Both the position numbers and the translations under genes were made by a program. Below are positions 1 to 64,000 of a DNA stretch of 64,000 bases, piece after piece. This DNA is from Bacillota bacterium. GTDB lineage: Bacteria > Bacillota_I > Bacilli_A > RFN20 > CAG-826. The stretch lies in NCBI GenBank assembly GCA_030834445.1, contig JAURFC010000001.1, forward strand, positions 286,963 to 350,962, read 5' to 3'. How positions within the stretch are numbered: position 1 is the stretch's first letter; each line of letters opens with the position of its first letter. The notes below the pieces were generated by a model, which saw only the letters and a list, made by a program, of their open reading frames with translations, ran no database searches and was not told the origin of the DNA.

Positions 1-1582
1 CTGTTTTACATACTTTAACGTATTTCTTCCACGCTTTTTCATAATTCTTTTTCATGAGACCTAAGAACTGTAAAGCGACGACTTGAGCGAGGGTGTAATC
101 AATGTAATAGAAGGGGGCTCCAAAGATATGACTTTGTCGCATCCAACGTGTTCCTTTGTCATAAAGAGGGAAGCCGGCATAGTTTTTATAAGGGGTGTAC
201 TTCTTTTCAATCACACGCCATTGCGCACAACGTTCTTCGTGGGTCGCAGTCGGATTGGCATACACCCAATGTTGAAATTCATCCACGGTCACGCCATAAG
301 GAAGGAAGTTAATCGCGCCTTCAAGATGACCAAATAAATACTTTGCTTCATCTTCTTTGAAGAATTTTTCCATGTAAGGTGTTGCAAAGAATTCCATCGA
401 CATCGAGTGAATTTCTGCTTCTTCCATGGTGGGGTCACGATATTCGGTTGGTTGAATGTTGCGGGACATATATCCTTGGAAAGCATGCCCGATTTCGTGA
501 GTTAACACATCAACATCGCCTGAGGTTCCATTAAAGTTCGAGAAAACAAAGGGCATTTTATAACGTGGGAAGAACGTCATATAACCGCCACCCCGTTTCC
601 CAGGTTTTGCTTCAAGATCCAGTAAATGACGGTCAACCATTTCTTGGAAGAAGGCGCCAATTTCTTCACCCATCTTTTTGTACATATCAAGGGCAGCTTT
701 GACTAAATAGTCTTTATTTCCCTTTGGTGTCGCATTGCCATCTTTGAATTGGATGGCTAAGTCATAAAACTTGGCCCCTTTAATTTCAATTCGTTTGACT
801 TGTTTTCGCACAAGAGCGTTCGAAATCGGCACGACGAATTCAAAAATTTGATCACGGTAGGATTTGACATCCTTGGGACCATAATCGGTACGACCCATGC
901 GGTCATACGCCATTTCTGTAAAGGATGGATAACCGAGTTTTTTGGCCATCCCCGTACGTAAGGTCACAAGTTGACTGTAAATTCCTGCGATTTGTTCTTC
1001 TTTTTCCGCCATCCAGTTTTCAACGGCTTTGGACGCGCGTTTACGGACATCGCGGTCTTTATCCACGGCAAATTTTCCCATTTGGGAAAGGTTATAAACC
1101 CCGCCATCAAAAGGAATTTGAGCCGAGGCCATCACGTTATCATATTGCGTGGTTAGTTTATTTTCTTCTTGCAAATCGTTCAAAATTTTCGGATCAAAGG
1201 TACGGGCTGATACTTCTAATTTTTTAAACAAAAAAGGACCCACGAGCGCTTCTAATTCCTTACGGAACTTACTTGCTAAGACGGCTTTGGAATAACGATT
1301 GCCTAAGCCAGCCACCATCGGGCCTACTTGATCAACCACATCATTTGCTTTTTTGTACACTTCATCCCGAGTATCAATCGTGTGACGCACGGAAATGATA
1401 GTAAAATCCGTGGAAACCTCATCAAAGAATTTACCAATTTTGAGCATCCATTTCTTTTGTTCTTGGGCGCTTTCTGCTTTTTCAAAGAGTTCCATTAAAG
1501 CATTGAATTTCTTTTCAATCGTTGGGAATTTTGGAATGCGTAAAGGAAATTCCTCAAATTTTAACGTCGTTTTGTTCGCCAT
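1..1582 (-). CDS. pepF: Oligoendopeptidase F (M3 family), truncated at the window edge (start at 1582, C-terminus beyond position 1)
   Basis: The reverse-strand translation begins MANKTTLKFEEF and contains the zinc motif DVLTHEIGHAF (HEXXH). An AAGGAGAAA RBS lies 6 nt upstream of the ATG at 1582. The frame stays open to the window start. Confidence 0.75.
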   Translation of the reverse strand, partial: MANKTTLKFEEFPLRIPKFPTIEKKFNALMELFEKAESAQEQKKWMLKIGKFFDEVSTDFTIISVRHTIDTRDEVYKKANDVVDQVGPMVAGLGNRYSKAVLASKFRKELEALVGPFLFKKLEVSARTFDPKILNDLQEENKLTTQYDNVMASAQIPFDGGVYNLSQMGKFAVDKDRDVRKRASKAVENWMAEKEEQIAGIYSQLVTLRTGMAKKLGYPSFTEMAYDRMGRTDYGPKDVKSYRDQIFEFVVPISNALVRKQVKRIEIKGAKFYDLAIQFKDGNATPKGNKDYLVKAALDMYKKMGEEIGAFFQEMVDRHLLDLEAKPGKRGGGYMTFFPRYKMPFVFSNFNGTSGDVDVLTHEIGHAFQGYMSRNIQPTEYRDPTMEEAEIHSMSMEFFATPYMEKFFKEDEAKYLFGHLEGAINFLPYGVTVDEFQHWVYANPTATHEERCAQWRVIEKKYTPYKNYAGFPLYDKGTRWMRQSHIFGAPFYYIDYTLAQVVALQFLGLMKKNYEKAWKKYVKVCKT

Positions 1583-1601
1583 ATTTCTTTCTCCTTTGAG
1601 T

Positions 1602-3197
1602 TTATCTTTTAATAATAAGACTTTCTTCCGTCATTTCAACTGGTTTTGCTAATCCTAACAGGTCAAGAATCGTGGGGGCAATATTACCGAGCTTCCCACC
1701 TGTCGGCATTAACGTCGCTCCCGGAAGATTAATACAGACAGGGACAAGGTTCGTGGTATGAGCGGTATGCGGCAACCCTTCAGCCGTCAAAATTTGATCG
1801 GCATTCCCATGATCGGCGGTGACAATGAGTGCGCCACCATGCTGATGAACCCACTCGATGACCGAACCCACACATTCATCGACCACTTCTACGGATTTCA
1901 CTACGGCTTTCTCGACTGCAGTGTGACCGACCATATCGCAATTGGCAAAATTGCAAATGACGACGTCAAGGTCACCTTTATTTAATTCTCGCAGTAAGGC
2001 ATCACGAACTTCATAGGCACTCATTTCCGGTTGTAAATCATAGGTTGCGACTTTGGGGGAATTGATTAAAACTCGACGGGATCCAGGAAGTTCGGGTTGT
2101 TCCACCCCATCATAATTAATGGTGCCATCAAAGAAAAAGGTCACATGCGGATATTTTTCCGTTTCAGCAATACGAAGTTGCGTTTTTCCATGTTGGGCAA
2201 GCCAGGGTCCTAACGGATGATCGAGGGTCGGTAACTTAAAAGCAATGGTCCCTTTGACAGAATCTGCATATTTCATCGTTTGCACGAGATGAACTTGGGG
2301 AACACGTTTGGGTTCATACGCAATGTATGATGGTTTTCCTTCTTTCATTGGCGGATTCGCATAAAACGTAGGATTGGTGAGTAAGGTACAAAATTGAATA
2401 CCACGATCAGGACGGAAATTCATGAAAATCACTGCGTCATGATCCTCGATTTTTCCTTCGACATTCGCATTAAAGTGGGGAATTAAAAATTCATCACTCG
2501 GATCTTTTCCTTCCTTTGGTAGTGTCGCGTATTGATCCGTAAAAAATTGTCGGTAATCTGAAAAAGAAGGTCCTTGACGATTCACAATCAGGTCATAGGC
2601 CTTGCCCGTTCGAGCTAGGTTTTTATCGCGGTCCATCGCGTAATAACGACCGCCAATGGATGCAAGTTTTCCCGTTTGATATTCATCCATCGTTTTAGTG
2701 AGGGCATCAAGATACGTAACCCCCAGTTGTGGACCAACATCGCGACCATCCATCAAGGCATGAACCATGACGTTTTCAACCTTTTGTTGAGCGGCCATTT
2801 GAATCATGGCTTGAAAATGGGTTAAGTGAGAATGAACGCCACCATCCGATACTAATCCGATGATATGAAGTTTAGACGCATGTTTTTTGACATGATGCAT
2901 CGCTGCTAAATATTTTTCATTCTTAAAAAAAGAACCATCCATAATGGCCTTATCAATTAAGGTGAGTGATTGATAAACAATACGTCCGGCCCCAAGGTTT
3001 AGATGACCCACTTCGGAGTTTCCCATTTGTCCAGCAGGCAAACCGACATCAATCCCGGAAGCTTGTATATAGGTAATTGGATACGTAGCGAAGTAACGAT
3101 CAAGGTTTGGTTTTTTGGCTTTGGCAATCGCATTTCCATACGTTTCCTTGCGAATACCATAACCATCCATGATGATTAAAATAACGGGTTTTTTCAT
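1602..3197 (-). CDS. gpmI: 2,3-bisphosphoglycerate-independent phosphoglycerate mutase
   Basis: The 531-aa translation reads MKKPVILIIMDGYGI...SEVGHLNLGAGR...TADHGN, typical of iPGM. An AAGGAG RBS lies 5 nt before the ATG at 3197. The GTG at 3203 in the ORF track is an upstream alternative start. Confidence 0.9.
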   Translation of the reverse strand: MKKPVILIIMDGYGIRKETYGNAIAKAKKPNLDRYFATYPITYIQASGIDVGLPAGQMGNSEVGHLNLGAGRIVYQSLTLIDKAIMDGSFFKNEKYLAAMHHVKKHASKLHIIGLVSDGGVHSHLTHFQAMIQMAAQQKVENVMVHALMDGRDVGPQLGVTYLDALTKTMDEYQTGKLASIGGRYYAMDRDKNLARTGKAYDLIVNRQGPSFSDYRQFFTDQYATLPKEGKDPSDEFLIPHFNANVEGKIEDHDAVIFMNFRPDRGIQFCTLLTNPTFYANPPMKEGKPSYIAYEPKRVPQVHLVQTMKYADSVKGTIAFKLPTLDHPLGPWLAQHGKTQLRIAETEKYPHVTFFFDGTINYDGVEQPELPGSRRVLINSPKVATYDLQPEMSAYEVRDALLRELNKGDLDVVICNFANCDMVGHTAVEKAVVKSVEVVDECVGSVIEWVHQHGGALIVTADHGNADQILTAEGLPHTAHTTNLVPVCINLPGATLMPTGGKLGNIAPTILDLLGLAKPVEMTEESLIIKR

Positions 3198-3206
3198 AAT
3201 CACTCC

Positions 3207-3734
3207 TTAAGAGATTAACTCTTTTTCTTTATGTTTCATGAGGCGACTGACCCAACGATAGGCGAAGAGTTTACCCCAAAAGTTGTAATTGGTGACGGCC
3301 GCATTATAAATCGCAACTTGTTGACGGAAATGTTCATCAACTTCAGCTAATGATTTCTTTAAGGAAACGTATTCAGGATTCACCGAAAGTTGTTCATTTT
3401 GTTCGCCGTAATAAAACAAGGCTTGCGCGGTTTGAACTAAAAAGCTCTTCACAATCGTACGTTCGGTATCTTTAATGTTTTGTAATGTATCTTCAAACCG
3501 AGGCCGTTTAGAAAGAATAAATTCTTGGGGGACATCAATCTTATGACGAACAAATAATTTGCCAATCATCCGAAGTAAATCATATTTTTGAGCAGTTAAA
3601 ACATCAATCGCATCTTTACGTTTTAAAAGTTGACGATACAGTTTTTGCATTTGAAAACCGTAAAAAAGTGCGATAAGAAAGTAAATTACGAGCACAATCG
3701 AGACCACGAGGAGTGTGATATCAAGGGGTTCCAT
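3207..3734 (-). CDS. Divergent LemA-family membrane protein
   Basis: There is one N-terminal TM helix. The LemA-like pattern YRQLLKRKDAIDVLTAQKYDLL and the C-terminal AIYNAAVTNYN match the R/FYN..V..YN motif of the clear LemA at 62118-62693. Confidence 0.5.
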   Translation of the reverse strand: MEPLDITLLVVSIVLVIYFLIALFYGFQMQKLYRQLLKRKDAIDVLTAQKYDLLRMIGKLFVRHKIDVPQEFILSKRPRFEDTLQNIKDTERTIVKSFLVQTAQALFYYGEQNEQLSVNPEYVSLKKSLAEVDEHFRQQVAIYNAAVTNYNFWGKLFAYRWVSRLMKHKEKELIS

Positions 3735-3847
3735 AGCATAAAGACTATAGCATATTTCCGATTGTAATTGAATGATTCCTCGTACAAATAACCGCTTAAT
3801 ATGACCTTTTTTCGTTTCAATGTTATACTTTTTAATGAGGTAACACG

Positions 3848-4672
3848 ATGAAACGACCGATCATTGGTATGATTTACGATTTTGACCGTACATTAGCCAT
3901 CGAAGATTTGCAAAATTTTAGTTTTATTCCGAAACTTGGAATGACCCCTGAACAATTTTGGAAAATCACGAATGAAAACTCTGAAAAAACCGGCATGGAA
4001 AAAATTCTTTCCTACATGTATGTGATGATTCAAGAAAGTCAAAAAAAGGGCATTCCACTTACAAAAGCGTATCTTGAAAGCCTAGGAAAAGATATTCGTT
4101 TTTTCCCAGGTCTCAATACATGGTTTCAACGCATCAATAACTTTGGTCTAGAACAAGGTGTCCAAGTCGAACATTACATCATTACCTCCGGCACACGTGA
4201 AATTATCATGGGCTCACCGATTGCCAAAGAATTCAAAGCCGTCTTTGGCTGTGAATTTCTCTTTACCGGACCAAACAAAGTAGCAACCTGGCCAAAAAAT
4301 ACGATTAACTACACGATGAAAACACAATACTTCTTCCGTATTACCAAAGGTGTCCTCGACCCAACTAACGATGAAAAAGTGAATGAGCGTACCAAAGAAA
4401 AACGGATTAAAAATCGTAATTTAATTTATATTGGTGATGGATTAACGGATGTTCCCGCAATGTTACTTGCTAAGGAAAATGGCGGTAAATCGATTGCTGT
4501 TTACGCAAAAAACCAAGAAGAAAAAGCCAAGCAATTGGTGGCTGATGATCGCGTTAACTTTATTTGTGAAGCGGATTATCGCTCCGACTCCATGCTCGAT
4601 AAAGTTGTCAAACTGACGATTCAACAAATGGCGATCACCGAAGCTTTAAGCCATCGCGAAGTGAAAGGATAA
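3848..4672 (+). CDS. HAD-superfamily hydrolase (subfamily IB-like phosphatase)
   Basis: Motif I DFDRTL lies near the N-terminus and motif IV is IYIGDGLTDVPAM. The protein is 274 aa. Confidence 0.6.
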   Translation: MKRPIIGMIYDFDRTLAIEDLQNFSFIPKLGMTPEQFWKITNENSEKTGMEKILSYMYVMIQESQKKGIPLTKAYLESLGKDIRFFPGLNTWFQRINNFGLEQGVQVEHYIITSGTREIIMGSPIAKEFKAVFGCEFLFTGPNKVATWPKNTINYTMKTQYFFRITKGVLDPTNDEKVNERTKEKRIKNRNLIYIGDGLTDVPAMLLAKENGGKSIAVYAKNQEEKAKQLVADDRVNFICEADYRSDSMLDKVVKLTIQQMAITEALSHREVKG

Positions 4673-4675
4673 CTT

Positions 4676-5356
4676 ATGACGACTGCGATTTTATTAGCCG
4701 CTGGACAAAGTCTCCGCTTTCAAGAAAATGTGACTCCTAAACAATTTTTTCGCGTCAAAGGAAAAAAATTGTATCAGTTTTCCCTAGAAACCTTTGTGGC
4801 CAGTCGCCATATTCAATCGATACTTTTAGTCGTACCCGAATCATGGGTAGCGACCGTTGCTGATGAGGTTAAACGGAAAAAATATGGTAAAACGATTGAT
4901 GTTATTTCCGGAGGAAAAACGCGTCAAGAATCTTCTTATTTAGGTTTACAATACGCCTATTTTCATCTCAAGCCCGATTATGTAGTGATTCATGATGTGG
5001 CCCGTCCTCTTGTGATGAGTTCCCTCATTGATAAAGTATGCGTGGAGGTGAAAAAAGCAGGTGCCGTCACGTTAGGACGAGAAGTCAATGACTCCTTATT
5101 TGTCAAAGAAGGCGAAACGTTAGAGTCGTATTTATTCAAGGGAAAAATCTATCTAGTACAAACCCCCCAAGCCTTTTCTTTCCCCCTCATTTTTGAAGCC
5201 CATGAACATGCGCGTCAATTAAAAATTAAGTCTGCCATCGATGATGCGAGCTTACTGCGCCTCCAAAATAAAGAAGTGTATGTTTTTCCTGGAAGTCGGC
5301 AAAATTTTAAAATTGTCACCGTGGATGATCTTAATCTCTTTAAAAAACTTATTTAG
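4676..5356 (+). CDS. ispD: IspD/TarI-family cytidylyltransferase (2-C-methyl-D-erythritol 4-phosphate or ribitol-5-phosphate cytidylyltransferase)
   Basis: LLAAGQSLRF, HDVARPL and VQTPQAF are the motifs of B. subtilis IspD. The protein is 226 aa and no ispF lies next to it. Confidence 0.7.
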   Translation: MTTAILLAAGQSLRFQENVTPKQFFRVKGKKLYQFSLETFVASRHIQSILLVVPESWVATVADEVKRKKYGKTIDVISGGKTRQESSYLGLQYAYFHLKPDYVVIHDVARPLVMSSLIDKVCVEVKKAGAVTLGREVNDSLFVKEGETLESYLFKGKIYLVQTPQAFSFPLIFEAHEHARQLKIKSAIDDASLLRLQNKEVYVFPGSRQNFKIVTVDDLNLFKKLI

Positions 5357-5361
5357 AAATC

Positions 5362-5724
5362 ATGGTTGCAAGTTATCAAATTGATGAAATTATAGTCGGT
5401 AAAGTGCTTGATATCCAACCGTATGGAGCCTTCATTGGTTTTCCAAATGGTCAAAAAGGCCTTGTTCATATTTCTGAAATTTCGGATGATTATGTCAAAT
5501 ATATCGAAACATATTTGCTCGTGGGCGAATATGTTCGTGTTAAAGTATTAGCGATTGATCACACGAGCAATCATCTAAAGTTATCGATTAAGCGGCTTTA
5601 TAAAAAGGAGGAACTCATCGACCAAAAACATCCTTTTTGGTTTAAAGTCCCTCCGCATGAAATTGATTTTAGCCCGCTGAAAGACGCTTTACCAAAATGG
5701 TTAGACGATAAATTAAAGGAGTAA
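5362..5724 (+). CDS. S1 RNA-binding domain protein (YabR/GSP13-like)
   Basis: An S1 fold is suggested by GKVLDIQPYGAFIGFPNGQKGLVHISEI...VKVLAIDH. The protein is 120 aa. Confidence 0.65.
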   Translation: MVASYQIDEIIVGKVLDIQPYGAFIGFPNGQKGLVHISEISDDYVKYIETYLLVGEYVRVKVLAIDHTSNHLKLSIKRLYKKEELIDQKHPFWFKVPPHEIDFSPLKDALPKWLDDKLKE

Positions 5725-5734
5725 AAACAACCGT

Positions 5735-7009
5735 ATGAAACTCAATTTAGAAAAAGTTAAATTAACAAAACCCTTCTCAGAATACCAAGAAAAAATTCAT
5801 CGTATCACCGATTTAATCGCCACTAAAAAAGGACCTGGCGGAGATTATTTAGGATGGGACCGTTGGCCAGAAACCTACGATAAAGAAGAATTTCAACACA
5901 TTATCGATGCGGCACGTTGGATTCGTCAGAACGTGGACGTACTTGTGGTCGTTGGCATTGGTGGTTCCTATCTCGGGGCCCGCGCCGTCATTGAAGCGTT
6001 AAAAGGTTTGTATGCTCAAGATTCATTAGAAATTATCTTTTTAGGGCAAACGTTTTCCCCCACGTACACCCAACAAGTGCTTAACTATTTGAGTAAAAAA
6101 CGTTTTGCGATTAATGTCATTTCTAAGTCTGGGACAACGACAGAAACCTCGATTGCTTTCCGCTTAGTTAAAAATTTACTCGAAAAACAAGTTGGAAAAA
6201 CTAACGCCAAACAAGCTATCTTTGCCACTACGGATAAAGAAAAAGGTGCCCTACGCGACCTTGTTAATAAGGAAGGCTATACCTCCTTTGTTTTACCGGA
6301 TGATATTGGCGGTCGTTACTCGGTTTTAACGGCGGTTGGATTACTTCCTATTGCCGCGGCAGGCATCGACATTGCTGCACTCATGCAAGGGGCAAAAGAC
6401 GCAATGAATGCCTTAAGTAATTTTGATGTTGAATCCAATATTGCCATTCAATATGCGATTGTTCGTCATCAACTTTATCAAGAAAAAGCTGTAGAGATGT
6501 TTGTCACGTATGAACCTCATATGGCGATGATTAGTGAATGGTTAAAACAACTTTTTGCCGAATCAGAAGGCAAAGAAAGTAAAGGATTACTTCCAGGTTC
6601 TGTTTCTTTTAGCACGGATCTGCATAGTGTGGGTCAATTTATTCAAGAAGGGTCGCCTGTTTTGTTTGAAACGACCTTATTTGTGAAAAAACCATTACTC
6701 GATCTCAATGTCCCGCTTGAAGCCGATGATGCCGATGGTTTAAATTATCTTGCCGGTCGTCCGTTATCGTTTGTGAATGAAAAAGCGTTTTTAGGAACGT
6801 TACAAGCACACACCGAAGAAGGTGGAGTTCCTGTCGTTCAATTAGAAATCGATGAACTTAACGCGTATGAACTCGGTTATTTACTCTACTACTTTATGAA
6901 ATCCGTCGCCTATTCTGGCTACTTATTAGGCATCAACCCCTTTAACCAACCCGGTGTCGAAGTTTATAAGCGAAATATGTTTAAACTTCTCGGGAAAAAG
7001 GGTTATTAA
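5735..7009 (+). CDS. pgi: Glucose-6-phosphate isomerase
   Basis: The 424-aa Gram-positive-type PGI has the sugar-isomerase signatures VVVGIGGSYLGARAV and DDIGGRYSVLTAVGLLP. Confidence 0.9.
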   Translation: MKLNLEKVKLTKPFSEYQEKIHRITDLIATKKGPGGDYLGWDRWPETYDKEEFQHIIDAARWIRQNVDVLVVVGIGGSYLGARAVIEALKGLYAQDSLEIIFLGQTFSPTYTQQVLNYLSKKRFAINVISKSGTTTETSIAFRLVKNLLEKQVGKTNAKQAIFATTDKEKGALRDLVNKEGYTSFVLPDDIGGRYSVLTAVGLLPIAAAGIDIAALMQGAKDAMNALSNFDVESNIAIQYAIVRHQLYQEKAVEMFVTYEPHMAMISEWLKQLFAESEGKESKGLLPGSVSFSTDLHSVGQFIQEGSPVLFETTLFVKKPLLDLNVPLEADDADGLNYLAGRPLSFVNEKAFLGTLQAHTEEGGVPVVQLEIDELNAYELGYLLYYFMKSVAYSGYLLGINPFNQPGVEVYKRNMFKLLGKKGY

Positions 7010-7035
7010 TTTTCTTAAAAAAAGAGCGACTTTCA

Positions 7036-7064
7036 TTGACTAAAAAAGTCGTGTTTGTTATATT
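7036..7064 (+). promoter_or_regulatory. Sigma-A-type promoter for the tRNA cluster
   Basis: A -35 TTGACT (7036-7041), a 17-nt spacer and a -10 TATATT (7059-7064) lie about 24 nt upstream of tRNA-Val. Confidence 0.6.
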
Positions 7065-7087
7065 AAGTAAGCACGCGTAGACCCAAG

Positions 7088-7163
7088 GGATGTTTAGCTC
7101 AGCTGGGAGAGCATCGCCTTTACACGGCGGAGGTCGGGGGTTCGAACCCCTCAACATCCACCA
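7088..7163 (+). tRNA. tRNA-Val (anticodon TAC)
   Basis: A 76-nt cloverleaf with acceptor GGATGTT/AACATCC, anticodon loop TTTACAC, TTCGAAC T-loop and an encoded CCA. Confidence 0.9.
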
Positions 7164-7189
7164 GGTAGTACCCGTGAGTTGATCACCTT

Positions 7190-7273
7190 GGAGGCTTAGC
7201 GAAGCGGCCAAACGCAGCTGACTGTAAATCAGTTCCTTCGGGTTCGGTGGTTCGAATCCACCAGCCTCCACCA
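7190..7273 (+). tRNA. tRNA-Tyr (anticodon GTA)
   Basis: An 84-nt tRNA with a long variable arm, acceptor GGAGGCT/AGCCTCC, anticodon loop CTGTAAA and an encoded CCA. Confidence 0.9.
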
Positions 7274-7282
7274 GTCCATTGT

Positions 7283-7357
7283 TGGGGTATAGCCAAGTGG
7301 TAAGGCAATAGACTTTGACTCTATCATTCCCTGGTTCGATCCCAGGTACCCCAGCCA
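7283..7357 (+). tRNA. tRNA-Gln (anticodon TTG)
   Basis: A 75-nt tRNA with acceptor TGGGGTA/TACCCCA, anticodon loop CTTTGAC and CCA. Confidence 0.9.
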
Positions 7358-7363
7358 AACAAC

Positions 7364-7440
7364 CTCCCGCTAGCTCAGTTGGTTAGAGCATTTGCCTTTT
7401 AAGCAAAGGGTCGAAGGTTCGAGTCCTTCGCGGGAGACCA
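7364..7440 (+). tRNA. tRNA-Lys (anticodon TTT)
   Basis: A 77-nt tRNA with acceptor CTCCCGC/GCGGGAG, anticodon loop CTTTTAA and CCA, near-identical in arms to B. subtilis tRNA-Lys. Confidence 0.85.
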
Positions 7441-7446
7441 TTGTCT

Positions 7447-7533
7447 GCCCAGGTGGCGAAATTGGTAGACGCACAGGACTTAAAATCCTGCGGTAGCGAT
7501 ACCGTGCCGGTTCAAGTCCGGCCCCGGGCACCA
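7447..7533 (+). tRNA. tRNA-Leu (anticodon TAA)
   Basis: An 87-nt class II tRNA with D-arm GGTGGCGAAATTGGTAGACGC, anticodon loop CTTAAAA, a long variable arm and CCA. Confidence 0.9.
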
Positions 7534-7534
7534 A

Positions 7535-7557
7535 CCATCGAAAGATGGTTTTTTTCT
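7535..7557 (+). terminator. Rho-independent terminator of the tRNA operon
   Basis: The hairpin CCATCGAAAGATGG is followed by TTTTTTTCTTTG. Confidence 0.7.
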
Positions 7558-7602
7558 TTGTATTTTACTTTTTTACCGAAAGATTTTTTGTATAATAGCG
7601 TT

Positions 7603-7881
7603 ATGACAATTGAACAACAAATTGAAGAAACGCTCGATAAAATTCGTCCCTTCATCCTTCGTGATGGTGGTAATGTCGAATTTCACTCCTTTGTCGATGG
7701 TATTGTTTATTTACGCATGGAAGGCGCTTGTTCTTCTTGCGGTCTTATTGATTCGACCTTATCAGGTGGGATTGAAGTCATTTTGATGGAAGAAGTCCCC
7801 GGCGTCTTAGGCGTCAAGCTCGTGGATGAACAACCGATTACTATCACTGATGAAATAAAATTTCCTTCAGATAATCAATAA
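7603..7881 (+). CDS. nfuA: NifU-like (Nfu) Fe-S cluster scaffold domain protein
   Basis: The 92-aa product MTIEQQIEETLDKIRPF...GACSSCG has the Nfu CxxC motif. Its own extended -10 TGTATAAT lies at 7589-7596. The ORF-track N-terminal extension overlaps tRNA-Leu and is rejected. Confidence 0.75.
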   Translation: MTIEQQIEETLDKIRPFILRDGGNVEFHSFVDGIVYLRMEGACSSCGLIDSTLSGGIEVILMEEVPGVLGVKLVDEQPITITDEIKFPSDNQ

Positions 7882-9344
7882 TTCGACGCGGTTAAACTTC
7901 CTACTTCTAACCAACGTGTTCTTAACAGTTCGCGAACATACTCAAACGTATTGAGAATCGTATTTTCATTGTGAGGATAATCCGATTCAGCGGCCCAATG
8001 TTTTTCTGTTAAATAATTGATAGAGATAATTTTATACGTACGATTGGTTTGAATGGAAGGCATATTTTCAATGGTGCGCATTAACAAGTTTTGTGACATC
8101 CACCATTGCAGTTCACTCCCCGTGACTTCGGCAATGATGAGTTCATTATCGAAGGGGAATGCTTTATATAAATCCCCATAGGTCACTTCTCCAGCGGCAA
8201 TTGGAGCGCGCACACCCCCAAAGTTATGAAAACTTGCAATGACGTCATCATCGACCGATCGACCATACGATAACATTGTTTCCACGGCAAGTCGGCCAAG
8301 TTGACTCGTGGTAAAATTACCCACGGCAGTTCCTAAAACTTCATTTTTTATCGCATTGATTTCTTCATCCAAATACGTTTGATAGAGCGTTGCCATGGCT
8401 TCATCTTCCGTTTGTAATTCGCCGCGTTCAACGAGCATATCATGGGTGTAGACCCCTGAAATGGACGGCATATACGTCATTAAATCACTATTTGGATCAT
8501 AAAAGAAGCGCGCGTGGGCGACCGCACGGCCATTGGATAACGCTTGAAAAACCGGTTTACCTTGAACGGTAGAAACATCATATCGATGCGTATGCCCATT
8601 AAAGACAGCATCCACATACGGTAACACATCGGGATTCACCGACCCATCATGATTTAATAAAATAATGAGTTTTGCCCCTTGGTCTTTCAGGTACGTTGAT
8701 GCTTCTTGAACAAGTGTTCCATACGGCACAAAATCATAATTTTCCACGGCACTTTGTAAAATACTCGACTCTAAACTTGGTCCAATGGTTCCAATAATAC
8801 CAATCCGGACCCCGGACCGTTGAATCATCGTATACGGTTGAGCAAAAGCGGCACGTTGTTGCGTTCGTTTATCGATGATATTAATGCCAAGTAAGGGAAA
8901 GTTGGATCGCTCGGCATTCGTGGTGATAACCGAATCGGTCCAATCAAATTCATGATTACCAATTGCCATGGCTTCAAAACCTAGTTGATTCATCGCGTCC
9001 ACCACCAAGCGACCGCGTGTAATGTTACTATCGGCACTCCCTTGCCACATATCGCCGCTAGACAATAAAACGGTATTTTCGTTGTTAGCCTTTTGTTCAT
9101 TAAAATAACCAGCAAGGCGGGTAATTCCAATTTCATCGTTGCCAGGATTATATGCTAATGCGCCATGAAAATCGTTCAAATTATAAAAATCGAGATAAAA
9201 CGATTCCGAGGGAATGACTTCTGAGGATAAGGAAGGAAGGGATTGTTCTAAGGAAGGTAGACTAATTTCACTGGAACTGGAAAATGTAGGGACACATCCC
9301 ACTAAAAATAAAAGGAAGAAACTTTTCCATTTGGTTTGTTTCAT
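7875..9344 (-). CDS. Lipoprotein bifunctional metallophosphatase/5'-nucleotidase
   Basis: The signal and lipobox are FLLFLVGC. The protein has the calcineurin-like GNHEFD motif and the GDMWQG metal site, followed by a C-terminal 5'-nucleotidase substrate-binding domain. It is 489 aa. Confidence 0.75.
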   Translation of the reverse strand: MKQTKWKSFFLLFLVGCVPTFSSSSEISLPSLEQSLPSLSSEVIPSESFYLDFYNLNDFHGALAYNPGNDEIGITRLAGYFNEQKANNENTVLLSSGDMWQGSADSNITRGRLVVDAMNQLGFEAMAIGNHEFDWTDSVITTNAERSNFPLLGINIIDKRTQQRAAFAQPYTMIQRSGVRIGIIGTIGPSLESSILQSAVENYDFVPYGTLVQEASTYLKDQGAKLIILLNHDGSVNPDVLPYVDAVFNGHTHRYDVSTVQGKPVFQALSNGRAVAHARFFYDPNSDLMTYMPSISGVYTHDMLVERGELQTEDEAMATLYQTYLDEEINAIKNEVLGTAVGNFTTSQLGRLAVETMLSYGRSVDDDVIASFHNFGGVRAPIAAGEVTYGDLYKAFPFDNELIIAEVTGSELQWWMSQNLLMRTIENMPSIQTNRTYKIISINYLTEKHWAAESDYPHNENTILNTFEYVRELLRTRWLEVGSLTASNY

Positions 9345-10114
9345 AAGTAAACATTCTCCAATCGATTCACAATGACATACCCTTCTAAATTACGTACATC
9401 AGGACGGTTATACGTATACCGTGTTCCATCGGGTTTTATAAAGTAACCGCCTGCTTCGGTGACCAGGATGTCACTGGCCGCGGTATCCCATTCTTTGGTC
9501 CCTTCTGAAAGTCGGTAGGTAATTTCAGCAAGCCCTTGGGCAATTTTACACGCTTTAATCGCACTTCCGAAAGCCGCTCTTTTTGTAATGACATGCGCAT
9601 AACGGTCCATCACAGCCAGCTCATTCTTCTTGCTATGAAATCGTGACATGAGCACGGTTAAATCCTTTGTTTTGTTATTTACATGAATCCGTTGATCAGG
9701 CCCTTGATGACGATAAAATGCACCGTGTCCTTCACTGGCGTAATACGTTTCTCCGGTTACAGGAATCATGATCAGTCCGGCAATGACCCGATGACGATAC
9801 ACCAAGGCAATATTAATGGTGAATTCATCATTCTTTGCGACGAAATCTTTGGTACCATCCACGGGATCGACCACCCAAACATAGTCCTTTTCAAGTCGGA
9901 TTAAATCATCGTCGGTTTCTTCAGTGAGAAAACCAAAGTCCGGATAACGTTCCTTTAAATACGAGGAAATCACGTCATCCGCTCGTTTATCCGCTTCTGT
10001 TACGGGTGAATGGTCTTCTTTTTGTTCAACCGAGAAAGGTTGTTGGTACACCTCAAGAATCACTTTTTGCGCACGTTTCGCTGCTTCATAAGCGTCGATT
10101 AAAAATAAATTCAT
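9341..10114 (-). CDS. cysQ: Inositol-monophosphatase family 3'(2'),5'-bisphosphate nucleotidase (CysQ-like)
   Basis: FLTEETDDD and WVVDPVDGTKDF are IMPase signatures. The 257-aa gene overlaps the 5'-nucleotidase gene by 4 nt. Confidence 0.7.
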   Translation of the reverse strand: MNLFLIDAYEAAKRAQKVILEVYQQPFSVEQKEDHSPVTEADKRADDVISSYLKERYPDFGFLTEETDDDLIRLEKDYVWVVDPVDGTKDFVAKNDEFTINIALVYRHRVIAGLIMIPVTGETYYASEGHGAFYRHQGPDQRIHVNNKTKDLTVLMSRFHSKKNELAVMDRYAHVITKRAAFGSAIKACKIAQGLAEITYRLSEGTKEWDTAASDILVTEAGGYFIKPDGTRYTYNRPDVRNLEGYVIVNRLENVYL

Positions 10115-10140
10115 AATGTTATTGTACGTGAAGAGAATAA

Positions 10141-10170
10141 AAAAACCTAGGTTTCCCTAGGTTTTTTTGA
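10141..10170 (-). terminator. Rho-independent terminator downstream of fba
   Basis: The palindrome AAACCTAGGTTTCCCTAGGTTT is flanked by A/T runs and gives a T-run on the minus strand. Confidence 0.7.
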
Positions 10171-10176
10171 ACTTCA

Positions 10177-11040
10177 TTATTCCGCTTTTCCGATACAACC
10201 AAAGACTTCGTATTTGGCTTTAACGACTTTACGAATCCCTTCTTTTCCGGGGCCAATAATCTTGCGAGGATCATAGACTTTCGGATCTTTATTAAGAACC
10301 TCACGGACAATTTTCGTCCATTCGATTTGGTTTTCTGTATTAACGTTGATTTTCGCGGTGCCCCGTTCAATCGCCATACGGAGTTGGTTATCAGGAATGC
10401 CAGATCCACCATGAAGCACGAGGGGTAAACCCGTTAAATCATGAATTTCTTTCATTTCAGCAAACCCTAATTTCGGTTCTCCTTGATAGGGACCATGGAC
10501 GGACCCTAAGGCTGGAGCTAACGTATCAATGCCCGTGGCTTGTACAAGCTTTAAGCATTCGGCAGGAACGGCATAAAATGTTTCAGCGACAACGTGGTCT
10601 TCTTGACCACCGACGCGACCTAATTCTGCTTCCACAGAAACAAGGGGGGTTTGTTTATGCGCGTAATCAACGACTTCTTTGGTTTGGCGAATGTTTTCTT
10701 CTAAGGTTTCATGAGAGGCATCAATCATGACCGAAGTAAAACCTGCATCAATGGCTTTTTTACAGACTTCAACCGATTCACCGTGGTCTAAATGAACAGC
10801 GATAGGAATCGTGTAACCTTTATCTTTAATTAATCCTTTGACCATGCCCATGACCGTGTTAAACCCACCCATGTACTTGGCGGCCCCACTGGAAACGCCT
10901 AAAATAACAGGCGCTTTGAGCGCTTGGCATTCTTCTAAGATGGCGAGCGTCCATTCTAAATTGTTGATGTTAAATTGCGCGACTGCGTATTTTTCTTCGT
11001 GCGCTTTAATCAACATCTCTTTCATACTCACTAATGGCAT
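10177..11040 (-). CDS. fba: Fructose-bisphosphate aldolase class II
   Basis: The 287-aa product [30 protein letters not shown]...HLDHG...LHGGSG has the class II FBA motifs. Confidence 0.9.
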
Positions 11041-11067
11041 AATGGTACCTTCCTTTCTTTTAAAACC

Positions 11068-11436
11068 TTATGCAGCTTCTTCTTCGTGATCGGAAACATC
11101 ATCGTCTTCGGCTTCTTCATCGTCAGTTTCTTCATCTTCTTCAAACGTTTCTTCGTCATCAACAGGTGTTGTTTCTAACGTTTCAACATCTTTAAACACG
11201 CCGCGAGCATCATCATAAAGTTCTTTGAAACTATAACGTGCCTTTAAGGACCATTTGTTCCCACCGACCGCGACAAAACGACCATCTAAGGTCAGTAATT
11301 GATAAAAACGACCAATTTGTGCATCTTGAGCCGCGTCATCTTGGGAACGAACATACGCCCAAATGTCTTGAAAACTGACAGGATCCTTTTGATTTCCAAC
11401 AAATTCATAGGCTAATTCAATCATCGATTTTGGCAT
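11068..11436 (-). CDS. rpoE: DNA-directed RNA polymerase delta subunit
   Basis: The N-terminal HARE-HTH region (MIELAYEFV...SFQDIWAYV) is followed by a polyacidic tail DDEETFEEDEETDDEEAEDDD. This subunit is Firmicutes-specific. Confidence 0.85.
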   Translation of the reverse strand: MPKSMIELAYEFVGNQKDPVSFQDIWAYVRSQDDAAQDAQIGRFYQLLTLDGRFVAVGGNKWSLKARYSFKELYDDARGVFKDVETLETTPVDDEETFEEDEETDDEEAEDDDVSDHEEEAA

Positions 11437-11449
11437 GAATGTACCTCTT

Positions 11450-13072
11450 TTACATACTTTCTAATGCGGTAATACCGCATAAACGGAGTGCGTTTGCCAA
11501 AACCATTTGACTTGCTTTCACAAGCGCTAATCGCGATTGTGAGAGTTCTTTTTGATCTCGGTCAATAACCCGCCTATTAGTATAGAAACTATGCGTATAA
11601 CTTGCAAGGAGTTGAATGTAATTCGTGATCTTGGAAGGTTCTTTTTCTTTGGCCGCATCAAGGACAACTTGAGGGAAAGCAGCAAGATGTTTTAATAAAT
11701 CGACTTCTTCCGGTTCTTCTAGGCGCGGTGCTTTTTCATCCATGCCAATATCTGCCCCGTTTTTTAATAAGGTGCTTAAGCGGGCATGGGCATATTGGGC
11801 ATAGTAAAGTGGATTGACGTTGCTCATGGTTTTTGCGAGATCTAAATCAAATTCCATCGGTTGATGATACGAACGCGCCAAAATAAAATAACGCGCAGCA
11901 TCTTTACCCACTTCTTCGACTAAATCTCTAAACGTTATACCTTTTCCTGTCCGTTTACTCATCTTCACTTCTTGACCTTGTTGAACGAGGGTCACAAGTT
12001 GCATGACGACAACGTCTAACACATCCTCCCCGTAACCAAGCATTATAAGGGCTGCTTTCATCCGGGAAATATATCCGTGATGATCGGGACCAAGAACATC
12101 AATGAGTTGGGTTGATCCTCGCTTCAATTTATCTTCATGATAAGCAATATCCGGTAAAAAGTACGTCATTTGACCATCGGATTTAATCAAAACGCGATCT
12201 TTATCATCGCCTCGGGCGGTAGTCTTTAAGTAGGTGGCGCCTTGGTCTACATAGACAAACGGTTGAAGGCGTTTTAAAACATCTTCAATCATCGATGTAG
12301 CCCGCAGTTCTTTTTCGGAACGATATACATCAAAGACAACCCCTAAGGATGCTAGGTCCTCACGAATACGGGTTAATTCTTTCTCCATGGCATAATGTTT
12401 AAAAAAGTCTTCCTCATAGTGATTTTCATATTGGTTGCCCGCGGTATCCACAAGTTCTTGCGCAATGGCAATGATGTCTGGTCCGTAGTAACCATCCTCG
12501 GGTAACGTCATCGCATGCCCTAAATGTTCCATGTAGCGGCAATAAAGAGATCGGCCTAAATTTTGTATTTGGGCACCAGCGTCATTAATATAAAATTCTT
12601 TGGTTATGGTATAACCGACATGTTTTAATAGTGTCGCGATCGCATCGCCTAATGCCGCACCACGTGCATGAGCGACATGCATCGGACCGGTAGGATTGGC
12701 AGAAACAAATTCAATATTCATGGTTTTGCCTTCGCCGATGGTCGATTTCCCATAATCTTTACCTAATGCAAAAATGGTGGAAATGAGCGAGGATAATTCT
12801 GCTTTTTTAATCGTAAAGTTTAAAAAACCTGGCCCTGCGACATCAATTTTTTCAACGACATCTAAGACTAAATGCGTTTGAATGTATGCGGCAAGTTCAT
12901 TTGGTTTTTTACCAAGTTGTTTCGCGTAACGTAAACATACATTGCTGGCATAATCACCAAATTTATGGTCTTTGGTCGTTTCAATGACAATCTCGTTTTC
13001 TTGTAACGTTACATTAAGTTTCAAAAAAATTTCGATTAACGCTTTTTTTAAGGCAAGAATAATCGGATTCAT
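11450..13072 (-). CDS. argS: Arginine--tRNA ligase
   Basis: The class I HIGH motif is SANPTGPMHVAHARGA and the KMSK-like motif is VKMSKRTG. The protein is 540 aa. Confidence 0.9.
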   Translation of the reverse strand: MNPIILALKKALIEIFLKLNVTLQENEIVIETTKDHKFGDYASNVCLRYAKQLGKKPNELAAYIQTHLVLDVVEKIDVAGPGFLNFTIKKAELSSLISTIFALGKDYGKSTIGEGKTMNIEFVSANPTGPMHVAHARGAALGDAIATLLKHVGYTITKEFYINDAGAQIQNLGRSLYCRYMEHLGHAMTLPEDGYYGPDIIAIAQELVDTAGNQYENHYEEDFFKHYAMEKELTRIREDLASLGVVFDVYRSEKELRATSMIEDVLKRLQPFVYVDQGATYLKTTARGDDKDRVLIKSDGQMTYFLPDIAYHEDKLKRGSTQLIDVLGPDHHGYISRMKAALIMLGYGEDVLDVVVMQLVTLVQQGQEVKMSKRTGKGITFRDLVEEVGKDAARYFILARSYHQPMEFDLDLAKTMSNVNPLYYAQYAHARLSTLLKNGADIGMDEKAPRLEEPEEVDLLKHLAAFPQVVLDAAKEKEPSKITNYIQLLASYTHSFYTNRRVIDRDQKELSQSRLALVKASQMVLANALRLCGITALESM

Positions 13073-14523
13073 AAGGCGTTAATTCTCGCAATCGTCAATG
13101 TCTTCCCTAAAACAGGAATGAGTGCTGCCATTTCCACCCCATGAAGTTGCCCAGTTAAAGCAAGGCGAATCGGCATAAACAAGGGTTTTCCTTTGATTCC
13201 CGTCGTAGTTTGAACGGCTTTAAACAACACTTTGACCGATTCCGGCGTTAATGTTTCTAAGCGCGATAGCTCCTCTAAAAAAGCGGCAACAGCTCGAGGC
13301 GTTTCCGGTAAGGCAAGAATCGCTTTTGCTTCTTCATCCCAGTTTGGTGACGGCGCTAAAATGGGTTTCATCAAGTCGATGACATTTTCACCAAACGTAA
13401 TTTGTTCTTGGAAAAGTCGAGCAACCGCAAGCACTTGGTTTTTTGATAAGTCAGTCGGTGCGAGGGCTAAGGCTTTTTGAACAAACGGGTCAATGAAGGA
13501 AACATACGCTGTTTCACTTAACGCTTTGATGTATTGATGGTTTAACCAATTGAGTTTTTGAACATCAAAAAAGGAGGGTGATTTTGAGAGTCGTTGGGGA
13601 TCAAAAGCAGCAATGGCTTCCTCTTTGGTAAACATTTCTTGTGTCCCTTCTGGAGCCCAACCGAGTAATAAAATAAAATTAAAAATTGCTTCAGGTAAAT
13701 ATCCTAATTGACGATATTGCGACATGAATTGGACAATGGAAAGATCGCGTTTGGATAACTTTTTCCCTTGTTCATTGACGATCAAGGTCATATGCCCAAA
13801 TTGAGGTGGTGTCCATCCTAAATAATCATAAATTTGTAATTGTTTTGGGGTATTGGATAAGTGTTCTTCACCGCGAAAAACATGGGAGATATCCATCAGA
13901 TAATCATCAATGACGACTGCATAATTATAGGTGGGAATGCCGTTTGATTTGATAAGTACCCAATCCCCAATATCGTCGTTATTAAACGAAACGTCGCCAC
14001 GAACGAGATCATGGAATGTAAACGTTTTGTGATCTTCTAATTTCAGGCGAATCACTGGTTTACGGCCTTCTTCTTCAAAGGCACGACGTTGAGCATCGGT
14101 TAAATGCAAACAGCGACGGTCATATTGTGGTGCAACGATCCCCCGAGCCATTTGTTCTTCACGGGATTGTTCAAGTTCTGCTTCGCTACAATAGCATGGA
14201 TATGCCTTTCCTTCTTTGACGAGTTGTTGCGCATACGTTTGATATGTATCGAGGCGTTCCATTTGCCGATACGGGGCGTAGCGTGGATTCGTTTTTAAAG
14301 GCGATTCATCGGGAACAATACCAAGCCAGGCTAAGTCATGAAGTTGGCTCACTTCCCCGCCTTCGACATTGCGTTCAATATCCGTATCTTCGACACGAAT
14401 AATAAAATCGCCCCCTTGTTTTTTTGCAAATAAATAATTAAAAAGCGCGGTCCGGGCGCCTCCAATATGTAAAAAACCTGTTGGGGATGGCGCGTAACGA
14501 ACACGAATACGTTGTGGGTTCAT
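13069..14523 (-). CDS. gltX: Glutamate--tRNA ligase
   Basis: YAPSPTGFLHIGGARTALFNYLFAKK is the HIGH motif and KLSKR is also present. The start is taken at MMNPQRIRV (485 aa), 1 nt after the ychF stop. The longer ORF-track N-terminus would overlap ychF. Confidence 0.8.
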   Translation of the reverse strand: MNPQRIRVRYAPSPTGFLHIGGARTALFNYLFAKKQGGDFIIRVEDTDIERNVEGGEVSQLHDLAWLGIVPDESPLKTNPRYAPYRQMERLDTYQTYAQQLVKEGKAYPCYCSEAELEQSREEQMARGIVAPQYDRRCLHLTDAQRRAFEEEGRKPVIRLKLEDHKTFTFHDLVRGDVSFNNDDIGDWVLIKSNGIPTYNYAVVIDDYLMDISHVFRGEEHLSNTPKQLQIYDYLGWTPPQFGHMTLIVNEQGKKLSKRDLSIVQFMSQYRQLGYLPEAIFNFILLLGWAPEGTQEMFTKEEAIAAFDPQRLSKSPSFFDVQKLNWLNHQYIKALSETAYVSFIDPFVQKALALAPTDLSKNQVLAVARLFQEQITFGENVIDLMKPILAPSPNWDEEAKAILALPETPRAVAAFLEELSRLETLTPESVKVLFKAVQTTTGIKGKPLFMPIRLALTGQLHGVEMAALIPVLGKTLTIARINAL

Positions 14524-14527
14524 CATA

Positions 14528-15628
14528 TTAAACATTAAAGCGGAAAAAGATGATATCTCCATCTTTGACCACATAATCCTTTCCTTCCATACGGAGTTTT
14601 CCAGCTTCCTTGACCGCCAGTTCACTGCGTAATGTTTTGATATCGTCATAACGATAAATTTCGGCTTTGATAAAACCTTTTTCAAAGTCGGAATGAATAA
14701 TTCCTGCGCACTGCGGTGCCGTCATGCCACTAGTAAAGGTCCATGCGCGGCATTCATCTTGTCCCACGGTAAAATAGGTCGAAAGATTTAATAAGGAATA
14801 CGTGGCACGAACTAATTTATTGAGTCCAGGTTCACTTACGCCAAGGGAGGTCAAAAATTCTTGTTTTTCTTGCCCGTCGAGTTGTGCGATTTGGCTTTCA
14901 ATTTCACAGGAGATGGCAATCACACTCGCCTGATCACGTTTTGCCCGTTCCACCACCGTTTGATAATACGGGTTGGCTGCGAGTGAGGCATAACCATCTT
15001 CTTGAATGTTCGCAACAAATAAAATCGGTTTTAATGTGAGTAAGGAGGTGGCCGATAGAAGATTTTTTTCTTCAGGTGTTAATCCCATTTGGCGCACCGG
15101 TTTTTCACTCACTAACCAGGCTTTAACTTTCTCAAGTAAGGCAAGTTCCTGAATGGCGATTCGATCGCCCCCTTTGGCTTTACTTGATACTTTGTCGATA
15201 CGACGTTGCACGGTATCAAGGTCTGAAAGAATGAGTTCTAAATCAATAATATTTATATCGCGTAACGGATCCACCGTGTTTTCAACGTGAATAATATCGG
15301 GATTATCAAAGCAGCGAACCACTTCAACAATCGCATCCGCTTCGCGGATTGCGGCTAAAAATTGATTCCCTAAGCCTTCACCTTGACTCGCCCCACGGAC
15401 TAATCCGGCAATATCGACAAAATCAACGGTCGCAAAAATTGTTTTTTTCGGTTGAAAAAGCGCACTCAAATCAAGAAGACGTTCATCTTCGACTTTGACA
15501 ACACCCGTGTTGGGATTAATGGTTGCAAAAGGGTAATTGGCCGCTTCCACTTGCGCATTTGTAATCGCGTTAAATAAGGTGGATTTACCCACATTCGGAA
15601 GTCCAACAATGCCTGCTTTCAGTCCCAT
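14528..15628 (-). CDS. ychF: Ribosome-binding ATPase YchF (Obg-family GTPase)
   Basis: MGLKAGIVGLPNVGKSTLFNA is the G1 motif. The 366-aa protein has a C-terminal TGS domain. Confidence 0.9.
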   Translation of the reverse strand: MGLKAGIVGLPNVGKSTLFNAITNAQVEAANYPFATINPNTGVVKVEDERLLDLSALFQPKKTIFATVDFVDIAGLVRGASQGEGLGNQFLAAIREADAIVEVVRCFDNPDIIHVENTVDPLRDINIIDLELILSDLDTVQRRIDKVSSKAKGGDRIAIQELALLEKVKAWLVSEKPVRQMGLTPEEKNLLSATSLLTLKPILFVANIQEDGYASLAANPYYQTVVERAKRDQASVIAISCEIESQIAQLDGQEKQEFLTSLGVSEPGLNKLVRATYSLLNLSTYFTVGQDECRAWTFTSGMTAPQCAGIIHSDFEKGFIKAEIYRYDDIKTLRSELAVKEAGKLRMEGKDYVVKDGDIIFFRFNV

Positions 15629-15682
15629 AATTTTTTACCTTTACCATTATAAATGAAAAGCTTGAAATAATGTAGAAAAAAA

Positions 15683-15710
15683 GTCGCTTTTTGAGCGACT
15701 TTTTATTGAG
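15683..15710 (-). terminator. Rho-independent terminator downstream of csp
   Basis: The hairpin AAAAAGTCGCTTTTTGAGCGACTTTTT has T-runs in both orientations. Confidence 0.7.
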
Positions 15711-15731
15711 CTTAAATCGTTAATAAACTAA

Positions 15732-15929
15732 TTAAAGTTTTTTAATGTTCTTCGCACGGGGACCACGATCGGAATCTTCAACTTCGAATTCTACTTCTTC
15801 ATCTGCTTCTGCGGTCTTGTAACCATCCATAAGGATTGAAGAGTGGTGGAAGAATACATCTTTACCATCTTCAGCGCGAATGAAGCCATAGCCTTTTTCT
15901 TTGTTGAACATCTTGACTTTGCCTTTCAT
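15732..15929 (-). CDS. cspA: Cold-shock protein (CspA family)
   Basis: The 65-aa product has KGKVKMFNKEKGYGFI (RNP1) and VFFHHSSI (RNP2). Confidence 0.9.
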   Translation of the reverse strand: MKGKVKMFNKEKGYGFIRAEDGKDVFFHHSSILMDGYKTAEADEEVEFEVEDSDRGPRAKNIKKL

Positions 15930-16026
15930 CGAAACCTAAACCTTTCACCTAAGTATTAGTAATACACACAAAAATGCGGATTACGTAAATGATAATAACA
16001 CACTTTTTTTAAAAACATAGGGATAT

Positions 16027-18621
16027 TTACCAAAGTTTTTGGATTTGTGGAGAAACCTCATAAAGTACGAGCTTTCTACCTAAACCAAAAAAACCAACGA
16101 ATCCCATTCCTAAAATGAGAAAGATTACCCAAGGAAATGCGTAGGAATCACGCATTCCAAGTTGGGATGCCCATAAGGATTGAAGCAATCCATCAAGGGG
16201 AATAAAACTAAAACTAACACTTAAAAATAATATGAAACAAAGATGCATTAATTTCACATCCATGAATAAATGAAGGTCATTCTGAGAAAAACCATCATGT
16301 GCCAACGTCACCAAAGCGTCAATTTCTCCTTCCAGTTGGTGCAAAAATTGTTGTAAAAAAAGGAATAAACTTGGTATAAGAAAGAGTAACGTTAATCCGA
16401 GTAACAGCGCATTAAAGTAGAAACGAAGTTGTTGAATCGAAGCACTTAATTGTTGCAAGGGTTCCGTTTGAATCCAATCTTGAAGGTCAATGGGTTCATC
16501 ACCAAAATAGGCATAGTTTTCTGGCTGTAAGGAGGACGATCCGATGGGCGTATTCAAAAGAAGATAATATTCCCATTGTAGCGGGGAGAGATAAATCACA
16601 AAGTTTTCCTGCTCGATGATGTAATCAATAGGAATGTTTGTATGAATACGGAACGTATCCAAAAAGAGTGACAAATGAAGCTCCTCTGAGATTTGCACAT
16701 TTAATAACGTGGCGAGACTACGTGATATGCCCACCTGATTCCACGCGAGTGTGGCATCATACGTGTTTAACGTGACACTCGCTTGAGCTCCTAAATAAAG
16801 ATGACTTCGCGCCGTTTCAGGAGGTGGTTCTGTTGCCAACCATTCTAAGAGCGTAAAGGATTGGAATGCGTCAAGCCACTCTGCTTCGATTAATGACACC
16901 TTCGTCCAAAATAGAGGAATCATAAAGCCTTGCATCCATTGTTTAGGAAGAAATTGATAACCTAATTGCGAGTGAACCATCCCCTTTTCTCTTAAGCCGT
17001 CATGGGGTGGTTTTTGCAAGGAAATCGGTCGGGAATGTTTCCAAAGTCGATCACTCCAGTCATCCTTTTTTTGAAGATCCCAACCATGATAAAAAGGGTC
17101 ATGAAGAAAGGCATTTATGAAAGAAGGACGATCTTCTTGAAGAATTCGATACGTATAAGGAATATGGGTTTCCATCGGAACAGCATCCATGGGCGATGTC
17201 GGAAAACGCAGCATCGTTTCAAGTAAATGGGTTGGATAATCCAAACGGGAATGAAAAACGGCAAAATGATCATAAGCAAAGATGCCAACAATCTCTAAGG
17301 CAAGTTCATTGTCATAATTCCACCGCGGTTGCTGTATTGAAAAATAAACGAGCGGACGACGTGTTTGCACGTAACGATCCACCGTTTCAAAGGTAGGAAA
17401 TAAACCCCATTGTGTTGAGAAAAAAGTAAGTAAAGCAGGCGGAACACCAAGTAGCATTTCCGTTTCAAGGAGGGTCATTTGTTGATGAGGGAAAGGGGCG
17501 GCATACCCCACATAGTTCACTTCCAGTAAAGATGTTATTGAAAAACCAGGTATAAAAGTTTGAAAACCTCCGTTTTCTAAAAACCCTATTGCTCGGGGAA
17601 AAAACGTATCAAAATACGTAGTATCGAAATCTTTTTGAATGGAGGCATGCGGATGATAGGCAGAAAAAATCTCAATCTCTTCTTCCGATGGTACTGAAGA
17701 ATGATTGTCCAAAGCATAAAGTGGTTCTAACCATTGATAATCTCCTCCTATCATGGTTTTAGCCCACGTTTGAACATACGTATGGATATACATCGAGGTA
17801 CTTCCAATCAGGACCATAAGTAAAAGGATGAAGGTTGGAAGTAATGTAGAAATTCCCTGCTTATTTCGCCGCCAAACCCGTTGATGATACTGCCATAAAA
17901 ACGACCAAGAAAATGCGTGATTCAAACTTTTTTCATGCATCATTCGTACTTTCTTACTCGTTGAATCGAGCTGTGAACTTGGTTGTGGAAAGACGAGCCT
18001 TTCATGCGCAAAGGTTGAAAAATATTCCGCATGATGGGTCGCAACGATTACAAGGTGTTGTAAACTCAATCTCTTGATTAGCTGAGCCAGGCGTTGTTTT
18101 TGATAACCATCGAGACCATCCAAAGGTTCATCCAGCAAGATTATTTTTGGTTTTCCTAATGTGGCTAATAAAACCGCAAGACGTTGTTGTTGGCCCCGCG
18201 ATAATGTCGCGATGGTTTGATGTTTTTTTACATCGGGTATTTCCTGTTGGAACCAAGCATGAGGAAATGTCAGCACACAATGTAATCGCATCACTTGTTG
18301 AATTAATTCTTCCACCATTGCTGCTTTGAGTAATTCTGATTGCTGACGAACGGTATGAACGAGGTGTTGCCGTAATGATAATCGCTGCGATAACGATAAT
18401 TTTTGGAGCAAAACACCATCCACGATGATGCTCCCCATCTGAGGTTTTAACCCTTGAATGAGTCGTAAAAATGTCGTTTTTCCTGATCCACTTTCTCCTA
18501 AAAGCAAGACAAGCCCTTGGGAAGGCGATGTCCAGGAAAAATGGTTAAGAATCCCACGTTGACCATAACCATGTGTGACTTGATCAAAGACGATCAAAAA
18601 TCGATGGCCTCCAATACCCAT
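16027..18621 (-). CDS. Fused ABC ATPase / FtsX-like permease (MacB-type architecture), highly divergent, with a large extracytoplasmic domain
   Basis: The N-terminal NBD has Walker A GESGSGKTT, a degenerate signature LSRGQQQRL, Walker B ILLDEP and an H-loop ATHH. A TM helix is followed by an extracytoplasmic domain of about 480 aa rich in W, H, Q, F and P, then 3 C-terminal TM helices (FtsX-like). The protein is 864 aa. Confidence 0.6.
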   Translation of the reverse strand: MGIGGHRFLIVFDQVTHGYGQRGILNHFSWTSPSQGLVLLLGESGSGKTTFLRLIQGLKPQMGSIIVDGVLLQKLSLSQRLSLRQHLVHTVRQQSELLKAAMVEELIQQVMRLHCVLTFPHAWFQQEIPDVKKHQTIATLSRGQQQRLAVLLATLGKPKIILLDEPLDGLDGYQKQRLAQLIKRLSLQHLVIVATHHAEYFSTFAHERLVFPQPSSQLDSTSKKVRMMHEKSLNHAFSWSFLWQYHQRVWRRNKQGISTLLPTFILLLMVLIGSTSMYIHTYVQTWAKTMIGGDYQWLEPLYALDNHSSVPSEEEIEIFSAYHPHASIQKDFDTTYFDTFFPRAIGFLENGGFQTFIPGFSITSLLEVNYVGYAAPFPHQQMTLLETEMLLGVPPALLTFFSTQWGLFPTFETVDRYVQTRRPLVYFSIQQPRWNYDNELALEIVGIFAYDHFAVFHSRLDYPTHLLETMLRFPTSPMDAVPMETHIPYTYRILQEDRPSFINAFLHDPFYHGWDLQKKDDWSDRLWKHSRPISLQKPPHDGLREKGMVHSQLGYQFLPKQWMQGFMIPLFWTKVSLIEAEWLDAFQSFTLLEWLATEPPPETARSHLYLGAQASVTLNTYDATLAWNQVGISRSLATLLNVQISEELHLSLFLDTFRIHTNIPIDYIIEQENFVIYLSPLQWEYYLLLNTPIGSSSLQPENYAYFGDEPIDLQDWIQTEPLQQLSASIQQLRFYFNALLLGLTLLFLIPSLFLFLQQFLHQLEGEIDALVTLAHDGFSQNDLHLFMDVKLMHLCFILFLSVSFSFIPLDGLLQSLWASQLGMRDSYAFPWVIFLILGMGFVGFFGLGRKLVLYEVSPQIQKLW

Positions 18622-20329
18622 AACTTATGAAACATGAACCGAAAACGATGCCCCCATATAATAACCACCCTTCCAACAGCCATAACGGCAAGCTTTCAAC
18701 AACCATTCCTTGAAAGAGAATAAGAACAAAACCCATGGCACTCAAGGATAAACCCCACACGATCGGATGAAGCTGCCAAATCAATGCTTGAATGAGTGAC
18801 GTCGAAGGAATCCCAAGGGCTCGCCAGTGAAGGATGGGTTTTCGTAATTGCGTAAGTATGCGTTTATGTGTGAAATGCATCCAAGAAAACCACACCATTC
18901 CAAGCATGATTAAGAGCACATCGCGCCATAATAACAGTGTCATTTCCACTTCATGTTGTTGTGAAAGTTGCTCTAAAAAGGGAACGCGAATACGAAGGTG
19001 ATGGTCTTTTAAGACATAATTAAGATGATCAAACGTTGCGTAAGGAACATTAAGGGTTAACGGCCAGGATGAATCAAGGTTATCAATAGAAGAAAGTAAC
19101 GAACGTTTGGGCGATAACCATAAGTGTTGTTGAATCCATTGATGGAACCATTCATACGGTAAAAAAACCATAGGAGATTGCCATGGCGAACGAATTCGAT
19201 AGACATGGCGCATGACAATCTCGGTTTGAATTGTCCACGTGTAAGCAGTTGTATTGTCATACCATGTCACTTCAAACGTCCATAAAAACGGAGATTTGAA
19301 GGGTGGTCCATACACATCTGCAATAACATACGATTCATTGTGACCATGTTGAACCCACGCGATTTGATATTCCGTCTGGTCGCTTATTAAACGATTAGGG
19401 AGTAAACCTCTAAGATCATAATGAATAAAATGTGTGGGTTTTCCTAAAAATAGCAATCGAATCATTTCAAGATTAGGAACGCGTGTTTGCACGAGTGTAT
19501 ACGGGGAATTTTCAAGCGGAACCGTGACAACTTCTTCAATGGAACCCATCCACGTTTGATTTTGAAGTATCGGTATCGTAGCCTGGTGGAGCATCACGCC
19601 ATGTTGAAAAAGCCAATTACCGATAAACCCAAGCTGAAGCATGCTTATTGCCAGCCAATGCCATGCTCTTTTCTTGATTTTGATCGGAGGTACTTTCACT
19701 TTTTTTACACGTTTAGAAAGAGGATGTCTCTTGGTATTGGGTGAATGCGATAATGCATGCCATTCCACCATCCCTTCTTCTTGTAATTCAAGATGCAGTG
19801 ATGCAGCTTCGCGCCAAAGTGATAAATGGCTTGCAATCATTACAGGTTTTGTCTGACTGACTTCCAAAATCCAAGTTTTGACAGCCATTCGAGATGCCTC
19901 ATCAAGACCCGAGCATGGTTCATCGAGTAAAAATCCATCTGCCTCTTGTGATAATAATAACGTCAGAAAAAAACGCGTTTGTTCACCCCCCGATAAATGC
20001 ATGACATGTTGATGCAACGGGATATGGTTTAAAAATAAACGATTCAAAACCGAAGAATGTAAATTAAAAAACGCTAAATAATATCCAACGGTGGCATGGG
20101 GTGTCCAATCGATCGGGTGGTGCAAATGTAACCAACGTTTACCCTTGACGACAATGGTTCCATCCTGAGGGAAATTGCGATGACGAATGAGCGAAAATAA
20201 CGTCGATTTTCCTCGACCGGATGGCCCAGAAACCCAGGTAATACCTTGCCCGGGGATAGTACCGTGAAGATCATGAAAAAGATAACGATGATGCGAAAAA
20301 TAAAACGTAACATGATGAAAACGAATCAC
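18584..20329 (-). CDS. Fused ABC ATPase / FtsX-like permease (MacB-type architecture), divergent paralogous partner
   Basis: Walker A GPSGRGKST, signature LSGGEQTRF, Walker B FLLDEP and H-loop ASH. A K-rich linker and TM helix are followed by an extracytoplasmic domain of about 250 aa and 3 C-terminal TM helices. The protein is 581 aa with a GTG start, and it overlaps the downstream gene by 38 nt. Confidence 0.6.
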   Translation of the reverse strand: MIRFHHVTFYFSHHRYLFHDLHGTIPGQGITWVSGPSGRGKSTLFSLIRHRNFPQDGTIVVKGKRWLHLHHPIDWTPHATVGYYLAFFNLHSSVLNRLFLNHIPLHQHVMHLSGGEQTRFFLTLLLSQEADGFLLDEPCSGLDEASRMAVKTWILEVSQTKPVMIASHLSLWREAASLHLELQEEGMVEWHALSHSPNTKRHPLSKRVKKVKVPPIKIKKRAWHWLAISMLQLGFIGNWLFQHGVMLHQATIPILQNQTWMGSIEEVVTVPLENSPYTLVQTRVPNLEMIRLLFLGKPTHFIHYDLRGLLPNRLISDQTEYQIAWVQHGHNESYVIADVYGPPFKSPFLWTFEVTWYDNTTAYTWTIQTEIVMRHVYRIRSPWQSPMVFLPYEWFHQWIQQHLWLSPKRSLLSSIDNLDSSWPLTLNVPYATFDHLNYVLKDHHLRIRVPFLEQLSQQHEVEMTLLLWRDVLLIMLGMVWFSWMHFTHKRILTQLRKPILHWRALGIPSTSLIQALIWQLHPIVWGLSLSAMGFVLILFQGMVVESLPLWLLEGWLLYGGIVFGSCFISYGYWRPSIFDRL

Positions 20330-20356
20330 ATCACCTAGTAGGTCAGGAAAGAAAAA

Positions 20357-20551
20357 TTATTTCAATCGTCGTTTAATAAGAGGATGTAAATGATCCCGTG
20401 ACATCATTAAGATGGTTTGACAACCAAGACATTTCAATTTGACATCGGCTCCTAAGCGAACCACTTCAAATAACGATGAACGTGTTAAACACGGATGCGG
20501 TTTTTTTAACTCCAAGGTTTCCCCTAATTGAAATTTGAATCGATCATCCAT
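20357..20551 (-). CDS. DUF951-family small protein
   Basis: FKFQLGETLELKKPHPCLTRSS..VVRLGADVKLKCLGCQTILMMSR matches the conserved DUF951 pattern (KKPHPCG...GADIKLKCLGC). An alternative upstream start lies at 20578. Confidence 0.55.
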   Translation of the reverse strand: MDDRFKFQLGETLELKKPHPCLTRSSLFEVVRLGADVKLKCLGCQTILMMSRDHLHPLIKRRLK

Positions 20552-21422
20552 GAAAACACGACTCCTTTGCTTCTGCAATGGTTGAAAACCATGTTACCGG
20601 TAATTGATGATGAAAATACGTCCATTGGCGTTTGGCATAGCGTCGTGTGGCTTGTTGAATGTTGGCAATCCATTCTTCTTTTTTCAATGAACCTTGAAGA
20701 TAGGCAATTGTTTCTTTATAACCAATCGCATCAAATGCAAATGCGTCGGGTGGTGTGGTTTTTAAAAGCTGTGATACTTCATTCACTAAGCCGGCTTCCA
20801 CCATCGTTACCACACGCGCATTGATCGCTTCATAAACCCTTTCCCGATTTGGATTTAACCCGATGAATTGTACAGGATAAAGTAACCGTTTTTGTTGGAT
20901 TGCAATCGTCTCTGATTTGGTTTTTCCTGTTGCTAAATAAATTTCAATAGCTCGAAGCACACGGCGACGATTATGCGGATGGATCGTTTCAGCGGATACC
21001 GCATCAATCGCTTGAAGTGCCGCATAAAGTTGAGCATCATCCATGGCGAGATAACGGGTTAAATCGACTGCTTTTTCATGGGTCTCAAAGGCAAAATCAT
21101 AGAGACTTGCCTTTATATAAAGTCCAGTCCCACCGACAACGATCACCGGATTTTTTTCGGGTTGCAACTGCGTCATTAAGGTACGAAATGCCCGCTGATA
21201 TTGCGCCACCGTGTAGCCATCTTTTGGTTCCACAAGATCAAATAAATAATGCGGAATGCCCTTAAATAAACGTAAGTCTTTATTCGTTCCAATATTCATA
21301 CCACGATAGACTTGAAACGCATCCGCATTGACGATGGGAGCGTGTAACGCGTAGGCAAGTTCAATAGCTAAACTCGTTTTACCACTTGCGGTAGGACCTA
21401 CACATGCATAAATCATCATCAA
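20544..21422 (-). CDS. miaA: tRNA dimethylallyltransferase
   Basis: The P-loop is VGPTASGKTSLAIELA and DAFQVYRGMNIGTNK is present. The protein is 292 aa. Confidence 0.9.
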   Translation of the reverse strand: MMMIYACVGPTASGKTSLAIELAYALHAPIVNADAFQVYRGMNIGTNKDLRLFKGIPHYLFDLVEPKDGYTVAQYQRAFRTLMTQLQPEKNPVIVVGGTGLYIKASLYDFAFETHEKAVDLTRYLAMDDAQLYAALQAIDAVSAETIHPHNRRRVLRAIEIYLATGKTKSETIAIQQKRLLYPVQFIGLNPNRERVYEAINARVVTMVEAGLVNEVSQLLKTTPPDAFAFDAIGYKETIAYLQGSLKKEEWIANIQQATRRYAKRQWTYFHHQLPVTWFSTIAEAKESCFHG

Positions 21423-23107
21423 AAACCCGTGCGATTGAATAAGCGTTCAAGTTGCGCGACTGAATAATGAATCATCGTGGGACGTCCGTGGGGACACGCA
21501 TACGGAAATTGGCATTGAAGCAAGCGTTTTACTAAAACATTGAGACTATCATGATCAAGATGATCATGGGCTTTAATCGACATTTTGCAGGCTTTCGATG
21601 CAATAGCGTATAGACGTAATTTATCTTCGTTTAATGCGGTTTCATGAAAGAGTTGTTGTAATAAATCGTCAACGTAGACTGCGCCCATCGATGCAGCCCA
21701 TGTTGGTAAGGTATTCACCTTTAAACTAAAATCACCAAACCATTCGAGTTCAACCCCAACGTGTTTAAGTTGGTTAAGCAATGATGCTGTTAATTTTGTT
21801 TTATCACTGGGTGAAATATCGACCACAAGCGGAATTAACGGTTCCATCGCATAGGTATGTTCTTGGATACGCGCTAATTGTTCTTCATAATGAATGCGTT
21901 CATGGGCAGCATGCTGATCAATCACGTAATATCCTTCATGGTCGTCTTTGCATAAAACATAGGTAGCATCTAAAACACCCATGACCGTTAAAGCAGGTTC
22001 GGTGGATTCCGATTCTGCAAACGTCAATAAAATCGGTTGAATATCTTCTTCAGAGGAAGATATGGGTGTCGGTGAGGATGGTAGACTTGCTCTCAGCGTT
22101 TCATGCAAAGGTGTGGCAACCACGTCATGACGTTTTAACGTTTTCTCAACAAGATTTAAAAGAACCTTACGAAGATGATCTTCTTTTGAAAAACGAATAT
22201 CGCGCTTAGCAGGGTGGACGTTCACATCCAATAAATTCGGTTCAATCGTAAGTTGTAAAACAACCATTGGAAAACGAACGGGTGGTAAAAAGGGTCGATA
22301 CGCTTCAATGAGCGCTTGTTGAATTTTGGGCATAAAGACACTACGACCATTGACAGAAACATACATCCCATACCGATGGGATTTGGCAATATCAGGTTTT
22401 CCAAAAAATCCAGTTAATTTCACATCCGGATCTTCATACGAAATTGGGAGCATATGTGTTGCCGTCGTCGACCCTAAACATGCGGTTATCGTGTTAATCA
22501 GTGACCCTCTTCCATCGGTGACAAAAACCCGTTTTCCATCCCCATGAAGAACAAAGGCAATGGAAGGATGGGCAAAGGCAGCCCGCATCACCACATCGAC
22601 AATGGCACTTGTTTCAATCGCATCATTTTTTAAATATTTTAATCGGGCGGGCGTGTTATAAAACAAATCTTTGACTGTCACGGTCGTTCCTATGGACCGT
22701 GCCGCAGCAGAAATTATGGGTTTTTCGTCCACTAACGTTAATTGATGGCCTCCCTTTTCCCCCGTGGAGGTCGTAATCGATAATTGAGAAACCGAGGCAA
22801 TCGAAGGCAAAGCTTCTCCACGAAATCCTAAGGTTTGAATGCGAAATAAACTTTCTTCTGTGAGGAGTTTGCTCGTCGCATGGCGGGCAATCGATAAACG
22901 TAAATCACCTTGATCCATGCCTGTACCATTATCTGCCACTTCAATCAGCGTACGACCAGCATCTTGAATGGTGATTTCAATACGTGTTGCTTTTGCATCA
23001 ATGGCGTTCTCAAGAAGTTCTTTAACCACACTACTTGGCCGTTCAATCACTTCGCCAGCAGCAATCATATTGGCTAGTTGAGACGATAACCTTTGAATCT
23101 TGCCCAT
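21419..23107 (-). CDS. mutL: DNA mismatch repair protein MutL
   Basis: The GHKL ATPase N-terminus reads IAAGEVIERPSSVVKELLENAIDA...ADNGTGM, and the C-terminal dimerisation/endonuclease region carries ACKMSIKA and CPHGRP motifs. The protein is 562 aa. Confidence 0.9.
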   Translation of the reverse strand: MGKIQRLSSQLANMIAAGEVIERPSSVVKELLENAIDAKATRIEITIQDAGRTLIEVADNGTGMDQGDLRLSIARHATSKLLTEESLFRIQTLGFRGEALPSIASVSQLSITTSTGEKGGHQLTLVDEKPIISAAARSIGTTVTVKDLFYNTPARLKYLKNDAIETSAIVDVVMRAAFAHPSIAFVLHGDGKRVFVTDGRGSLINTITACLGSTTATHMLPISYEDPDVKLTGFFGKPDIAKSHRYGMYVSVNGRSVFMPKIQQALIEAYRPFLPPVRFPMVVLQLTIEPNLLDVNVHPAKRDIRFSKEDHLRKVLLNLVEKTLKRHDVVATPLHETLRASLPSSPTPISSSEEDIQPILLTFAESESTEPALTVMGVLDATYVLCKDDHEGYYVIDQHAAHERIHYEEQLARIQEHTYAMEPLIPLVVDISPSDKTKLTASLLNQLKHVGVELEWFGDFSLKVNTLPTWAASMGAVYVDDLLQQLFHETALNEDKLRLYAIASKACKMSIKAHDHLDHDSLNVLVKRLLQCQFPYACPHGRPTMIHYSVAQLERLFNRTGF

Positions 23108-23108
23108 C

Positions 23109-25610
23109 TTATTTGACCTTCTTCTTTAATTCAATGAGATATTGCAAAGCGGCTAAAGGTGAAAGGGTTAACGGATCAAGGTCTCGAAGTTCTTGTTCAA
23201 GCGGCGAAGGTTGTTTAACCAAATAGGGTTCGCTTGCCCGTTGTCTTGTAGGAGTATTTTCTAAGTGCTCTAAGAGTTTGTGGGCTCTTTCAGTAATCGA
23301 TTGAGGTAAGCCTGCTAAGGTGGCAACATGAACCCCATAGGAACGCTCCATCGCCCCAGGTTTCATTTGATATAAAAACGTAATTTCATGGTCCTTTTCA
23401 ACGACGGAGGCATGAAGATTGGTCAACTGAGGTCGGTCTTTTTCTAACGAAGTGAGTTCATGATAATGGGTGGAGAAGAGTGTTTTACATTGAATGTGTG
23501 TGTCGACGTATTCAATTATCGCCTGGGCAAGCGCCATCCCATCATAGGTAGAGGTGCCTCGCCCAATTTCATCGAAAATGAGTAAGGAATGCCGCGTCGC
23601 TTCTTGCAAAGCATACTGGGTTTGCGCCATTTCCATCATAAAGGTGGATTGCCCTCCCACGAGATCATCACTTGCGCCCATGCGAGTAAACACATGATCA
23701 AATAACGGGAGTTTTGCGCATTGACAAGGTACAAAACACCCTATCTGCGCCATGATTACCGTTAATGCGATTTGCCGCATAAAAGTCGATTTCCCACCCA
23801 TATTAGGACCTGTGATGAGCACGGTATGATGATCGGGATCAAGGACTAAATCATTGGCAACAAACGTTCGTTTTTTCATGACTTTTTCAATCACCGGATG
23901 GCGTGATTGTTTTAATTCAAGATGGGAAGATTTTTGTAAGGAAGGTCGGGTCCATTGATAAAGCATACTCGTGTAACTAAAACTCACAAGCACATCCAGG
24001 GTCGCTAAGGTTTCTGAAAGCGTATGCCAGGAAGGAATGGATGGAAGTAACTGCTGAATAATGCCATAAAAGAGTTGTTCTTCACGTTTCATCCGTTGAT
24101 CTTGAGCATGAAGTAATTTAAGTTCAAGAGCTTTAAGCTCGGGTGTCATGAACCGTTCCCCGTTCGTCAAAGTTTGTTTTCGTTCATAACCAAATTCAGG
24201 TAATACTTGGCTAAGTTGACCATTACTAATTTCGATATAATAACCAAACACTTTGTTATAACTAATTTTTAAATTTTTAATGCCCGTACGTGCTCGTTCT
24301 ACAACTTCCATGTCGAGCAATTGTTGACGTCCCCCTTGAGCGAGTTCAATCCATTCATCCAAGGTTGCATCATACCCTTTTTGGAACATAAGTCCTTCTT
24401 TAATCGTGACAGGAACTTCTTCTAAAAAAGCGCGATTAAGCAAATCAACCACCGCTGTTAATTCAGGGATTGCCTCTTGAAAGGAAGCAACAAGCGGTCC
24501 TTTGAGTTGTTGTAAATAGTCGCGAATGGTGGGGATCATGAGGAATGATTTTTTTAAGCTTAATAAATCCCGAGCATTCGCATTTTGATATTGAATTCGC
24601 GTTAAAATACGGGGAATATCATAAAGACCATGAAGCGTTTGTCGTAAGCCTTCAAGAATGAGGCGTTGATCTAATAATTGTTCAACGAGGTCATAGCGTG
24701 CCTCTATGGTCGCTCGGTCATAGGATGGTTGAATTAACCATTGTTTGAGTAGACGGGACCCCATGACGGTTTGTGTTTCATCCAATAACCAAAAAAGCGA
24801 ACCGTACTTATCTTGATGTTTTAAGGATTGGGTGAGTTCAAGATGCTGAATCGTATCCGCATCCAAGGTCATCCGCGGTTGATTTGCTAATAATAACGGG
24901 GGTTTTAAAAAGGATAAATCCCGTTTTTGTGTCCGCTTTAAATACGCGGATAAACGCATAAATGCCATCACAAAATCTGCATCAAATGGCAAAGTTGAAG
25001 GCGATACTTCACGGACTTGAACACTTAGTAAAATGGAGGTGTGTTCCGTTAATGTCATCATCGTTTCATGAAGGGATGCATCGATAATGAGTTCTTTGGC
25101 ATTGATTTTTCGAAGCATCGCGAGCAATGCTTGAGCATCGAGCGGACAATGATCTAGGAAAACATCCCCTGTGACAATATCCGCATACGCAAACGTATAG
25201 CGGTAGTCTGCCTTTTCCATCGCAACAATAAAAAGATGTTCCCCTTCATCGCGGTCAATATACGCACCCGGCGTATAAATTTGTGTCACATCGCGTTGAA
25301 CCAAACCTTTGGCAAGGGCAGGATCTTCGAGTTGTTCCACAATACCGACACGATACCCTTTTTGAATGAGGCGGGTTATATAATTTTTCGATGAATGATG
25401 CGGGACGCCACACATGGGGACGCGCGATTCACTCCCAGCATTTTTTCCAGTAAGAACTAAACCGAGTTCTCGTGATGCGGTTTCAGCATCCTGAAAGAAA
25501 AGTTCATAAAAATCACCCAAACGAAAAAAGATTAACGTGTCAGGATACCGTTCTTTGATGCTTAAATATTGCATCATCATCGGGGTATAAGGGGCGTTAT
25601 TCTTTTTCAT
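23109..25610 (-). CDS. mutS: DNA mismatch repair protein MutS
   Basis: The N-terminal mismatch-binding region reads TPMMMQYLSIKERYPDTLIFFRLGDFYELF. The Walker A is ITGPNMGGKST and STFMMEM is present. The protein is 833 aa. Confidence 0.95.
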   Translation of the reverse strand: MKKNNAPYTPMMMQYLSIKERYPDTLIFFRLGDFYELFFQDAETASRELGLVLTGKNAGSESRVPMCGVPHHSSKNYITRLIQKGYRVGIVEQLEDPALAKGLVQRDVTQIYTPGAYIDRDEGEHLFIVAMEKADYRYTFAYADIVTGDVFLDHCPLDAQALLAMLRKINAKELIIDASLHETMMTLTEHTSILLSVQVREVSPSTLPFDADFVMAFMRLSAYLKRTQKRDLSFLKPPLLLANQPRMTLDADTIQHLELTQSLKHQDKYGSLFWLLDETQTVMGSRLLKQWLIQPSYDRATIEARYDLVEQLLDQRLILEGLRQTLHGLYDIPRILTRIQYQNANARDLLSLKKSFLMIPTIRDYLQQLKGPLVASFQEAIPELTAVVDLLNRAFLEEVPVTIKEGLMFQKGYDATLDEWIELAQGGRQQLLDMEVVERARTGIKNLKISYNKVFGYYIEISNGQLSQVLPEFGYERKQTLTNGERFMTPELKALELKLLHAQDQRMKREEQLFYGIIQQLLPSIPSWHTLSETLATLDVLVSFSYTSMLYQWTRPSLQKSSHLELKQSRHPVIEKVMKKRTFVANDLVLDPDHHTVLITGPNMGGKSTFMRQIALTVIMAQIGCFVPCQCAKLPLFDHVFTRMGASDDLVGGQSTFMMEMAQTQYALQEATRHSLLIFDEIGRGTSTYDGMALAQAIIEYVDTHIQCKTLFSTHYHELTSLEKDRPQLTNLHASVVEKDHEITFLYQMKPGAMERSYGVHVATLAGLPQSITERAHKLLEHLENTPTRQRASEPYLVKQPSPLEQELRDLDPLTLSPLAALQYLIELKKKVK

Positions 25611-25651
25611 AGTTGCCCTTATTTTATCATAATCAACACGAAGAAACGGGC

Positions 25652-25963
25652 CTATTCAATTATGGCCTGTAATTGGTCTAGTAAGGGTTTTATCTCCGCT
25701 TTTATCGCTTCGTAATTTTGTACAAGCGGATGTGCTTCAAATAAGCCAAGGTGATGTTCATACGCCGCTTTATGGTGTTGATAAAGCGCTGCTTCATGAA
25801 TGGTTTTCATCATCTTTTTTTGATGATCTTTGGCCAATTCTTGTTGTTCCATAAGATAGGGATCTGCGGCGATTTGTTTGCGTAAGGAAAAAAAGCGTTG
25901 GACTTCAGGAAGATTTAAAAGGGCATCTTTAAGTGCCTGGGTTTTACGCTCGAGCTCCGTCAT
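25652..25963 (-). CDS. ymcA: YlbF/YmcA-family protein (RicA-like)
   Basis: The C-terminal pattern HPLVQNYEAIKAEIKPLLDQLQAIIE fits the family, and the gene sits between miaB and mutS as in B. subtilis. The start is taken at MTELERK and the N-terminal extent is uncertain. Confidence 0.55.
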   Translation of the reverse strand: MTELERKTQALKDALLNLPEVQRFFSLRKQIAADPYLMEQQELAKDHQKKMMKTIHEAALYQHHKAAYEHHLGLFEAHPLVQNYEAIKAEIKPLLDQLQAIIE

Positions 25964-27401
25964 CAACACGTTCTCCAAATAAGGTATACACATTGGATTC
26001 TTGAATACGAACATACACAATTTTTCCGGTTAAGGATGCGTCCCCTTTAAAGTGAACGAGTTTGGCATTTTCAGTGTATGCTGACAACATATCGTCTTTG
26101 CGTTTACTAATCCCATCTACGAGGACCGGATAGATGCCGCCGACCATGACTTCTGCACGTTCTTTTGCAATCGCATCGACGACTTCTTTTAAGCGATAAA
26201 AACGACCTTGCTTTTCTTCGAGCGTCACATTATCAATCATTTTAAAGGCAGGTGTCCCTTTTCGAGGTGAATAAATAAACGTATAACATGCATCAAACGC
26301 AATTTCTTTGACGAGGGCAAGCGTTCCTTGAAATTGTTCTTCGGTTTCGTTGGGGAAACCGACAATGATATCCGTTGTTAAGGTTAAATTAGGAATTCGT
26401 TCACGCATGCGACGGACAAGATCCGTATATGAGGCAACGGTATAACGACGCGCCATGAGACGTAACACCATATCATCCCCTGCTTGGAACGGAAGGTGAA
26501 TATGTTTCATGATGTTGTCGTATTTGGCAATCGTATCAATCATGGCGTCGGTAAAATCCCAAGGATGCGATGTCATAAAACGCAAGCGAGGAATGCCGGT
26601 TTCTGCAACGGCTTGTAATAATTGGGCAAAGTCGGTTCCATCTTTAAAATCTTTCCCGTATGAGTTGACATTTTGACCGACTAAGGTAATTTCTTGATAC
26701 CCTTCGTCAACAAGTTGTTTACATTCTTGAATGATATCGGGAAGATGACGGGACCGTTCTTTCCCTCGTGTATAAGGAACGATACAGTAGGTGCAAAATT
26801 TATCACAACCATACATGATATTTACAAACGCTTTATAACGGTGGGTACGTTTAGTCGGCATATTTTCAATGATTTCTCCATACTTGGAGGGAACATTGAC
26901 AATGCGAACACGTTTTTCATACACTTCATCGAGTAATTCTAAAATATGGTGAATATTGTGAGTACCAAACATTAAATCGACGTGGCGATACACTTGGGTG
27001 ATTTTATCCACGATATGAGTTTGTTGAACCATACACCCAGCCACGGCAATAATCATGTCGGGTTTTTGTGTTTTCAAAGTTTTCAGTAGCCCTAATTCGC
27101 CAAAGACTTTATCCTCGGCATTTTCGCGAATCGCGCATGTATTAATAATGACGAGATCGGCAAGCGCTTCTTCTTGAACCGAGGTAAAGCCTGCGAGTTC
27201 AAGATAACCGCGCATATGTTCCTCATCACGTACGTTAGCTTGGCAGCCATAAGTACGAATAAAGTAACGACGTCCAAACGCATATTCGCGTAGTCGTTCT
27301 GGAACAACAATTTCATCGCGTACGACAGGGATTTCTTGACGGACACGGGAACGTGCTTTATCTAAATCGGGTTTATCAATAATATCAATAACTTTAGCCA
27401 T
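25944..27401 (-). CDS. miaB: tRNA-2-methylthio-N6-dimethylallyladenosine synthase (radical SAM methylthiotransferase)
   Basis: The MTTase N-domain reads YFIRTYGCQAN, the radical SAM motif is CDKFCTYCIVPYTRG, and there is a C-terminal TRAM domain. The protein is 485 aa. Confidence 0.85.
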   Translation of the reverse strand: MAKVIDIIDKPDLDKARSRVRQEIPVVRDEIVVPERLREYAFGRRYFIRTYGCQANVRDEEHMRGYLELAGFTSVQEEALADLVIINTCAIRENAEDKVFGELGLLKTLKTQKPDMIIAVAGCMVQQTHIVDKITQVYRHVDLMFGTHNIHHILELLDEVYEKRVRIVNVPSKYGEIIENMPTKRTHRYKAFVNIMYGCDKFCTYCIVPYTRGKERSRHLPDIIQECKQLVDEGYQEITLVGQNVNSYGKDFKDGTDFAQLLQAVAETGIPRLRFMTSHPWDFTDAMIDTIAKYDNIMKHIHLPFQAGDDMVLRLMARRYTVASYTDLVRRMRERIPNLTLTTDIIVGFPNETEEQFQGTLALVKEIAFDACYTFIYSPRKGTPAFKMIDNVTLEEKQGRFYRLKEVVDAIAKERAEVMVGGIYPVLVDGISKRKDDMLSAYTENAKLVHFKGDASLTGKIVYVRIQESNVYTLFGERVDDGARA

Positions 27402-27404
27402 AAT

Positions 27405-28193
27405 TTACCTCCATTTTACCACACGGGATACGCGCTGAATGCGCTCGACTTGATGCTGGTCATTCACGGTAAGAATAACCCCGTTGAGAATAGCCTCTTC
27501 ACCTAAATCAATCGCATGGGCAACTTTTTCTTGTTTCCACAATCGTTGAATAATAATTTCTTTTTTGACCCCTAAGACACTTTGATAGGGCCCGCACATC
27601 CCAACATCGGTAATATACGCTGTCCCTAACGGTAGGATTCTTTCATCCGCGGTCTGAATATGGGTGTGTGTGCCAACGATAGCCGTAAGCTTCCCATCAA
27701 ACGCATAGGCAAACGCCATTTTTTCTCCAGTGGCTTCAGCATGAAAATCTACAAAATGAAGATCGGTTGGCGTAAACGTTTGCAGAATTGCTTGTAACCG
27801 ATCAAACGGATTAAAAACGGTTTCATGCATGAAGGCTTGTCCGAGTAGGTTGGTCACGCGAAGCGACTTTCCTTTGACCTGATAGACACTTGTACCAACA
27901 CCAGGAAAAGGCGTCATTAAGTTTTCTGGTCGAATGAGTGCAAGGGTATCGGGTAAATACTGTTTAATTTCAGGTTGAGCGGCATAATGATTCCCTAACG
28001 TCATCACATCAATGCCCGCATCAAGTAATTGATGAAAATGGGATTTGCTAAGACCTTTACCATGCGTTGCATTTTCTGCATTCGCAATGACAATATCGGC
28101 TTGAACTTCTTTTTTAAGTGCGGGTAAAACCTGACGAACGAGTTCGCGTCCAGGTCGACCAACAATATCGCCTAAAAAAAGAATAGTCACCAT
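27405..28193 (-). CDS. ymdB: YmdB-family metallophosphoesterase (2',3'-cNMP phosphodiesterase)
   Basis: ILFLGDIVGRPGR...ANAENATHGKGL...DFHAEATSEK...GTHTHIQTAD aligns closely with B. subtilis YmdB. The protein is 262 aa. Confidence 0.85.
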   Translation of the reverse strand: MVTILFLGDIVGRPGRELVRQVLPALKKEVQADIVIANAENATHGKGLSKSHFHQLLDAGIDVMTLGNHYAAQPEIKQYLPDTLALIRPENLMTPFPGVGTSVYQVKGKSLRVTNLLGQAFMHETVFNPFDRLQAILQTFTPTDLHFVDFHAEATGEKMAFAYAFDGKLTAIVGTHTHIQTADERILPLGTAYITDVGMCGPYQSVLGVKKEIIIQRLWKQEKVAHAIDLGEEAILNGVILTVNDQHQVERIQRVSRVVKWR

Positions 28194-28202
28194 GAAAGCA
28201 TC

Positions 28203-29765
28203 TTATTTTGCGACTTCAACGGCACGGAATTCACGAATGACAGAAACTTTGATTTGTCCAGGATAGGTCATTTCATTTTCAATACGGTCTTTGATGTCAC
28301 GCGCTAATTTAAAAGTTGCCGCATCGTCGAGTTTGTCGGGGACGACCATGACACGAATTTCTCGACCTGATTGCATCGCATAACTTTGGGCAACCCCGTC
28401 ATAAGATTTACAAATGTTTTCTAAAGCTTCTAAACGTTTAATATACGTTTCTAACGTTTCAGAACGCGCACCAGGACGTGCTGCCGATAACGTATCTGCG
28501 GCAATCACTAAGTGCGAAATCACATACTTCACATCGGTATCACCGTGATGCGACTCAATCGCATTGATGACAACATCCGGTTCATTGTATTTTCGGGCAA
28601 AGCGTGCTCCGAGTTCAACGTGGCTTCCTTCCATTTCAAAATCAATGGCTTTCCCGACGTCATGGAGTAATCCTGCGCGTTTCGCCATATTTTGATCTAA
28701 CCCCATTTCGGCCGCCATAATACCACATAATTTCGCCACTTCAATCGAGTGATCATAAGCATTTTGACCATAGGATGTACGGTATTTTAAACGTCCCACA
28801 ATATCGAGTAATTCCGGATGAATATTGGCTAAACCAAGGCGGAATGCCGCTTCTTGCCCTGCTTTATGAATGACTTCGTTGAGTTCACCTTTGACCTTGG
28901 CAACAACTTCTTCTATGCGTGAAGGTTGAATGCGTCCATCTTTTAAAAGAATTTCTAAGGCTCGTTTTGCTGTTTCACGTCGAATCGGATCAAAACTCGA
29001 AACGGTAATAACTTCAGGTGTATCATCGATGATTAAATCCACCCCGAGAGCTTGTTCTAAGGTGCGAATGTTACGACCTTCTCGACCGATAATACGTCCT
29101 TTCATTTCATCACTAGGTAAGCTCACCACGGAAACGGTGCGTTCAGTAACAAAATCTTGAGCGTAACGATTAATCGTCATGCCAAGGACTTCATTGGCCA
29201 GTAAATTAGCTTGATCTTTAGCTTCTTCTTCACGATTTTTAATATAGGCTGCAATTTCATTGGCGAGTTTAGCTTCCACGCGTGCCATGATTTCCGCCTT
29301 GGCTTCTTGTTGTGAAAACGCAGATACTTTTTCTAACTCGTGAATAATCGAATCGAGCTTTAATTGAAGGACTTCTTCTTTTCGTTCAATTTCTTTGGTT
29401 CGCTTTTGGTTAAGTTCAATTTTTTCTTCGAGATTTTTTTCTTTTTGTAAAAGCGCTTGATCACGGCGATCAATACTTTGTTCACGTTGGAAAAGCTTGT
29501 TTTCATACTGCGTAACTTCTGCTTTTCGTTCTTTGATTTCTTTGTCGGCTTCTTGCTTCAATTCGTAGACCGTTTGTTTGGCGTCGAGTTGCGCATTTTT
29601 GGTAATATGGTCGGCTTTAATTTCAGCATCACGAATAATTTTGGTTGCTTTTTTATTGGCTTCCTTCGCGCGGAAAATAGGAAGAACATAATACAAAACA
29701 ATACCAAGGCCGATGCCGACGAGTAACGCCAGGACGACCAAAAGGATAACAATACCTGGTTCCAT
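28203..29765 (-). CDS. rny: Ribonuclease Y
   Basis: An N-terminal TM helix and coiled coil are followed by a KH domain ([15 protein letters not shown]) and an HD domain (LLHDVGKA). An AAAGGAGAC RBS lies 6 nt before the ATG at 29765. The protein is 520 aa. Confidence 0.95.
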
Positions 29766-29989
29766 GTGAGTCTCCTTTCTTAAAGCAATGATGGTGACTC
29801 GCCATCCTTGCGATGAATGATATATAAAAATCCGCACTAATATTCAAAAAGATGCAAGATTTCTTCTAAAAAGTGGTTTTTTAAGTAGGTTTCCCTATTT
29901 AGTGATTGGAATCGACTTTAAAGGTTCTATATATCAGTATCCGAAGATACACCCTTATCATAACAAACCTTCATGGATTTGACTATGAA

Positions 29990-30017
29990 AAAAGAGGATG
30001 ACGAGATCCTCTTTTTC
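29990..30017 (-). terminator. Rho-independent terminator downstream of recA
   Basis: The hairpin AAGAGGATGACGAGATCCTCTT is followed by a T-run on the minus strand. Confidence 0.7.
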
Positions 30018-30044
30018 AAAAGATGAGAATGGAAACGAATAAAA

Positions 30045-31049
30045 CTAAACAATTTCTCCGGTTTTAATTTGCTTTTCAAGCGCTTCTAATAGACTCGGAT
30101 TATTGAGTAAAAATTCCTTGGCATTATCACGGCCTTGGCCTAAACGGGTTCCGTTGAGGTCATACCACGAACCCATTTTCTTAACGATGCCCGCATCAGT
30201 GGCTAAATCGAGGATTTCACCCACTTTTGAAAAGCCTTGACCGTACATGAGTTCAATTTCACAGGCGGTAAAAGGGGGAGCAACTTTATTTTTAACGACT
30301 TTAATTTTTACTTTATTACCGACGACGACATCCCCATTTTTCAACGCTTCAGAGCGACGAATATCAATGCGAATTGAGGCGTAGAATTTTAAGGCACGGC
30401 CCCCAGACGTCACTTCAGGGTTTCCATAAGCGATACCTACTTTTTCCCGTAATTGGTTAATAAAAATAACGGTGCAGTTGGACTTATTTAAAACCCCTGC
30501 GAGTTTTCGCATGGCTTTGGACATTAAACGAGCTTGTAAACCAACTTGATTATCTGACATGACACCATCGAGTTCTGCTTGAGGGACTAATGCTGCAACC
30601 GAGTCGACAATAATTAAATCAATGGCATTCGAGTGGGCAAGCATTTCTACGATTTCTAGTGCTTGTTCACCATTATCGGGTTGCGACAAAATGAGTTCAT
30701 CAATGTTGACGCCTAATTTTTTGGCATAAACCGGATCAATGGCGTGTTCTGCATCCACAAACGCAGCACGACCGCCTCCGCGTTGAGCTTCTGCAATCGC
30801 AGAAAGCGCTAACGTTGTTTTCCCAGAAGATTCAGGACCATAAATTTCAACGATACGACCTTTCGGATAACCGCCAACCCCTAAGGCAATATCGAGTGAA
30901 ATTGATCCCGTCGGTATGGTATCAACCGTTACTTCAGGGCGTTCCCCTAACTTCATAACAGCCCCTTTACCAAAGGTTTTTTCAATATTTTTTAACGCTT
31001 CTTCTAACGCAACATCACGCTTTTCTTTGTTATCAATGTCTCTAGCCAT
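30045..31049 (-). CDS. recA: Recombinase A
   Basis: The Walker A is GPESSGKTT and [14 protein letters not shown] is present. An AAGGAG RBS lies 6 nt before the ATG at 31049. The protein is 334 aa. Confidence 0.95.
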
Positions 31050-31098
31050 ATTTTTCTCCTTCAATGCCCTTTATTTTATCAAATATAACGGCAATTAC

Positions 31099-31566
31099 CT
31101 AATAATAGGTTCGCAAAAATTCATTTAGTAATTCCCACATTTTCTCAACACATTGATGGCGAATTTCTTGACGTGTTCCATGCAGCTGAAATCCTTTAAT
31201 AAGTTGCTGTTTTTCATGGCCAACACCAAGAAAAACGTCCCCTACTTGGGAATATATTTCTGCAGTAGGTCCTGCAGATCCTGTTGAAACAATGACGATA
31301 TTCGTTTGAAGAAACTTCTGGCCTTTGATGATCATTTCTTTAGCGAAGGCGTCGTTAACAACACCGGTAGAATTCATCACGGTTGAATCGAATCCAAGCC
31401 ATGAACGTTTCGCTTCACGTTGATACGGAATAATGCCACCTTTAAACCATCCAGATGCACCTTCAAGTGATACTAATGCATCCGCTAACAACCCCCCTGT
31501 GACGCTTTCCACGGTCCCAAGCGTTAATGCATATTTTTGCAGAATTTTAATGAAGGGATGGCTCAC
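31099..31566 (-). CDS. cinA: CinA C-terminal-domain protein (nicotinamide-nucleotide amidohydrolase PncC-like)
   Basis: LGTVESVTGGLLADAL is the CinA_C signature. Only the C-terminal domain is present (155 aa); there is no N-terminal MoCF-binding domain. Confidence 0.8.
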   Translation of the reverse strand: MSHPFIKILQKYALTLGTVESVTGGLLADALVSLEGASGWFKGGIIPYQREAKRSWLGFDSTVMNSTGVVNDAFAKEMIIKGQKFLQTNIVIVSTGSAGPTAEIYSQVGDVFLGVGHEKQQLIKGFQLHGTRQEIRHQCVEKMWELLNEFLRTYY

Positions 31567-32174
31567 GCGGAAAATACTTTCTTATTTTGAACGAGATAGA
31601 TGACAAAGGAAACGAGTGACATCAACGTGGTGAGATAAATCATCACCTCGGTAAGGTTAATGGAAATCCAAGTATCGAACCAGGCAAAAGGTGCGTTATT
31701 CACCAAAACGAGGGGAATCATGAACATTTGCATAAAGGTTTTTATTTTTCCGTAAATATTCGCCGATAAAACAATATTTTTCGACATCGCTAACGTTCGT
31801 AATGCATCCATGAGTAAGTCTCGGCTAATCATGATGATGACCAGTAAGAGCGGGATACGAATCATCGATGGAGGTAACCAAGCAAACGGAAAGGTTAACG
31901 CAAGCATGGTCGCATTCGTTAAAACCTTGTCGGCAATTGAATCTAAAAATGTACCTAAGACTGTAACTTGCTGAAGCTTACGCGCTAAATAGCCATCCAA
32001 AAAATCGGTGATGGAAGCGATGATAAAAAGCAGGATAATCCATCCGTAGACTACTGGAAGAGATTGATCTAGTAACGTCAACGATGGCATCGCATCATAT
32101 GGATAAAAAAACAAACCAATGATGATTATCACGAGGCCAAGACGAAGGGTAGTTAACCATGTCGGAATGTTCAT
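31563..32174 (-). CDS. pgsA: CDP-diacylglycerol--glycerol-3-phosphate 3-phosphatidyltransferase
   Basis: The CDP-alcohol phosphatidyltransferase motif is DFLDGYLARKLQQVTVLGTFLDSIADK. The protein has multiple TM helices and is 203 aa. Confidence 0.85.
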   Translation of the reverse strand: MNIPTWLTTLRLGLVIIIIGLFFYPYDAMPSLTLLDQSLPVVYGWIILLFIIASITDFLDGYLARKLQQVTVLGTFLDSIADKVLTNATMLALTFPFAWLPPSMIRIPLLLVIIMISRDLLMDALRTLAMSKNIVLSANIYGKIKTFMQMFMIPLVLVNNAPFAWFDTWISINLTEVMIYLTTLMSLVSFVIYLVQNKKVFSA

Positions 32175-32187
32175 ATTGCTTTTTTGT

Positions 32188-32522
32188 TTGTAACCCTGTA
32201 AGCCATGTTCTGTAATCGATGATCATTTGTCTCTATCAAAGATAGGAAGGTTTGACTTCGTTTCATCATTCCTCCTGCCCCTACCAAATTTGGGTTTCTC
32301 GCTTGTGGGGTTTACCGCGTTTCACCTAGACATTTCTATCTAGTATCGTCACTGTGGCACGTTATGGTTGAATCCAACCCGAAGGTAAGGATTCGTTCCG
32401 CCGTCATATGTTGCCATATGCCTAACGTTATTTATTCCGTTAGCGCAATCACTACGAGCATCACAGCTCGTGCGAGCATGGACTTTCCTCTAGTTTGCAC
32501 TAGCGATCATCCGGGTTACGAT
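32188..32522 (-). ncRNA. rnpB: RNase P RNA, Bacillus type (type B)
   Basis: The minus-strand sequence contains AGAGGAAAGTCCATGCTCGCAC (P4 5' strand), GTGCCACAGTGACGA, ACGCGGTAAACCCC, AGCGAGAAACCCAAATTTGGTAGGGG and ACAGAACATGGCTTACAG (P4 3' strand). These are near-identical to conserved blocks of B. subtilis rnpB. P1 is GTAACCC/GGGTTAC and the ends are approximate to about 5 nt. Confidence 0.9.
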
Positions 32523-32524
32523 TT

Positions 32525-32890
32525 CTATTTTATCTTATTTGGATCAATTCCGAGTTTATAAAGTTCTTTTTCGAGCAAACCAATACGGCGATAGAGATTA
32601 AAGTTGTCTTGATTAATTTCCACCGTTTTATTTTTATCAATCACGGACGCTTTTTCTTTGAGCTCAGCGTGTTCCATTTCTAAGGCGTGAAAGCGTTCTT
32701 TAAGTTTTTCTAATTGCACTTTGACGTCCTTGAGTTCAGGAAGAGACTGGGATAAAAACGTTTCAATCCGTTCATAGTCTTCACAAATTTCATCTAAAAA
32801 ACGATCGACCTCTAAGGCGTCATAGCCTTTGACGTCCGCTTTAAAGCGTTTTTGGAGAATACTTTGCTTGGTTAACTTTTTTTCTAGCAT
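32525..32890 (-). CDS. gpsB: Cell-cycle protein GpsB (DivIVA-domain)
   Basis: The DivIVA N-domain motif is KLTKQSILQKRFKADVKGYDALEVDRFLDEI, with a coiled coil and a C-terminal oligomerisation region. It is adjacent to rnpB as in B. subtilis. The start is taken at the internal ATG (MLEKKL); the ORF-track start is a TTG. Confidence 0.7.
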   Translation of the reverse strand: MLEKKLTKQSILQKRFKADVKGYDALEVDRFLDEICEDYERIETFLSQSLPELKDVKVQLEKLKERFHALEMEHAELKEKASVIDKNKTVEINQDNFNLYRRIGLLEKELYKLGIDPNKIK

Positions 32891-32941
32891 GGATGAATAA
32901 ATTATATAATAATTAGGTCCAAGCAAACCGCCAAATTCATT

Positions 32942-33667
32942 ATGAAAAAATTAGCACACCTTTTAAAAGGAAAAAAACATTTAGTCTTCATTGATTTTGA
33001 AGGTACACAACTTTCTCATGAAATGATTGCTTTTGGTGCCATTAAAGTCGATCTCAATGAGGATTTTTCTATTAAGAAAAAATATAAAGGTATTTATAAA
33101 CTCGTTCGCCCCAAAAAACCAATCGGAGACTTTGTCACTAAACTCACTAATATTACTGAAATTGATGTTTTTGATAAAGGAGTTCCTTACAAAAAAGCAC
33201 TCGCAATTTTACGGCAATATATTGGTAGAACGTTTAAAAAAAGTAAATTTATTTTCTTTGGAAATCATGATGTACGCATCCTTCATCAGTCCTTATTACA
33301 TTCTCCTGATGCTGATAAAGAGACCCAATCGTATCTCGTGCAAGAAAGTCTCGATTTTTCTCAATTTTTAGCCGAATTTATCCGTGATGAAAAAGGCAAT
33401 CCTCTTTCCTTAGTTAATAACCTACTTTACTTTGATCACGCTTTTCAAGGCATGGCTCATAACGCCCTTGATGATGCTAAAAATCTCATGCACTTATACC
33501 ATCTTGTGTTAACCAAAAAAGAAAAATTATTTGAAGGTTACCTCCGTGTACTTAAACACCAAAAACATCTTCCTTATCCGATGAAAAAACTCCTTCACCT
33601 TTTAGAACAAGGCCAGACTGTCAATCACGAACAATTCATTAGGCTCATTAAGGATTATTTAGCATGA
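32942..33667 (+). CDS. DEDDh (DnaQ-like) 3'-5' exonuclease
   Basis: Exo I is VFIDFEGTQ (D..E) and Exo III is HNALDDAKNL (H....D). The 241-aa gene shares the ATGA overlap with the recU start. Confidence 0.65.
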   Translation: MKKLAHLLKGKKHLVFIDFEGTQLSHEMIAFGAIKVDLNEDFSIKKKYKGIYKLVRPKKPIGDFVTKLTNITEIDVFDKGVPYKKALAILRQYIGRTFKKSKFIFFGNHDVRILHQSLLHSPDADKETQSYLVQESLDFSQFLAEFIRDEKGNPLSLVNNLLYFDHAFQGMAHNALDDAKNLMHLYHLVLTKKEKLFEGYLRVLKHQKHLPYPMKKLLHLLEQGQTVNHEQFIRLIKDYLA

Positions 33668-34248
33668 TTCAATATCCCAAAGGCATTAAAAAACCTGTAA
33701 AATCAACCCGAAAAAAAGTCGATCAACTCGTCACGAATTCGTATAAAAACCGTGGGCTGTCTTTTGAACAAGAAATTAATGCAAGTAATGCGTATTACCG
33801 GGAAGTCAATCGCGCCATCATCACAAAGCGACCCACCCCGATTAATGTGGTGAAAGTCGATTATGCACATGGGGCTAAAATTACCCATGCGTATTTTGAA
33901 AAACAATCGACCACGGACTATAACGGCATTTATCAAGGCCGTTATGTTGACTTCGAGGCGAAATCAACCCAATCTAGCACTTCCTTCCCTCTTGCCAATA
34001 TTACCTCCCATCAAATGGCACATCTTCAAGCGATTATCGATTACGGAGGTCTTGCCTTCTTTTTAATTCACTTTGTCCGCAAAGATGAAGTGTATGTCGT
34101 CAAAGCAGAACATATTCTTTGGCATAAAGTCACTCAAAAACGGCAATCGATTCCTTATTCATTTATTCAAGAAAAAGGCGAAAGAGTTACCCTCGATCTC
34201 CAGCCCCGTTTACGGTATCTTGATGCCGTTGATCGTTTATTTTTTTAA
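33664..34248 (+). CDS. recU: Holliday-junction resolvase RecU
   Basis: GLSFEQEINASNAYY...VDYAHG...YVDFEAKST are RecU catalytic-core motifs (D..E.K). The protein is 194 aa. Confidence 0.85.
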   Translation: MIQYPKGIKKPVKSTRKKVDQLVTNSYKNRGLSFEQEINASNAYYREVNRAIITKRPTPINVVKVDYAHGAKITHAYFEKQSTTDYNGIYQGRYVDFEAKSTQSSTSFPLANITSHQMAHLQAIIDYGGLAFFLIHFVRKDEVYVVKAEHILWHKVTQKRQSIPYSFIQEKGERVTLDLQPRLRYLDAVDRLFF

Positions 34249-34880
34249 AGATTTTTATTTTTTTCTTTGCAAAGATCGACTATCGGACAGGCTGAGCACA
34301 TTGGTTTTTTTGCGGTGCAACGATAACGACCAAAGTGAATCAATTGATGATGAAATAAAATGTAACGTTCGGGGGGAAGCGCTTTACGAAGTTTTTTTTC
34401 TGTGACAAGAACATCGTCTTTTCTTTGACGAAAACCAAGGCGATAGGCCAAGCGATGAACATGGGTATCCACAGCAATTTCAGGGATTCGAAAAAGTTCA
34501 GCGCGCACGACATTGGCTGTTTTAATGCCGACACCAGGTAGCGCAGTTAATGCGGCTTTATCCGAAGGAACGCGTCCTTCATGCAACGTTAAAAGTTGCT
34601 GCGCAATTGCTTTAACATGGTGAGCTTTCGTTCGATAAAGACCAATGGTTTGAATGACGGATTCAATTGCAGATAGCGGGGCATCCGCCAAGGCTGCTAA
34701 TGAAGGAAAACATTCAAACAATACGGGTGTCACTTTATTCACCGCTTGATCGGTTGTTTGTGCGGATAAGACCACAGCGATTAAAAGTTCGTAATCTTTG
34801 CGATAAAGTAACTCACAACCCACATGAGGATAATGAGTATCAAGGAACGTGAGGATTCTATTTTTTGTCGGAAGATCCAT
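34245..34880 (-). CDS. nth: Endonuclease III (DNA glycosylase/AP lyase)
   Basis: The HhH-GPD element is LPGVGIKTANVV...VDTHV and the [4Fe-4S] cluster loop is CTAKKPMCSACPIVDLC. The protein is 211 aa. Confidence 0.9.
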   Translation of the reverse strand: MDLPTKNRILTFLDTHYPHVGCELLYRKDYELLIAVVLSAQTTDQAVNKVTPVLFECFPSLAALADAPLSAIESVIQTIGLYRTKAHHVKAIAQQLLTLHEGRVPSDKAALTALPGVGIKTANVVRAELFRIPEIAVDTHVHRLAYRLGFRQRKDDVLVTEKKLRKALPPERYILFHHQLIHFGRYRCTAKKPMCSACPIVDLCKEKNKNL

Positions 34881-35505
34881 CGTGGGTAAATAAGTCCATA
34901 TCCGATTGAACGGAACGATGGTCTTGGGAGGGACCGGGTGTCCCTTCGCGTTGAATATTTTCGCGAATCGTCAGTTTTTGAAGGAGCTTATCCATATGAC
35001 GAATCGACTTTTTATGCGCATAGACACTTTCATTTAACACGTCCAAAATCATCGCTTCGGTGTAGCCAAAATTGAGCCAATCACGAATGCGGGATACTTC
35101 GAGTGGGGAAAGGGTTCTTAAAAACGCTTTTTCAATGGCCTGAAAGATGTTCTTACCTTGTTCAAGATTCACTTCTTGGGTTTGGCGAATCATTTGTTGC
35201 TGAAATTGTTTGTGCAATAAATGTTTAATCGGACGAATCGAGGTAATGGTTTTTCCTTGTTCATGCACGTATTCAATTAAGTTTTTATCCAAAAGTTTGA
35301 CGAGAATCGCATCGATATCTGCTAATGGTAATTTCATTTTTAAAGAGAGTAATTCGGGCGTAATGAATGCATTTTCTTGACGAAGAAGTTGATCCATCAT
35401 TAACAAGACCATCACAAAAGGTTCATCAAAACCTAAATTTTTATAATGTTCCAACAAAAGGGAACGAAAATCAACGGCATCAAATAAGGGATCCATTGGC
35501 GTCAT
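34858..35505 (-). CDS. dnaD: Replication initiation/membrane attachment protein DnaD
   Basis: The N-terminal winged-helix region is followed by the C-terminal DnaD-like domain YTEAMILDVLNESVYAHKKSIRHMDKLLQK. The start is the ATG at 35505, which overlaps the upstream gene's stop as TAATG. The ORF-track TTG lies 18 nt upstream. Confidence 0.75.
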   Translation of the reverse strand: MTPMDPLFDAVDFRSLLLEHYKNLGFDEPFVMVLLMMDQLLRQENAFITPELLSLKMKLPLADIDAILVKLLDKNLIEYVHEQGKTITSIRPIKHLLHKQFQQQMIRQTQEVNLEQGKNIFQAIEKAFLRTLSPLEVSRIRDWLNFGYTEAMILDVLNESVYAHKKSIRHMDKLLQKLTIRENIQREGTPGPSQDHRSVQSDMDLFTHDGSSDKK

Positions 35506-36215
35506 TATAACATGTCCCCCCAACGCAACAGGCCAAACGCATAAAGTTCTTCGCGCCCTAAGGGCCGATCGATAAACGGTATCTTTTTGATTTCTTGAAT
35601 TACTTTTTGTTCGTTGAGGCGCTCGATAAATCCAAGATTATCTTGAATCGCTTGTTTTAAGGTGGGTTCATAGCTAAAACCTAATGTGACTTTAAAACGA
35701 ATGGCCCGCACGATGCGTAAAGGATCTTCTTGAAAGCGAAGGTTGGGTTCGCCTATCATTCGAATGATTTTCTTTTCTAAGTCCGCAATTCCCCCTACAA
35801 AGTCTAAAACATCACCTTGGGAATTGATGTAGAGTGCATTCATCGTAAAGTCACGGCGCGTCACATCACGCTCAGGATCACGAATAAAGAAAAGCTGACC
35901 GGGATGACGCGCATCAAGGTAAGAACTTTCCACACGTAAGGTTGTAATATCAAATTTTCGATCTAGATGATAAACACTAACATGTCCATAATGCGCAAAT
36001 CGGTCATTCGCATCATAAAGAAACGTTAGCATCTCACTGGGGAGTGCATCTGTGGCACAATCAAATTCTTGAAAAGATCGTTTTAAGAGATAATCGCGAG
36101 CGGACCCCCCTGTCATCCAAAGATGAAAACCATGTTTTTCAAATTCTCGAGCAAGGGAATAAAAGGCGTCAAGGTTCATGAAAAGATTATATAAGAGTTT
36201 GTTTTTAATAAGCAA
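35505..36215 (-). CDS. Class II nucleotidyltransferase, CCA-adding/poly(A) polymerase family, head+neck only (truncated relative to canonical CCA enzymes)
   Basis: The head motifs are WMTGGSARDYLL and QEFDCATDA, and the neck motif is RIVRAIRF. The protein is only 236 aa and has no body/tail or HD domain. An alternative ATG at 36179 would give 224 aa. Confidence 0.6.
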   Translation of the reverse strand: MLIKNKLLYNLFMNLDAFYSLAREFEKHGFHLWMTGGSARDYLLKRSFQEFDCATDALPSEMLTFLYDANDRFAHYGHVSVYHLDRKFDITTLRVESSYLDARHPGQLFFIRDPERDVTRRDFTMNALYINSQGDVLDFVGGIADLEKKIIRMIGEPNLRFQEDPLRIVRAIRFKVTLGFSYEPTLKQAIQDNLGFIERLNEQKVIQEIKKIPFIDRPLGREELYAFGLLRWGDML

Positions 36216-36252
36216 TAAAAAAAGGGATATTCCTCAAAACATCCCTTTTTTA
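36216..36252 (-). terminator. Rho-independent terminator downstream of hup
   Basis: The hairpin AAGGGATATTCCTCAAAACATCCCTT is followed by a T-run on the minus strand. Confidence 0.6.
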
Positions 36253-36261
36253 AATGGCCTA

Positions 36262-36534
36262 TTAGCGAACTTCTTCTTTTAAGTTCTTAGAGGCTTTAAA
36301 TCCAACGACTTTCGTAGCCTTGATTTGGATTTTTTGAGTCGTTCCAGGTTTGACACCGGTACGCGCTTTACGTTGACGGACAGAGAAGGCACCAAAACCT
36401 GCTAATTTCACAGGGTTACCTTTCGCTAAGCTTCCTTTGATCGCACCAAGGACGGCTTCAAGACCGGCTTCAGCATCTTTCTTAGAAACTTTGGCAGCTT
36501 TGGCAAGAACTTCAACAAGATCTACTTTGTTCAT
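36262..36534 (-). CDS. hup: DNA-binding protein HU
   Basis: MNKVDLVEVLAKAAKVSKKDAEAGLEAV...GFGAFSVRQRKARTGVKPGT reads as an HU protein. An AGGAGG RBS is present and the protein is 90 aa. Confidence 0.95.
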   Translation of the reverse strand: MNKVDLVEVLAKAAKVSKKDAEAGLEAVLGAIKGSLAKGNPVKLAGFGAFSVRQRKARTGVKPGTTQKIQIKATKVVGFKASKNLKEEVR

Positions 36535-36647
36535 GTTATTTCCTCCTAGATCTTTATGTGCTTAAAGTAGCACGGCAACGCAAATTTTACAATATAATTT
36601 GTATTATTTACTTATAAATTTATATAAAGTTATTATAAAATTGGATT

Positions 36648-37646
36648 TTATTCGACTTTAAGGGGTCTATTCATTAAAAACTTGACCATATCGGACGGTT
36701 TCTTTCCTTCATATAAAACTGCATAAACTGCTTCAATAATCGGTAAGTGAAGTTTATGTTTAACCGCTAAATCGCGAGCAACCTTTGCAAAAGGGATGCC
36801 TTCAATGGTGCGTTGGTTATTTTTTAAAAACGTGGTCGCCGTATTATCACGTCCGATGATGATACCCGCTTGATAATTACGGGAATGAAACGAGTAGGAG
36901 GTCACAATCATATCCCCTAATCCTGTTAAACCCGTATGGGTTTTTAATTTCCCCCCGAGCGCTTTCCCTAACCGCATGAGTTCCGTTAACCCTCGGGTTA
37001 CTAAAGCGGCCCGGGCGTTATCTCCTAAACCGAGTCCGGTAATAACACCGGAGGCAATCGCAATCACATTTTTCATCGCCGCCCCAACTTCGGCTCCAAT
37101 TTCATCTTTCTGGACGTAAACCCGGAAAACCGAATTGGCAAATAAATTGGCTACATCTTGCGCATGCGCAACGCGTTGACTCGTCGCTGAGATTAAAGTG
37201 AGTTGGCGTTGAATCACTTCTTCAGCATGAGAAGGACCGAGTAACGAGACAATGCCTTTTAAATATTTTCGGGGAACGGCATGACGAATGACATCGGAGA
37301 ATCGTTGTTTACTTGTACCATCAAACCCTTTGGTTGTATTGATAACGTAAACTTTTCGCTGTAATAACGGAACAATGTTAGAAAGTAACGTTGTTACGGC
37401 ATGGGAAGGAACGGCAATGAGTAAGTAATCTGAAAAAGCAACGCCTTCCTCAATGGATAAAGTTGCTTTGACAGCCGTATCCATGACCACATCAGTGGCA
37501 AAATATTTGGAGTTCGTATGGCGGGTATTTAATTCATCAATCTGCGTGGCATCTTTACCCACCAAGAGAACCTCATGGTGATTATCGGTTAAGACACAAG
37601 CGAGTGCCATCGCCCACGTTCCTGTTCCAAAAATGGTAATGTTCAT
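36648..37646 (-). CDS. gpsA: Glycerol-3-phosphate dehydrogenase [NAD(P)+]
   Basis: The Rossmann N-terminus is MNITIFGTGTWAMALA. The 332-aa protein has a GpsA C-terminal domain. Confidence 0.9.
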   Translation of the reverse strand: MNITIFGTGTWAMALACVLTDNHHEVLLVGKDATQIDELNTRHTNSKYFATDVVMDTAVKATLSIEEGVAFSDYLLIAVPSHAVTTLLSNIVPLLQRKVYVINTTKGFDGTSKQRFSDVIRHAVPRKYLKGIVSLLGPSHAEEVIQRQLTLISATSQRVAHAQDVANLFANSVFRVYVQKDEIGAEVGAAMKNVIAIASGVITGLGLGDNARAALVTRGLTELMRLGKALGGKLKTHTGLTGLGDMIVTSYSFHSRNYQAGIIIGRDNTATTFLKNNQRTIEGIPFAKVARDLAVKHKLHLPIIEAVYAVLYEGKKPSDMVKFLMNRPLKVE

Positions 37647-38947
37647 GTTTTTTTCCTTAATATGATTTTAAGGGGCGTACCCTCAAAGTCAAATGTTTCT
37701 CGAATGCGGTTTTCTAAATAACGTTGATAACTAAAATGCATGTACGTCGGTTGATTAACAAACAAGACGAACGTCGGGGGTTTTACACTGACTTGTTCGC
37801 CATAATAAATGCGTAATCGCCCCCCATTAAAGTCGGGCGTTTGATTCATGAGTTGGGCTTCCACGAGTAAATCATTCAAAGGTGATGTTGCAATGCGTTG
37901 ATTGAAATGAGCATACGTGGACATAATAGTTTCGAGTAAGGGATCCATGTTGGGTTCATGTAGCGCAGACATCACTAAAAAGGTGGCAAATTCTAAAAAG
38001 GGAACCATAATTTTTAAGTCTTTGATCGTCTTTTGTAAATCACGTTCGCCTTTTTTGCGTAAATCCCATTTATTGATAACTACTACCATCGCACGATTCG
38101 CTTGATAAGCGTAGCCCGCGACATGTTTATCTTGTTCGGTTAATCCTAATGAAGCATCCAGGACAACAACCGCGACATCGCAGCGATCAATGGCCTTTAA
38201 AGAACGTAACGCAGCATATTTATCCACCGATTCAAAAATCGATCCGCGTTTTTTTAACCCCGCCGTATCAATGATGTTAAAGGAGTGTTCTTTCCAGGTG
38301 AACGGGGTATCAATCGCATCCCGTGTTGTTCCTTCAATGGGGGAAACAATGACGCGTTCTTGATGAAGGATTGCATTCACTAAACTTGATTTACCGACAT
38401 TCGGACGACCGATCATCGCCACTTGAATGCGCGCTTCTTCAAGCGCATCTTCTGCCACCATAGGAAACGCTCGAATCACAGCATCGAGTAAATCCCCCAA
38501 CCCAATCCCGTGCAAGGACGAAACGGGAAACGGATCGCCTAAACCAAGTTGATAAAAATCATTAATATCATAAAGTAACTGACCATCATCAATCTTATTC
38601 ACTGCTAAAAAAACAGGTTTTTTCGAGCGATATAATTTATTGGCGACAAAGCGATCATCGGTGGTGACCCCACGACGGCCGTCAACGACATAAATGATGA
38701 TATCGGCTTGTTCAATCGCAATTTCAGCTTGATAACGAATTTGTTCTTGAAAGGGACGATCGGTAATTTCAATCCCACCCGTATCAATGAGGGCAAACGT
38801 CCGAGTTAACCATTCCGCTTTTCCATAAATGCGATCGCGAGTTAACCCAGGAATATCATCAGTGATGGCAACGCGTTGCCCAATAATTCGATTAAATAAG
38901 GAGGATTTACCGACGTTCGGTGATCCGACAATCGCAACGGTCGGCAT
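37643..38947 (-). CDS. der: GTPase Der (EngA), tandem GTP-binding domains
   Basis: The G1 motifs are GSPNVGKSS and GRPNVGKSS, followed by a C-terminal KH-like domain. The ATG at 38947 has a GGAG RBS. The protein is 434 aa. Confidence 0.9.
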   Translation of the reverse strand: MPTVAIVGSPNVGKSSLFNRIIGQRVAITDDIPGLTRDRIYGKAEWLTRTFALIDTGGIEITDRPFQEQIRYQAEIAIEQADIIIYVVDGRRGVTTDDRFVANKLYRSKKPVFLAVNKIDDGQLLYDINDFYQLGLGDPFPVSSLHGIGLGDLLDAVIRAFPMVAEDALEEARIQVAMIGRPNVGKSSLVNAILHQERVIVSPIEGTTRDAIDTPFTWKEHSFNIIDTAGLKKRGSIFESVDKYAALRSLKAIDRCDVAVVVLDASLGLTEQDKHVAGYAYQANRAMVVVINKWDLRKKGERDLQKTIKDLKIMVPFLEFATFLVMSALHEPNMDPLLETIMSTYAHFNQRIATSPLNDLLVEAQLMNQTPDFNGGRLRIYYGEQVSVKPPTFVLFVNQPTYMHFSYQRYLENRIRETFDFEGTPLKIILRKKT

Positions 38948-38948
38948 C

Positions 38949-39620
38949 TTAAACTCCAACCGTCGTCTTCTTTTGAACGATGTCTAAAATACGTTGGACG
39001 ACGTCTTCCACTTTCATAAAGGACGTATCGATTAAAACGGAATCTGGAGCAGGTTTAAGTGGAGCAAAATCGCGATGAGAATCAATATAGTCTCGTTTTC
39101 GTAACTCTTCTTCAACACTTTCTAAACTCGTTTGAATACCTTTTTCAAGATTTTCTTCATAGCGACGCACAGCGCGTGTTTCAACGGAGGCAATTTGATA
39201 AATTTTTACATTGGCTTCGGGAAGGACATACGTGCCAATGTCACGACCATCCATGACAACCGATTGTTTATCCGCCATTTTTCGTTGTAGATCCACTAAG
39301 GCAAGACGAATGGCCTTATAAGAGGCAATATAAGAAACTTGCGAAGAGACTCGGGGTTCACGAATCGCTTGGGAAACATCATTATTGTTCAGATAAATCT
39401 CGCCACTTGGTTTTAATTCGATATGCACATCAGGAATACACGCTTCAGAGGCGGTTTGATTTTCTGGGGAAATACCTTGTTCAATGACGTAAAGGGTAAA
39501 GGCACGGTACATTGCACCCGTATCGATATACGTGATGTTAAGTGCTTTGGCAACCCGTTTAGCAACGGTGGATTTTCCGGCTGCGGCTGGACCATCAATG
39601 GCAATGACATATTTCATCAT
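38949..39620 (-). CDS. cmk: Cytidylate kinase
   Basis: The P-loop is IAIDGPAAAGKST. The 223-aa gene's ATG overlaps the upstream small ORF's stop as ATGA. Confidence 0.9.
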   Translation of the reverse strand: MMKYVIAIDGPAAAGKSTVAKRVAKALNITYIDTGAMYRAFTLYVIEQGISPENQTASEACIPDVHIELKPSGEIYLNNNDVSQAIREPRVSSQVSYIASYKAIRLALVDLQRKMADKQSVVMDGRDIGTYVLPEANVKIYQIASVETRAVRRYEENLEKGIQTSLESVEEELRKRDYIDSHRDFAPLKPAPDSVLIDTSFMKVEDVVQRILDIVQKKTTVGV

Positions 39621-39832
39621 GCGCGTTCACCCATAAAAAATAAGGCGAGGACAATGACCCCCATTAATGTTAACGTACTCCATAAAACCACTTTAATCAT
39701 TGTTTCATGCGCGTTAAACCACATTTGCATTTTTTGAAGATAACGCTGCCATGAAGAAGGAACATGATCTTCACGCATTTTTAAAATGTGTTGTCGATAG
39801 CGACGATAAAGTTGAACGCGTGTTTGTTTCAT
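39617..39832 (-). CDS. Small membrane protein (YpfB-like position upstream of cmk)
   Basis: The 71-aa product has a basic N-terminal half and one C-terminal TM helix. It has an AAAAGG RBS and is translationally coupled to cmk. Confidence 0.4.
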   Translation of the reverse strand: MKQTRVQLYRRYRQHILKMREDHVPSSWQRYLQKMQMWFNAHETMIKVVLWSTLTLMGVIVLALFFMGERA

Positions 39833-39912
39833 CGTTTTGACCTTTTCTATTGTAGCAATATTTCCTCAAATTAAAACTAAAAACCTTCGTTTTATTCCTT
39901 GAAAACAACCGA

Positions 39913-40134
39913 ATGAAGATTTGCTATACTAAGGGTATGGAAAAGAAAAAACCGTGTGTCGTGAAAGACCTTTGTATCGCCTGTGGCTTATGTAACGCCA
40001 TGGTTCCTACGGTGTTTGATTGGGACGATGATGGCAAAATGAAAGCAATCGTCGATCATGTCCCCGAAGGTTTTGAGCAAGATGTCGATGATGCGAAAAT
40101 TAGTTGCCCCACCGAAGCCATAATCGTGGATTAA
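39913..40134 (+). CDS. fer: 4Fe-4S ferredoxin
   Basis: The cluster ligands are CIACGLC and a distal CP (...ISCPTEAI). The protein is 65-73 aa. An alternative ATG lies at 39937, immediately downstream of the extended -10 TGCTATACT. Confidence 0.75.
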   Translation: MKICYTKGMEKKKPCVVKDLCIACGLCNAMVPTVFDWDDDGKMKAIVDHVPEGFEQDVDDAKISCPTEAIIVD

Positions 40135-40736
40135 CGAAGCATTTTTTTCATCGCAAGATGAATGCGTTTATAAACGAGTAACGTGATAACCATCATTAAA
40201 CTATTTTTTAGGGCATTAAACGGTAAATAAACATAAAGAACAAGTGACCAATAAGGATCAGTAACCCATGGATTGGTTTGTTGGATAAACCCCACAAAGT
40301 TTTCTGCACTCCCAAAATACAAATCTAAATAAAGATCCGTGACCCAATAGACATTGAGTAAACTGGTGACCACAAGTTGGAGAAAAAAACCGACCAAGAA
40401 CCCATACAAGGCACCCGTTTTCGTACGATTAAAACGATACATCCATGCGGCTGGCAAAATAAAGGCAGCGCTATAAAAAAAGTCTGCGGTCTCACCAATT
40501 AAACTTGTCGTTGAAAAAGGAATGGCAACACCAAAACGAAACACTAGGCCAAATAAACTCGCCCAAGGCCCATACACAAACCCCATTAAAAATAGCGGAA
40601 TTTCTGAAAGATTAATTTCTAAAAAGCTTGGGAAAAAAACAAACCCTGGCAGCCGTAAAATGTATAACAAATACGTAAGCCCTGAAAATAGGCCAATCAC
40701 AGCCATTTTTTTAAGATTGATGGGGGATTTTTTCAT
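40131..40736 (-). CDS. ECF transporter S component (RibU-like vitamin-binding membrane protein)
   Basis: The 201-aa protein has 5-6 TM helices and an LPFNALKNSL motif near the C-terminus, as in RibU/FolT S-components. Confidence 0.5.
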   Translation of the reverse strand: MKKSPINLKKMAVIGLFSGLTYLLYILRLPGFVFFPSFLEINLSEIPLFLMGFVYGPWASLFGLVFRFGVAIPFSTTSLIGETADFFYSAAFILPAAWMYRFNRTKTGALYGFLVGFFLQLVVTSLLNVYWVTDLYLDLYFGSAENFVGFIQQTNPWVTDPYWSLVLYVYLPFNALKNSLMMVITLLVYKRIHLAMKKMLR

Positions 40737-41567
40737 TTATTTACGATTAATTTTTCGCACAAACTCAACGAGTTCTTCTGAGGTTTCAAAGGCAAAGCGA
40801 ATGCTTTTTTTCGTCGTAGTAATGGTGGAACCGTACATCTTGGCCAACTGATTTTCGTCCAGGGGACTGACCACTTGGGGTTTACGTGATTTAACGAGCT
40901 GCTCAAATTCACGGACCGAAAGTTTTTCTTGAATGAGCTGCATAACTAACGAATCAATCACATCGTGATCTAAACTCACAAGAATTTTGGCATGTCCGTA
41001 CGTTATCGTTTGGGCATTGATGAGCTTGCGCGTAAAAATGGGTAGTTTTAACAGGCGTAAAATGTTGGAAACTTGCGAGCGCGAATAATGCATGATTTTC
41101 GCTAATGCCACTTGGCGATAATGGTAATCATCAATCAACGCTTGGCATACTAAGGCAATGGCAATCGTATTTTGAACGGCTTCTTCCCGTAAGGAAGCAA
41201 GTAAAACAAGGAGCATTTCTTCTTCACTCATTCGGGTGACAACCACCGGCACTTTTTTAAATTTTAAGAGTTTTGAAGCATACCAATTTTTCCGACCTAA
41301 TATAATTTGATATTGGCCATTGTATTCACGTAACACTAACGGTGTGATTAGTCCTCGCGCACTCAGTTGCTCAAGAATATCGCGAAGTTGATCATGACGA
41401 ATGGTCACCTCTTTTAAGACGGGAATATCTTGTATCAAACTCGGATCAATTTCATATTTTTGTAAATTCTTAAATTGTTGTTCAAGTTTACTGACGACAT
41501 CACGTGAACTATATTTTTCAATTAACGTCGATAGCCTTTCTTTCATGAGTTTCTTACGCGTGGCCAT
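40737..41567 (-). CDS. parB: ParB/Spo0J-family partition protein with degenerate box II
   Basis: Box I is ITPLVLRE and the HTH is SRSQVSNILRLLKLP. Box II reads GRKNWYAS instead of GERRxRAA. The start is taken at MATRKK, 13 nt after the parA stop. The protein is 276 aa. Confidence 0.7.
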   Translation of the reverse strand: MATRKKLMKERLSTLIEKYSSRDVVSKLEQQFKNLQKYEIDPSLIQDIPVLKEVTIRHDQLRDILEQLSARGLITPLVLREYNGQYQIILGRKNWYASKLLKFKKVPVVVTRMSEEEMLLVLLASLREEAVQNTIAIALVCQALIDDYHYRQVALAKIMHYSRSQVSNILRLLKLPIFTRKLINAQTITYGHAKILVSLDHDVIDSLVMQLIQEKLSVREFEQLVKSRKPQVVSPLDENQLAKMYGSTITTTKKSIRFAFETSEELVEFVRKINRK

Positions 41568-42324
41568 GATCAAGGACCTCCTTGGCAAGTTGTAGATAGG
41601 CTTCAGCCCCCGACGAGGTGGGACGATATAAAGAAACGGGAATGCCTCTTGCACTCGCTTCTGCAAGCGAAATATTGCGAGGAATTTGTGTGTAAAATGT
41701 ATTTTCTTTAAAAAGACCCCGAATTTCTGTGGATACTTCCGTTCCTAATCGTGTTCGGGAGTCATACATCGTTAATAAGAATCCTTCAATTTTCAACGAG
41801 GGATTCATTTCCTTTTGTACGTAATTGATCGTTGCAAGGACTTGGGCAACAGCCTCCATCGCAAAATATTCACATTGCACGGGAATAATGACCGAATCAC
41901 ACGTTGTGAGGGCTGTCATGGATAAATATCCGAGCGACGGTGGGCAATCGATGAGAATATAATCATACTTTTTAACAATGGGTTCAATCACCGTTTTTAA
42001 TTGATAAAAAGCATCTTCACCCAACCCTGATAAATGCCCTTCCATATTTGCTAATTGTAAAGAAGAGGGTAAAATCGACATCGATTTCATCGCCGTGTAG
42101 CGAATAATTTTTTCAATGGGAATCGCTTGGAGTAAGACATCAACAATACTATGTTTTAAACTCGCAACATCAACTCCGACACCCCGACTTGCATTCCCTT
42201 GCGGATCAAAATCAATGAGTAAAACTTTTTTACCTAACGAGCTAAGCGCTCCTGCTAAAGAAATGGAGGTGGTTGTTTTTCCAACACCCCCCTTTTGATT
42301 GGCAATGGCAATGATTTTTCCCAT
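41554..42324 (-). CDS. parA: ParA/Soj chromosome-partitioning ATPase
   Basis: The deviant Walker A is IANQKGGVGKTTTSISLA. The protein is 256 aa. Confidence 0.9.
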   Translation of the reverse strand: MGKIIAIANQKGGVGKTTTSISLAGALSSLGKKVLLIDFDPQGNASRGVGVDVASLKHSIVDVLLQAIPIEKIIRYTAMKSMSILPSSLQLANMEGHLSGLGEDAFYQLKTVIEPIVKKYDYILIDCPPSLGYLSMTALTTCDSVIIPVQCEYFAMEAVAQVLATINYVQKEMNPSLKIEGFLLTMYDSRTRLGTEVSTEIRGLFKENTFYTQIPRNISLAEASARGIPVSLYRPTSSGAEAYLQLAKEVLDHGHA

Positions 42325-42337
42325 AATTCGCCTTTTA

Positions 42338-43036
42338 TTATAAAGGAGAATTTTTAATCTGTGAAAACATTCTTGGATAAATGACTGATGTGGGTTTTGT
42401 TTTCCGAATCACGATAAGGTAACGTTGAGCATCGTCACCGATTAAGGTTGCTGATTCTAAGGTCTCCACTTCGCCACCGAGTTGATGCAACGCGTTCTGT
42501 GAAACATTGATTTCTTGAGGGGCCAATTCGCCTTTGTAAGCTAAAAAATAACCCCCAACTCGAACAAACGGTAAACAAAGTTCAAGCAACATTGGTAAAC
42601 TTGCAACCGCACGCGAGACCACCCCATCAAAACGTTCTCGTTCCTTTTGAATGTAGTGTTCAGCCCGGGCAATGACGATATGAAGTGAGGGTATATGGTT
42701 TTGTTGGATTAATTGAAGAAAGCGAGCTTTTTTCGCAATCGGTTCGAGTAAAGTCATCCCGACGTCTGGATTTTGGATGGCTAAGGGAATACCAGGAAAC
42801 CCAGCTCCGGATCCAACATCTAACCATCGGCCTTGAACGCGGTTTTTTAAGGAGGGAAAAAGCAAGGAATCAAGTACGCCTTTAACAAGGAGCGTCTTTA
42901 AATCGCGGTGCGCGGTCAAATTGGTGTGTTCATTGTATGCGAGCAACGCAGTTAAGTATTGAAAAAGTATGGAAGTTTGGTGATCCGTTAACGGATGCGG
43001 AAACGCGCGACGATACGGTTCAAGCTCGGGAAACAT
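42338..43036 (-). CDS. rsmG: 16S rRNA (guanine527-N7)-methyltransferase
   Basis: The SAM-binding motif is LDVGSGAGFPGIPLAI. The protein is 232 aa. Confidence 0.85.
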   Translation of the reverse strand: MFPELEPYRRAFPHPLTDHQTSILFQYLTALLAYNEHTNLTAHRDLKTLLVKGVLDSLLFPSLKNRVQGRWLDVGSGAGFPGIPLAIQNPDVGMTLLEPIAKKARFLQLIQQNHIPSLHIVIARAEHYIQKERERFDGVVSRAVASLPMLLELCLPFVRVGGYFLAYKGELAPQEINVSQNALHQLGGEVETLESATLIGDDAQRYLIVIRKTKPTSVIYPRMFSQIKNSPL

Positions 43037-44909
43037 AATTTTGTTTTTTTAGTTGCATCACAAGCATGGCAATATCGGAAGGATTAACCCCTGAGATACG
43101 GGCCGCCTGGCCAACTGTTAACGGCCGAATCAAGGATAATTTTTGTCGTGCTTCCATCGCTAAACCATGCATCGTTGCATAATCGATTTGTTCTGGAATA
43201 AGAACTTTTTCAAAGCGGGCAAATTCGAGTGCTTTTTTCACTTCTTTATCGATATATCCCGAAAATTTAATTTCAACATCCAATTGATAGAGGGTGGTTT
43301 CTTCCGCGACCCATTGTTCAAGTTCAGGGAAAAAGTGAATTAATTCTTTCCATTCAATGTTAGGACGTTTTAAAAGTTCATAAGCGGTAATGCCACCATG
43401 GAGTTGCCCATGCCCTTTGGCGGTTAAAAAGTTTTGGATATCTGCATTCGGTTTAACACTGTGTGATTTTAAATACGTTTCCACTGTTTGTAGTAACGCT
43501 TTTTTGTGTTGATAAAGTGCGTATTGATCGTCTTGAACAAGCCCCACTTTGCGGCCAAGTTCAGTGAGTCGGGTATCCGCATTATCATGGCGTAATAACA
43601 AGCGATATTCCGCGCGTGACGAAAGTAAGCGATAGGGTTCGGTTGTGCCTTTAGTGACTAAATCATCAATCATCACGCCGATATAGGCTTGGTCACGACG
43701 AAGAACAAGTGGTTCTTGATGACGTAATTTGAGCACGGCATTGATGCCAGCAATAATGCCTGCACCACCGGCTTCTTCATATCCGGAGGTTCCAATAATT
43801 TGCCCCGCGCAATAGAGACCTGGCCACCGTTTTAATTCCAAGGTGAGTTGGAGTTGGGTCGGGACGACCGCGTCATATTCAATCGCATACGCATATTTTA
43901 AAAATGAAACGTTTTCGAGACCGGGTAAAGAGCGCACCATTTTTTCTTGCACATCCGCGGGCATCGAGGTAGAAAAGCCTTGTAAATACATCGAATCGGA
44001 TTCAGCGGATTCTGGTTCAATGAAAAGTTGATGCCGTTCTTTGTCGGCAAAACGAACAATTTTATCTTCAATCGAGGGGCAATAACGTGGACCTGTCCCT
44101 CGAACAAGGCCACCAAACATACTACTTTCGTTTAAATGGTCCCGAATAATGGCATGGGTTTCGGGTTGAGTATGGAGTAAATAACACACCACTTGGTCTT
44201 CAAACGGTTTCATCGACACCGTTCGGCTGGAAAATTTAAGCGGTCCAGGCGTTGCATATTGCGGTTCCATTTGAGCATAATCAATCGTGTCGCGTTTTAA
44301 GCGTGGAGGGGTTCCTGTTTTTAAGCGGAAAAGTTCAATGCCCATTTTCGCTAAATTCGGGGATAACCCACGGGAGGGTGCTTCTCCGTCTGGGCCCGCC
44401 GAACGCTTGGATAAACCTTGGAGAACTTCCGCTTCCATATACGTCCCAGTCGTTAAAATAACTGCGGAAGACGTGATTTCTCTTCCATCGGTTAACCGGA
44501 CGCCATACACATGATGATCATCATGTAAAACATCAAGTACCATTGCTTCGAGAATGGTTAAATGGTCGGTACGATCGGCAAGATTTTGAATGTAACGAGG
44601 ATACGTTACTTTATCGACTTGTGCCCGCAAACATTGCACACCCGGTCCTTTGCCCGTGTTGAGCATTTTCATTTGTAACGTCTCTGCATCCGCGGCAAAA
44701 CCCATGACACCCCCAAGGGCATCGATTTCCCGGACGACAATACCTTTCGCACTGCCTCCAATCGAAGGATTGCATGGCATATTGCCCATCATTTTTTTAT
44801 TGAGCGTTACCAAAAGCGTTTCTGCACCCATGTGGGCAGATGCAAAAGCGGCTTCAATGCCGGCATGACCGCCACCAATGACGATCACATCATAATGCGA
44901 ACGCGACAT
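43020..44909 (-). CDS. mnmG: tRNA uridine 5-carboxymethylaminomethyl modification enzyme MnmG
   Basis: The FAD-binding N-terminus is YDVIVIGGGHAGIEAA. The 629-aa protein has the GidA signature regions. Confidence 0.9.
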   Translation of the reverse strand: MSRSHYDVIVIGGGHAGIEAAFASAHMGAETLLVTLNKKMMGNMPCNPSIGGSAKGIVVREIDALGGVMGFAADAETLQMKMLNTGKGPGVQCLRAQVDKVTYPRYIQNLADRTDHLTILEAMVLDVLHDDHHVYGVRLTDGREITSSAVILTTGTYMEAEVLQGLSKRSAGPDGEAPSRGLSPNLAKMGIELFRLKTGTPPRLKRDTIDYAQMEPQYATPGPLKFSSRTVSMKPFEDQVVCYLLHTQPETHAIIRDHLNESSMFGGLVRGTGPRYCPSIEDKIVRFADKERHQLFIEPESAESDSMYLQGFSTSMPADVQEKMVRSLPGLENVSFLKYAYAIEYDAVVPTQLQLTLELKRWPGLYCAGQIIGTSGYEEAGGAGIIAGINAVLKLRHQEPLVLRRDQAYIGVMIDDLVTKGTTEPYRLLSSRAEYRLLLRHDNADTRLTELGRKVGLVQDDQYALYQHKKALLQTVETYLKSHSVKPNADIQNFLTAKGHGQLHGGITAYELLKRPNIEWKELIHFFPELEQWVAEETTLYQLDVEIKFSGYIDKEVKKALEFARFEKVLIPEQIDYATMHGLAMEARQKLSLIRPLTVGQAARISGVNPSDIAMLVMQLKKQNYVSRA

Positions 44910-44912
44910 AGA

Positions 44913-46310
44913 CTATCCGACACTACCTTCCATTTCAAGTTTAATGAGATGGTTGAGTTCAACCGCATATTCCATCGGTAATTCTCGTGAGAAAGGTTCA
45001 ATGAATCCCATAATAATCATTTGGGTCGCATCTTCTTCGCTTAATCCTCGGGACATGAGATAAAAGAGTTGATCTTCAGAAATTTTGGAGACCGTTGCTT
45101 CATGTTCAATGAAGGATTCGTTATTCAATACTTCATCCTTAGGGATCGTATCTGCTTTGGAGATGCCATCTAAAATTAAGGTGTCACATTCGGTGTGATT
45201 TTTGGCATTCAACGCTTCGGGGTGAATGCGAACTGTCCCACGATAATTACTAACCCCGCCATTGCGAACAATGGTTTTGGAGACAATCGTCGATGACGTG
45301 TCCGGAGCAAGGTGAATCATACGGGCACCCGCGTCTTGTTCTTGACCTTTTCCTGCGACGGCAATAGAAATCACCGTACCTTTGGCTCCGCGGCCCCCAA
45401 GAACGACGGCCGGATATTTCATATTTTTCATCGAACCGATATTGCCATCGATCCATTCCATTTGCCCACCTTCGTGAACATAAGCACGCTTCGTGACAAG
45501 ATTTAAGACGTTGGGTGACCAATTTTGAATGGTCGTATATCGGCAACGTGCGTTGGGTAGGACGACGATTTCAACCACCGCAGCGTGGAGACTTTCAATT
45601 GAATAGATTGGCGCCGTGCATCCTTCAACATAATTTACACTTGCCCCTTCATCGACGATGATAAGTGTGCGTTCAAACTGACCGGTTTTTTCGTTGTTAA
45701 TACGGAAATACGCTTGAAGGGGTTTATCAAGTTGAACATTTTTTGGAACATAAATAAACGAACCACCCGACCAAACCGCAGAATTTAACGCGGCAAATTT
45801 ATTGTCATTGGCTGGAATGACCGAACCAAAGTATTTTTCAAAAAGCTCAGGATATTGTTTTAATCCTTCATCCGTTGATAAAAAGACAATGCCTTTTTCT
45901 TCCACTTCTTTGAGCATCGAGTGATAAACGACTTCGGATTCATATTGGGTGGTCACCCCAGAAAGGTACTTGGCTTCCGCTTCGGGAATCCCTAATTTTT
46001 CAAAGGTCTTTTTAATCGTTTCTGGCACTTTATCCCACGACGTTTCTTCTTGTTCAGAAGGTTTGGTGTAATACGTGTACGTTTGAAAATCAATAAAGTT
46101 TAAGTCAGGACCAAACGTTGGCATCTTTAAATTTTCAAAGGTTTTAAAGGCGGCTAAGCGTTTTTCTTCCATCCATTTTGGTTCTTTTTTGATGGTTGAA
46201 ATTTCTTTAATGATAGATTCATTAATGCCTTTTGCCGTCTTTAAAATCGAGACGTCTTGATCATTAAACCCGTAGCGATATTCATCTAATGGAATATTAT
46301 CTTTATCCAT
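44913..46310 (-). CDS. sufB: Fe-S cluster assembly protein SufB
   Basis: The 465-aa product has the conserved SufB C-terminal region ...[26 protein letters not shown]. Confidence 0.9.
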
Positions 46311-46745
46311 TTAATGTTCCTCCTTTAATAACGCTTGTGCACCGGTCCACCCCAAGGTGGCACATTTGATGCGACTTGCTTGTTTATAAGTATACATAAA
46401 GACGACGGCTTCACCTAAAATCGATGCGTCATAAGGGCGTTCATAAATCATGTTGAGATAAGCATCAATAATATTCGTGGCTTCTAATGTAGTTTTGCCA
46501 ACGAGCAATTCGGTCATAATCGAGGTCGACGCTGTAGAAATGGTACAGGCAACCCCTTCATAACTGACATCCCGAATGACATCTTTTTCAACGTGAAGAT
46601 AGACGACAATATCATCGATACACCCCGAGGTGTCCATGCGTTTAGAACGCGCAAGGGGATGATCGATCACGCGTTTATTTCGCGGATGTTCATAGTGATC
46701 CATAATCACTTGGCGCATGATCATGGGATTATCGAAAGAAGGCAT
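46311..46745 (-). CDS. sufU: SUF-system sulfur-transfer protein SufU (IscU-like)
   Basis: Conserved cysteines lie in GCIDD, GVACTIS and KCATLG. The protein is 144 aa. Confidence 0.8.
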   Translation of the reverse strand: MPSFDNPMIMRQVIMDHYEHPRNKRVIDHPLARSKRMDTSGCIDDIVVYLHVEKDVIRDVSYEGVACTISTASTSIMTELLVGKTTLEATNIIDAYLNMIYERPYDASILGEAVVFMYTYKQASRIKCATLGWTGAQALLKEEH

Positions 46746-47949
46746 CTAAAAAATCCTGACCTTTCTTGGTAGCTTCTAAAAACAAATCAACTTCTTCGAT
46801 CGTGTTATAAAAATAACAAGACCAACGGAGCGTTCCATCGGTTTGTAAATAATCGACAAGATTACGTACACAATGTTGGCCACTACGAATGGCGATACGA
46901 TGCGCATTGTAATGCGTAGCAGCATCTTGAGGAAAAACGCCCTCTAAATTAAAGGTAATGATTCCCGCTTCCGCGTTGGGGTTATACACCTTCACAAAAG
47001 GAATTTTTTTCAAGCCATTCAACGCGTGTTCCCGTAATCGTCGTTCTTGTTCATGAATGACTTGCCATCCAACATGTCGAAGGTAATCAATCGCAGCTCC
47101 GAGTCCAATGATTTCGGCAATGGGTTGTGTCCCGGCTTCAAAACGTTCAGGAATCGGGGCAAGGCGAATGGAAAAATCTTTGGCATATTTGAGGGACATA
47201 CCCCCACCCATGAGATACGGGTCCATGGCTTCTAAATGGGTGCGTTTCGCGTAAAGGACACCAATTCCAGTGGGTCCGCATAATTTGTGTCCGGAAAAAA
47301 CGAGAAAATCAACATCACTTTGATGGACATCGATCGGAAAATGCGGTGCAGATTGGGCAGCATCGACTAAGACCCATAACCCATGTTCATGGGCTATCTT
47401 GGTCAATGTTTTTGTGTCCGATTTTGTTCCTAAAACATTGCTCACATCAGAAAAAGCAAGAAACTTTGATTGAGTGGTAATCGCCGCCTTTAACATCGAA
47501 GGTGTCAACCGTTGTTGCGCATCAAGCGCAATAATTTTCACCACAATGCCATAGCGTTCTTGTAGGACATACCATGGCAACACATTGGCGGCGTGTTCGG
47601 ATTCGGTGATAAGAATTTCATCCCCTTTTTTGAGATGCTTTCGGACAAACGCATCGGCGACAAGATTAATGCCCATCGTTGTTCCTGACGTAAAGACAAT
47701 TTCATGAACATCGGCATGGATAAACTGCGCCACTTTGCCACGGGCAGCTTGCACGGCTTGATCCGCGCGGTAGACAAGGTCATATTCTCCACGCCCAGGA
47801 TTGGCGGGGTAATCAAAATAATATGCATTCATCGCTTCAATGACTTGTTTCGGTTTTAATGCCGTAGCGGCATTATCAAAATAAACCAGACGTTCGTCCC
47901 CAGTTTTTTGCAGAAGAGGGAAGTCGTTGCGAAGCGTATCAATATTCAT
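46729..47949 (-). CDS. sufS: Cysteine desulfurase SufS
   Basis: The class V aminotransferase fold has the PLP-Lys region FSGHKLCGPTG and the catalytic Cys loop. The protein is 406 aa. Confidence 0.9.
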   Translation of the reverse strand: MNIDTLRNDFPLLQKTGDERLVYFDNAATALKPKQVIEAMNAYYFDYPANPGRGEYDLVYRADQAVQAARGKVAQFIHADVHEIVFTSGTTMGINLVADAFVRKHLKKGDEILITESEHAANVLPWYVLQERYGIVVKIIALDAQQRLTPSMLKAAITTQSKFLAFSDVSNVLGTKSDTKTLTKIAHEHGLWVLVDAAQSAPHFPIDVHQSDVDFLVFSGHKLCGPTGIGVLYAKRTHLEAMDPYLMGGGMSLKYAKDFSIRLAPIPERFEAGTQPIAEIIGLGAAIDYLRHVGWQVIHEQERRLREHALNGLKKIPFVKVYNPNAEAGIITFNLEGVFPQDAATHYNAHRIAIRSGQHCVRNLVDYLQTDGTLRWSCYFYNTIEEVDLFLEATKKGQDFLDAFFR

Positions 47950-48764
47950 TAAGAAATCGTTTCAATCAACGAAGATAATTCGTTTTTTAACGGTTCATCG
48001 GTGAAGAATTGTAGAATCGGATTTAAATAACCTAACGTGATGACGCGCTTGGCTTCTTGTTTGGTAAGTCCACGTGAACATAAATAGAAAAGATGCTCAT
48101 CATTAACCTTACCAACCGTCGCCGCGTGCGAGGCTTCCACTTCATTTTCATCAATTTTTAAAATCGGATCAGCGCGACCCAAACAGGCGGGATCAAACAC
48201 CATGATTTTCGCGTTTTGATGCGTTTTAGAGTTTTTCGCACCATTAATAATATGGCCTGTTCCCGAAAATTGAAGGGTACTTTTTCCTTCCGTTACGCCA
48301 TAGTTTGTCATGTTGGCATACGTATCGCGTTCAGTATGGTGAAAACTGACCGAATAATACTTACGATCTTGATGGGTACTTAAGGCAGCTGTCCGCCATT
48401 CAAGGCGAGCTCCTCGTCCTAAAAGTTCGGCTTGAACGAGCATGCGACCTTTCCCTTGGGTGAAATCGGCTAGCGAGGCATCGAGTTCTACACCGGTATT
48501 CAACACGATGGTCAAGGATAAATTTTTATTCGCTTTCATCATCGCAATTTGTAAGGTTCCTTGTGCATATTCAGAGCATTCAAGGTGGAGATGTTTATTG
48601 GCATCAGCATTTAACAAAAGCAAATCAAAACGGGCATTGGGAGCAATCACAACATGCACTTCTTCAGTTGTTGTATCTTGTAAATCAACCGCAACAATTT
48701 GCGGGGTATCCAACTCCGGAATGTGATACACATTTTGGGTTGGTTTTAACGTCACTCGGCTCAT
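47949..48764 (-). CDS. sufD: Fe-S cluster assembly protein SufD (short form)
   Basis: The C-terminal SufBD signature is HLFYLCSRGLTKQEAKRVI. The protein is only 271 aa, whereas B. subtilis SufD is about 437 aa. Confidence 0.75.
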   Translation of the reverse strand: MSRVTLKPTQNVYHIPELDTPQIVAVDLQDTTTEEVHVVIAPNARFDLLLLNADANKHLHLECSEYAQGTLQIAMMKANKNLSLTIVLNTGVELDASLADFTQGKGRMLVQAELLGRGARLEWRTAALSTHQDRKYYSVSFHHTERDTYANMTNYGVTEGKSTLQFSGTGHIINGAKNSKTHQNAKIMVFDPACLGRADPILKIDENEVEASHAATVGKVNDEHLFYLCSRGLTKQEAKRVITLGYLNPILQFFTDEPLKNELSSLIETIS

Positions 48765-49606
48765 TTTTTACTCGCCTCATTGGTTGCACAAACCCCAATA
48801 GAAACAGTGTTCATACTAACCAGTTTTTCACCTTTTTGTTCTTTGGTAATGCGAATGCCATATTCTTTGGTTAACCATTCATAACCGGACCCATCAATCT
48901 TCGTAATAACTTCAGGTCCACCTTCAAGAGCGACACGACCATTGATCATCACAACGACCCGGGTGGGTTGAATCATTTGGAATAAGCGGGCGTAGTGAGA
49001 AATGATTAAAAAACTCATTTTTGTTTTCGCTTGAAGTTGTTTAATTGCATCTGCAACGGCTTGTAATGCATCCACGTCTAAACCGGAATCAATTTCATCT
49101 AGCATCGCGATTTCCGGTTGAAGTAAGAGTAACTGTAAAATTTCATTGCGTTTACGTTCCCCACCGGAAAAACCCTCGTTAAGATGGCGATGGGTTAAAT
49201 CCATGGGGATTTTCATTTGCTTCGATGCTTGTTCGAGTTGACGGTAAAGTTCTACGAGTGTAATCGGTTTTTCACGACGTACATTCATTGCCGCCTTTAA
49301 AAAGTCTGAGTTAATGACTCCAGGAACTTCCGAAGGATGTTGCATCCCTAAAAAAAGACCGGCTTTTGAACGTTCATCTACTTCCATTTCAAGGACGTTT
49401 TTTCCATCCAAGGTGATTTCTCCGGATGTAATTTCATATTTTGGATGTCCCATGATCGCAGAAAGTAAGGTGGATTTACCATGCCCGTTGGGGCCTAATA
49501 AAGCGACCGTTTCTTGATCAGAAATCGTGAGATTCACACCTTTTAATATTTCGATATCAAGGTCTTTAACCTTAACAAACAAATCTTTAATAACTAAAGT
49601 TGCCAT
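48761..49606 (-). CDS. sufC: Fe-S cluster assembly ATPase SufC
   Basis: Walker A is GPNGHGKST, the signature is FSGGERKRN and Walker B is LDEIDSGLD. A GGAGGA RBS lies 5 nt before the ATG at 49606. The protein is 281 aa. Confidence 0.9.
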   Translation of the reverse strand: MATLVIKDLFVKVKDLDIEILKGVNLTISDQETVALLGPNGHGKSTLLSAIMGHPKYEITSGEITLDGKNVLEMEVDERSKAGLFLGMQHPSEVPGVINSDFLKAAMNVRREKPITLVELYRQLEQASKQMKIPMDLTHRHLNEGFSGGERKRNEILQLLLLQPEIAMLDEIDSGLDVDALQAVADAIKQLQAKTKMSFLIISHYARLFQMIQPTRVVVMINGRVALEGGPEVITKIDGSGYEWLTKEYGIRITKEQKGEKLVSMNTVSIGVCATNEASKK

Positions 49607-49625
49607 ACATTTCCTCCGATACATC

Positions 49626-49654
49626 ATTGTAATCTAATCAATCCACTGACTCAA
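49626..49654 (-). promoter_or_regulatory. Putative sigma-A promoter of the suf operon
   Basis: On the minus strand a -35 TTGAGT, a 17-nt spacer and a -10 TACAAT lie about 20 nt upstream of the sufC RBS. Confidence 0.45.
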
Positions 49655-49747
49655 ACATTATGTTATGATAAGTTGCTGTTATTTTGTTGCGACTTTAGTT
49701 GAATCTTTCCCTCAACTTATTTTTGTATCGTATCCAAGAAATAAATG

Positions 49748-49776
49748 TTGAAGTTCACTAGGTAAAATAATAAAAT
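49748..49776 (+). promoter_or_regulatory. Putative sigma-A promoter of the lipoprotein operon
   Basis: A -35 TTGAAG, a 17-nt spacer and a -10 TAAAAT precede a GAGGAGGA RBS at 49791-49798. Confidence 0.45.
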
Positions 49777-49810
49777 AATTATGCTTTGTTTAGAGGAGGA
49801 TTCTAAAGAA

Positions 49811-51514
49811 ATGAATCGAACGAAACTAACGATTGCCACTCTCGCCCTCGTTTCCTTAGTTTCATTATCCGCGTGTTCGAACCCTGTGACCGAAAATACT
49901 GACGGTCTTGTGGTGACGATTACGGGTGAAAATGGTGAAACATTTGGTTACAGTGCTGATGATTTATTTGGCCAATATCGTGGCAACCAAACAGGGGTTG
50001 CTAAATTTGTTGAAGCGATTACGGAAGTCGTGATCCGTAACGAAATTAACCAAGAAGATGCCGCGACCACTGCGTTGCGTAATGAACTTTTGGGGAAAGC
50101 AGAAAACCGTGTCGATGGGGTTAAAGAACAAGCCCGTTCTAACGCGGATGCAAACAACACGAATTACAATGACGAACTTGACACTTTATTAAATAGTTAT
50201 GATGTCGAAGATCTTGAAGAACTCAAAGATTACTTCGCCTATCAACTTATGCAAGAAGAAGTCGAAGATCGTTTCTATGACAATAATAAAGAAGGATTCC
50301 TCGTGGGCGATGACTTTGGTCCTGGCTATCTTGAAGAACGCCTTCCTTACCACGTCAAACATATTTTAGTGAAAGTTTCTGCAGCCGGGGGTGACCTGTA
50401 CAATGGTCGCATCACGAGCGGTGAAGCCCGTAAGCTTTTCACTGTTGCCCGTCGTCTAGCGAACCAATTCAACGGGGAAACCTTTGGTGAAGTTGCTCGC
50501 GAAATGTCGGAAGACACAGGTTCTGCCGCGAACTTCGGGGATTTAGGCATTATGTCCAAAGCCACGAGTTTCGTAAACGAATTCAAATTAGGACTCTATG
50601 CCTTCGATGCGATCTTCAATCAAAATCAAGAAGTTACCTCCAACGCCGATAAGTTAGAAGTCCCAGAAGATGCGGTTAGTTTCTTTGAAAATTTAGGATT
50701 AGGTACCATTCCTTTCTACGCCTTCGAAGAATTAAACCGTCTTGCCGATATCACCAAAGATGAAAACGGTGATCCCGTGAATAACAATGATCCACTTTAT
50801 TATCCTCGTAACGTCCTCTTCAATAAGTTTTTTAATCGTCATAACGTTTCTGTGATTACTCCAGAAGGCCTAGAAGGAGATTACACTCTACCAGGCTTCA
50901 ATTCGGTTGAGGAATTAGACAACGAAACGGTGCTTACAGATGAACAAGGTCGCGTCATTCTTGCAGTTCGAGCCGGTACTGGTTCGGGTGAAGGCGGTTA
51001 CCAAGGTATTCACTTTATTGTGGTTGAACGCTCTGCGCTCATCGATACCGTCAATGATGTTAATTTACAAGATTACTACACTACAGAAATTCCCGGGACG
51101 GCAAACTATCCAAAAGATCCAGAAACAGGCGAAGACTTAGTCACCTTTGTGAACTATAAAGTCACCACCACCGCTAACTACAAAGAACGTGCGGAAACTG
51201 TAAATAGTGAAATTCGTAACTTCGACGCTCACTTCAACTTCCGTATGCTTGAATCGCTCATTGATAGCCAAGCGGTAAGTTTTGTGGATGAAGAATTAGA
51301 AAGTGCCGTCTTAAATTACATGCGTGTCACGCGTGAAAGTGCTCAATTTGATGCTGACTTACAAGCGGCTAATAACTGGAATACCTTCATCGAATTCTTA
51401 AGTTATCAAGAATTCCAACGTGCGCGTCTTGTGGATGAAGAATGTGCCTACGCTTACTCCACCAATGTGAATGGATTATTCAATGAAGGAGGCCTTTGCT
51501 ATGTCGCTCAATAA
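49811..51514 (+). CDS. Large acidic lipoprotein with a parvulin-type PPIase (PrsA-like) domain
   Basis: The lipobox is LVSLSAC. The central domain HVKHILVKVSAAGGDLYNG...SEDTGSAANFGDLGIMSKATSFVNEFKLGLYAF resembles the PrsA/parvulin signature. The protein is 567 aa with long D/E-rich flanks. Confidence 0.65.
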   Translation: MNRTKLTIATLALVSLVSLSACSNPVTENTDGLVVTITGENGETFGYSADDLFGQYRGNQTGVAKFVEAITEVVIRNEINQEDAATTALRNELLGKAENRVDGVKEQARSNADANNTNYNDELDTLLNSYDVEDLEELKDYFAYQLMQEEVEDRFYDNNKEGFLVGDDFGPGYLEERLPYHVKHILVKVSAAGGDLYNGRITSGEARKLFTVARRLANQFNGETFGEVAREMSEDTGSAANFGDLGIMSKATSFVNEFKLGLYAFDAIFNQNQEVTSNADKLEVPEDAVSFFENLGLGTIPFYAFEELNRLADITKDENGDPVNNNDPLYYPRNVLFNKFFNRHNVSVITPEGLEGDYTLPGFNSVEELDNETVLTDEQGRVILAVRAGTGSGEGGYQGIHFIVVERSALIDTVNDVNLQDYYTTEIPGTANYPKDPETGEDLVTFVNYKVTTTANYKERAETVNSEIRNFDAHFNFRMLESLIDSQAVSFVDEELESAVLNYMRVTRESAQFDADLQAANNWNTFIEFLSYQEFQRARLVDEECAYAYSTNVNGLFNEGGLCYVAQ

Positions 51515-53081
51515 AACCTTTAAAACGCTTGGTCTTGCGTTAACGGGTGCATTCCTTGTCGGCTGCACAACGATTACAGCAACCCCCACCGACAATGAAG
51601 AAAACATTCTCAATGGGTTAGTTACCGATTTAGAAAAAAACGTGGTTTCTGTGGTTTATGATGCCATTCGTGACCAAGGAACGATCAATCAAAAAACCTT
51701 AGAAGATGTCCTCTTCCTCATCGCCGAAAATCGCTTTGGTGACTATGAAACCTTACAAGCATCAACCGATGAAGCGGATATCCTTTTTGTGGAAAAAGTC
51801 GAACGTCGTATTAACGAACGTATGTATGACTTAATCTCTTCGGGTCAATTTGAAACACGCAACTTATTTTCGGAACGTCGCTTTGCTTACTCGATTGAAA
51901 AACAACTTTACACCTTAAATCGTTCCGAAAACGATCCATGGGTTGAAGACTTTGTTTTTCCTCCTAAGAATCAAGTAGCCATCTCTTCGGGCGCCATTCT
52001 TGATGAAGCAATTCATTTAGACTATTACGAATCCTATATCTTAGGGAGTGTGATTCCACGTATTTACCGTGAATTACTCGTTGAGGAATACTTAATCGCC
52101 GAAGACTATGCTTCCTTAGGTCGTACGTACGCTCGTAAAGTCAACTACATTGGTCTGAAGGTTTCTACCGAAAACCCAGAATCCGTGAAGTACTTAATGG
52201 ATACGTTCATCGACCGCTTTATCCTTGATGCAGATGCCGAACCGGTTGCAGACTTAGAACTCTTAGCCCGAGCATGGCGCGGTATCGATGATGAAGGAAA
52301 TATCTTCGCTGAAGGATCGCCTGAATATAACTTACTCAGCGATACGGGTTTACTCGACTTCGGCATTGACGGTGAATATAACGAAGGCGATACGTACAAA
52401 ACCCTTTATGGTGAAATCCTTAAACGCTTTGAAAAGATTAAAGAAAATCCACGTTTAACCGACAAAGCCGTCGAAGATGAATTTACCGGTAACGGTCAAT
52501 ACACCCCAGAAATCGGTTTAGAACTTAAACGTCGTGAATTACTCAAACGTGACTTTACCACGGATGGTTGGTCGATTAAGAATGGTGGATTAGGTTCCTT
52601 ACCTTCTGCGATTCGTGACCGTGTTTACAACATTGGTGTTGCCAACGCCATCGATCGTATTGACGATGAAATGGATGATGTGGAAAACCCAGAAACCTCG
52701 GACTTCTTACGTAAAATTAACGGCGTGAGCTACTTAATCCCGCAAAGTTCACAACAAAACGATGCGCGTAACTTCTTACTCTATGATGCCAGCAGCCAAA
52801 CCTACTTTGTGGTGCAAATCTTAGAAGCCGTGAATACAACCAAAATGAACGCTTCTGAAGCTTCCACCACCAACTATGATGCCTTAACCGGAAGTGATGA
52901 AAAACGTTTAGAAATCGCCAGCGAAATTGCCAAGATTCTTGGGGTTCGTGAAGCGAATAATAACGCCTCCACCTTACACTGGTTACGACTTGCAGACATT
53001 AAGTTCCATGATCAAGATATTTATGATTTCTTCGTGGAACGTTACCCCGATCTCTACGGGGAAGATGCGACGAACAATTAA
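51501..53081 (+). CDS. Large acidic lipoprotein of unknown function
   Basis: The lipobox is GAFLVGC. A GAAGGAGG RBS lies 7 nt before the ATG at 51501, and the gene overlaps the upstream gene by 14 nt. The protein is 526 aa with no recognisable catalytic motif. Confidence 0.6.
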   Translation: MSLNKTFKTLGLALTGAFLVGCTTITATPTDNEENILNGLVTDLEKNVVSVVYDAIRDQGTINQKTLEDVLFLIAENRFGDYETLQASTDEADILFVEKVERRINERMYDLISSGQFETRNLFSERRFAYSIEKQLYTLNRSENDPWVEDFVFPPKNQVAISSGAILDEAIHLDYYESYILGSVIPRIYRELLVEEYLIAEDYASLGRTYARKVNYIGLKVSTENPESVKYLMDTFIDRFILDADAEPVADLELLARAWRGIDDEGNIFAEGSPEYNLLSDTGLLDFGIDGEYNEGDTYKTLYGEILKRFEKIKENPRLTDKAVEDEFTGNGQYTPEIGLELKRRELLKRDFTTDGWSIKNGGLGSLPSAIRDRVYNIGVANAIDRIDDEMDDVENPETSDFLRKINGVSYLIPQSSQQNDARNFLLYDASSQTYFVVQILEAVNTTKMNASEASTTNYDALTGSDEKRLEIASEIAKILGVREANNNASTLHWLRLADIKFHDQDIYDFFVERYPDLYGEDATNN

Positions 53082-53107
53082 CACGTTCGCATAAACAAGG
53101 TATGATA

Positions 53108-53140
53108 AAGGAGAGGACTTCCTCTCCTTTTCCTTTTCTT
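53108..53140 (+). terminator. Rho-independent terminator after the lipoprotein pair
   Basis: The hairpin AGGAGAGGACTTCCTCTCCT is followed by TTTTCCTTTTCTT. Confidence 0.65.
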
Positions 53141-53153
53141 GGAGGTAGTGATT

Positions 53154-53564
53154 ATGTGTGTATTTTGCCAGATTATTGAGGGAAAAATCCCTGCGACCAA
53201 AGTGTATGAAGATGATGCGGTTATCGCATTTTTAGATATCGCACAAACCACGAAAGGTCATTCGCTTGTCGTTCCAAAGAGACATTATGATTTCTTTTTA
53301 AAAACACCCAAAACCATCATGCATCGTGTCATGGATGTCGCCCAACGCATTGGTCAAGCACAATTACAAACACTTCATGCCAAAGGCGTTAATGTTTTAA
53401 CGAATAACCTTGAAGCGGCGGGTCAAACGGTGTTTCATTTTCACGTTCACGTGATTCCGCGTTATGATGCGCGCGATAAACTTCAACTGGAAATGCATGA
53501 AAATGAAAATCGACACGATTTAAATCTCCCGGCGATTGCCCAACAATTAAAAACCAAACTTTAA
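53154..53564 (+). CDS. hit: HIT-family (histidine triad) nucleotide hydrolase
   Basis: The histidine triad is HFHVHVIP. A GGAGGT RBS lies 7 nt before the ATG at 53154. The protein is 136 aa. Confidence 0.85.
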   Translation: MCVFCQIIEGKIPATKVYEDDAVIAFLDIAQTTKGHSLVVPKRHYDFFLKTPKTIMHRVMDVAQRIGQAQLQTLHAKGVNVLTNNLEAAGQTVFHFHVHVIPRYDARDKLQLEMHENENRHDLNLPAIAQQLKTKL

Positions 53565-53565
53565 G

Positions 53566-54495
53566 TTATTTCTTTTTATAAAACGACCGATCATCAAACG
53601 TAAAAAGGCGAGGTGTAAATGAATCGGGTTCGGTGGTTGATAAGGCTTTATCAATCATTGTCATTTTGGCATCCAAGTCATCCACCATGTGAACGAGTAA
53701 TGCTTCTTTGGTTAAGGGAGGGACGGCGGAACCAAATTCCGGTTTACCATGATGAGACAACACAATATGTTGTAAAAGCATCACTTTTTCACGCGGTAAT
53801 TGGAGTTTTTCTCCCATCGCAAAAATTTCTCCTGCCATGTAATGAATATGACCAATGAGTTTTCCTTCGGTGGTATATTTGGCAACAATCGGGGAGGAAA
53901 ACTCGATGGTCTTGCCTAAATCATGTAAAAGAATGCCACTAATAACGAGGTCACGGTCAAAGGGCGGATACGTTTTCATCATGAATTCGGCGATATGAAT
54001 CATCGAAAGCGTATGATAAATCAAACCAGAGGTAAATTCATGGTGATTACGAACGGCCGCAGGATACACAATAAATTTGTCGTAATATTTTTGAATGAGT
54101 GTATCCACCAACGTGCGATAATCCGGATCTTCGATCGAAGCAATTAATGTTTTTAAGGTCGCTTCCATCTCGGCAAGGGGTAATGGAGCCGATAAGGTAA
54201 ATTCAGAAAGGGTAACCGTTTCCGGATTAAGCTTTTGCACCCGTTCGATTTTTAATTGTAAATTACCTCGATAGGACAAGACGTCGCCATTAACTACATA
54301 AAATGCAGCCGGTTCAAGTAATTGTTCTAGACTGGGGGTGACATCCCAATACTTGGCTTCAATCGTGCCGGTTTTATCTTGTAAGGACAAGGTAAGATAC
54401 GGTTGTCCGGCATTCGTTACGCCTTTAGAAACTTGCGTTAATAATGCAGAAAATTGAACACTTTGTCCTTCTTTTAAATCTTTAATTTGTATCAT
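53566..54495 (-). CDS. yhaM: 3'-5' exoribonuclease YhaM (OB-fold + HD domain)
   Basis: An N-terminal OB fold is followed by the HD motif ILLHDLGK and LSHHGKPEFGS. The protein is 309 aa. Confidence 0.8.
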   Translation of the reverse strand: MIQIKDLKEGQSVQFSALLTQVSKGVTNAGQPYLTLSLQDKTGTIEAKYWDVTPSLEQLLEPAAFYVVNGDVLSYRGNLQLKIERVQKLNPETVTLSEFTLSAPLPLAEMEATLKTLIASIEDPDYRTLVDTLIQKYYDKFIVYPAAVRNHHEFTSGLIYHTLSMIHIAEFMMKTYPPFDRDLVISGILLHDLGKTIEFSSPIVAKYTTEGKLIGHIHYMAGEIFAMGEKLQLPREKVMLLQHIVLSHHGKPEFGSAVPPLTKEALLVHMVDDLDAKMTMIDKALSTTEPDSFTPRLFTFDDRSFYKKK

Positions 54496-55282
54496 CTTCC
54501 CCTTCTCCTAACCATTGTTGAATCTTAGACATAGTATACCCTTTTGAACGCATATAGGCGATGATCCGTTGTTGTAAGGCTCGACCTTGATGTTTAGAAG
54601 CATAGCGTTTTTTAGCGAGTAAAAATACCTTTTTTCCATGCGCCTCCGTTTGTTCATTTTCTTCTAGTGAAATACTGTCGAGAGTTTCGATAATTAAGGC
54701 ACTTTCAAAACCTTTGGATAATAACGCTTGATACACGCGTTGTTTTTGCTCTTGGAGCGGAAGATGGCGAACTTTTTTTAATAGCATGGGAAGGTGCCGT
54801 TGAATTTTTTCGTCTTCATTCGCTGGTTTAAGTGAGGTTTTGATGAGGATTTCATCAAAGCCTTTTTGATGAAGTTTTTGCGCGATGGCATGGTAACCCA
54901 CGTGTTTTTCATGAAAATACTCCATCCATTCTTGAATGAGTTGGGCATCATTAATGAGTCCGTACCCTTTGTATTCTTGGATTAAAGCTTCTACTTGATA
55001 GCGCAACGCTTTACGTTGATACAGTTTGTCACGGATTTGTTTTTCACTGTATCGTCCACGGGCAAACATATGTTGTAAGTACGCATGGAACGGATCGAGT
55101 AATGCCGCTTCTTCCAGTGCCGATACTTCTTTGGCGGATAACGTTTTTCCAGCGTAAACATAAAATTGACTGTAGCTACGCTCACTTAATTGCAACGTCG
55201 ATGCATCGTCAAAGGTAAGGGTGATTACCTTTTTTTTAAAGGTGACTTGTTGAATCGTTTTACCAGTATTGGCGGAGGGCAC
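54482..55282 (-). CDS. recX: RecA regulator RecX
   Basis: The 266-aa product has three-helix repeat architecture with YSEKQIRDKLYQRK. It has a GTG start that overlaps the upstream gene by 23 nt. Confidence 0.6.
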   Translation of the reverse strand: MPSANTGKTIQQVTFKKKVITLTFDDASTLQLSERSYSQFYVYAGKTLSAKEVSALEEAALLDPFHAYLQHMFARGRYSEKQIRDKLYQRKALRYQVEALIQEYKGYGLINDAQLIQEWMEYFHEKHVGYHAIAQKLHQKGFDEILIKTSLKPANEDEKIQRHLPMLLKKVRHLPLQEQKQRVYQALLSKGFESALIIETLDSISLEENEQTEAHGKKVFLLAKKRYASKHQGRALQQRIIAYMRSKGYTMSKIQQWLGEGEDDTN

Positions 55283-56426
55283 GAATATATACCTTTTTTA
55301 AATTTTCATAAAACGTCTCTAAGGAGTAGTAGTCCACTGCCTTGTGCGCTTGGTCAATGACTTTTTGTAAGGCAGCAGGTTCAAGTTGCATCACGGCTGC
55401 AATCGCGTTAGCAAACTCTTCGGGACGATCGACAAAGAAACCTGTTTTTCGGTCGTGAATAAGACTTGCGAGATTTTCATCAAATCGACACAATACCACC
55501 GTGGAACTCGCCATCGCTTCCATAAACGTTAGACCTTGGGTTTCCGTAACGGAAGCAGAAAGAAAGAGGTCCGCAAGATTGTAATAGTATGGGACATCTT
55601 GAATCGGGACGGCACCGACAAAATGCATATGATCATCAAGGTGAAGGGATTGGGCTAAGCTTTCTAGATGATGACGCTCAGGTCCATCACCTACAATGAT
55701 TAAACGAGCAGCAACATGATCCGGACGTTTTAAGTATTCGGCGAATCCTCGCACAAGATGGTCTACACTTTTTTCTTTGGCCAAACGGCCTAAAGAAAGG
55801 AAGATTCTTTCATTCTTCGGGTTTATTTTTTGCTCGAACTCTTGATATTTTTCTATCGATAAATTTGCTTTTTTGAAACGTGAAAAATCAATGCCTGTCG
55901 GAACAATATTGATGTAACGATCTGCCCCATAACTGCGAATCTTGTCTTTAGTTTTCGCGGAAGGCGCAATAAATTCAGTACATTGTTCGGCAAGGGACTT
56001 GGAAAAGGTTTTCACCACACGGTTCACTAGGCCCCTAAAGATGCCGGCATAATGCGTATAGTCTTCATACATCGTATGATACGTCAACACTAAGGGACGA
56101 TTTAATGCCACACTCATGATTTTCCCAAAGATGCCAATACCCGCATCCGTATGAATATGAATGAGATCAGGTTGCCATTTTTTAATAAGGGTGTACGCTT
56201 TCGCACTAAAAAAAGAGGACATCCGATACCCATAAAGTTTCTTGAGTTCAATCCCAGGAATGCGAATCATTCCCTCTTTTTCTTCAATGATGTTGGAGAA
56301 AGGGTTGGTCGTAATCACTAAGACCTCATGACCATGGTCTTTCATCACCTTGGCATGATGTTGAACACTGACGGAAACCCCATTAATTTCGGGAGGAAAG
56401 GTATCGGAAAAATAAGCAATTCGCAT
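55260..56426 (-). CDS. GT4-family glycosyltransferase (CpoA/alMGS-like glycolipid synthase)
   Basis: The N-terminus is MRIAYFSDTFPPEINGVS. The C-terminal GT-B domain carries the E..(7)..E-like motif region ...TETQGLTFMEAMAS. The protein is 388 aa. Confidence 0.7.
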   Translation of the reverse strand: MRIAYFSDTFPPEINGVSVSVQHHAKVMKDHGHEVLVITTNPFSNIIEEKEGMIRIPGIELKKLYGYRMSSFFSAKAYTLIKKWQPDLIHIHTDAGIGIFGKIMSVALNRPLVLTYHTMYEDYTHYAGIFRGLVNRVVKTFSKSLAEQCTEFIAPSAKTKDKIRSYGADRYINIVPTGIDFSRFKKANLSIEKYQEFEQKINPKNERIFLSLGRLAKEKSVDHLVRGFAEYLKRPDHVAARLIIVGDGPERHHLESLAQSLHLDDHMHFVGAVPIQDVPYYYNLADLFLSASVTETQGLTFMEAMASSTVVLCRFDENLASLIHDRKTGFFVDRPEEFANAIAAVMQLEPAALQKVIDQAHKAVDYYSLETFYENLKKVYIRALRQYW

Positions 56427-56427
56427 C

Positions 56428-57759
56428 TTACTTTTTCGTTTTCCTTTCGATTTCTTTGGTCGTCATTTCTCGGCCATGACGATCCACTTTTCTGCGTTTG
56501 AAGCCAAAGAAATCTCGCGCCATTTTTGACATGCGATGTTGGAAATTGACCGTTTTCATTTCTTGAGTATTCATCATAAATTCCGAAGTTTGACGACGAA
56601 ATTCAATCGTTTCACGTTGAATATCGACAAAGGATTTTTGTTGAGCATCCAAGAAGGCTTCTTTCGAACCAAAGCGGTACACCACCAAGGTAATCGCCCC
56701 TAAAATTAACATTAAATAAAAGGTAACGCCACGCCAAATAAGTTGGGGTGCGATCGTTTGAGAATAACCCCCAAATAAACTTGCGAATAAATACGAGAAG
56801 AAAAATTCAGAAAAGCCAACTGCCCCCGGAAGCGGAACAAACGCGACAATGACTTGTAAATAGGCAGACATAAAAATGCCATCAAAAAGATTAGAATTGC
56901 CTAAATTAATCGTGGGAAAGGCAAGCGCCGATACGTAAGGAATGGCATTGGCAATAACCATGCGAACAAAGAACATAATGAGTAAAACCCATGTTACGGC
57001 TTTGTTAGCCTGTAATCGTTTTAATTCAATACGAAAGTTTTCAATTTGTAATTGAAGATTGGCTTTAACGGTGTCAGGATTTTTAATGATTTTCATCTTC
57101 CCCAGTAAGGTCACAATGCCATTAATGAGAACGTTGTGGATAAACTTGGAGCGGGCTAAAAGTAAAATGCCAAAAATAATTAAAAAATTAATACCAAATC
57201 CTATAAGTGATAACGAAACGATGGGAATACGGACATCCCCAATGACGACACTTTCGATTTGCGAGGCGAATTGTTGAAAGCGAAAAACAAGCGCTAATAC
57301 ACCAAAAAAGACTTGAGCAATTTGATAAAGAAGAAAATGCATGACAAGAATCGAAGCCGCATTCGCTAAGTCTAAACCTTGTTTTTTAAACGTATACGCT
57401 TGAGCAAATTGTCCCCCCGAACTTGAGGGCGTTATATGGGAAAAGAAAATCCCAATGAAAAAATTACCGATGCCTTTTCGCAAGTTATAACGGGTAGTGT
57501 AGAGCCGCGCAAGGATAAATAAGATGGTTGATTCAATGAGGACCACAGCGGCCATCATCAATAAAATACCGGCAATGACCCAGGCATTGGCTTGCGAGAA
57601 TGCTTCTAAAACGGCATTGAGGTTATCATCGGTAAAAAGCGTGAAGGCCGTAAAACCAATCGCAACCAAAAAGATGAACGTAAGATTAAGAACATATCGC
57701 CGATTTTTTTTCGGTTTTTTTGGGGAGGTAATATCTTCCGATATTTGTGTGGGTTCCAT
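56428..57759 (-). CDS. UPF0104/LPG-synthase-TM-family integral membrane protein (putative flippase)
   Basis: The 443-aa protein has about 8 TM helices and a charged C-terminal tail. Its stop lies 1 nt from the GT4 start. Confidence 0.5.
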   Translation of the reverse strand: MEPTQISEDITSPKKPKKNRRYVLNLTFIFLVAIGFTAFTLFTDDNLNAVLEAFSQANAWVIAGILLMMAAVVLIESTILFILARLYTTRYNLRKGIGNFFIGIFFSHITPSSSGGQFAQAYTFKKQGLDLANAASILVMHFLLYQIAQVFFGVLALVFRFQQFASQIESVVIGDVRIPIVSLSLIGFGINFLIIFGILLLARSKFIHNVLINGIVTLLGKMKIIKNPDTVKANLQLQIENFRIELKRLQANKAVTWVLLIMFFVRMVIANAIPYVSALAFPTINLGNSNLFDGIFMSAYLQVIVAFVPLPGAVGFSEFFFSYLFASLFGGYSQTIAPQLIWRGVTFYLMLILGAITLVVYRFGSKEAFLDAQQKSFVDIQRETIEFRRQTSEFMMNTQEMKTVNFQHRMSKMARDFFGFKRRKVDRHGREMTTKEIERKTKK

Positions 57760-57877
57760 ATCGCAAACGTATTATAGCATATTCTCTTGAACACGCTTTT
57801 AATTGTTCCAATTCCTACGTGTTTTTTCTACCATTAGACGAACAAAAGTGTATAATATTTTTTAGTCGCTAAAAACC

Positions 57878-59650
57878 ATGAAATACTTCAAACTTTTATA
57901 TCGATTTACAGAGGGTCATCGCTTACGCTATGGACTCTCTTTTGTTATCTTGTTTTTCGCCTTACTTTTTCTTCTTTTATCGACTTTCATGACGAAAGTT
58001 CTTATTGATACGTTATTAAGTGTTCCGCCCTCAGGTCCAGTCGATTCTTTTTTAACGGCACTCTTTGGCGGTCAAGCTTTCTTACGGGCGAATTTATGGC
58101 TCTTTGCCGTCATCATTATTGGACTTGGCGTTTCTCGCGCGATGATGTTCTTTTCTCGTTTAATCATTCGGGGTTTGATGGATGTGGATATTGGTCGTAA
58201 AATTCAACTCGATCTTTTTTATCACATTGAACGTCTGCCTTACAGTTACATCAAGAAAAACAAATCCGGTGATTTGATTCAAACATGTACGCGTGATTTA
58301 GATATTGTCCGACGTTTTTTAGTTCGCCAAGTCAATTCCATTGTCTATACGATTTTCTTAACGACCATTGCCTTTGGTCTCTTGTTAACCGTCTCATGGG
58401 AAATTGCCTTGTCTAGCACGATTGTTCTACCGTTTATGTTTGTGTATGCGTATTTCTTAATTAAACGCGTTCGTAAATTATTCCGTGTCACAGAAGATAG
58501 CGACGGATTGGTCTCTGCCAAGATTGAAGAAACGTTATCCGGCATTCGTCTTGTCAAAGCCTACAATAATGAACCGTATGAAATTAAAGATTTTGATGAA
58601 CACCTGTTTGATTATCGAAAGAAATTCATTAAATGGCGTCTCGTCTCAAGTTTCTTCTTCTCCTCAACCGATATTCTCGTGTTTGGTCAAATTGCCTTAA
58701 CCACGGCATTTGGTCTTTATTTAACGGTGACCGGAAATATAACGACTGGCACGCTCGTTGTCGCCTTACAATTTGTCTCGATGGTTGTCTGGCCCGTTCG
58801 TGAAGTCGCGATGACGCTTTCCAATTTAGCGCAAGCCATGGCCTCGATTGACCGCCTTAATCTCATTCTTAATCAACCGCTCGAAGACATTGAATCCGGG
58901 GAACGCCCTGTTATTCAAGGTGCGATTTCCTTTGACAATATGTCCTTCCATTACGATGATTCGGATGAAGTCTTTATCAAAAACTTCTCCTTAGACATCA
59001 AACCTGGCGAAACCGTTGCCATCATGGGAAAAACAGGTTCAGGAAAATCAACCTTGTCTCACCTCTTAACCCGCCTTTATGATTACACCTCCGGTTCCAT
59101 CAAGATCGATGGTCATGAACTTAAGTCCATCGCCAAAGAACATATTCGTCGCCAAATTGCGACCGTCTTACAAGAACCGTTCTTGTTTTCAAAAACCATC
59201 ATCAATAACTTAAAAATTGCTAATAGTAATGCCACGGCAGAAGATATTCAAAAAGCGGCTCAAATTGCCGATATTCATCAATCGATTATTAACTTTAAAG
59301 ATGGTTATGATACCCGCGTTGGTGAAAAAGGGGTCACCTTATCCGGGGGTCAAAAACAACGACTGGTCATCGCGCGAACAATTATTTCCAAAGCGCCAAT
59401 TTTAGTGTTTGATGATTCGTTATCCGCGGTGGATACCGAAACCGATATCAACATTCGTAGTGCCCTTAAAAAACGCCAAGAACAATCCACAACACTCATT
59501 ATTACCCATCGTGTTGCGACTGCGAAAGACGCCGATAAAATTGTTGTCCTTGAGGATGGTAAAATTGCGCAAGTTGGTAATCATGAATCGCTCATCAAAG
59601 AAGACGGTTTGTACAAACGTATCTTTGAGATTCAAACGAGGATGGTATAA
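57878..59650 (+). CDS. ABC exporter, fused permease-ATPase (heterodimer subunit 1)
   Basis: A 6-TM N-terminal domain is followed by an NBD with Walker A GKTGSGKST, signature LSGGQKQRL and Walker B LVFDDSLSAVD. The protein is 590 aa. Confidence 0.85.
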   Translation: MKYFKLLYRFTEGHRLRYGLSFVILFFALLFLLLSTFMTKVLIDTLLSVPPSGPVDSFLTALFGGQAFLRANLWLFAVIIIGLGVSRAMMFFSRLIIRGLMDVDIGRKIQLDLFYHIERLPYSYIKKNKSGDLIQTCTRDLDIVRRFLVRQVNSIVYTIFLTTIAFGLLLTVSWEIALSSTIVLPFMFVYAYFLIKRVRKLFRVTEDSDGLVSAKIEETLSGIRLVKAYNNEPYEIKDFDEHLFDYRKKFIKWRLVSSFFFSSTDILVFGQIALTTAFGLYLTVTGNITTGTLVVALQFVSMVVWPVREVAMTLSNLAQAMASIDRLNLILNQPLEDIESGERPVIQGAISFDNMSFHYDDSDEVFIKNFSLDIKPGETVAIMGKTGSGKSTLSHLLTRLYDYTSGSIKIDGHELKSIAKEHIRRQIATVLQEPFLFSKTIINNLKIANSNATAEDIQKAAQIADIHQSIINFKDGYDTRVGEKGVTLSGGQKQRLVIARTIISKAPILVFDDSLSAVDTETDINIRSALKKRQEQSTTLIITHRVATAKDADKIVVLEDGKIAQVGNHESLIKEDGLYKRIFEIQTRMV

Positions 59651-59652
59651 CC

Positions 59653-61581
59653 ATGGCAAGTTTTTCATTCGAAGAAGAAGCATTAGCCTCCAAACTTAAT
59701 TTTTCAAGTTGGGGTAAAATTGCGCGGTATGCCTTCCGTCGTTCGGGTTTACTTCTTTTAATGATGAGTTTAATGCTTTTGATTACCTTTCATGATGGAA
59801 GTTTAATCCCCTTACTTAATCGGGCGGTCATTCGCTCGGTAGCAGTTTTAGAAGGCCAAGCGATTCTTATTTCGGATTTATCCATTAATCTTGAACTGCT
59901 TTTCGGGTTGCAATTTACCTTAAACTTTACCGAGTATGTTCTTGTTTTAATGAGTGGAATTCTGCTGCGTTCGATCGCCATTTACGTATTATTTTTTGTC
60001 ACGAACTTCTTAGAAATGTCAATTTACATTGCCGTGCGACAAGATGCCTTCCGTCAAGTTCAAAAACTTTCCTTCTCTTATTTTGATAAAACATCCTCAG
60101 GATGGCTCATCGCACGTCTTCAATCCGATACCTCAAAGATTTCTGACATGATTTCCTGGGGGATTACCCGCTTTGTGTGGATCACCTTTGAAATTTCCTT
60201 TACGCTCGTCACGATGTTTTTAATTTCCTGGCAAATGTCACTCATCTTACTTGCCCTCGTTCCGGTCATGGCAGTCATTGCCCCTTACTTCCAAATTAAA
60301 ATCTTAAAATTATCCCGAATTGCCCGTAATGCTTTTTCCAGTTATGTGGCCTGGCTCGCCGAAGTCATCGCAGGGGCTAAAACGATTAAAACACTCTCTA
60401 TAGAAAAGAATGTTCAAAAAGAGGCCAATGATATTGTCACCGATATTCGTGATAAATCGTGGAAAACCGCCAAAACACAAGCGTATTTTTATCCAAGTCT
60501 TGTTGTGATTTCTGCCTTTACCACGGCGATTGTCATTTTCTTTGGATCTTATTTTATGACGAATTCGATTCTTATCACGGATGTGTCTATTTTTGTCTTA
60601 TTCATTGGGTTTGTGAAATCGATTTATGACCCTATTCAAGAATTCACCGATTTATTCACCGAACTCATGTCTACCCAGTCCAGTGTGGAAAAAATTCTTG
60701 CCCTTATTGAAACCGAACCCACTATTGTTGATCGTCCCGATGTCGTTGAAAAATATGGGACCATTCTTGCTCCTAAAAAAGAAGCTTATGAACTCATGCG
60801 TGGGGCAATTCAATTTGAACACGTCAAATTCTCGTATATTCCTGGCGTAGAAATTCTTCATGATACCCATTTACATATTCCAGAAGGACAAACGATTGCC
60901 ATTGTTGGAGAAACAGGGAGTGGTAAGTCCACGACGGTCAACTTAATTTGCCGTTTTTATGAACCATCAGAAGGGCGCATTCTCATTGATGGCGTCGATT
61001 ATAAAGATCGTTCGATGGGATGGTTGCGTTCCAATATTGGGTATGTCCAACAAACCCCCTTTATCTTCTCAGGAACGATTCGAAAAAATATTGCGTATGG
61101 AAAAGTCGATGCAACGGATGAAGAAATTATCAAAGCTGCCAAAGCGGTCGATGTGCATGACTATATCATGTCTTTACCTCATGGTTATGATACCGTCTTA
61201 CGGGATGGTGGTTCCGACTTATCCGTCGGTCAAAAACAATTGATTGCCTTCGCGCGGGCGATTGTCCGTAATCCAACCATTATGATTTTAGATGAAGCCA
61301 CTTCTTCGATCGATACCGAAACCGAAGCGCTCATTCAAAAAGCCATTCAACGTGTCTTGAAAGGCCGAACCTCGATCATTATTGCCCACCGTTTATCCAC
61401 AGTCGTGGATGCGGACCGTATTCTTGTCATGGAAAACGGATGGATTATTGAAGATGGCAATCACAAAACCTTAATGGCAAAAAAAGGCGTTTATCATAAA
61501 CTTTATATGAATCAATTTGCCGAACTCAAAGTCGAGCAACAAATTGATACGTTCCAAAAACAAATTGCAACGCTTGACTAA
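59653..61581 (+). CDS. ABC exporter, fused permease-ATPase (heterodimer subunit 2)
   Basis: A 6-TM domain is followed by an NBD with Walker A GETGSGKST, signature LSVGQKQLI and Walker B LDEATSSID. It lies 2 nt after subunit 1. The protein is 642 aa. Confidence 0.85.
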   Translation: MASFSFEEEALASKLNFSSWGKIARYAFRRSGLLLLMMSLMLLITFHDGSLIPLLNRAVIRSVAVLEGQAILISDLSINLELLFGLQFTLNFTEYVLVLMSGILLRSIAIYVLFFVTNFLEMSIYIAVRQDAFRQVQKLSFSYFDKTSSGWLIARLQSDTSKISDMISWGITRFVWITFEISFTLVTMFLISWQMSLILLALVPVMAVIAPYFQIKILKLSRIARNAFSSYVAWLAEVIAGAKTIKTLSIEKNVQKEANDIVTDIRDKSWKTAKTQAYFYPSLVVISAFTTAIVIFFGSYFMTNSILITDVSIFVLFIGFVKSIYDPIQEFTDLFTELMSTQSSVEKILALIETEPTIVDRPDVVEKYGTILAPKKEAYELMRGAIQFEHVKFSYIPGVEILHDTHLHIPEGQTIAIVGETGSGKSTTVNLICRFYEPSEGRILIDGVDYKDRSMGWLRSNIGYVQQTPFIFSGTIRKNIAYGKVDATDEEIIKAAKAVDVHDYIMSLPHGYDTVLRDGGSDLSVGQKQLIAFARAIVRNPTIMILDEATSSIDTETEALIQKAIQRVLKGRTSIIIAHRLSTVVDADRILVMENGWIIEDGNHKTLMAKKGVYHKLYMNQFAELKVEQQIDTFQKQIATLD

Positions 61582-62051
61582 CGTTTTTTAACGACAAGAA
61601 GTTTAATGATGACGTACATAATTGGAATGGCGGCAATTGCACTGAGCGCGTAACTAATTTCGGGTGGAAACATTAACACCGATTCAAAGATAAAAATAAA
61701 GCTTTGTTGAATCACATAATTGGGAATACTCGATAAGGGATAAAGAAATAAGCGTTTCCACGACCAAGTCGTGCGGAATGCAAATAAGGCTTGGATTGTA
61801 TAGGAAACAGGAAATAAGAGTAAAAACATCACCGTATTCGCGCCATCGAGTTCAAAACCAAATGGAAGTATCCATTTGGGCTCATTCACAAACACGGTGT
61901 AGCGTAAAAGAAGTGTTGTACCATAGCCTAACGCAGTATTAAGTCCTCCAGCGAGTAAAAAACGAATAAAGGAATGATCGAGTAAGGACCACGCCCACGC
62001 TTCTAAGCGGTTTAACTGCGTTCCTTCTTTTTTAAAAATAATTGGTTTCAT
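61578..62051 (-). CDS. GtrA-family membrane protein
   Basis: RFLLAGGLNTALGYGTTLLL is the GtrA signature. The 157-aa protein has 4 TM helices. Confidence 0.65.
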   Translation of the reverse strand: MKPIIFKKEGTQLNRLEAWAWSLLDHSFIRFLLAGGLNTALGYGTTLLLRYTVFVNEPKWILPFGFELDGANTVMFLLLFPVSYTIQALFAFRTTWSWKRLFLYPLSSIPNYVIQQSFIFIFESVLMFPPEISYALSAIAAIPIMYVIIKLLVVKKR

Positions 62052-62076
62052 GCATTTTATCTTATCACAAAAGAAA

Positions 62077-62107
62077 AACGCTCACGATGGTTTCATGAGC
62101 GTTTTGT
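62077..62107. terminator. Bidirectional rho-independent terminator
   Basis: The hairpin AACGCTCACGATGGTTTCATGAGCGTT is flanked by A-runs and T-runs. Confidence 0.7.
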
Positions 62108-62117
62108 TTTGGCTTGA

Positions 62118-62693
62118 TTAGAAAGAAACTTTAACGGATTGTCGTTCGGCGACGTCATCGAGTTTAAATAGTTCTGCTTCTTTAAATTTAAACATACCAG
62201 CGACAACACTTGAAGGAAACACTTCACGTGCGTTGTTATACGATAAAACAACGTCGTTATAAAATTGACGAGTGAAGGAAATTTTATCTTCAGTTTCTTT
62301 CAATGTATCTTGCAACTTTAAGAATCCTTGATCAGCTTTAAGATTAGGGTATTGTTCAACGACCACCGCTAAACGACCTAACGTTTGACCAAGCATCGAG
62401 TTTGCTTGGGATAATTCGCCAACGTTCCCAGATTGGGCACCAGAATCATACATTTTACGAGCTTTGGCAAACTCCATAAAAATTTCTTTTTCTTGCTTGG
62501 CATATCCTTTGACGGTTTCAACAATGTTTGGAATAAGGTCAAATCGACGTTTTAATTGAACATCAATTTGTGACCAAGAATTTTTCACCTTATTGCGGGA
62601 TTGAACGAGTCGGTTATATACGCCAATCACCCAGAAAGCAACGAGAGCAACGAGACCGAGGATAACGAGTAACGTAATTAAAAATGGGTTCAT
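62118..62693 (-). CDS. lemA: LemA-family membrane protein
   Basis: An N-terminal TM helix is followed by VYNRLVQSRNKVKNSWSQIDVQLKRRFDLIPNIVETVKGYAKQEK and the C-terminal FYNDVVLSYNN, which is the canonical LemA pattern. The protein is 191 aa. Confidence 0.85.
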   Translation of the reverse strand: MNPFLITLLVILGLVALVAFWVIGVYNRLVQSRNKVKNSWSQIDVQLKRRFDLIPNIVETVKGYAKQEKEIFMEFAKARKMYDSGAQSGNVGELSQANSMLGQTLGRLAVVVEQYPNLKADQGFLKLQDTLKETEDKISFTRQFYNDVVLSYNNAREVFPSSVVAGMFKFKEAELFKLDDVAERQSVKVSF

Positions 62694-62742
62694 TTTTATC
62701 TCCTTTTTTTTATTTTAGCATTATAAACTTAAAATCATAGAA

Positions 62743-64000
62743 TTATCGTAATCGAGCACCACTACCACCACCGCCAGAGAAGCCTCCCCCTCCTCCAAAA
62801 CTACCGCCTCGGGCTGAATTATTACGCTGAGCTTGGGCTTGAGAAATCGTATTACGGGCCGAGGAAAACGATTGATTAATCCCATAATAGTAACGACGAT
62901 AAAAGCCGGGATATCGGAAGTATGGCGATCCATTGAGTTCATCCATACGATTGAGTTGTTGGTATTTAAACCGTAACTGTTGTTCAACTAAATCCGCAAT
63001 TCCAAAACTAATCGCATACACCATGTAATGTTCCCAAAGGGTAATGCCTGGCATCGGATAATCCTTAATATTTGTAAATTCTTTGAGGAATTTTTCAAAT
63101 GCTGCCCAGCGAACAAAATCTTCATTGCCTTGAACCGAACGACGTTCAATCGTACGAATGTAGGAACCGATGCCGATGGATAAACCCGCCAAGACACCAC
63201 CCATCACGGCTGTATATGTCCCTAACGTAAATACGAGCCTTAGAACGTAAAATGCTGCGGCAAATAAACCAAGGAATCCAAGGAAACCTGCTGAACGACT
63301 TACCGCTTGCTTGACATCATCAAAGAATTTCATTTTTTCGCCTTCAAGAGCCACTTGCCGATTAAACGATTGATTTTCATTTAAATAACGAACCGCTTGT
63401 TGTTCTTTTTTGGTAAACATTTCTAATTGCTTTAAACTTAATCGTTTTTGACCCCCTGCAACCACACCAAAAAACCATTGAATTAATTTTTGTTCGTATC
63501 CTTTTAATTCTTCGACATTTTTTTCTTCATTGAGAACGAGGGTATAATCGGCTTTTTTATCCGTCAATGACTCGCTTCCCGTTTCAATAGAAATGTATTT
63601 GCGACGAACCAAATCCATCAAGGTAGCTGAAACATCATCTTTTTCCGTTGTTTTAAAGCGATATAAATACCCCATGATGGCAGGACCATATGTTTGTGGA
63701 AGTTCACGATAATATTCTCCATAAAAATTCGTTGGATGTTCTTTATCATATTGAAGATAAATTTTGCGAATTTGTAACGCAGCATAAATTAAAATGACCA
63801 CGAGTAAACTTGCCCCTATCCAATCGGCCAAATTATAAATAAGTCGTTGTTGAGCGAGGGCGGATTCATATGTTTGAACATTATCTAAGTGATTCGCACC
63901 GTTCAAATTGTAATTGGTAACATCATTCCCAAATTGATTGTTAGTAATGGTTAAGGCCGAGGCAGGAAAGTTAATACGTGTGGTGATAAACTCACCTGGA
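62743..64000 (-). CDS. DUF2207-like membrane protein with a Gly-rich C-terminal tail; N-terminus lies beyond the window end
   Basis: The frame is open through position 64000. TM helices are present. The C-terminus is ...NNSARGGSFGGGGGFSGGGGSGARLR. The ORF-track start at 63906 is an internal TTG. Confidence 0.6.
   Translation of the reverse strand, partial: PGEFITTRINFPASALTITNNQFGNDVTNYNLNGANHLDNVQTYESALAQQRLIYNLADWIGASLLVVILIYAALQIRKIYLQYDKEHPTNFYGEYYRELPQTYGPAIMGYLYRFKTTEKDDVSATLMDLVRRKYISIETGSESLTDKKADYTLVLNEEKNVEELKGYEQKLIQWFFGVVAGGQKRLSLKQLEMFTKKEQQAVRYLNENQSFNRQVALEGEKMKFFDDVKQAVSRSAGFLGFLGLFAAAFYVLRLVFTLGTYTAVMGGVLAGLSIGIGSYIRTIERRSVQGNEDFVRWAAFEKFLKEFTNIKDYPMPGITLWEHYMVYAISFGIADLVEQQLRFKYQQLNRMDELNGSPYFRYPGFYRRYYYGINQSFSSARNTISQAQAQRNNSARGGSFGGGGGFSGGGGSGARLR

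Follow-up and report, generated by a model that had tools for sequence, protein, structure and literature searches.

Two adjacent genes, designated A and B, encode paralogous type VII ABC half-transporters that probably act together as an asymmetric A:B heterodimer working by mechanotransmission. Both lie in the window, by which we mean the whole 64,000-nucleotide stretch of DNA that was analyzed, and their features are collected in Table 1. Type VII systems (MacB, LolCDE, FtsEX, HrtBA, BceAB, and YbbAP) use intracellular ATP to drive extracytoplasmic work, and the layouts catalogued for them (PMC5985334) are homodimers, either fused or unfused, unfused heterodimers, and fused permeases. The A-B pair is a new arrangement of this known machine; a conserved pair of different units, each fused to its own nucleotide-binding domain (NBD), with one doubled ectodomain and one non-canonical ATP site, would constitute an additional layout.

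Table 1. Features of the A-B locus, given as positions in the window
Feature	Position	Strand	Remarks
Hairpin and T-run after csp	15675..15704	-	Read by eye; absent from the list of the automatic scan
csp, cold-shock-domain gene	15732..15929	-	Directly downstream of B
Gene B, NBD-fused type VII ABC half-transporter, 864 aa	16027..18621	-	ATG start
B TM2-TM4, residues 721-863	16030..16461	-	FtsX-like bundle
B ectodomain, ~residues 292-720, ~430-460 aa	16462..17748	-	Mixed alpha/beta, high-confidence model
B TM1/stalk helix, residues 254-291	17749..17862	-	Hydropathy and AlphaFold2 model
B nucleotide-binding domain, ~residues 1-215	17977..18621	-	Pfam ABC_tran and motifs
Candidate B start	18595..18612	-	GGAGG (18612-18608), 10-nt spacer, TTG (18597-18595)
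Gene A, NBD-fused type VII ABC half-transporter, 581 aa	18584..20329	-	GTG start
A TM2-TM4, ~residues 463-569	18623..18943	-	FtsX-like helical bundle with homology to B TM2-TM4
A ectodomain, ~residues 245-462	18944..19597	-	Single alpha/beta module
A TM1, ~residues 222-244	19598..19666	-	Preceded by a Lys/Arg-rich cytoplasmic linker
A nucleotide-binding domain, ~residues 1-190	19760..20329	-	Pfam ABC_tran and motif alignment
DUF951 small protein	20357..20551	-	Directly upstream of A

The initial annotation of this DNA had described two overlapping minus-strand reading frames of 581 and 864 aa, and both the coordinates and the 38-nt overlap (with B read from its ATG) were confirmed. Their neighbors are mutS, mutL, miaA, DUF951, csp, and ychF. 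DUF951 directly precedes A in the window, as it does at eight other, related loci (L001-L007 and L012), csp directly follows B in all loci that include downstream DNA, and the block DUF951-A-B-csp-ychF is conserved across an uncultured Bacilli/Erysipelotrichaceae-like lineage. A-type and B-type genes are adjacent in all 11 of the 11 loci that include upstream DNA, overlapping by 4-38 nt or abutting, with A divided into separate NBD and permease genes in two of them. The GC content of A-B (0.40-0.42) equals that of the flanks, as had been noted, and together with conservation of the block this supports the view that the pair belongs to the vertically inherited core genes rather than to a recent transfer. 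They are not the terminal genes of their string, as first thought: they are followed by csp and ychF, also on the minus strand, and no clear intrinsic-terminator-like site occurs before the hairpin after csp. No partner gene or regulator hinting at a substrate was found in the neighborhood, and the fixed place beside DUF951, csp, and ychF across the lineage points to an undescribed housekeeping envelope function.

Within the conserved block, A and B evolve fastest, with 32% and 43% identity, respectively, to their counterparts in L001, compared with 62-100% for the flanking genes. Measured against the 93%-identical L003, dN/dS values were 0.22 (A) and 0.17 (B), which indicates clear purifying selection on both, in keeping with functional genes. 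Stops and frameshifts were absent from A and B in approximately 10 divergent genomes, and lengths and topology are conserved among relatives; the frameshifted pseudogenes that had been named as grounds for rejecting the initial proposal were thus not encountered, the genes being intact in all relatives compared.

Both proteins have TM1, a large extracytoplasmic loop between TM1 and TM2, and then three further TM helices, according to hydropathy and, in agreement, AlphaFold2 secondary structure; basic residues precede TM1 in each (in B, the cytoplasmic segment RVWRRNK). Pfam ABC_tran (PF00005) matched the N terminus of A (2.6e-12, 48 bits) and of B (7e-21, 75.7 bits), the cutoff being 25 bits, and the proposed MacB/FtsX type VII topology with a fused N-terminal NBD is supported. 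Pfam FtsX (PF02687) matched neither A nor B even at E<=10, and MacB_PCD (PF12704) matched neither protein nor any of 10 family members. A profile of B residues 231-864, with the ATPase removed, nevertheless reached 168 representative proteins at E<=1e-3, mostly 860-940 aa long and aligned end to end, among which distant members (P0287, P0288, P0291, P0293, and P0348) score Pfam FtsX at TM2-4 with 25.8-50.1 bits (cutoff, 25.5). Pfam FtsX was likewise found in distant A orthologues, those of L009, L012, and P0470. Comparison of the C-terminal parts of A and B by hhalign (probability, 94.9%; E, 4.7e-8) identifies A, at the level of sequence profiles, as a paralogue of B.

Predicted structures agree with this placement. 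The B model (pLDDT 93) matches type VII permeases only, with LolC/LolE as the top Foldseek match (9rld_C, E 2e-6), and it aligns over 270-298 residues to LolE, MacB, and YtrF; since this is more than the helical bundle, part of the ectodomain matches as well, and that part may include the Porter subdomain that type VII proteins carry directly joined to the stalk helices. At most ~300 of the 634 modeled residues align to any solved relative, however, and approximately half of the B ectodomain, which is about twice the usual size, has no structural counterpart. It appears to be internally duplicated, residues ~382-475 repeating with ~623-695, and W434, Y436, H457, E468, Y555, G565, F566, and S633 within it are conserved across the family. 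The A model is weaker (pLDDT 74.5 overall, mostly 72-89 per block in the ectodomain); its best structural matches are BceB and LolE, with probabilities up to 0.99, and its best TM-score is to LolE (TMq 0.40). We assign B to the type VII/MacB-FtsX superfamily with confidence and A with moderate confidence. The earlier impression that the proteins belong to no recognizable FtsX, MacB, BceB, or LolCE family thus holds for direct HMM scans but not for the profile of B or its model, and of the alternative outcome then envisaged, a known family with a typical ectodomain, the superfamily was obtained while the B ectodomain proved atypical. Rapidly evolving membrane proteins can evidently fall under Pfam thresholds yet be found by profile search and predicted structure.

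The two NBDs differ in which motifs they have kept. That of B has Walker A (GESGSGKTT), the Q-loop Gln (RQQ), Walker B (LLDEP), and the H-loop (ATHH), but its signature, LSRGQ, departs from the canonical LSGGQ at position three, a departure that its clade conserves. The A NBD retains Walker A (GPSGRGKST), the signature LSGGEQ, Walker B (LLDEP), and the H-loop His (ASH), and has lost the Q-loop Gln, reading HHP where orthologues read FQ. Relative to distant orthologues it also carries deletions of ~16 and ~13 aa, the former lying just upstream of HHP. Degenerate signatures had been proposed for both proteins; only that of B deviates, whereas LSGGEQ in A corresponds to the family consensus LSGGEKQR. 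The initial annotation overlooked the loss of the A Q-loop Gln and the two deletions. Distant family members have canonical motifs in both A- and B-type NBDs, and the clade of the window combines the Q-loop loss and deletions in A with LS(R/F/K)GQ in B. In a head-to-tail dimer these changes fall in the same composite site, which supports an asymmetric heterodimer. A pattern of one consensus site is not universal, because the A-type signature is also altered in L007 (LSVGQ) and both proteins of L008 vary at the third signature position with their Q-loops retained. In some cases LSGGQ tolerates a change at its third position. Both A and B also retain the catalytic Glu after Walker B, whose loss ordinarily marks a site as degenerate (PMC7544095).

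In the model we favor, each half-transporter would contribute an N-terminal ATPase, TM1, an ectodomain, and a three-helix FtsX-like bundle to an A:B heterodimer assembled in the cytoplasmic membrane. A canonical catalytic site would be formed by Walker A, Q-loop, Walker B, and H-loop of B with the LSGGEQ signature of A, and a non-canonical site, probably binding ATP with slow turnover, by Walker A of A, with its lost Q-loop Gln, and the LSRGQ signature of B. Like other type VII systems, the pair may relay closure of the NBDs to its ectodomains along long TM1/TM2 stalk helices, with A supplying one ~220-aa module and B its putatively duplicated domain, so that work would be performed outside the membrane. 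The likeliest job is to extract or handle, at the outer leaflet, some component of the envelope that is hydrophobic or lipid-linked; alternatively, the pair may drive an extracellular partner protein. A heterodimer had been suggested initially, and the suggestion gains indirect support from the invariant pairing of the genes, their overlap or abutment, and the shared composite site.

It is unlikely that A and B are instead two independent MacB-like homodimers, left side by side by tandem duplication and serving separate substrates. Characterized NBD-fused type VII proteins (MacB) are homodimeric, as is FtsEX (PMC5985334), and Walker A, Walker B with its Glu, and the H-loop persist in both proteins. 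Against this, A and B are never apart in 11 loci of very deep divergence, and their genes overlap or abut; A2 would have two sites without the Q-loop Gln and B2 two LSRGQ sites, whereas a heterodimer gives one fully canonical site; and the ectodomains are very unequal. A further reading, in which selection on both genes has relaxed and their unusual composition and missing motifs are signs of decay and lost function, is very improbable. Such decay would fit their standing as the most divergent genes of the block, with dN/dS above that of most neighbors, the missing Q-loop Gln, a Pfam FtsX domain no longer detectable, and the GTG start of A (kept in four genomes) with its weak Shine-Dalgarno sequence; the dN/dS values nevertheless remain those of purifying selection, reading frames, lengths, and topology are preserved, the B model is very confident, and residues of its ectodomain are conserved across the whole family.

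Another alternative, which we consider quite improbable, is that the pair stands in for FtsEX in this lineage as a fused heterodimer, with ectodomains that activate a cell wall hydrolase in growth or division instead of handling a membrane substrate. The enrichment in Trp, His, and Gln reported initially was confirmed (A, 4.8% W and 6.7% H compared with 0.9% and 2.6% in the other long ORFs of the window; B, 7.5% Q compared with 4.4%), and glycan-binding domains often have aromatic, His- and Gln-rich surfaces. The genes look constitutive and sit among core genes, FtsE is the best NCBIfam match of the B NBD, and the check for canonical ftsE or ftsX found none within the 64-kb window, although these may lie outside it. 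The FtsE scores (TIGR02673; B, 86.9 bits; A, 54.9 bits) are, however, far under the cutoff of 264.85, the match to FtsX is essentially to the helical bundle only (192 residues aligned), and no hydrolase or coiled-coil adaptor gene, nor any other partner gene, adjoins A-B. FtsX is approximately 300 aa long with a small ectodomain, whereas the ectodomains here span 220 and ~430-460 aa. A significant Sabre subdomain is missing from FtsX ectodomains (PMC5985334).

Among known systems, MacB is a homodimer that functions together with TolC and the adaptor MacA. A and B, by contrast, are two unlike fused units, and the ectodomain of B is about twice as large and looks internally duplicated. MacAB-TolC proper was rejected because PF12704 gave no match and no MacA-type membrane-fusion gene occurs in any locus compared. 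FtsE and FtsX are separate proteins in a homodimeric complex, whereas A and B are fused and two to three times longer. The homodimeric state of MacB and FtsEX counts against a heterodimeric reading of A and B. LolCDE resembles the pair in having paralogous type VII permeases (LolC and LolE) in a heteromer, and its substrate, anchored by lipid, is pulled out of the outer leaflet. LolD, however, is a separate subunit present in two identical copies, which makes the ATP sites of LolCDE symmetric, and sequence identity to A/B is only ~10%. Lol serves outer membrane lipoprotein sorting in diderms, whereas the lineage here is Bacilli (RNase P class B and MAG names). HrtBA, YtrEF, YbbAP, and BceAB, several of them from Firmicutes, have separate NBD subunits unlike A/B, and the permeases BceB and YbbP are fused, with 10 TM helices each. 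A two-component system accompanies BceAB; a BceAB-type module was rejected in view of four TM helices in each protein, the fused ATPase, and no two-component system among the neighbors. The heterodimeric ABC exporters TM287/288, BmrCD, and Rv1273c/72c, which have one degenerate ATP site, share with A/B two adjacent genes for TMD-NBD half-transporters (PMC5216877, PMC4046567, PMC12038006) and, for A/B at sequence level, non-canonical NBD residues concentrated in one composite site. They differ in being type IV exporters, with 6-TM ABC_membrane domains and a C-terminal NBD, and in that the catalytic Glu, which A and B keep, is usually missing from the degenerate site (PMC7544095).

The A-B pair would offer a natural test of whether mechanotransmission requires two active ATP sites. 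More broadly, the pair could be an envelope machine that is essential to, and defines, an uncultured Bacilli order with a probably reduced genome, and the first type VII system to combine two unlike half-transporters, each fused to its NBD, with just one catalytic ATP site and an ectodomain duplicated in tandem. In that case the pair would have taken over a core task (such as FtsEX-like wall remodeling or lipid/lipoprotein extraction) whose usual apparatus the lineage lacks. We regard this extended reading as possible but doubtful.

The true start of B is probably the TTG at 18597 rather than the upstream ATG. Read from there, the protein has 856 aa, matches the N termini of homologues, and overlaps A by 14 nt, and the position of this start region inside the 3' end of A suggests translational coupling.

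A and B, which the initial annotation had likened to no recognisable family, are divergent members of the MacB/FtsX-type (type VII) ABC superfamily. Both open reading frames are present as originally described, overlapping by 38 nt, and hydropathy bears out the topology proposed for each protein: one transmembrane (TM) helix preceded by basic residues and, beyond a long loop, three TM helices at the C-terminus. Pfam scans of the full-length proteins detected ABC_tran alone, at the N-terminus (A, 2.6e-12; B, 7.1e-21), with FtsX and MacB_PCD absent, and nucleotide-binding domain (NBD) matches of a generic kind were all that Pfam and NCBIfam returned for the full-length sequences and, at E<=10, for the C-terminal parts. 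The NCBIfam matches were sub-threshold, the best for B being FtsE (86.9 bits; cutoff, 264.85). Word-indexed searches recovered three full-length relatives for B (its own cluster, plus P0002 and P0003 at 42-43% identity) and two for A (its own cluster and one 72%-identical fragment), overlooking the A orthologues encoded in two related loci, L001 (the contig carrying P0002) and L002. Against PDB sequences, a full-length B profile matched NBDs only, and a C-terminal B profile matched nothing significant.

An exhaustive search of 1.84 billion cluster representatives with an NBD-free profile (B residues 231-864) yielded 168 proteins at E<=1e-3, mostly of 860-940 aa and matched over the whole ectodomain and TM region. 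Ten of these were scanned with Pfam, and all ten carry an N-terminal ABC domain; the more distant of them (P0287, P0288, P0291, P0293, and P0348) exceed the FtsX gathering threshold exactly at TM2-TM4. Members of the B family bear generic source names ("ABC-type lipoprotein export system ATPase subunit"), and their organisms are MAGs labelled Erysipelotrichaceae, Bacilli, or Firmicutes bacterium. An AlphaFold2 model of the same B region, built from a 72-sequence alignment, had a mean pLDDT of 93.1 and a pTM of 0.85, and all 26 Foldseek hits in the PDB at E<=1e-3 were type VII permeases (LolC/E, HrtB, BceB, YbbP, and MacB), with Spr0695, YtrF, and FtsX further down the list at still high probability. 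The predicted structure thus leaves no reasonable doubt that B has the MacB/FtsX fold. For A, 13 usable sequences gave a moderate model (pLDDT 74.5), whose best Foldseek matches were BceB and LolE (TMq 0.40, probability 0.97-0.99), LolC, YtrF, and FtsX, at E values of only 1e-3 to 1e-2. The FtsX-type assignment predicted by this moderate model is backed independently by Pfam FtsX in distant A orthologues and by hhalign of the C-terminal A and B profiles (probability 94.9%, E 4.7e-8, over the ectodomain end and TM2-4). This paralogy beyond the NBD emerged only with deeper alignments, the NBDs alone having aligned in hhalign of shallow ones, and hhalign found no similarity between the two ectodomains.

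The B ectodomain comprises about 430-460 aa. No solved relative aligns with more than ~300 of the 634 modelled residues, which leaves about half of the ectodomain unmatched. Local hhalign identified an internal repeat (model residues 152-245 versus 393-465; probability 87.8%, E 3e-6), both copies of which open with an E-I-x-(L/I)-(G/S) motif, pointing with moderate confidence to a putative tandem duplication of an ectodomain module. Ectodomain residues W434, Y436, H457, E468, Y555, G565, F566, and S633 are conserved over all 72 B-family sequences, which implies that a functional surface is probably conserved.

The A-type gene lies directly 5' of the B-type gene, overlapping or abutting it, in all 11 loci with upstream DNA (the window, L001-L009, and L012). 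The contigs of P0002 and P0003 have the gene order of the window, including a 579-aa A orthologue, and the block mutS-mutL-miaA-DUF951-A-B-csp-ychF-gltX-argS is retained even in L004, whose B matches only at E 5e-12. L012 reads FTHFS-DUF951-A-B-csp-ychF, and upstream genes differ in L008 and L009; constant among the loci is A-B-csp, with ychF soon after. The two genes are therefore not the end of their string, as had been proposed, since csp and ychF continue 3' on the same strand, and the first convincing hairpin and T-run lies 3' of csp. Promoter and terminator scans returned fewer sites than expected by chance and so do not define the operon. The small DUF951 gene is nearly always directly 5' of A, and ychF is shortly 3' of B. 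If DUF951 and ychF are direct neighbours in Bacillus subtilis, as we take them to be, A-B-csp would have been inserted between them in the window's lineage.

Coordinates of A, B, and other features of the window
Feature	Position	Strand	Remarks
Gene A	18584-20329	-	GTG start, 581 aa
Gene B	16027-18621	-	ATG start, 864 aa
csp	15732-15929	-	cold-shock gene, downstream of B
DUF951 gene	20357-20551	-	64 aa, conserved Cys
gltX	13069-14685	-	mechanical ORF 538 aa, TTG, overlaps ychF by 158 nt
ABC half-transporter gene	57878-59650	+	590 aa, ABC_membrane and ABC_tran
ABC half-transporter gene	59653-61581	+	642 aa, ABC_membrane and ABC_tran
ORF	49781-51514	+	577 aa, weak PPIC-rotamase match only
ORF	51471-53081	+	536 aa, no Pfam match
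ORF	3848-4672	+	274 aa, no Pfam match
dnaD, nth, recU	33664-35523	-, -, +	dnaD and nth adjoin recU
RNase P RNA, class B	32194-32518	-	265 bits
tRNA cluster	7088-7533	+	Val, Tyr, Gln, Lys, Leu

The remainder of the window is housekeeping in character, including recA, RNase Y, the suf operon, gidA/gidB/parAB, der, cmk, and the RNase P class B RNA. Since the block is kept across distant relatives within such surroundings, the A-B pair is an old, vertically inherited core component of the lineage rather than a transferred island or defence module. The earlier argument against recent horizontal transfer holds, as the unremarkable GC of both genes equals that of the flanks and synteny persists between deeply diverged relatives. 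With core housekeeping genes as the only neighbours, involvement in defence or in a mobile element was also rejected.

Within this block, A and B stand out by their divergence. Protein identity to the P0002 contig is 62-100% for the flanking genes, 32% for A, and 43% for B, so that no other gene of the block evolves nearly as fast. The genome collection yielded a single species representative ("MAG: Bacilli bacterium isolate YM.12," 93% identity), relative to which neither gene has stops; the dN/dS values of A (0.22) and B (0.17), compared with 0.006 to 0.18 for the neighbours, indicate purifying selection, somewhat relaxed. These results rule out pseudogenes, a possibility raised in the initial annotation. 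The Trp, His, and Gln enrichment noticed there is correct: A contains 4.8% W and 6.7% H, versus 0.9% and 2.6% in other long ORFs of the window, B contains 7.5% Q versus 4.4%, and Lys is halved in both. Across the family, this enrichment, with Lys and Asn depletion, is confined to the window clade and its sister clade, distant members having 0.2-0.9% W. At the codon level, the K-to-Q and N-to-H shifts each amount to A becoming C in the first position, and the clades with skewed composition are the same as those with altered NBD motifs.

Both proteins of distant members are canonical, their motifs reading FQ (Q-loop), LSGGEKQR, and DEPTGxLD. A departs from this in the window and sister clades, where the Q-loop Gln is gone and the NBD is shortened by deletions of ~16 and ~13 residues (changes initially overlooked), although Walker A, Walker B, the H-loop, and LSGGEQ persist; in B, the signature alone is altered, to LSRGQ (LSFGQ or LSKGQ in some relatives). 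Of the two signatures first described as degenerate, that of B does deviate, whereas that of A is normal for the subfamily (consensus LSGGEKQR). In a head-to-tail NBD dimer, one site pairs A's own motifs with B's signature and the other pairs B's own motifs with A's signature. The defects of both proteins would thus fall in one site, leaving the other fully canonical. This pattern resembles heterodimeric ABC exporters with one degenerate ATP site (PMC5216877, PMC4046567, PMC12038006), although the usual hallmark of such a site is loss of the catalytic Glu (PMC7544095), which A and B both retain. As further caveats, the A-type NBD signature is altered in L007 (LSVGQ), and in L008 the third signature position varies in both proteins.

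From the constant pairing and the NBD asymmetry, we infer that A and B most likely form a heterodimeric type VII ABC complex, so that the original proposal of a heterodimer seems reasonable. In such a complex, the NBD dimer would be closed and reopened by ATP binding and hydrolysis at the canonical site, with the non-canonical site acting chiefly as a latch dependent on ATP, and the long TM1/TM2 stalks would carry the motion to the ectodomains. The favoured job, judged from the closest folds (LolCDE, HrtBA, YbbAP, and BceAB), would be to extract or otherwise handle a hydrophobic or lipid-linked molecule at the outer leaflet. The main functional rival is an FtsEX-like role in activating an extracellular enzyme. 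The 64-kb window contains no ftsE, ftsX, or two-component system. Layouts reviewed for the MacB family comprise fused homodimers, unfused homodimers, the unfused LolCE heterodimer, and fused 10-TM permeases (PMC5985334), and a pair of different NBD-fused units, as in A and B, is not among them. Independent homodimers of A and of B would match a reviewed layout and are less likely given the invariable pairing. Functional decay is also less likely: the motif losses in A stand beside dN/dS values that indicate purifying selection and reading frames free of stops. Literature searches found no description of an A-B pair, and what remains new in the putative heterodimer is its layout of two different fused halves, an apparently doubled ectodomain, and predicted asymmetric ATP sites; a conserved, presumably housekeeping role in an uncultured Bacilli lineage is likewise counted as new.

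Several additional observations concern the paired genes and their relatives. An alternative B start, TTG at 18597 with GGAGG 10 nt upstream, gives 856 aa (855-856 aa in homologues) and a 14-nt overlap with A, and may be the true start. The GTG start of A (20329) is common to all four genomes compared (the window, L001, L002, and the 93%-identical L003) and has little or no Shine-Dalgarno sequence, and the GGAGG of B lies within the 3' end of A, which suggests that the pair may be translated at a low, coupled level. In L007 (5246-7008) and L008 (1612-3586), A is split into an NBD gene (203 or 214 aa) and a permease gene (384 or 425 aa) beside a fused B, so that the family is naturally polymorphic for fission or fusion of this gene. 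In L004 (534-3050), mutS is called as two genes, of 745 aa and then 80 aa with MutS_C, which may be a genuine split or stem from a frameshift or an assembly error.

Elsewhere in the window, a second pair of ABC half-transporter genes is arranged as heterodimeric type IV ABC exporters usually are. The Pfam domain of gltX begins at residue 60 and its orthologue has 484 aa, so the true start probably lies ~54 codons downstream. No peptidoglycan-synthesis genes were seen among the annotated ORFs of the window, and no penicillin-binding-protein gene separates nth from recU, where ponA sits in B. subtilis. The class B RNase P RNA fits Bacilli/Firmicutes, and five tRNA genes form a single cluster.
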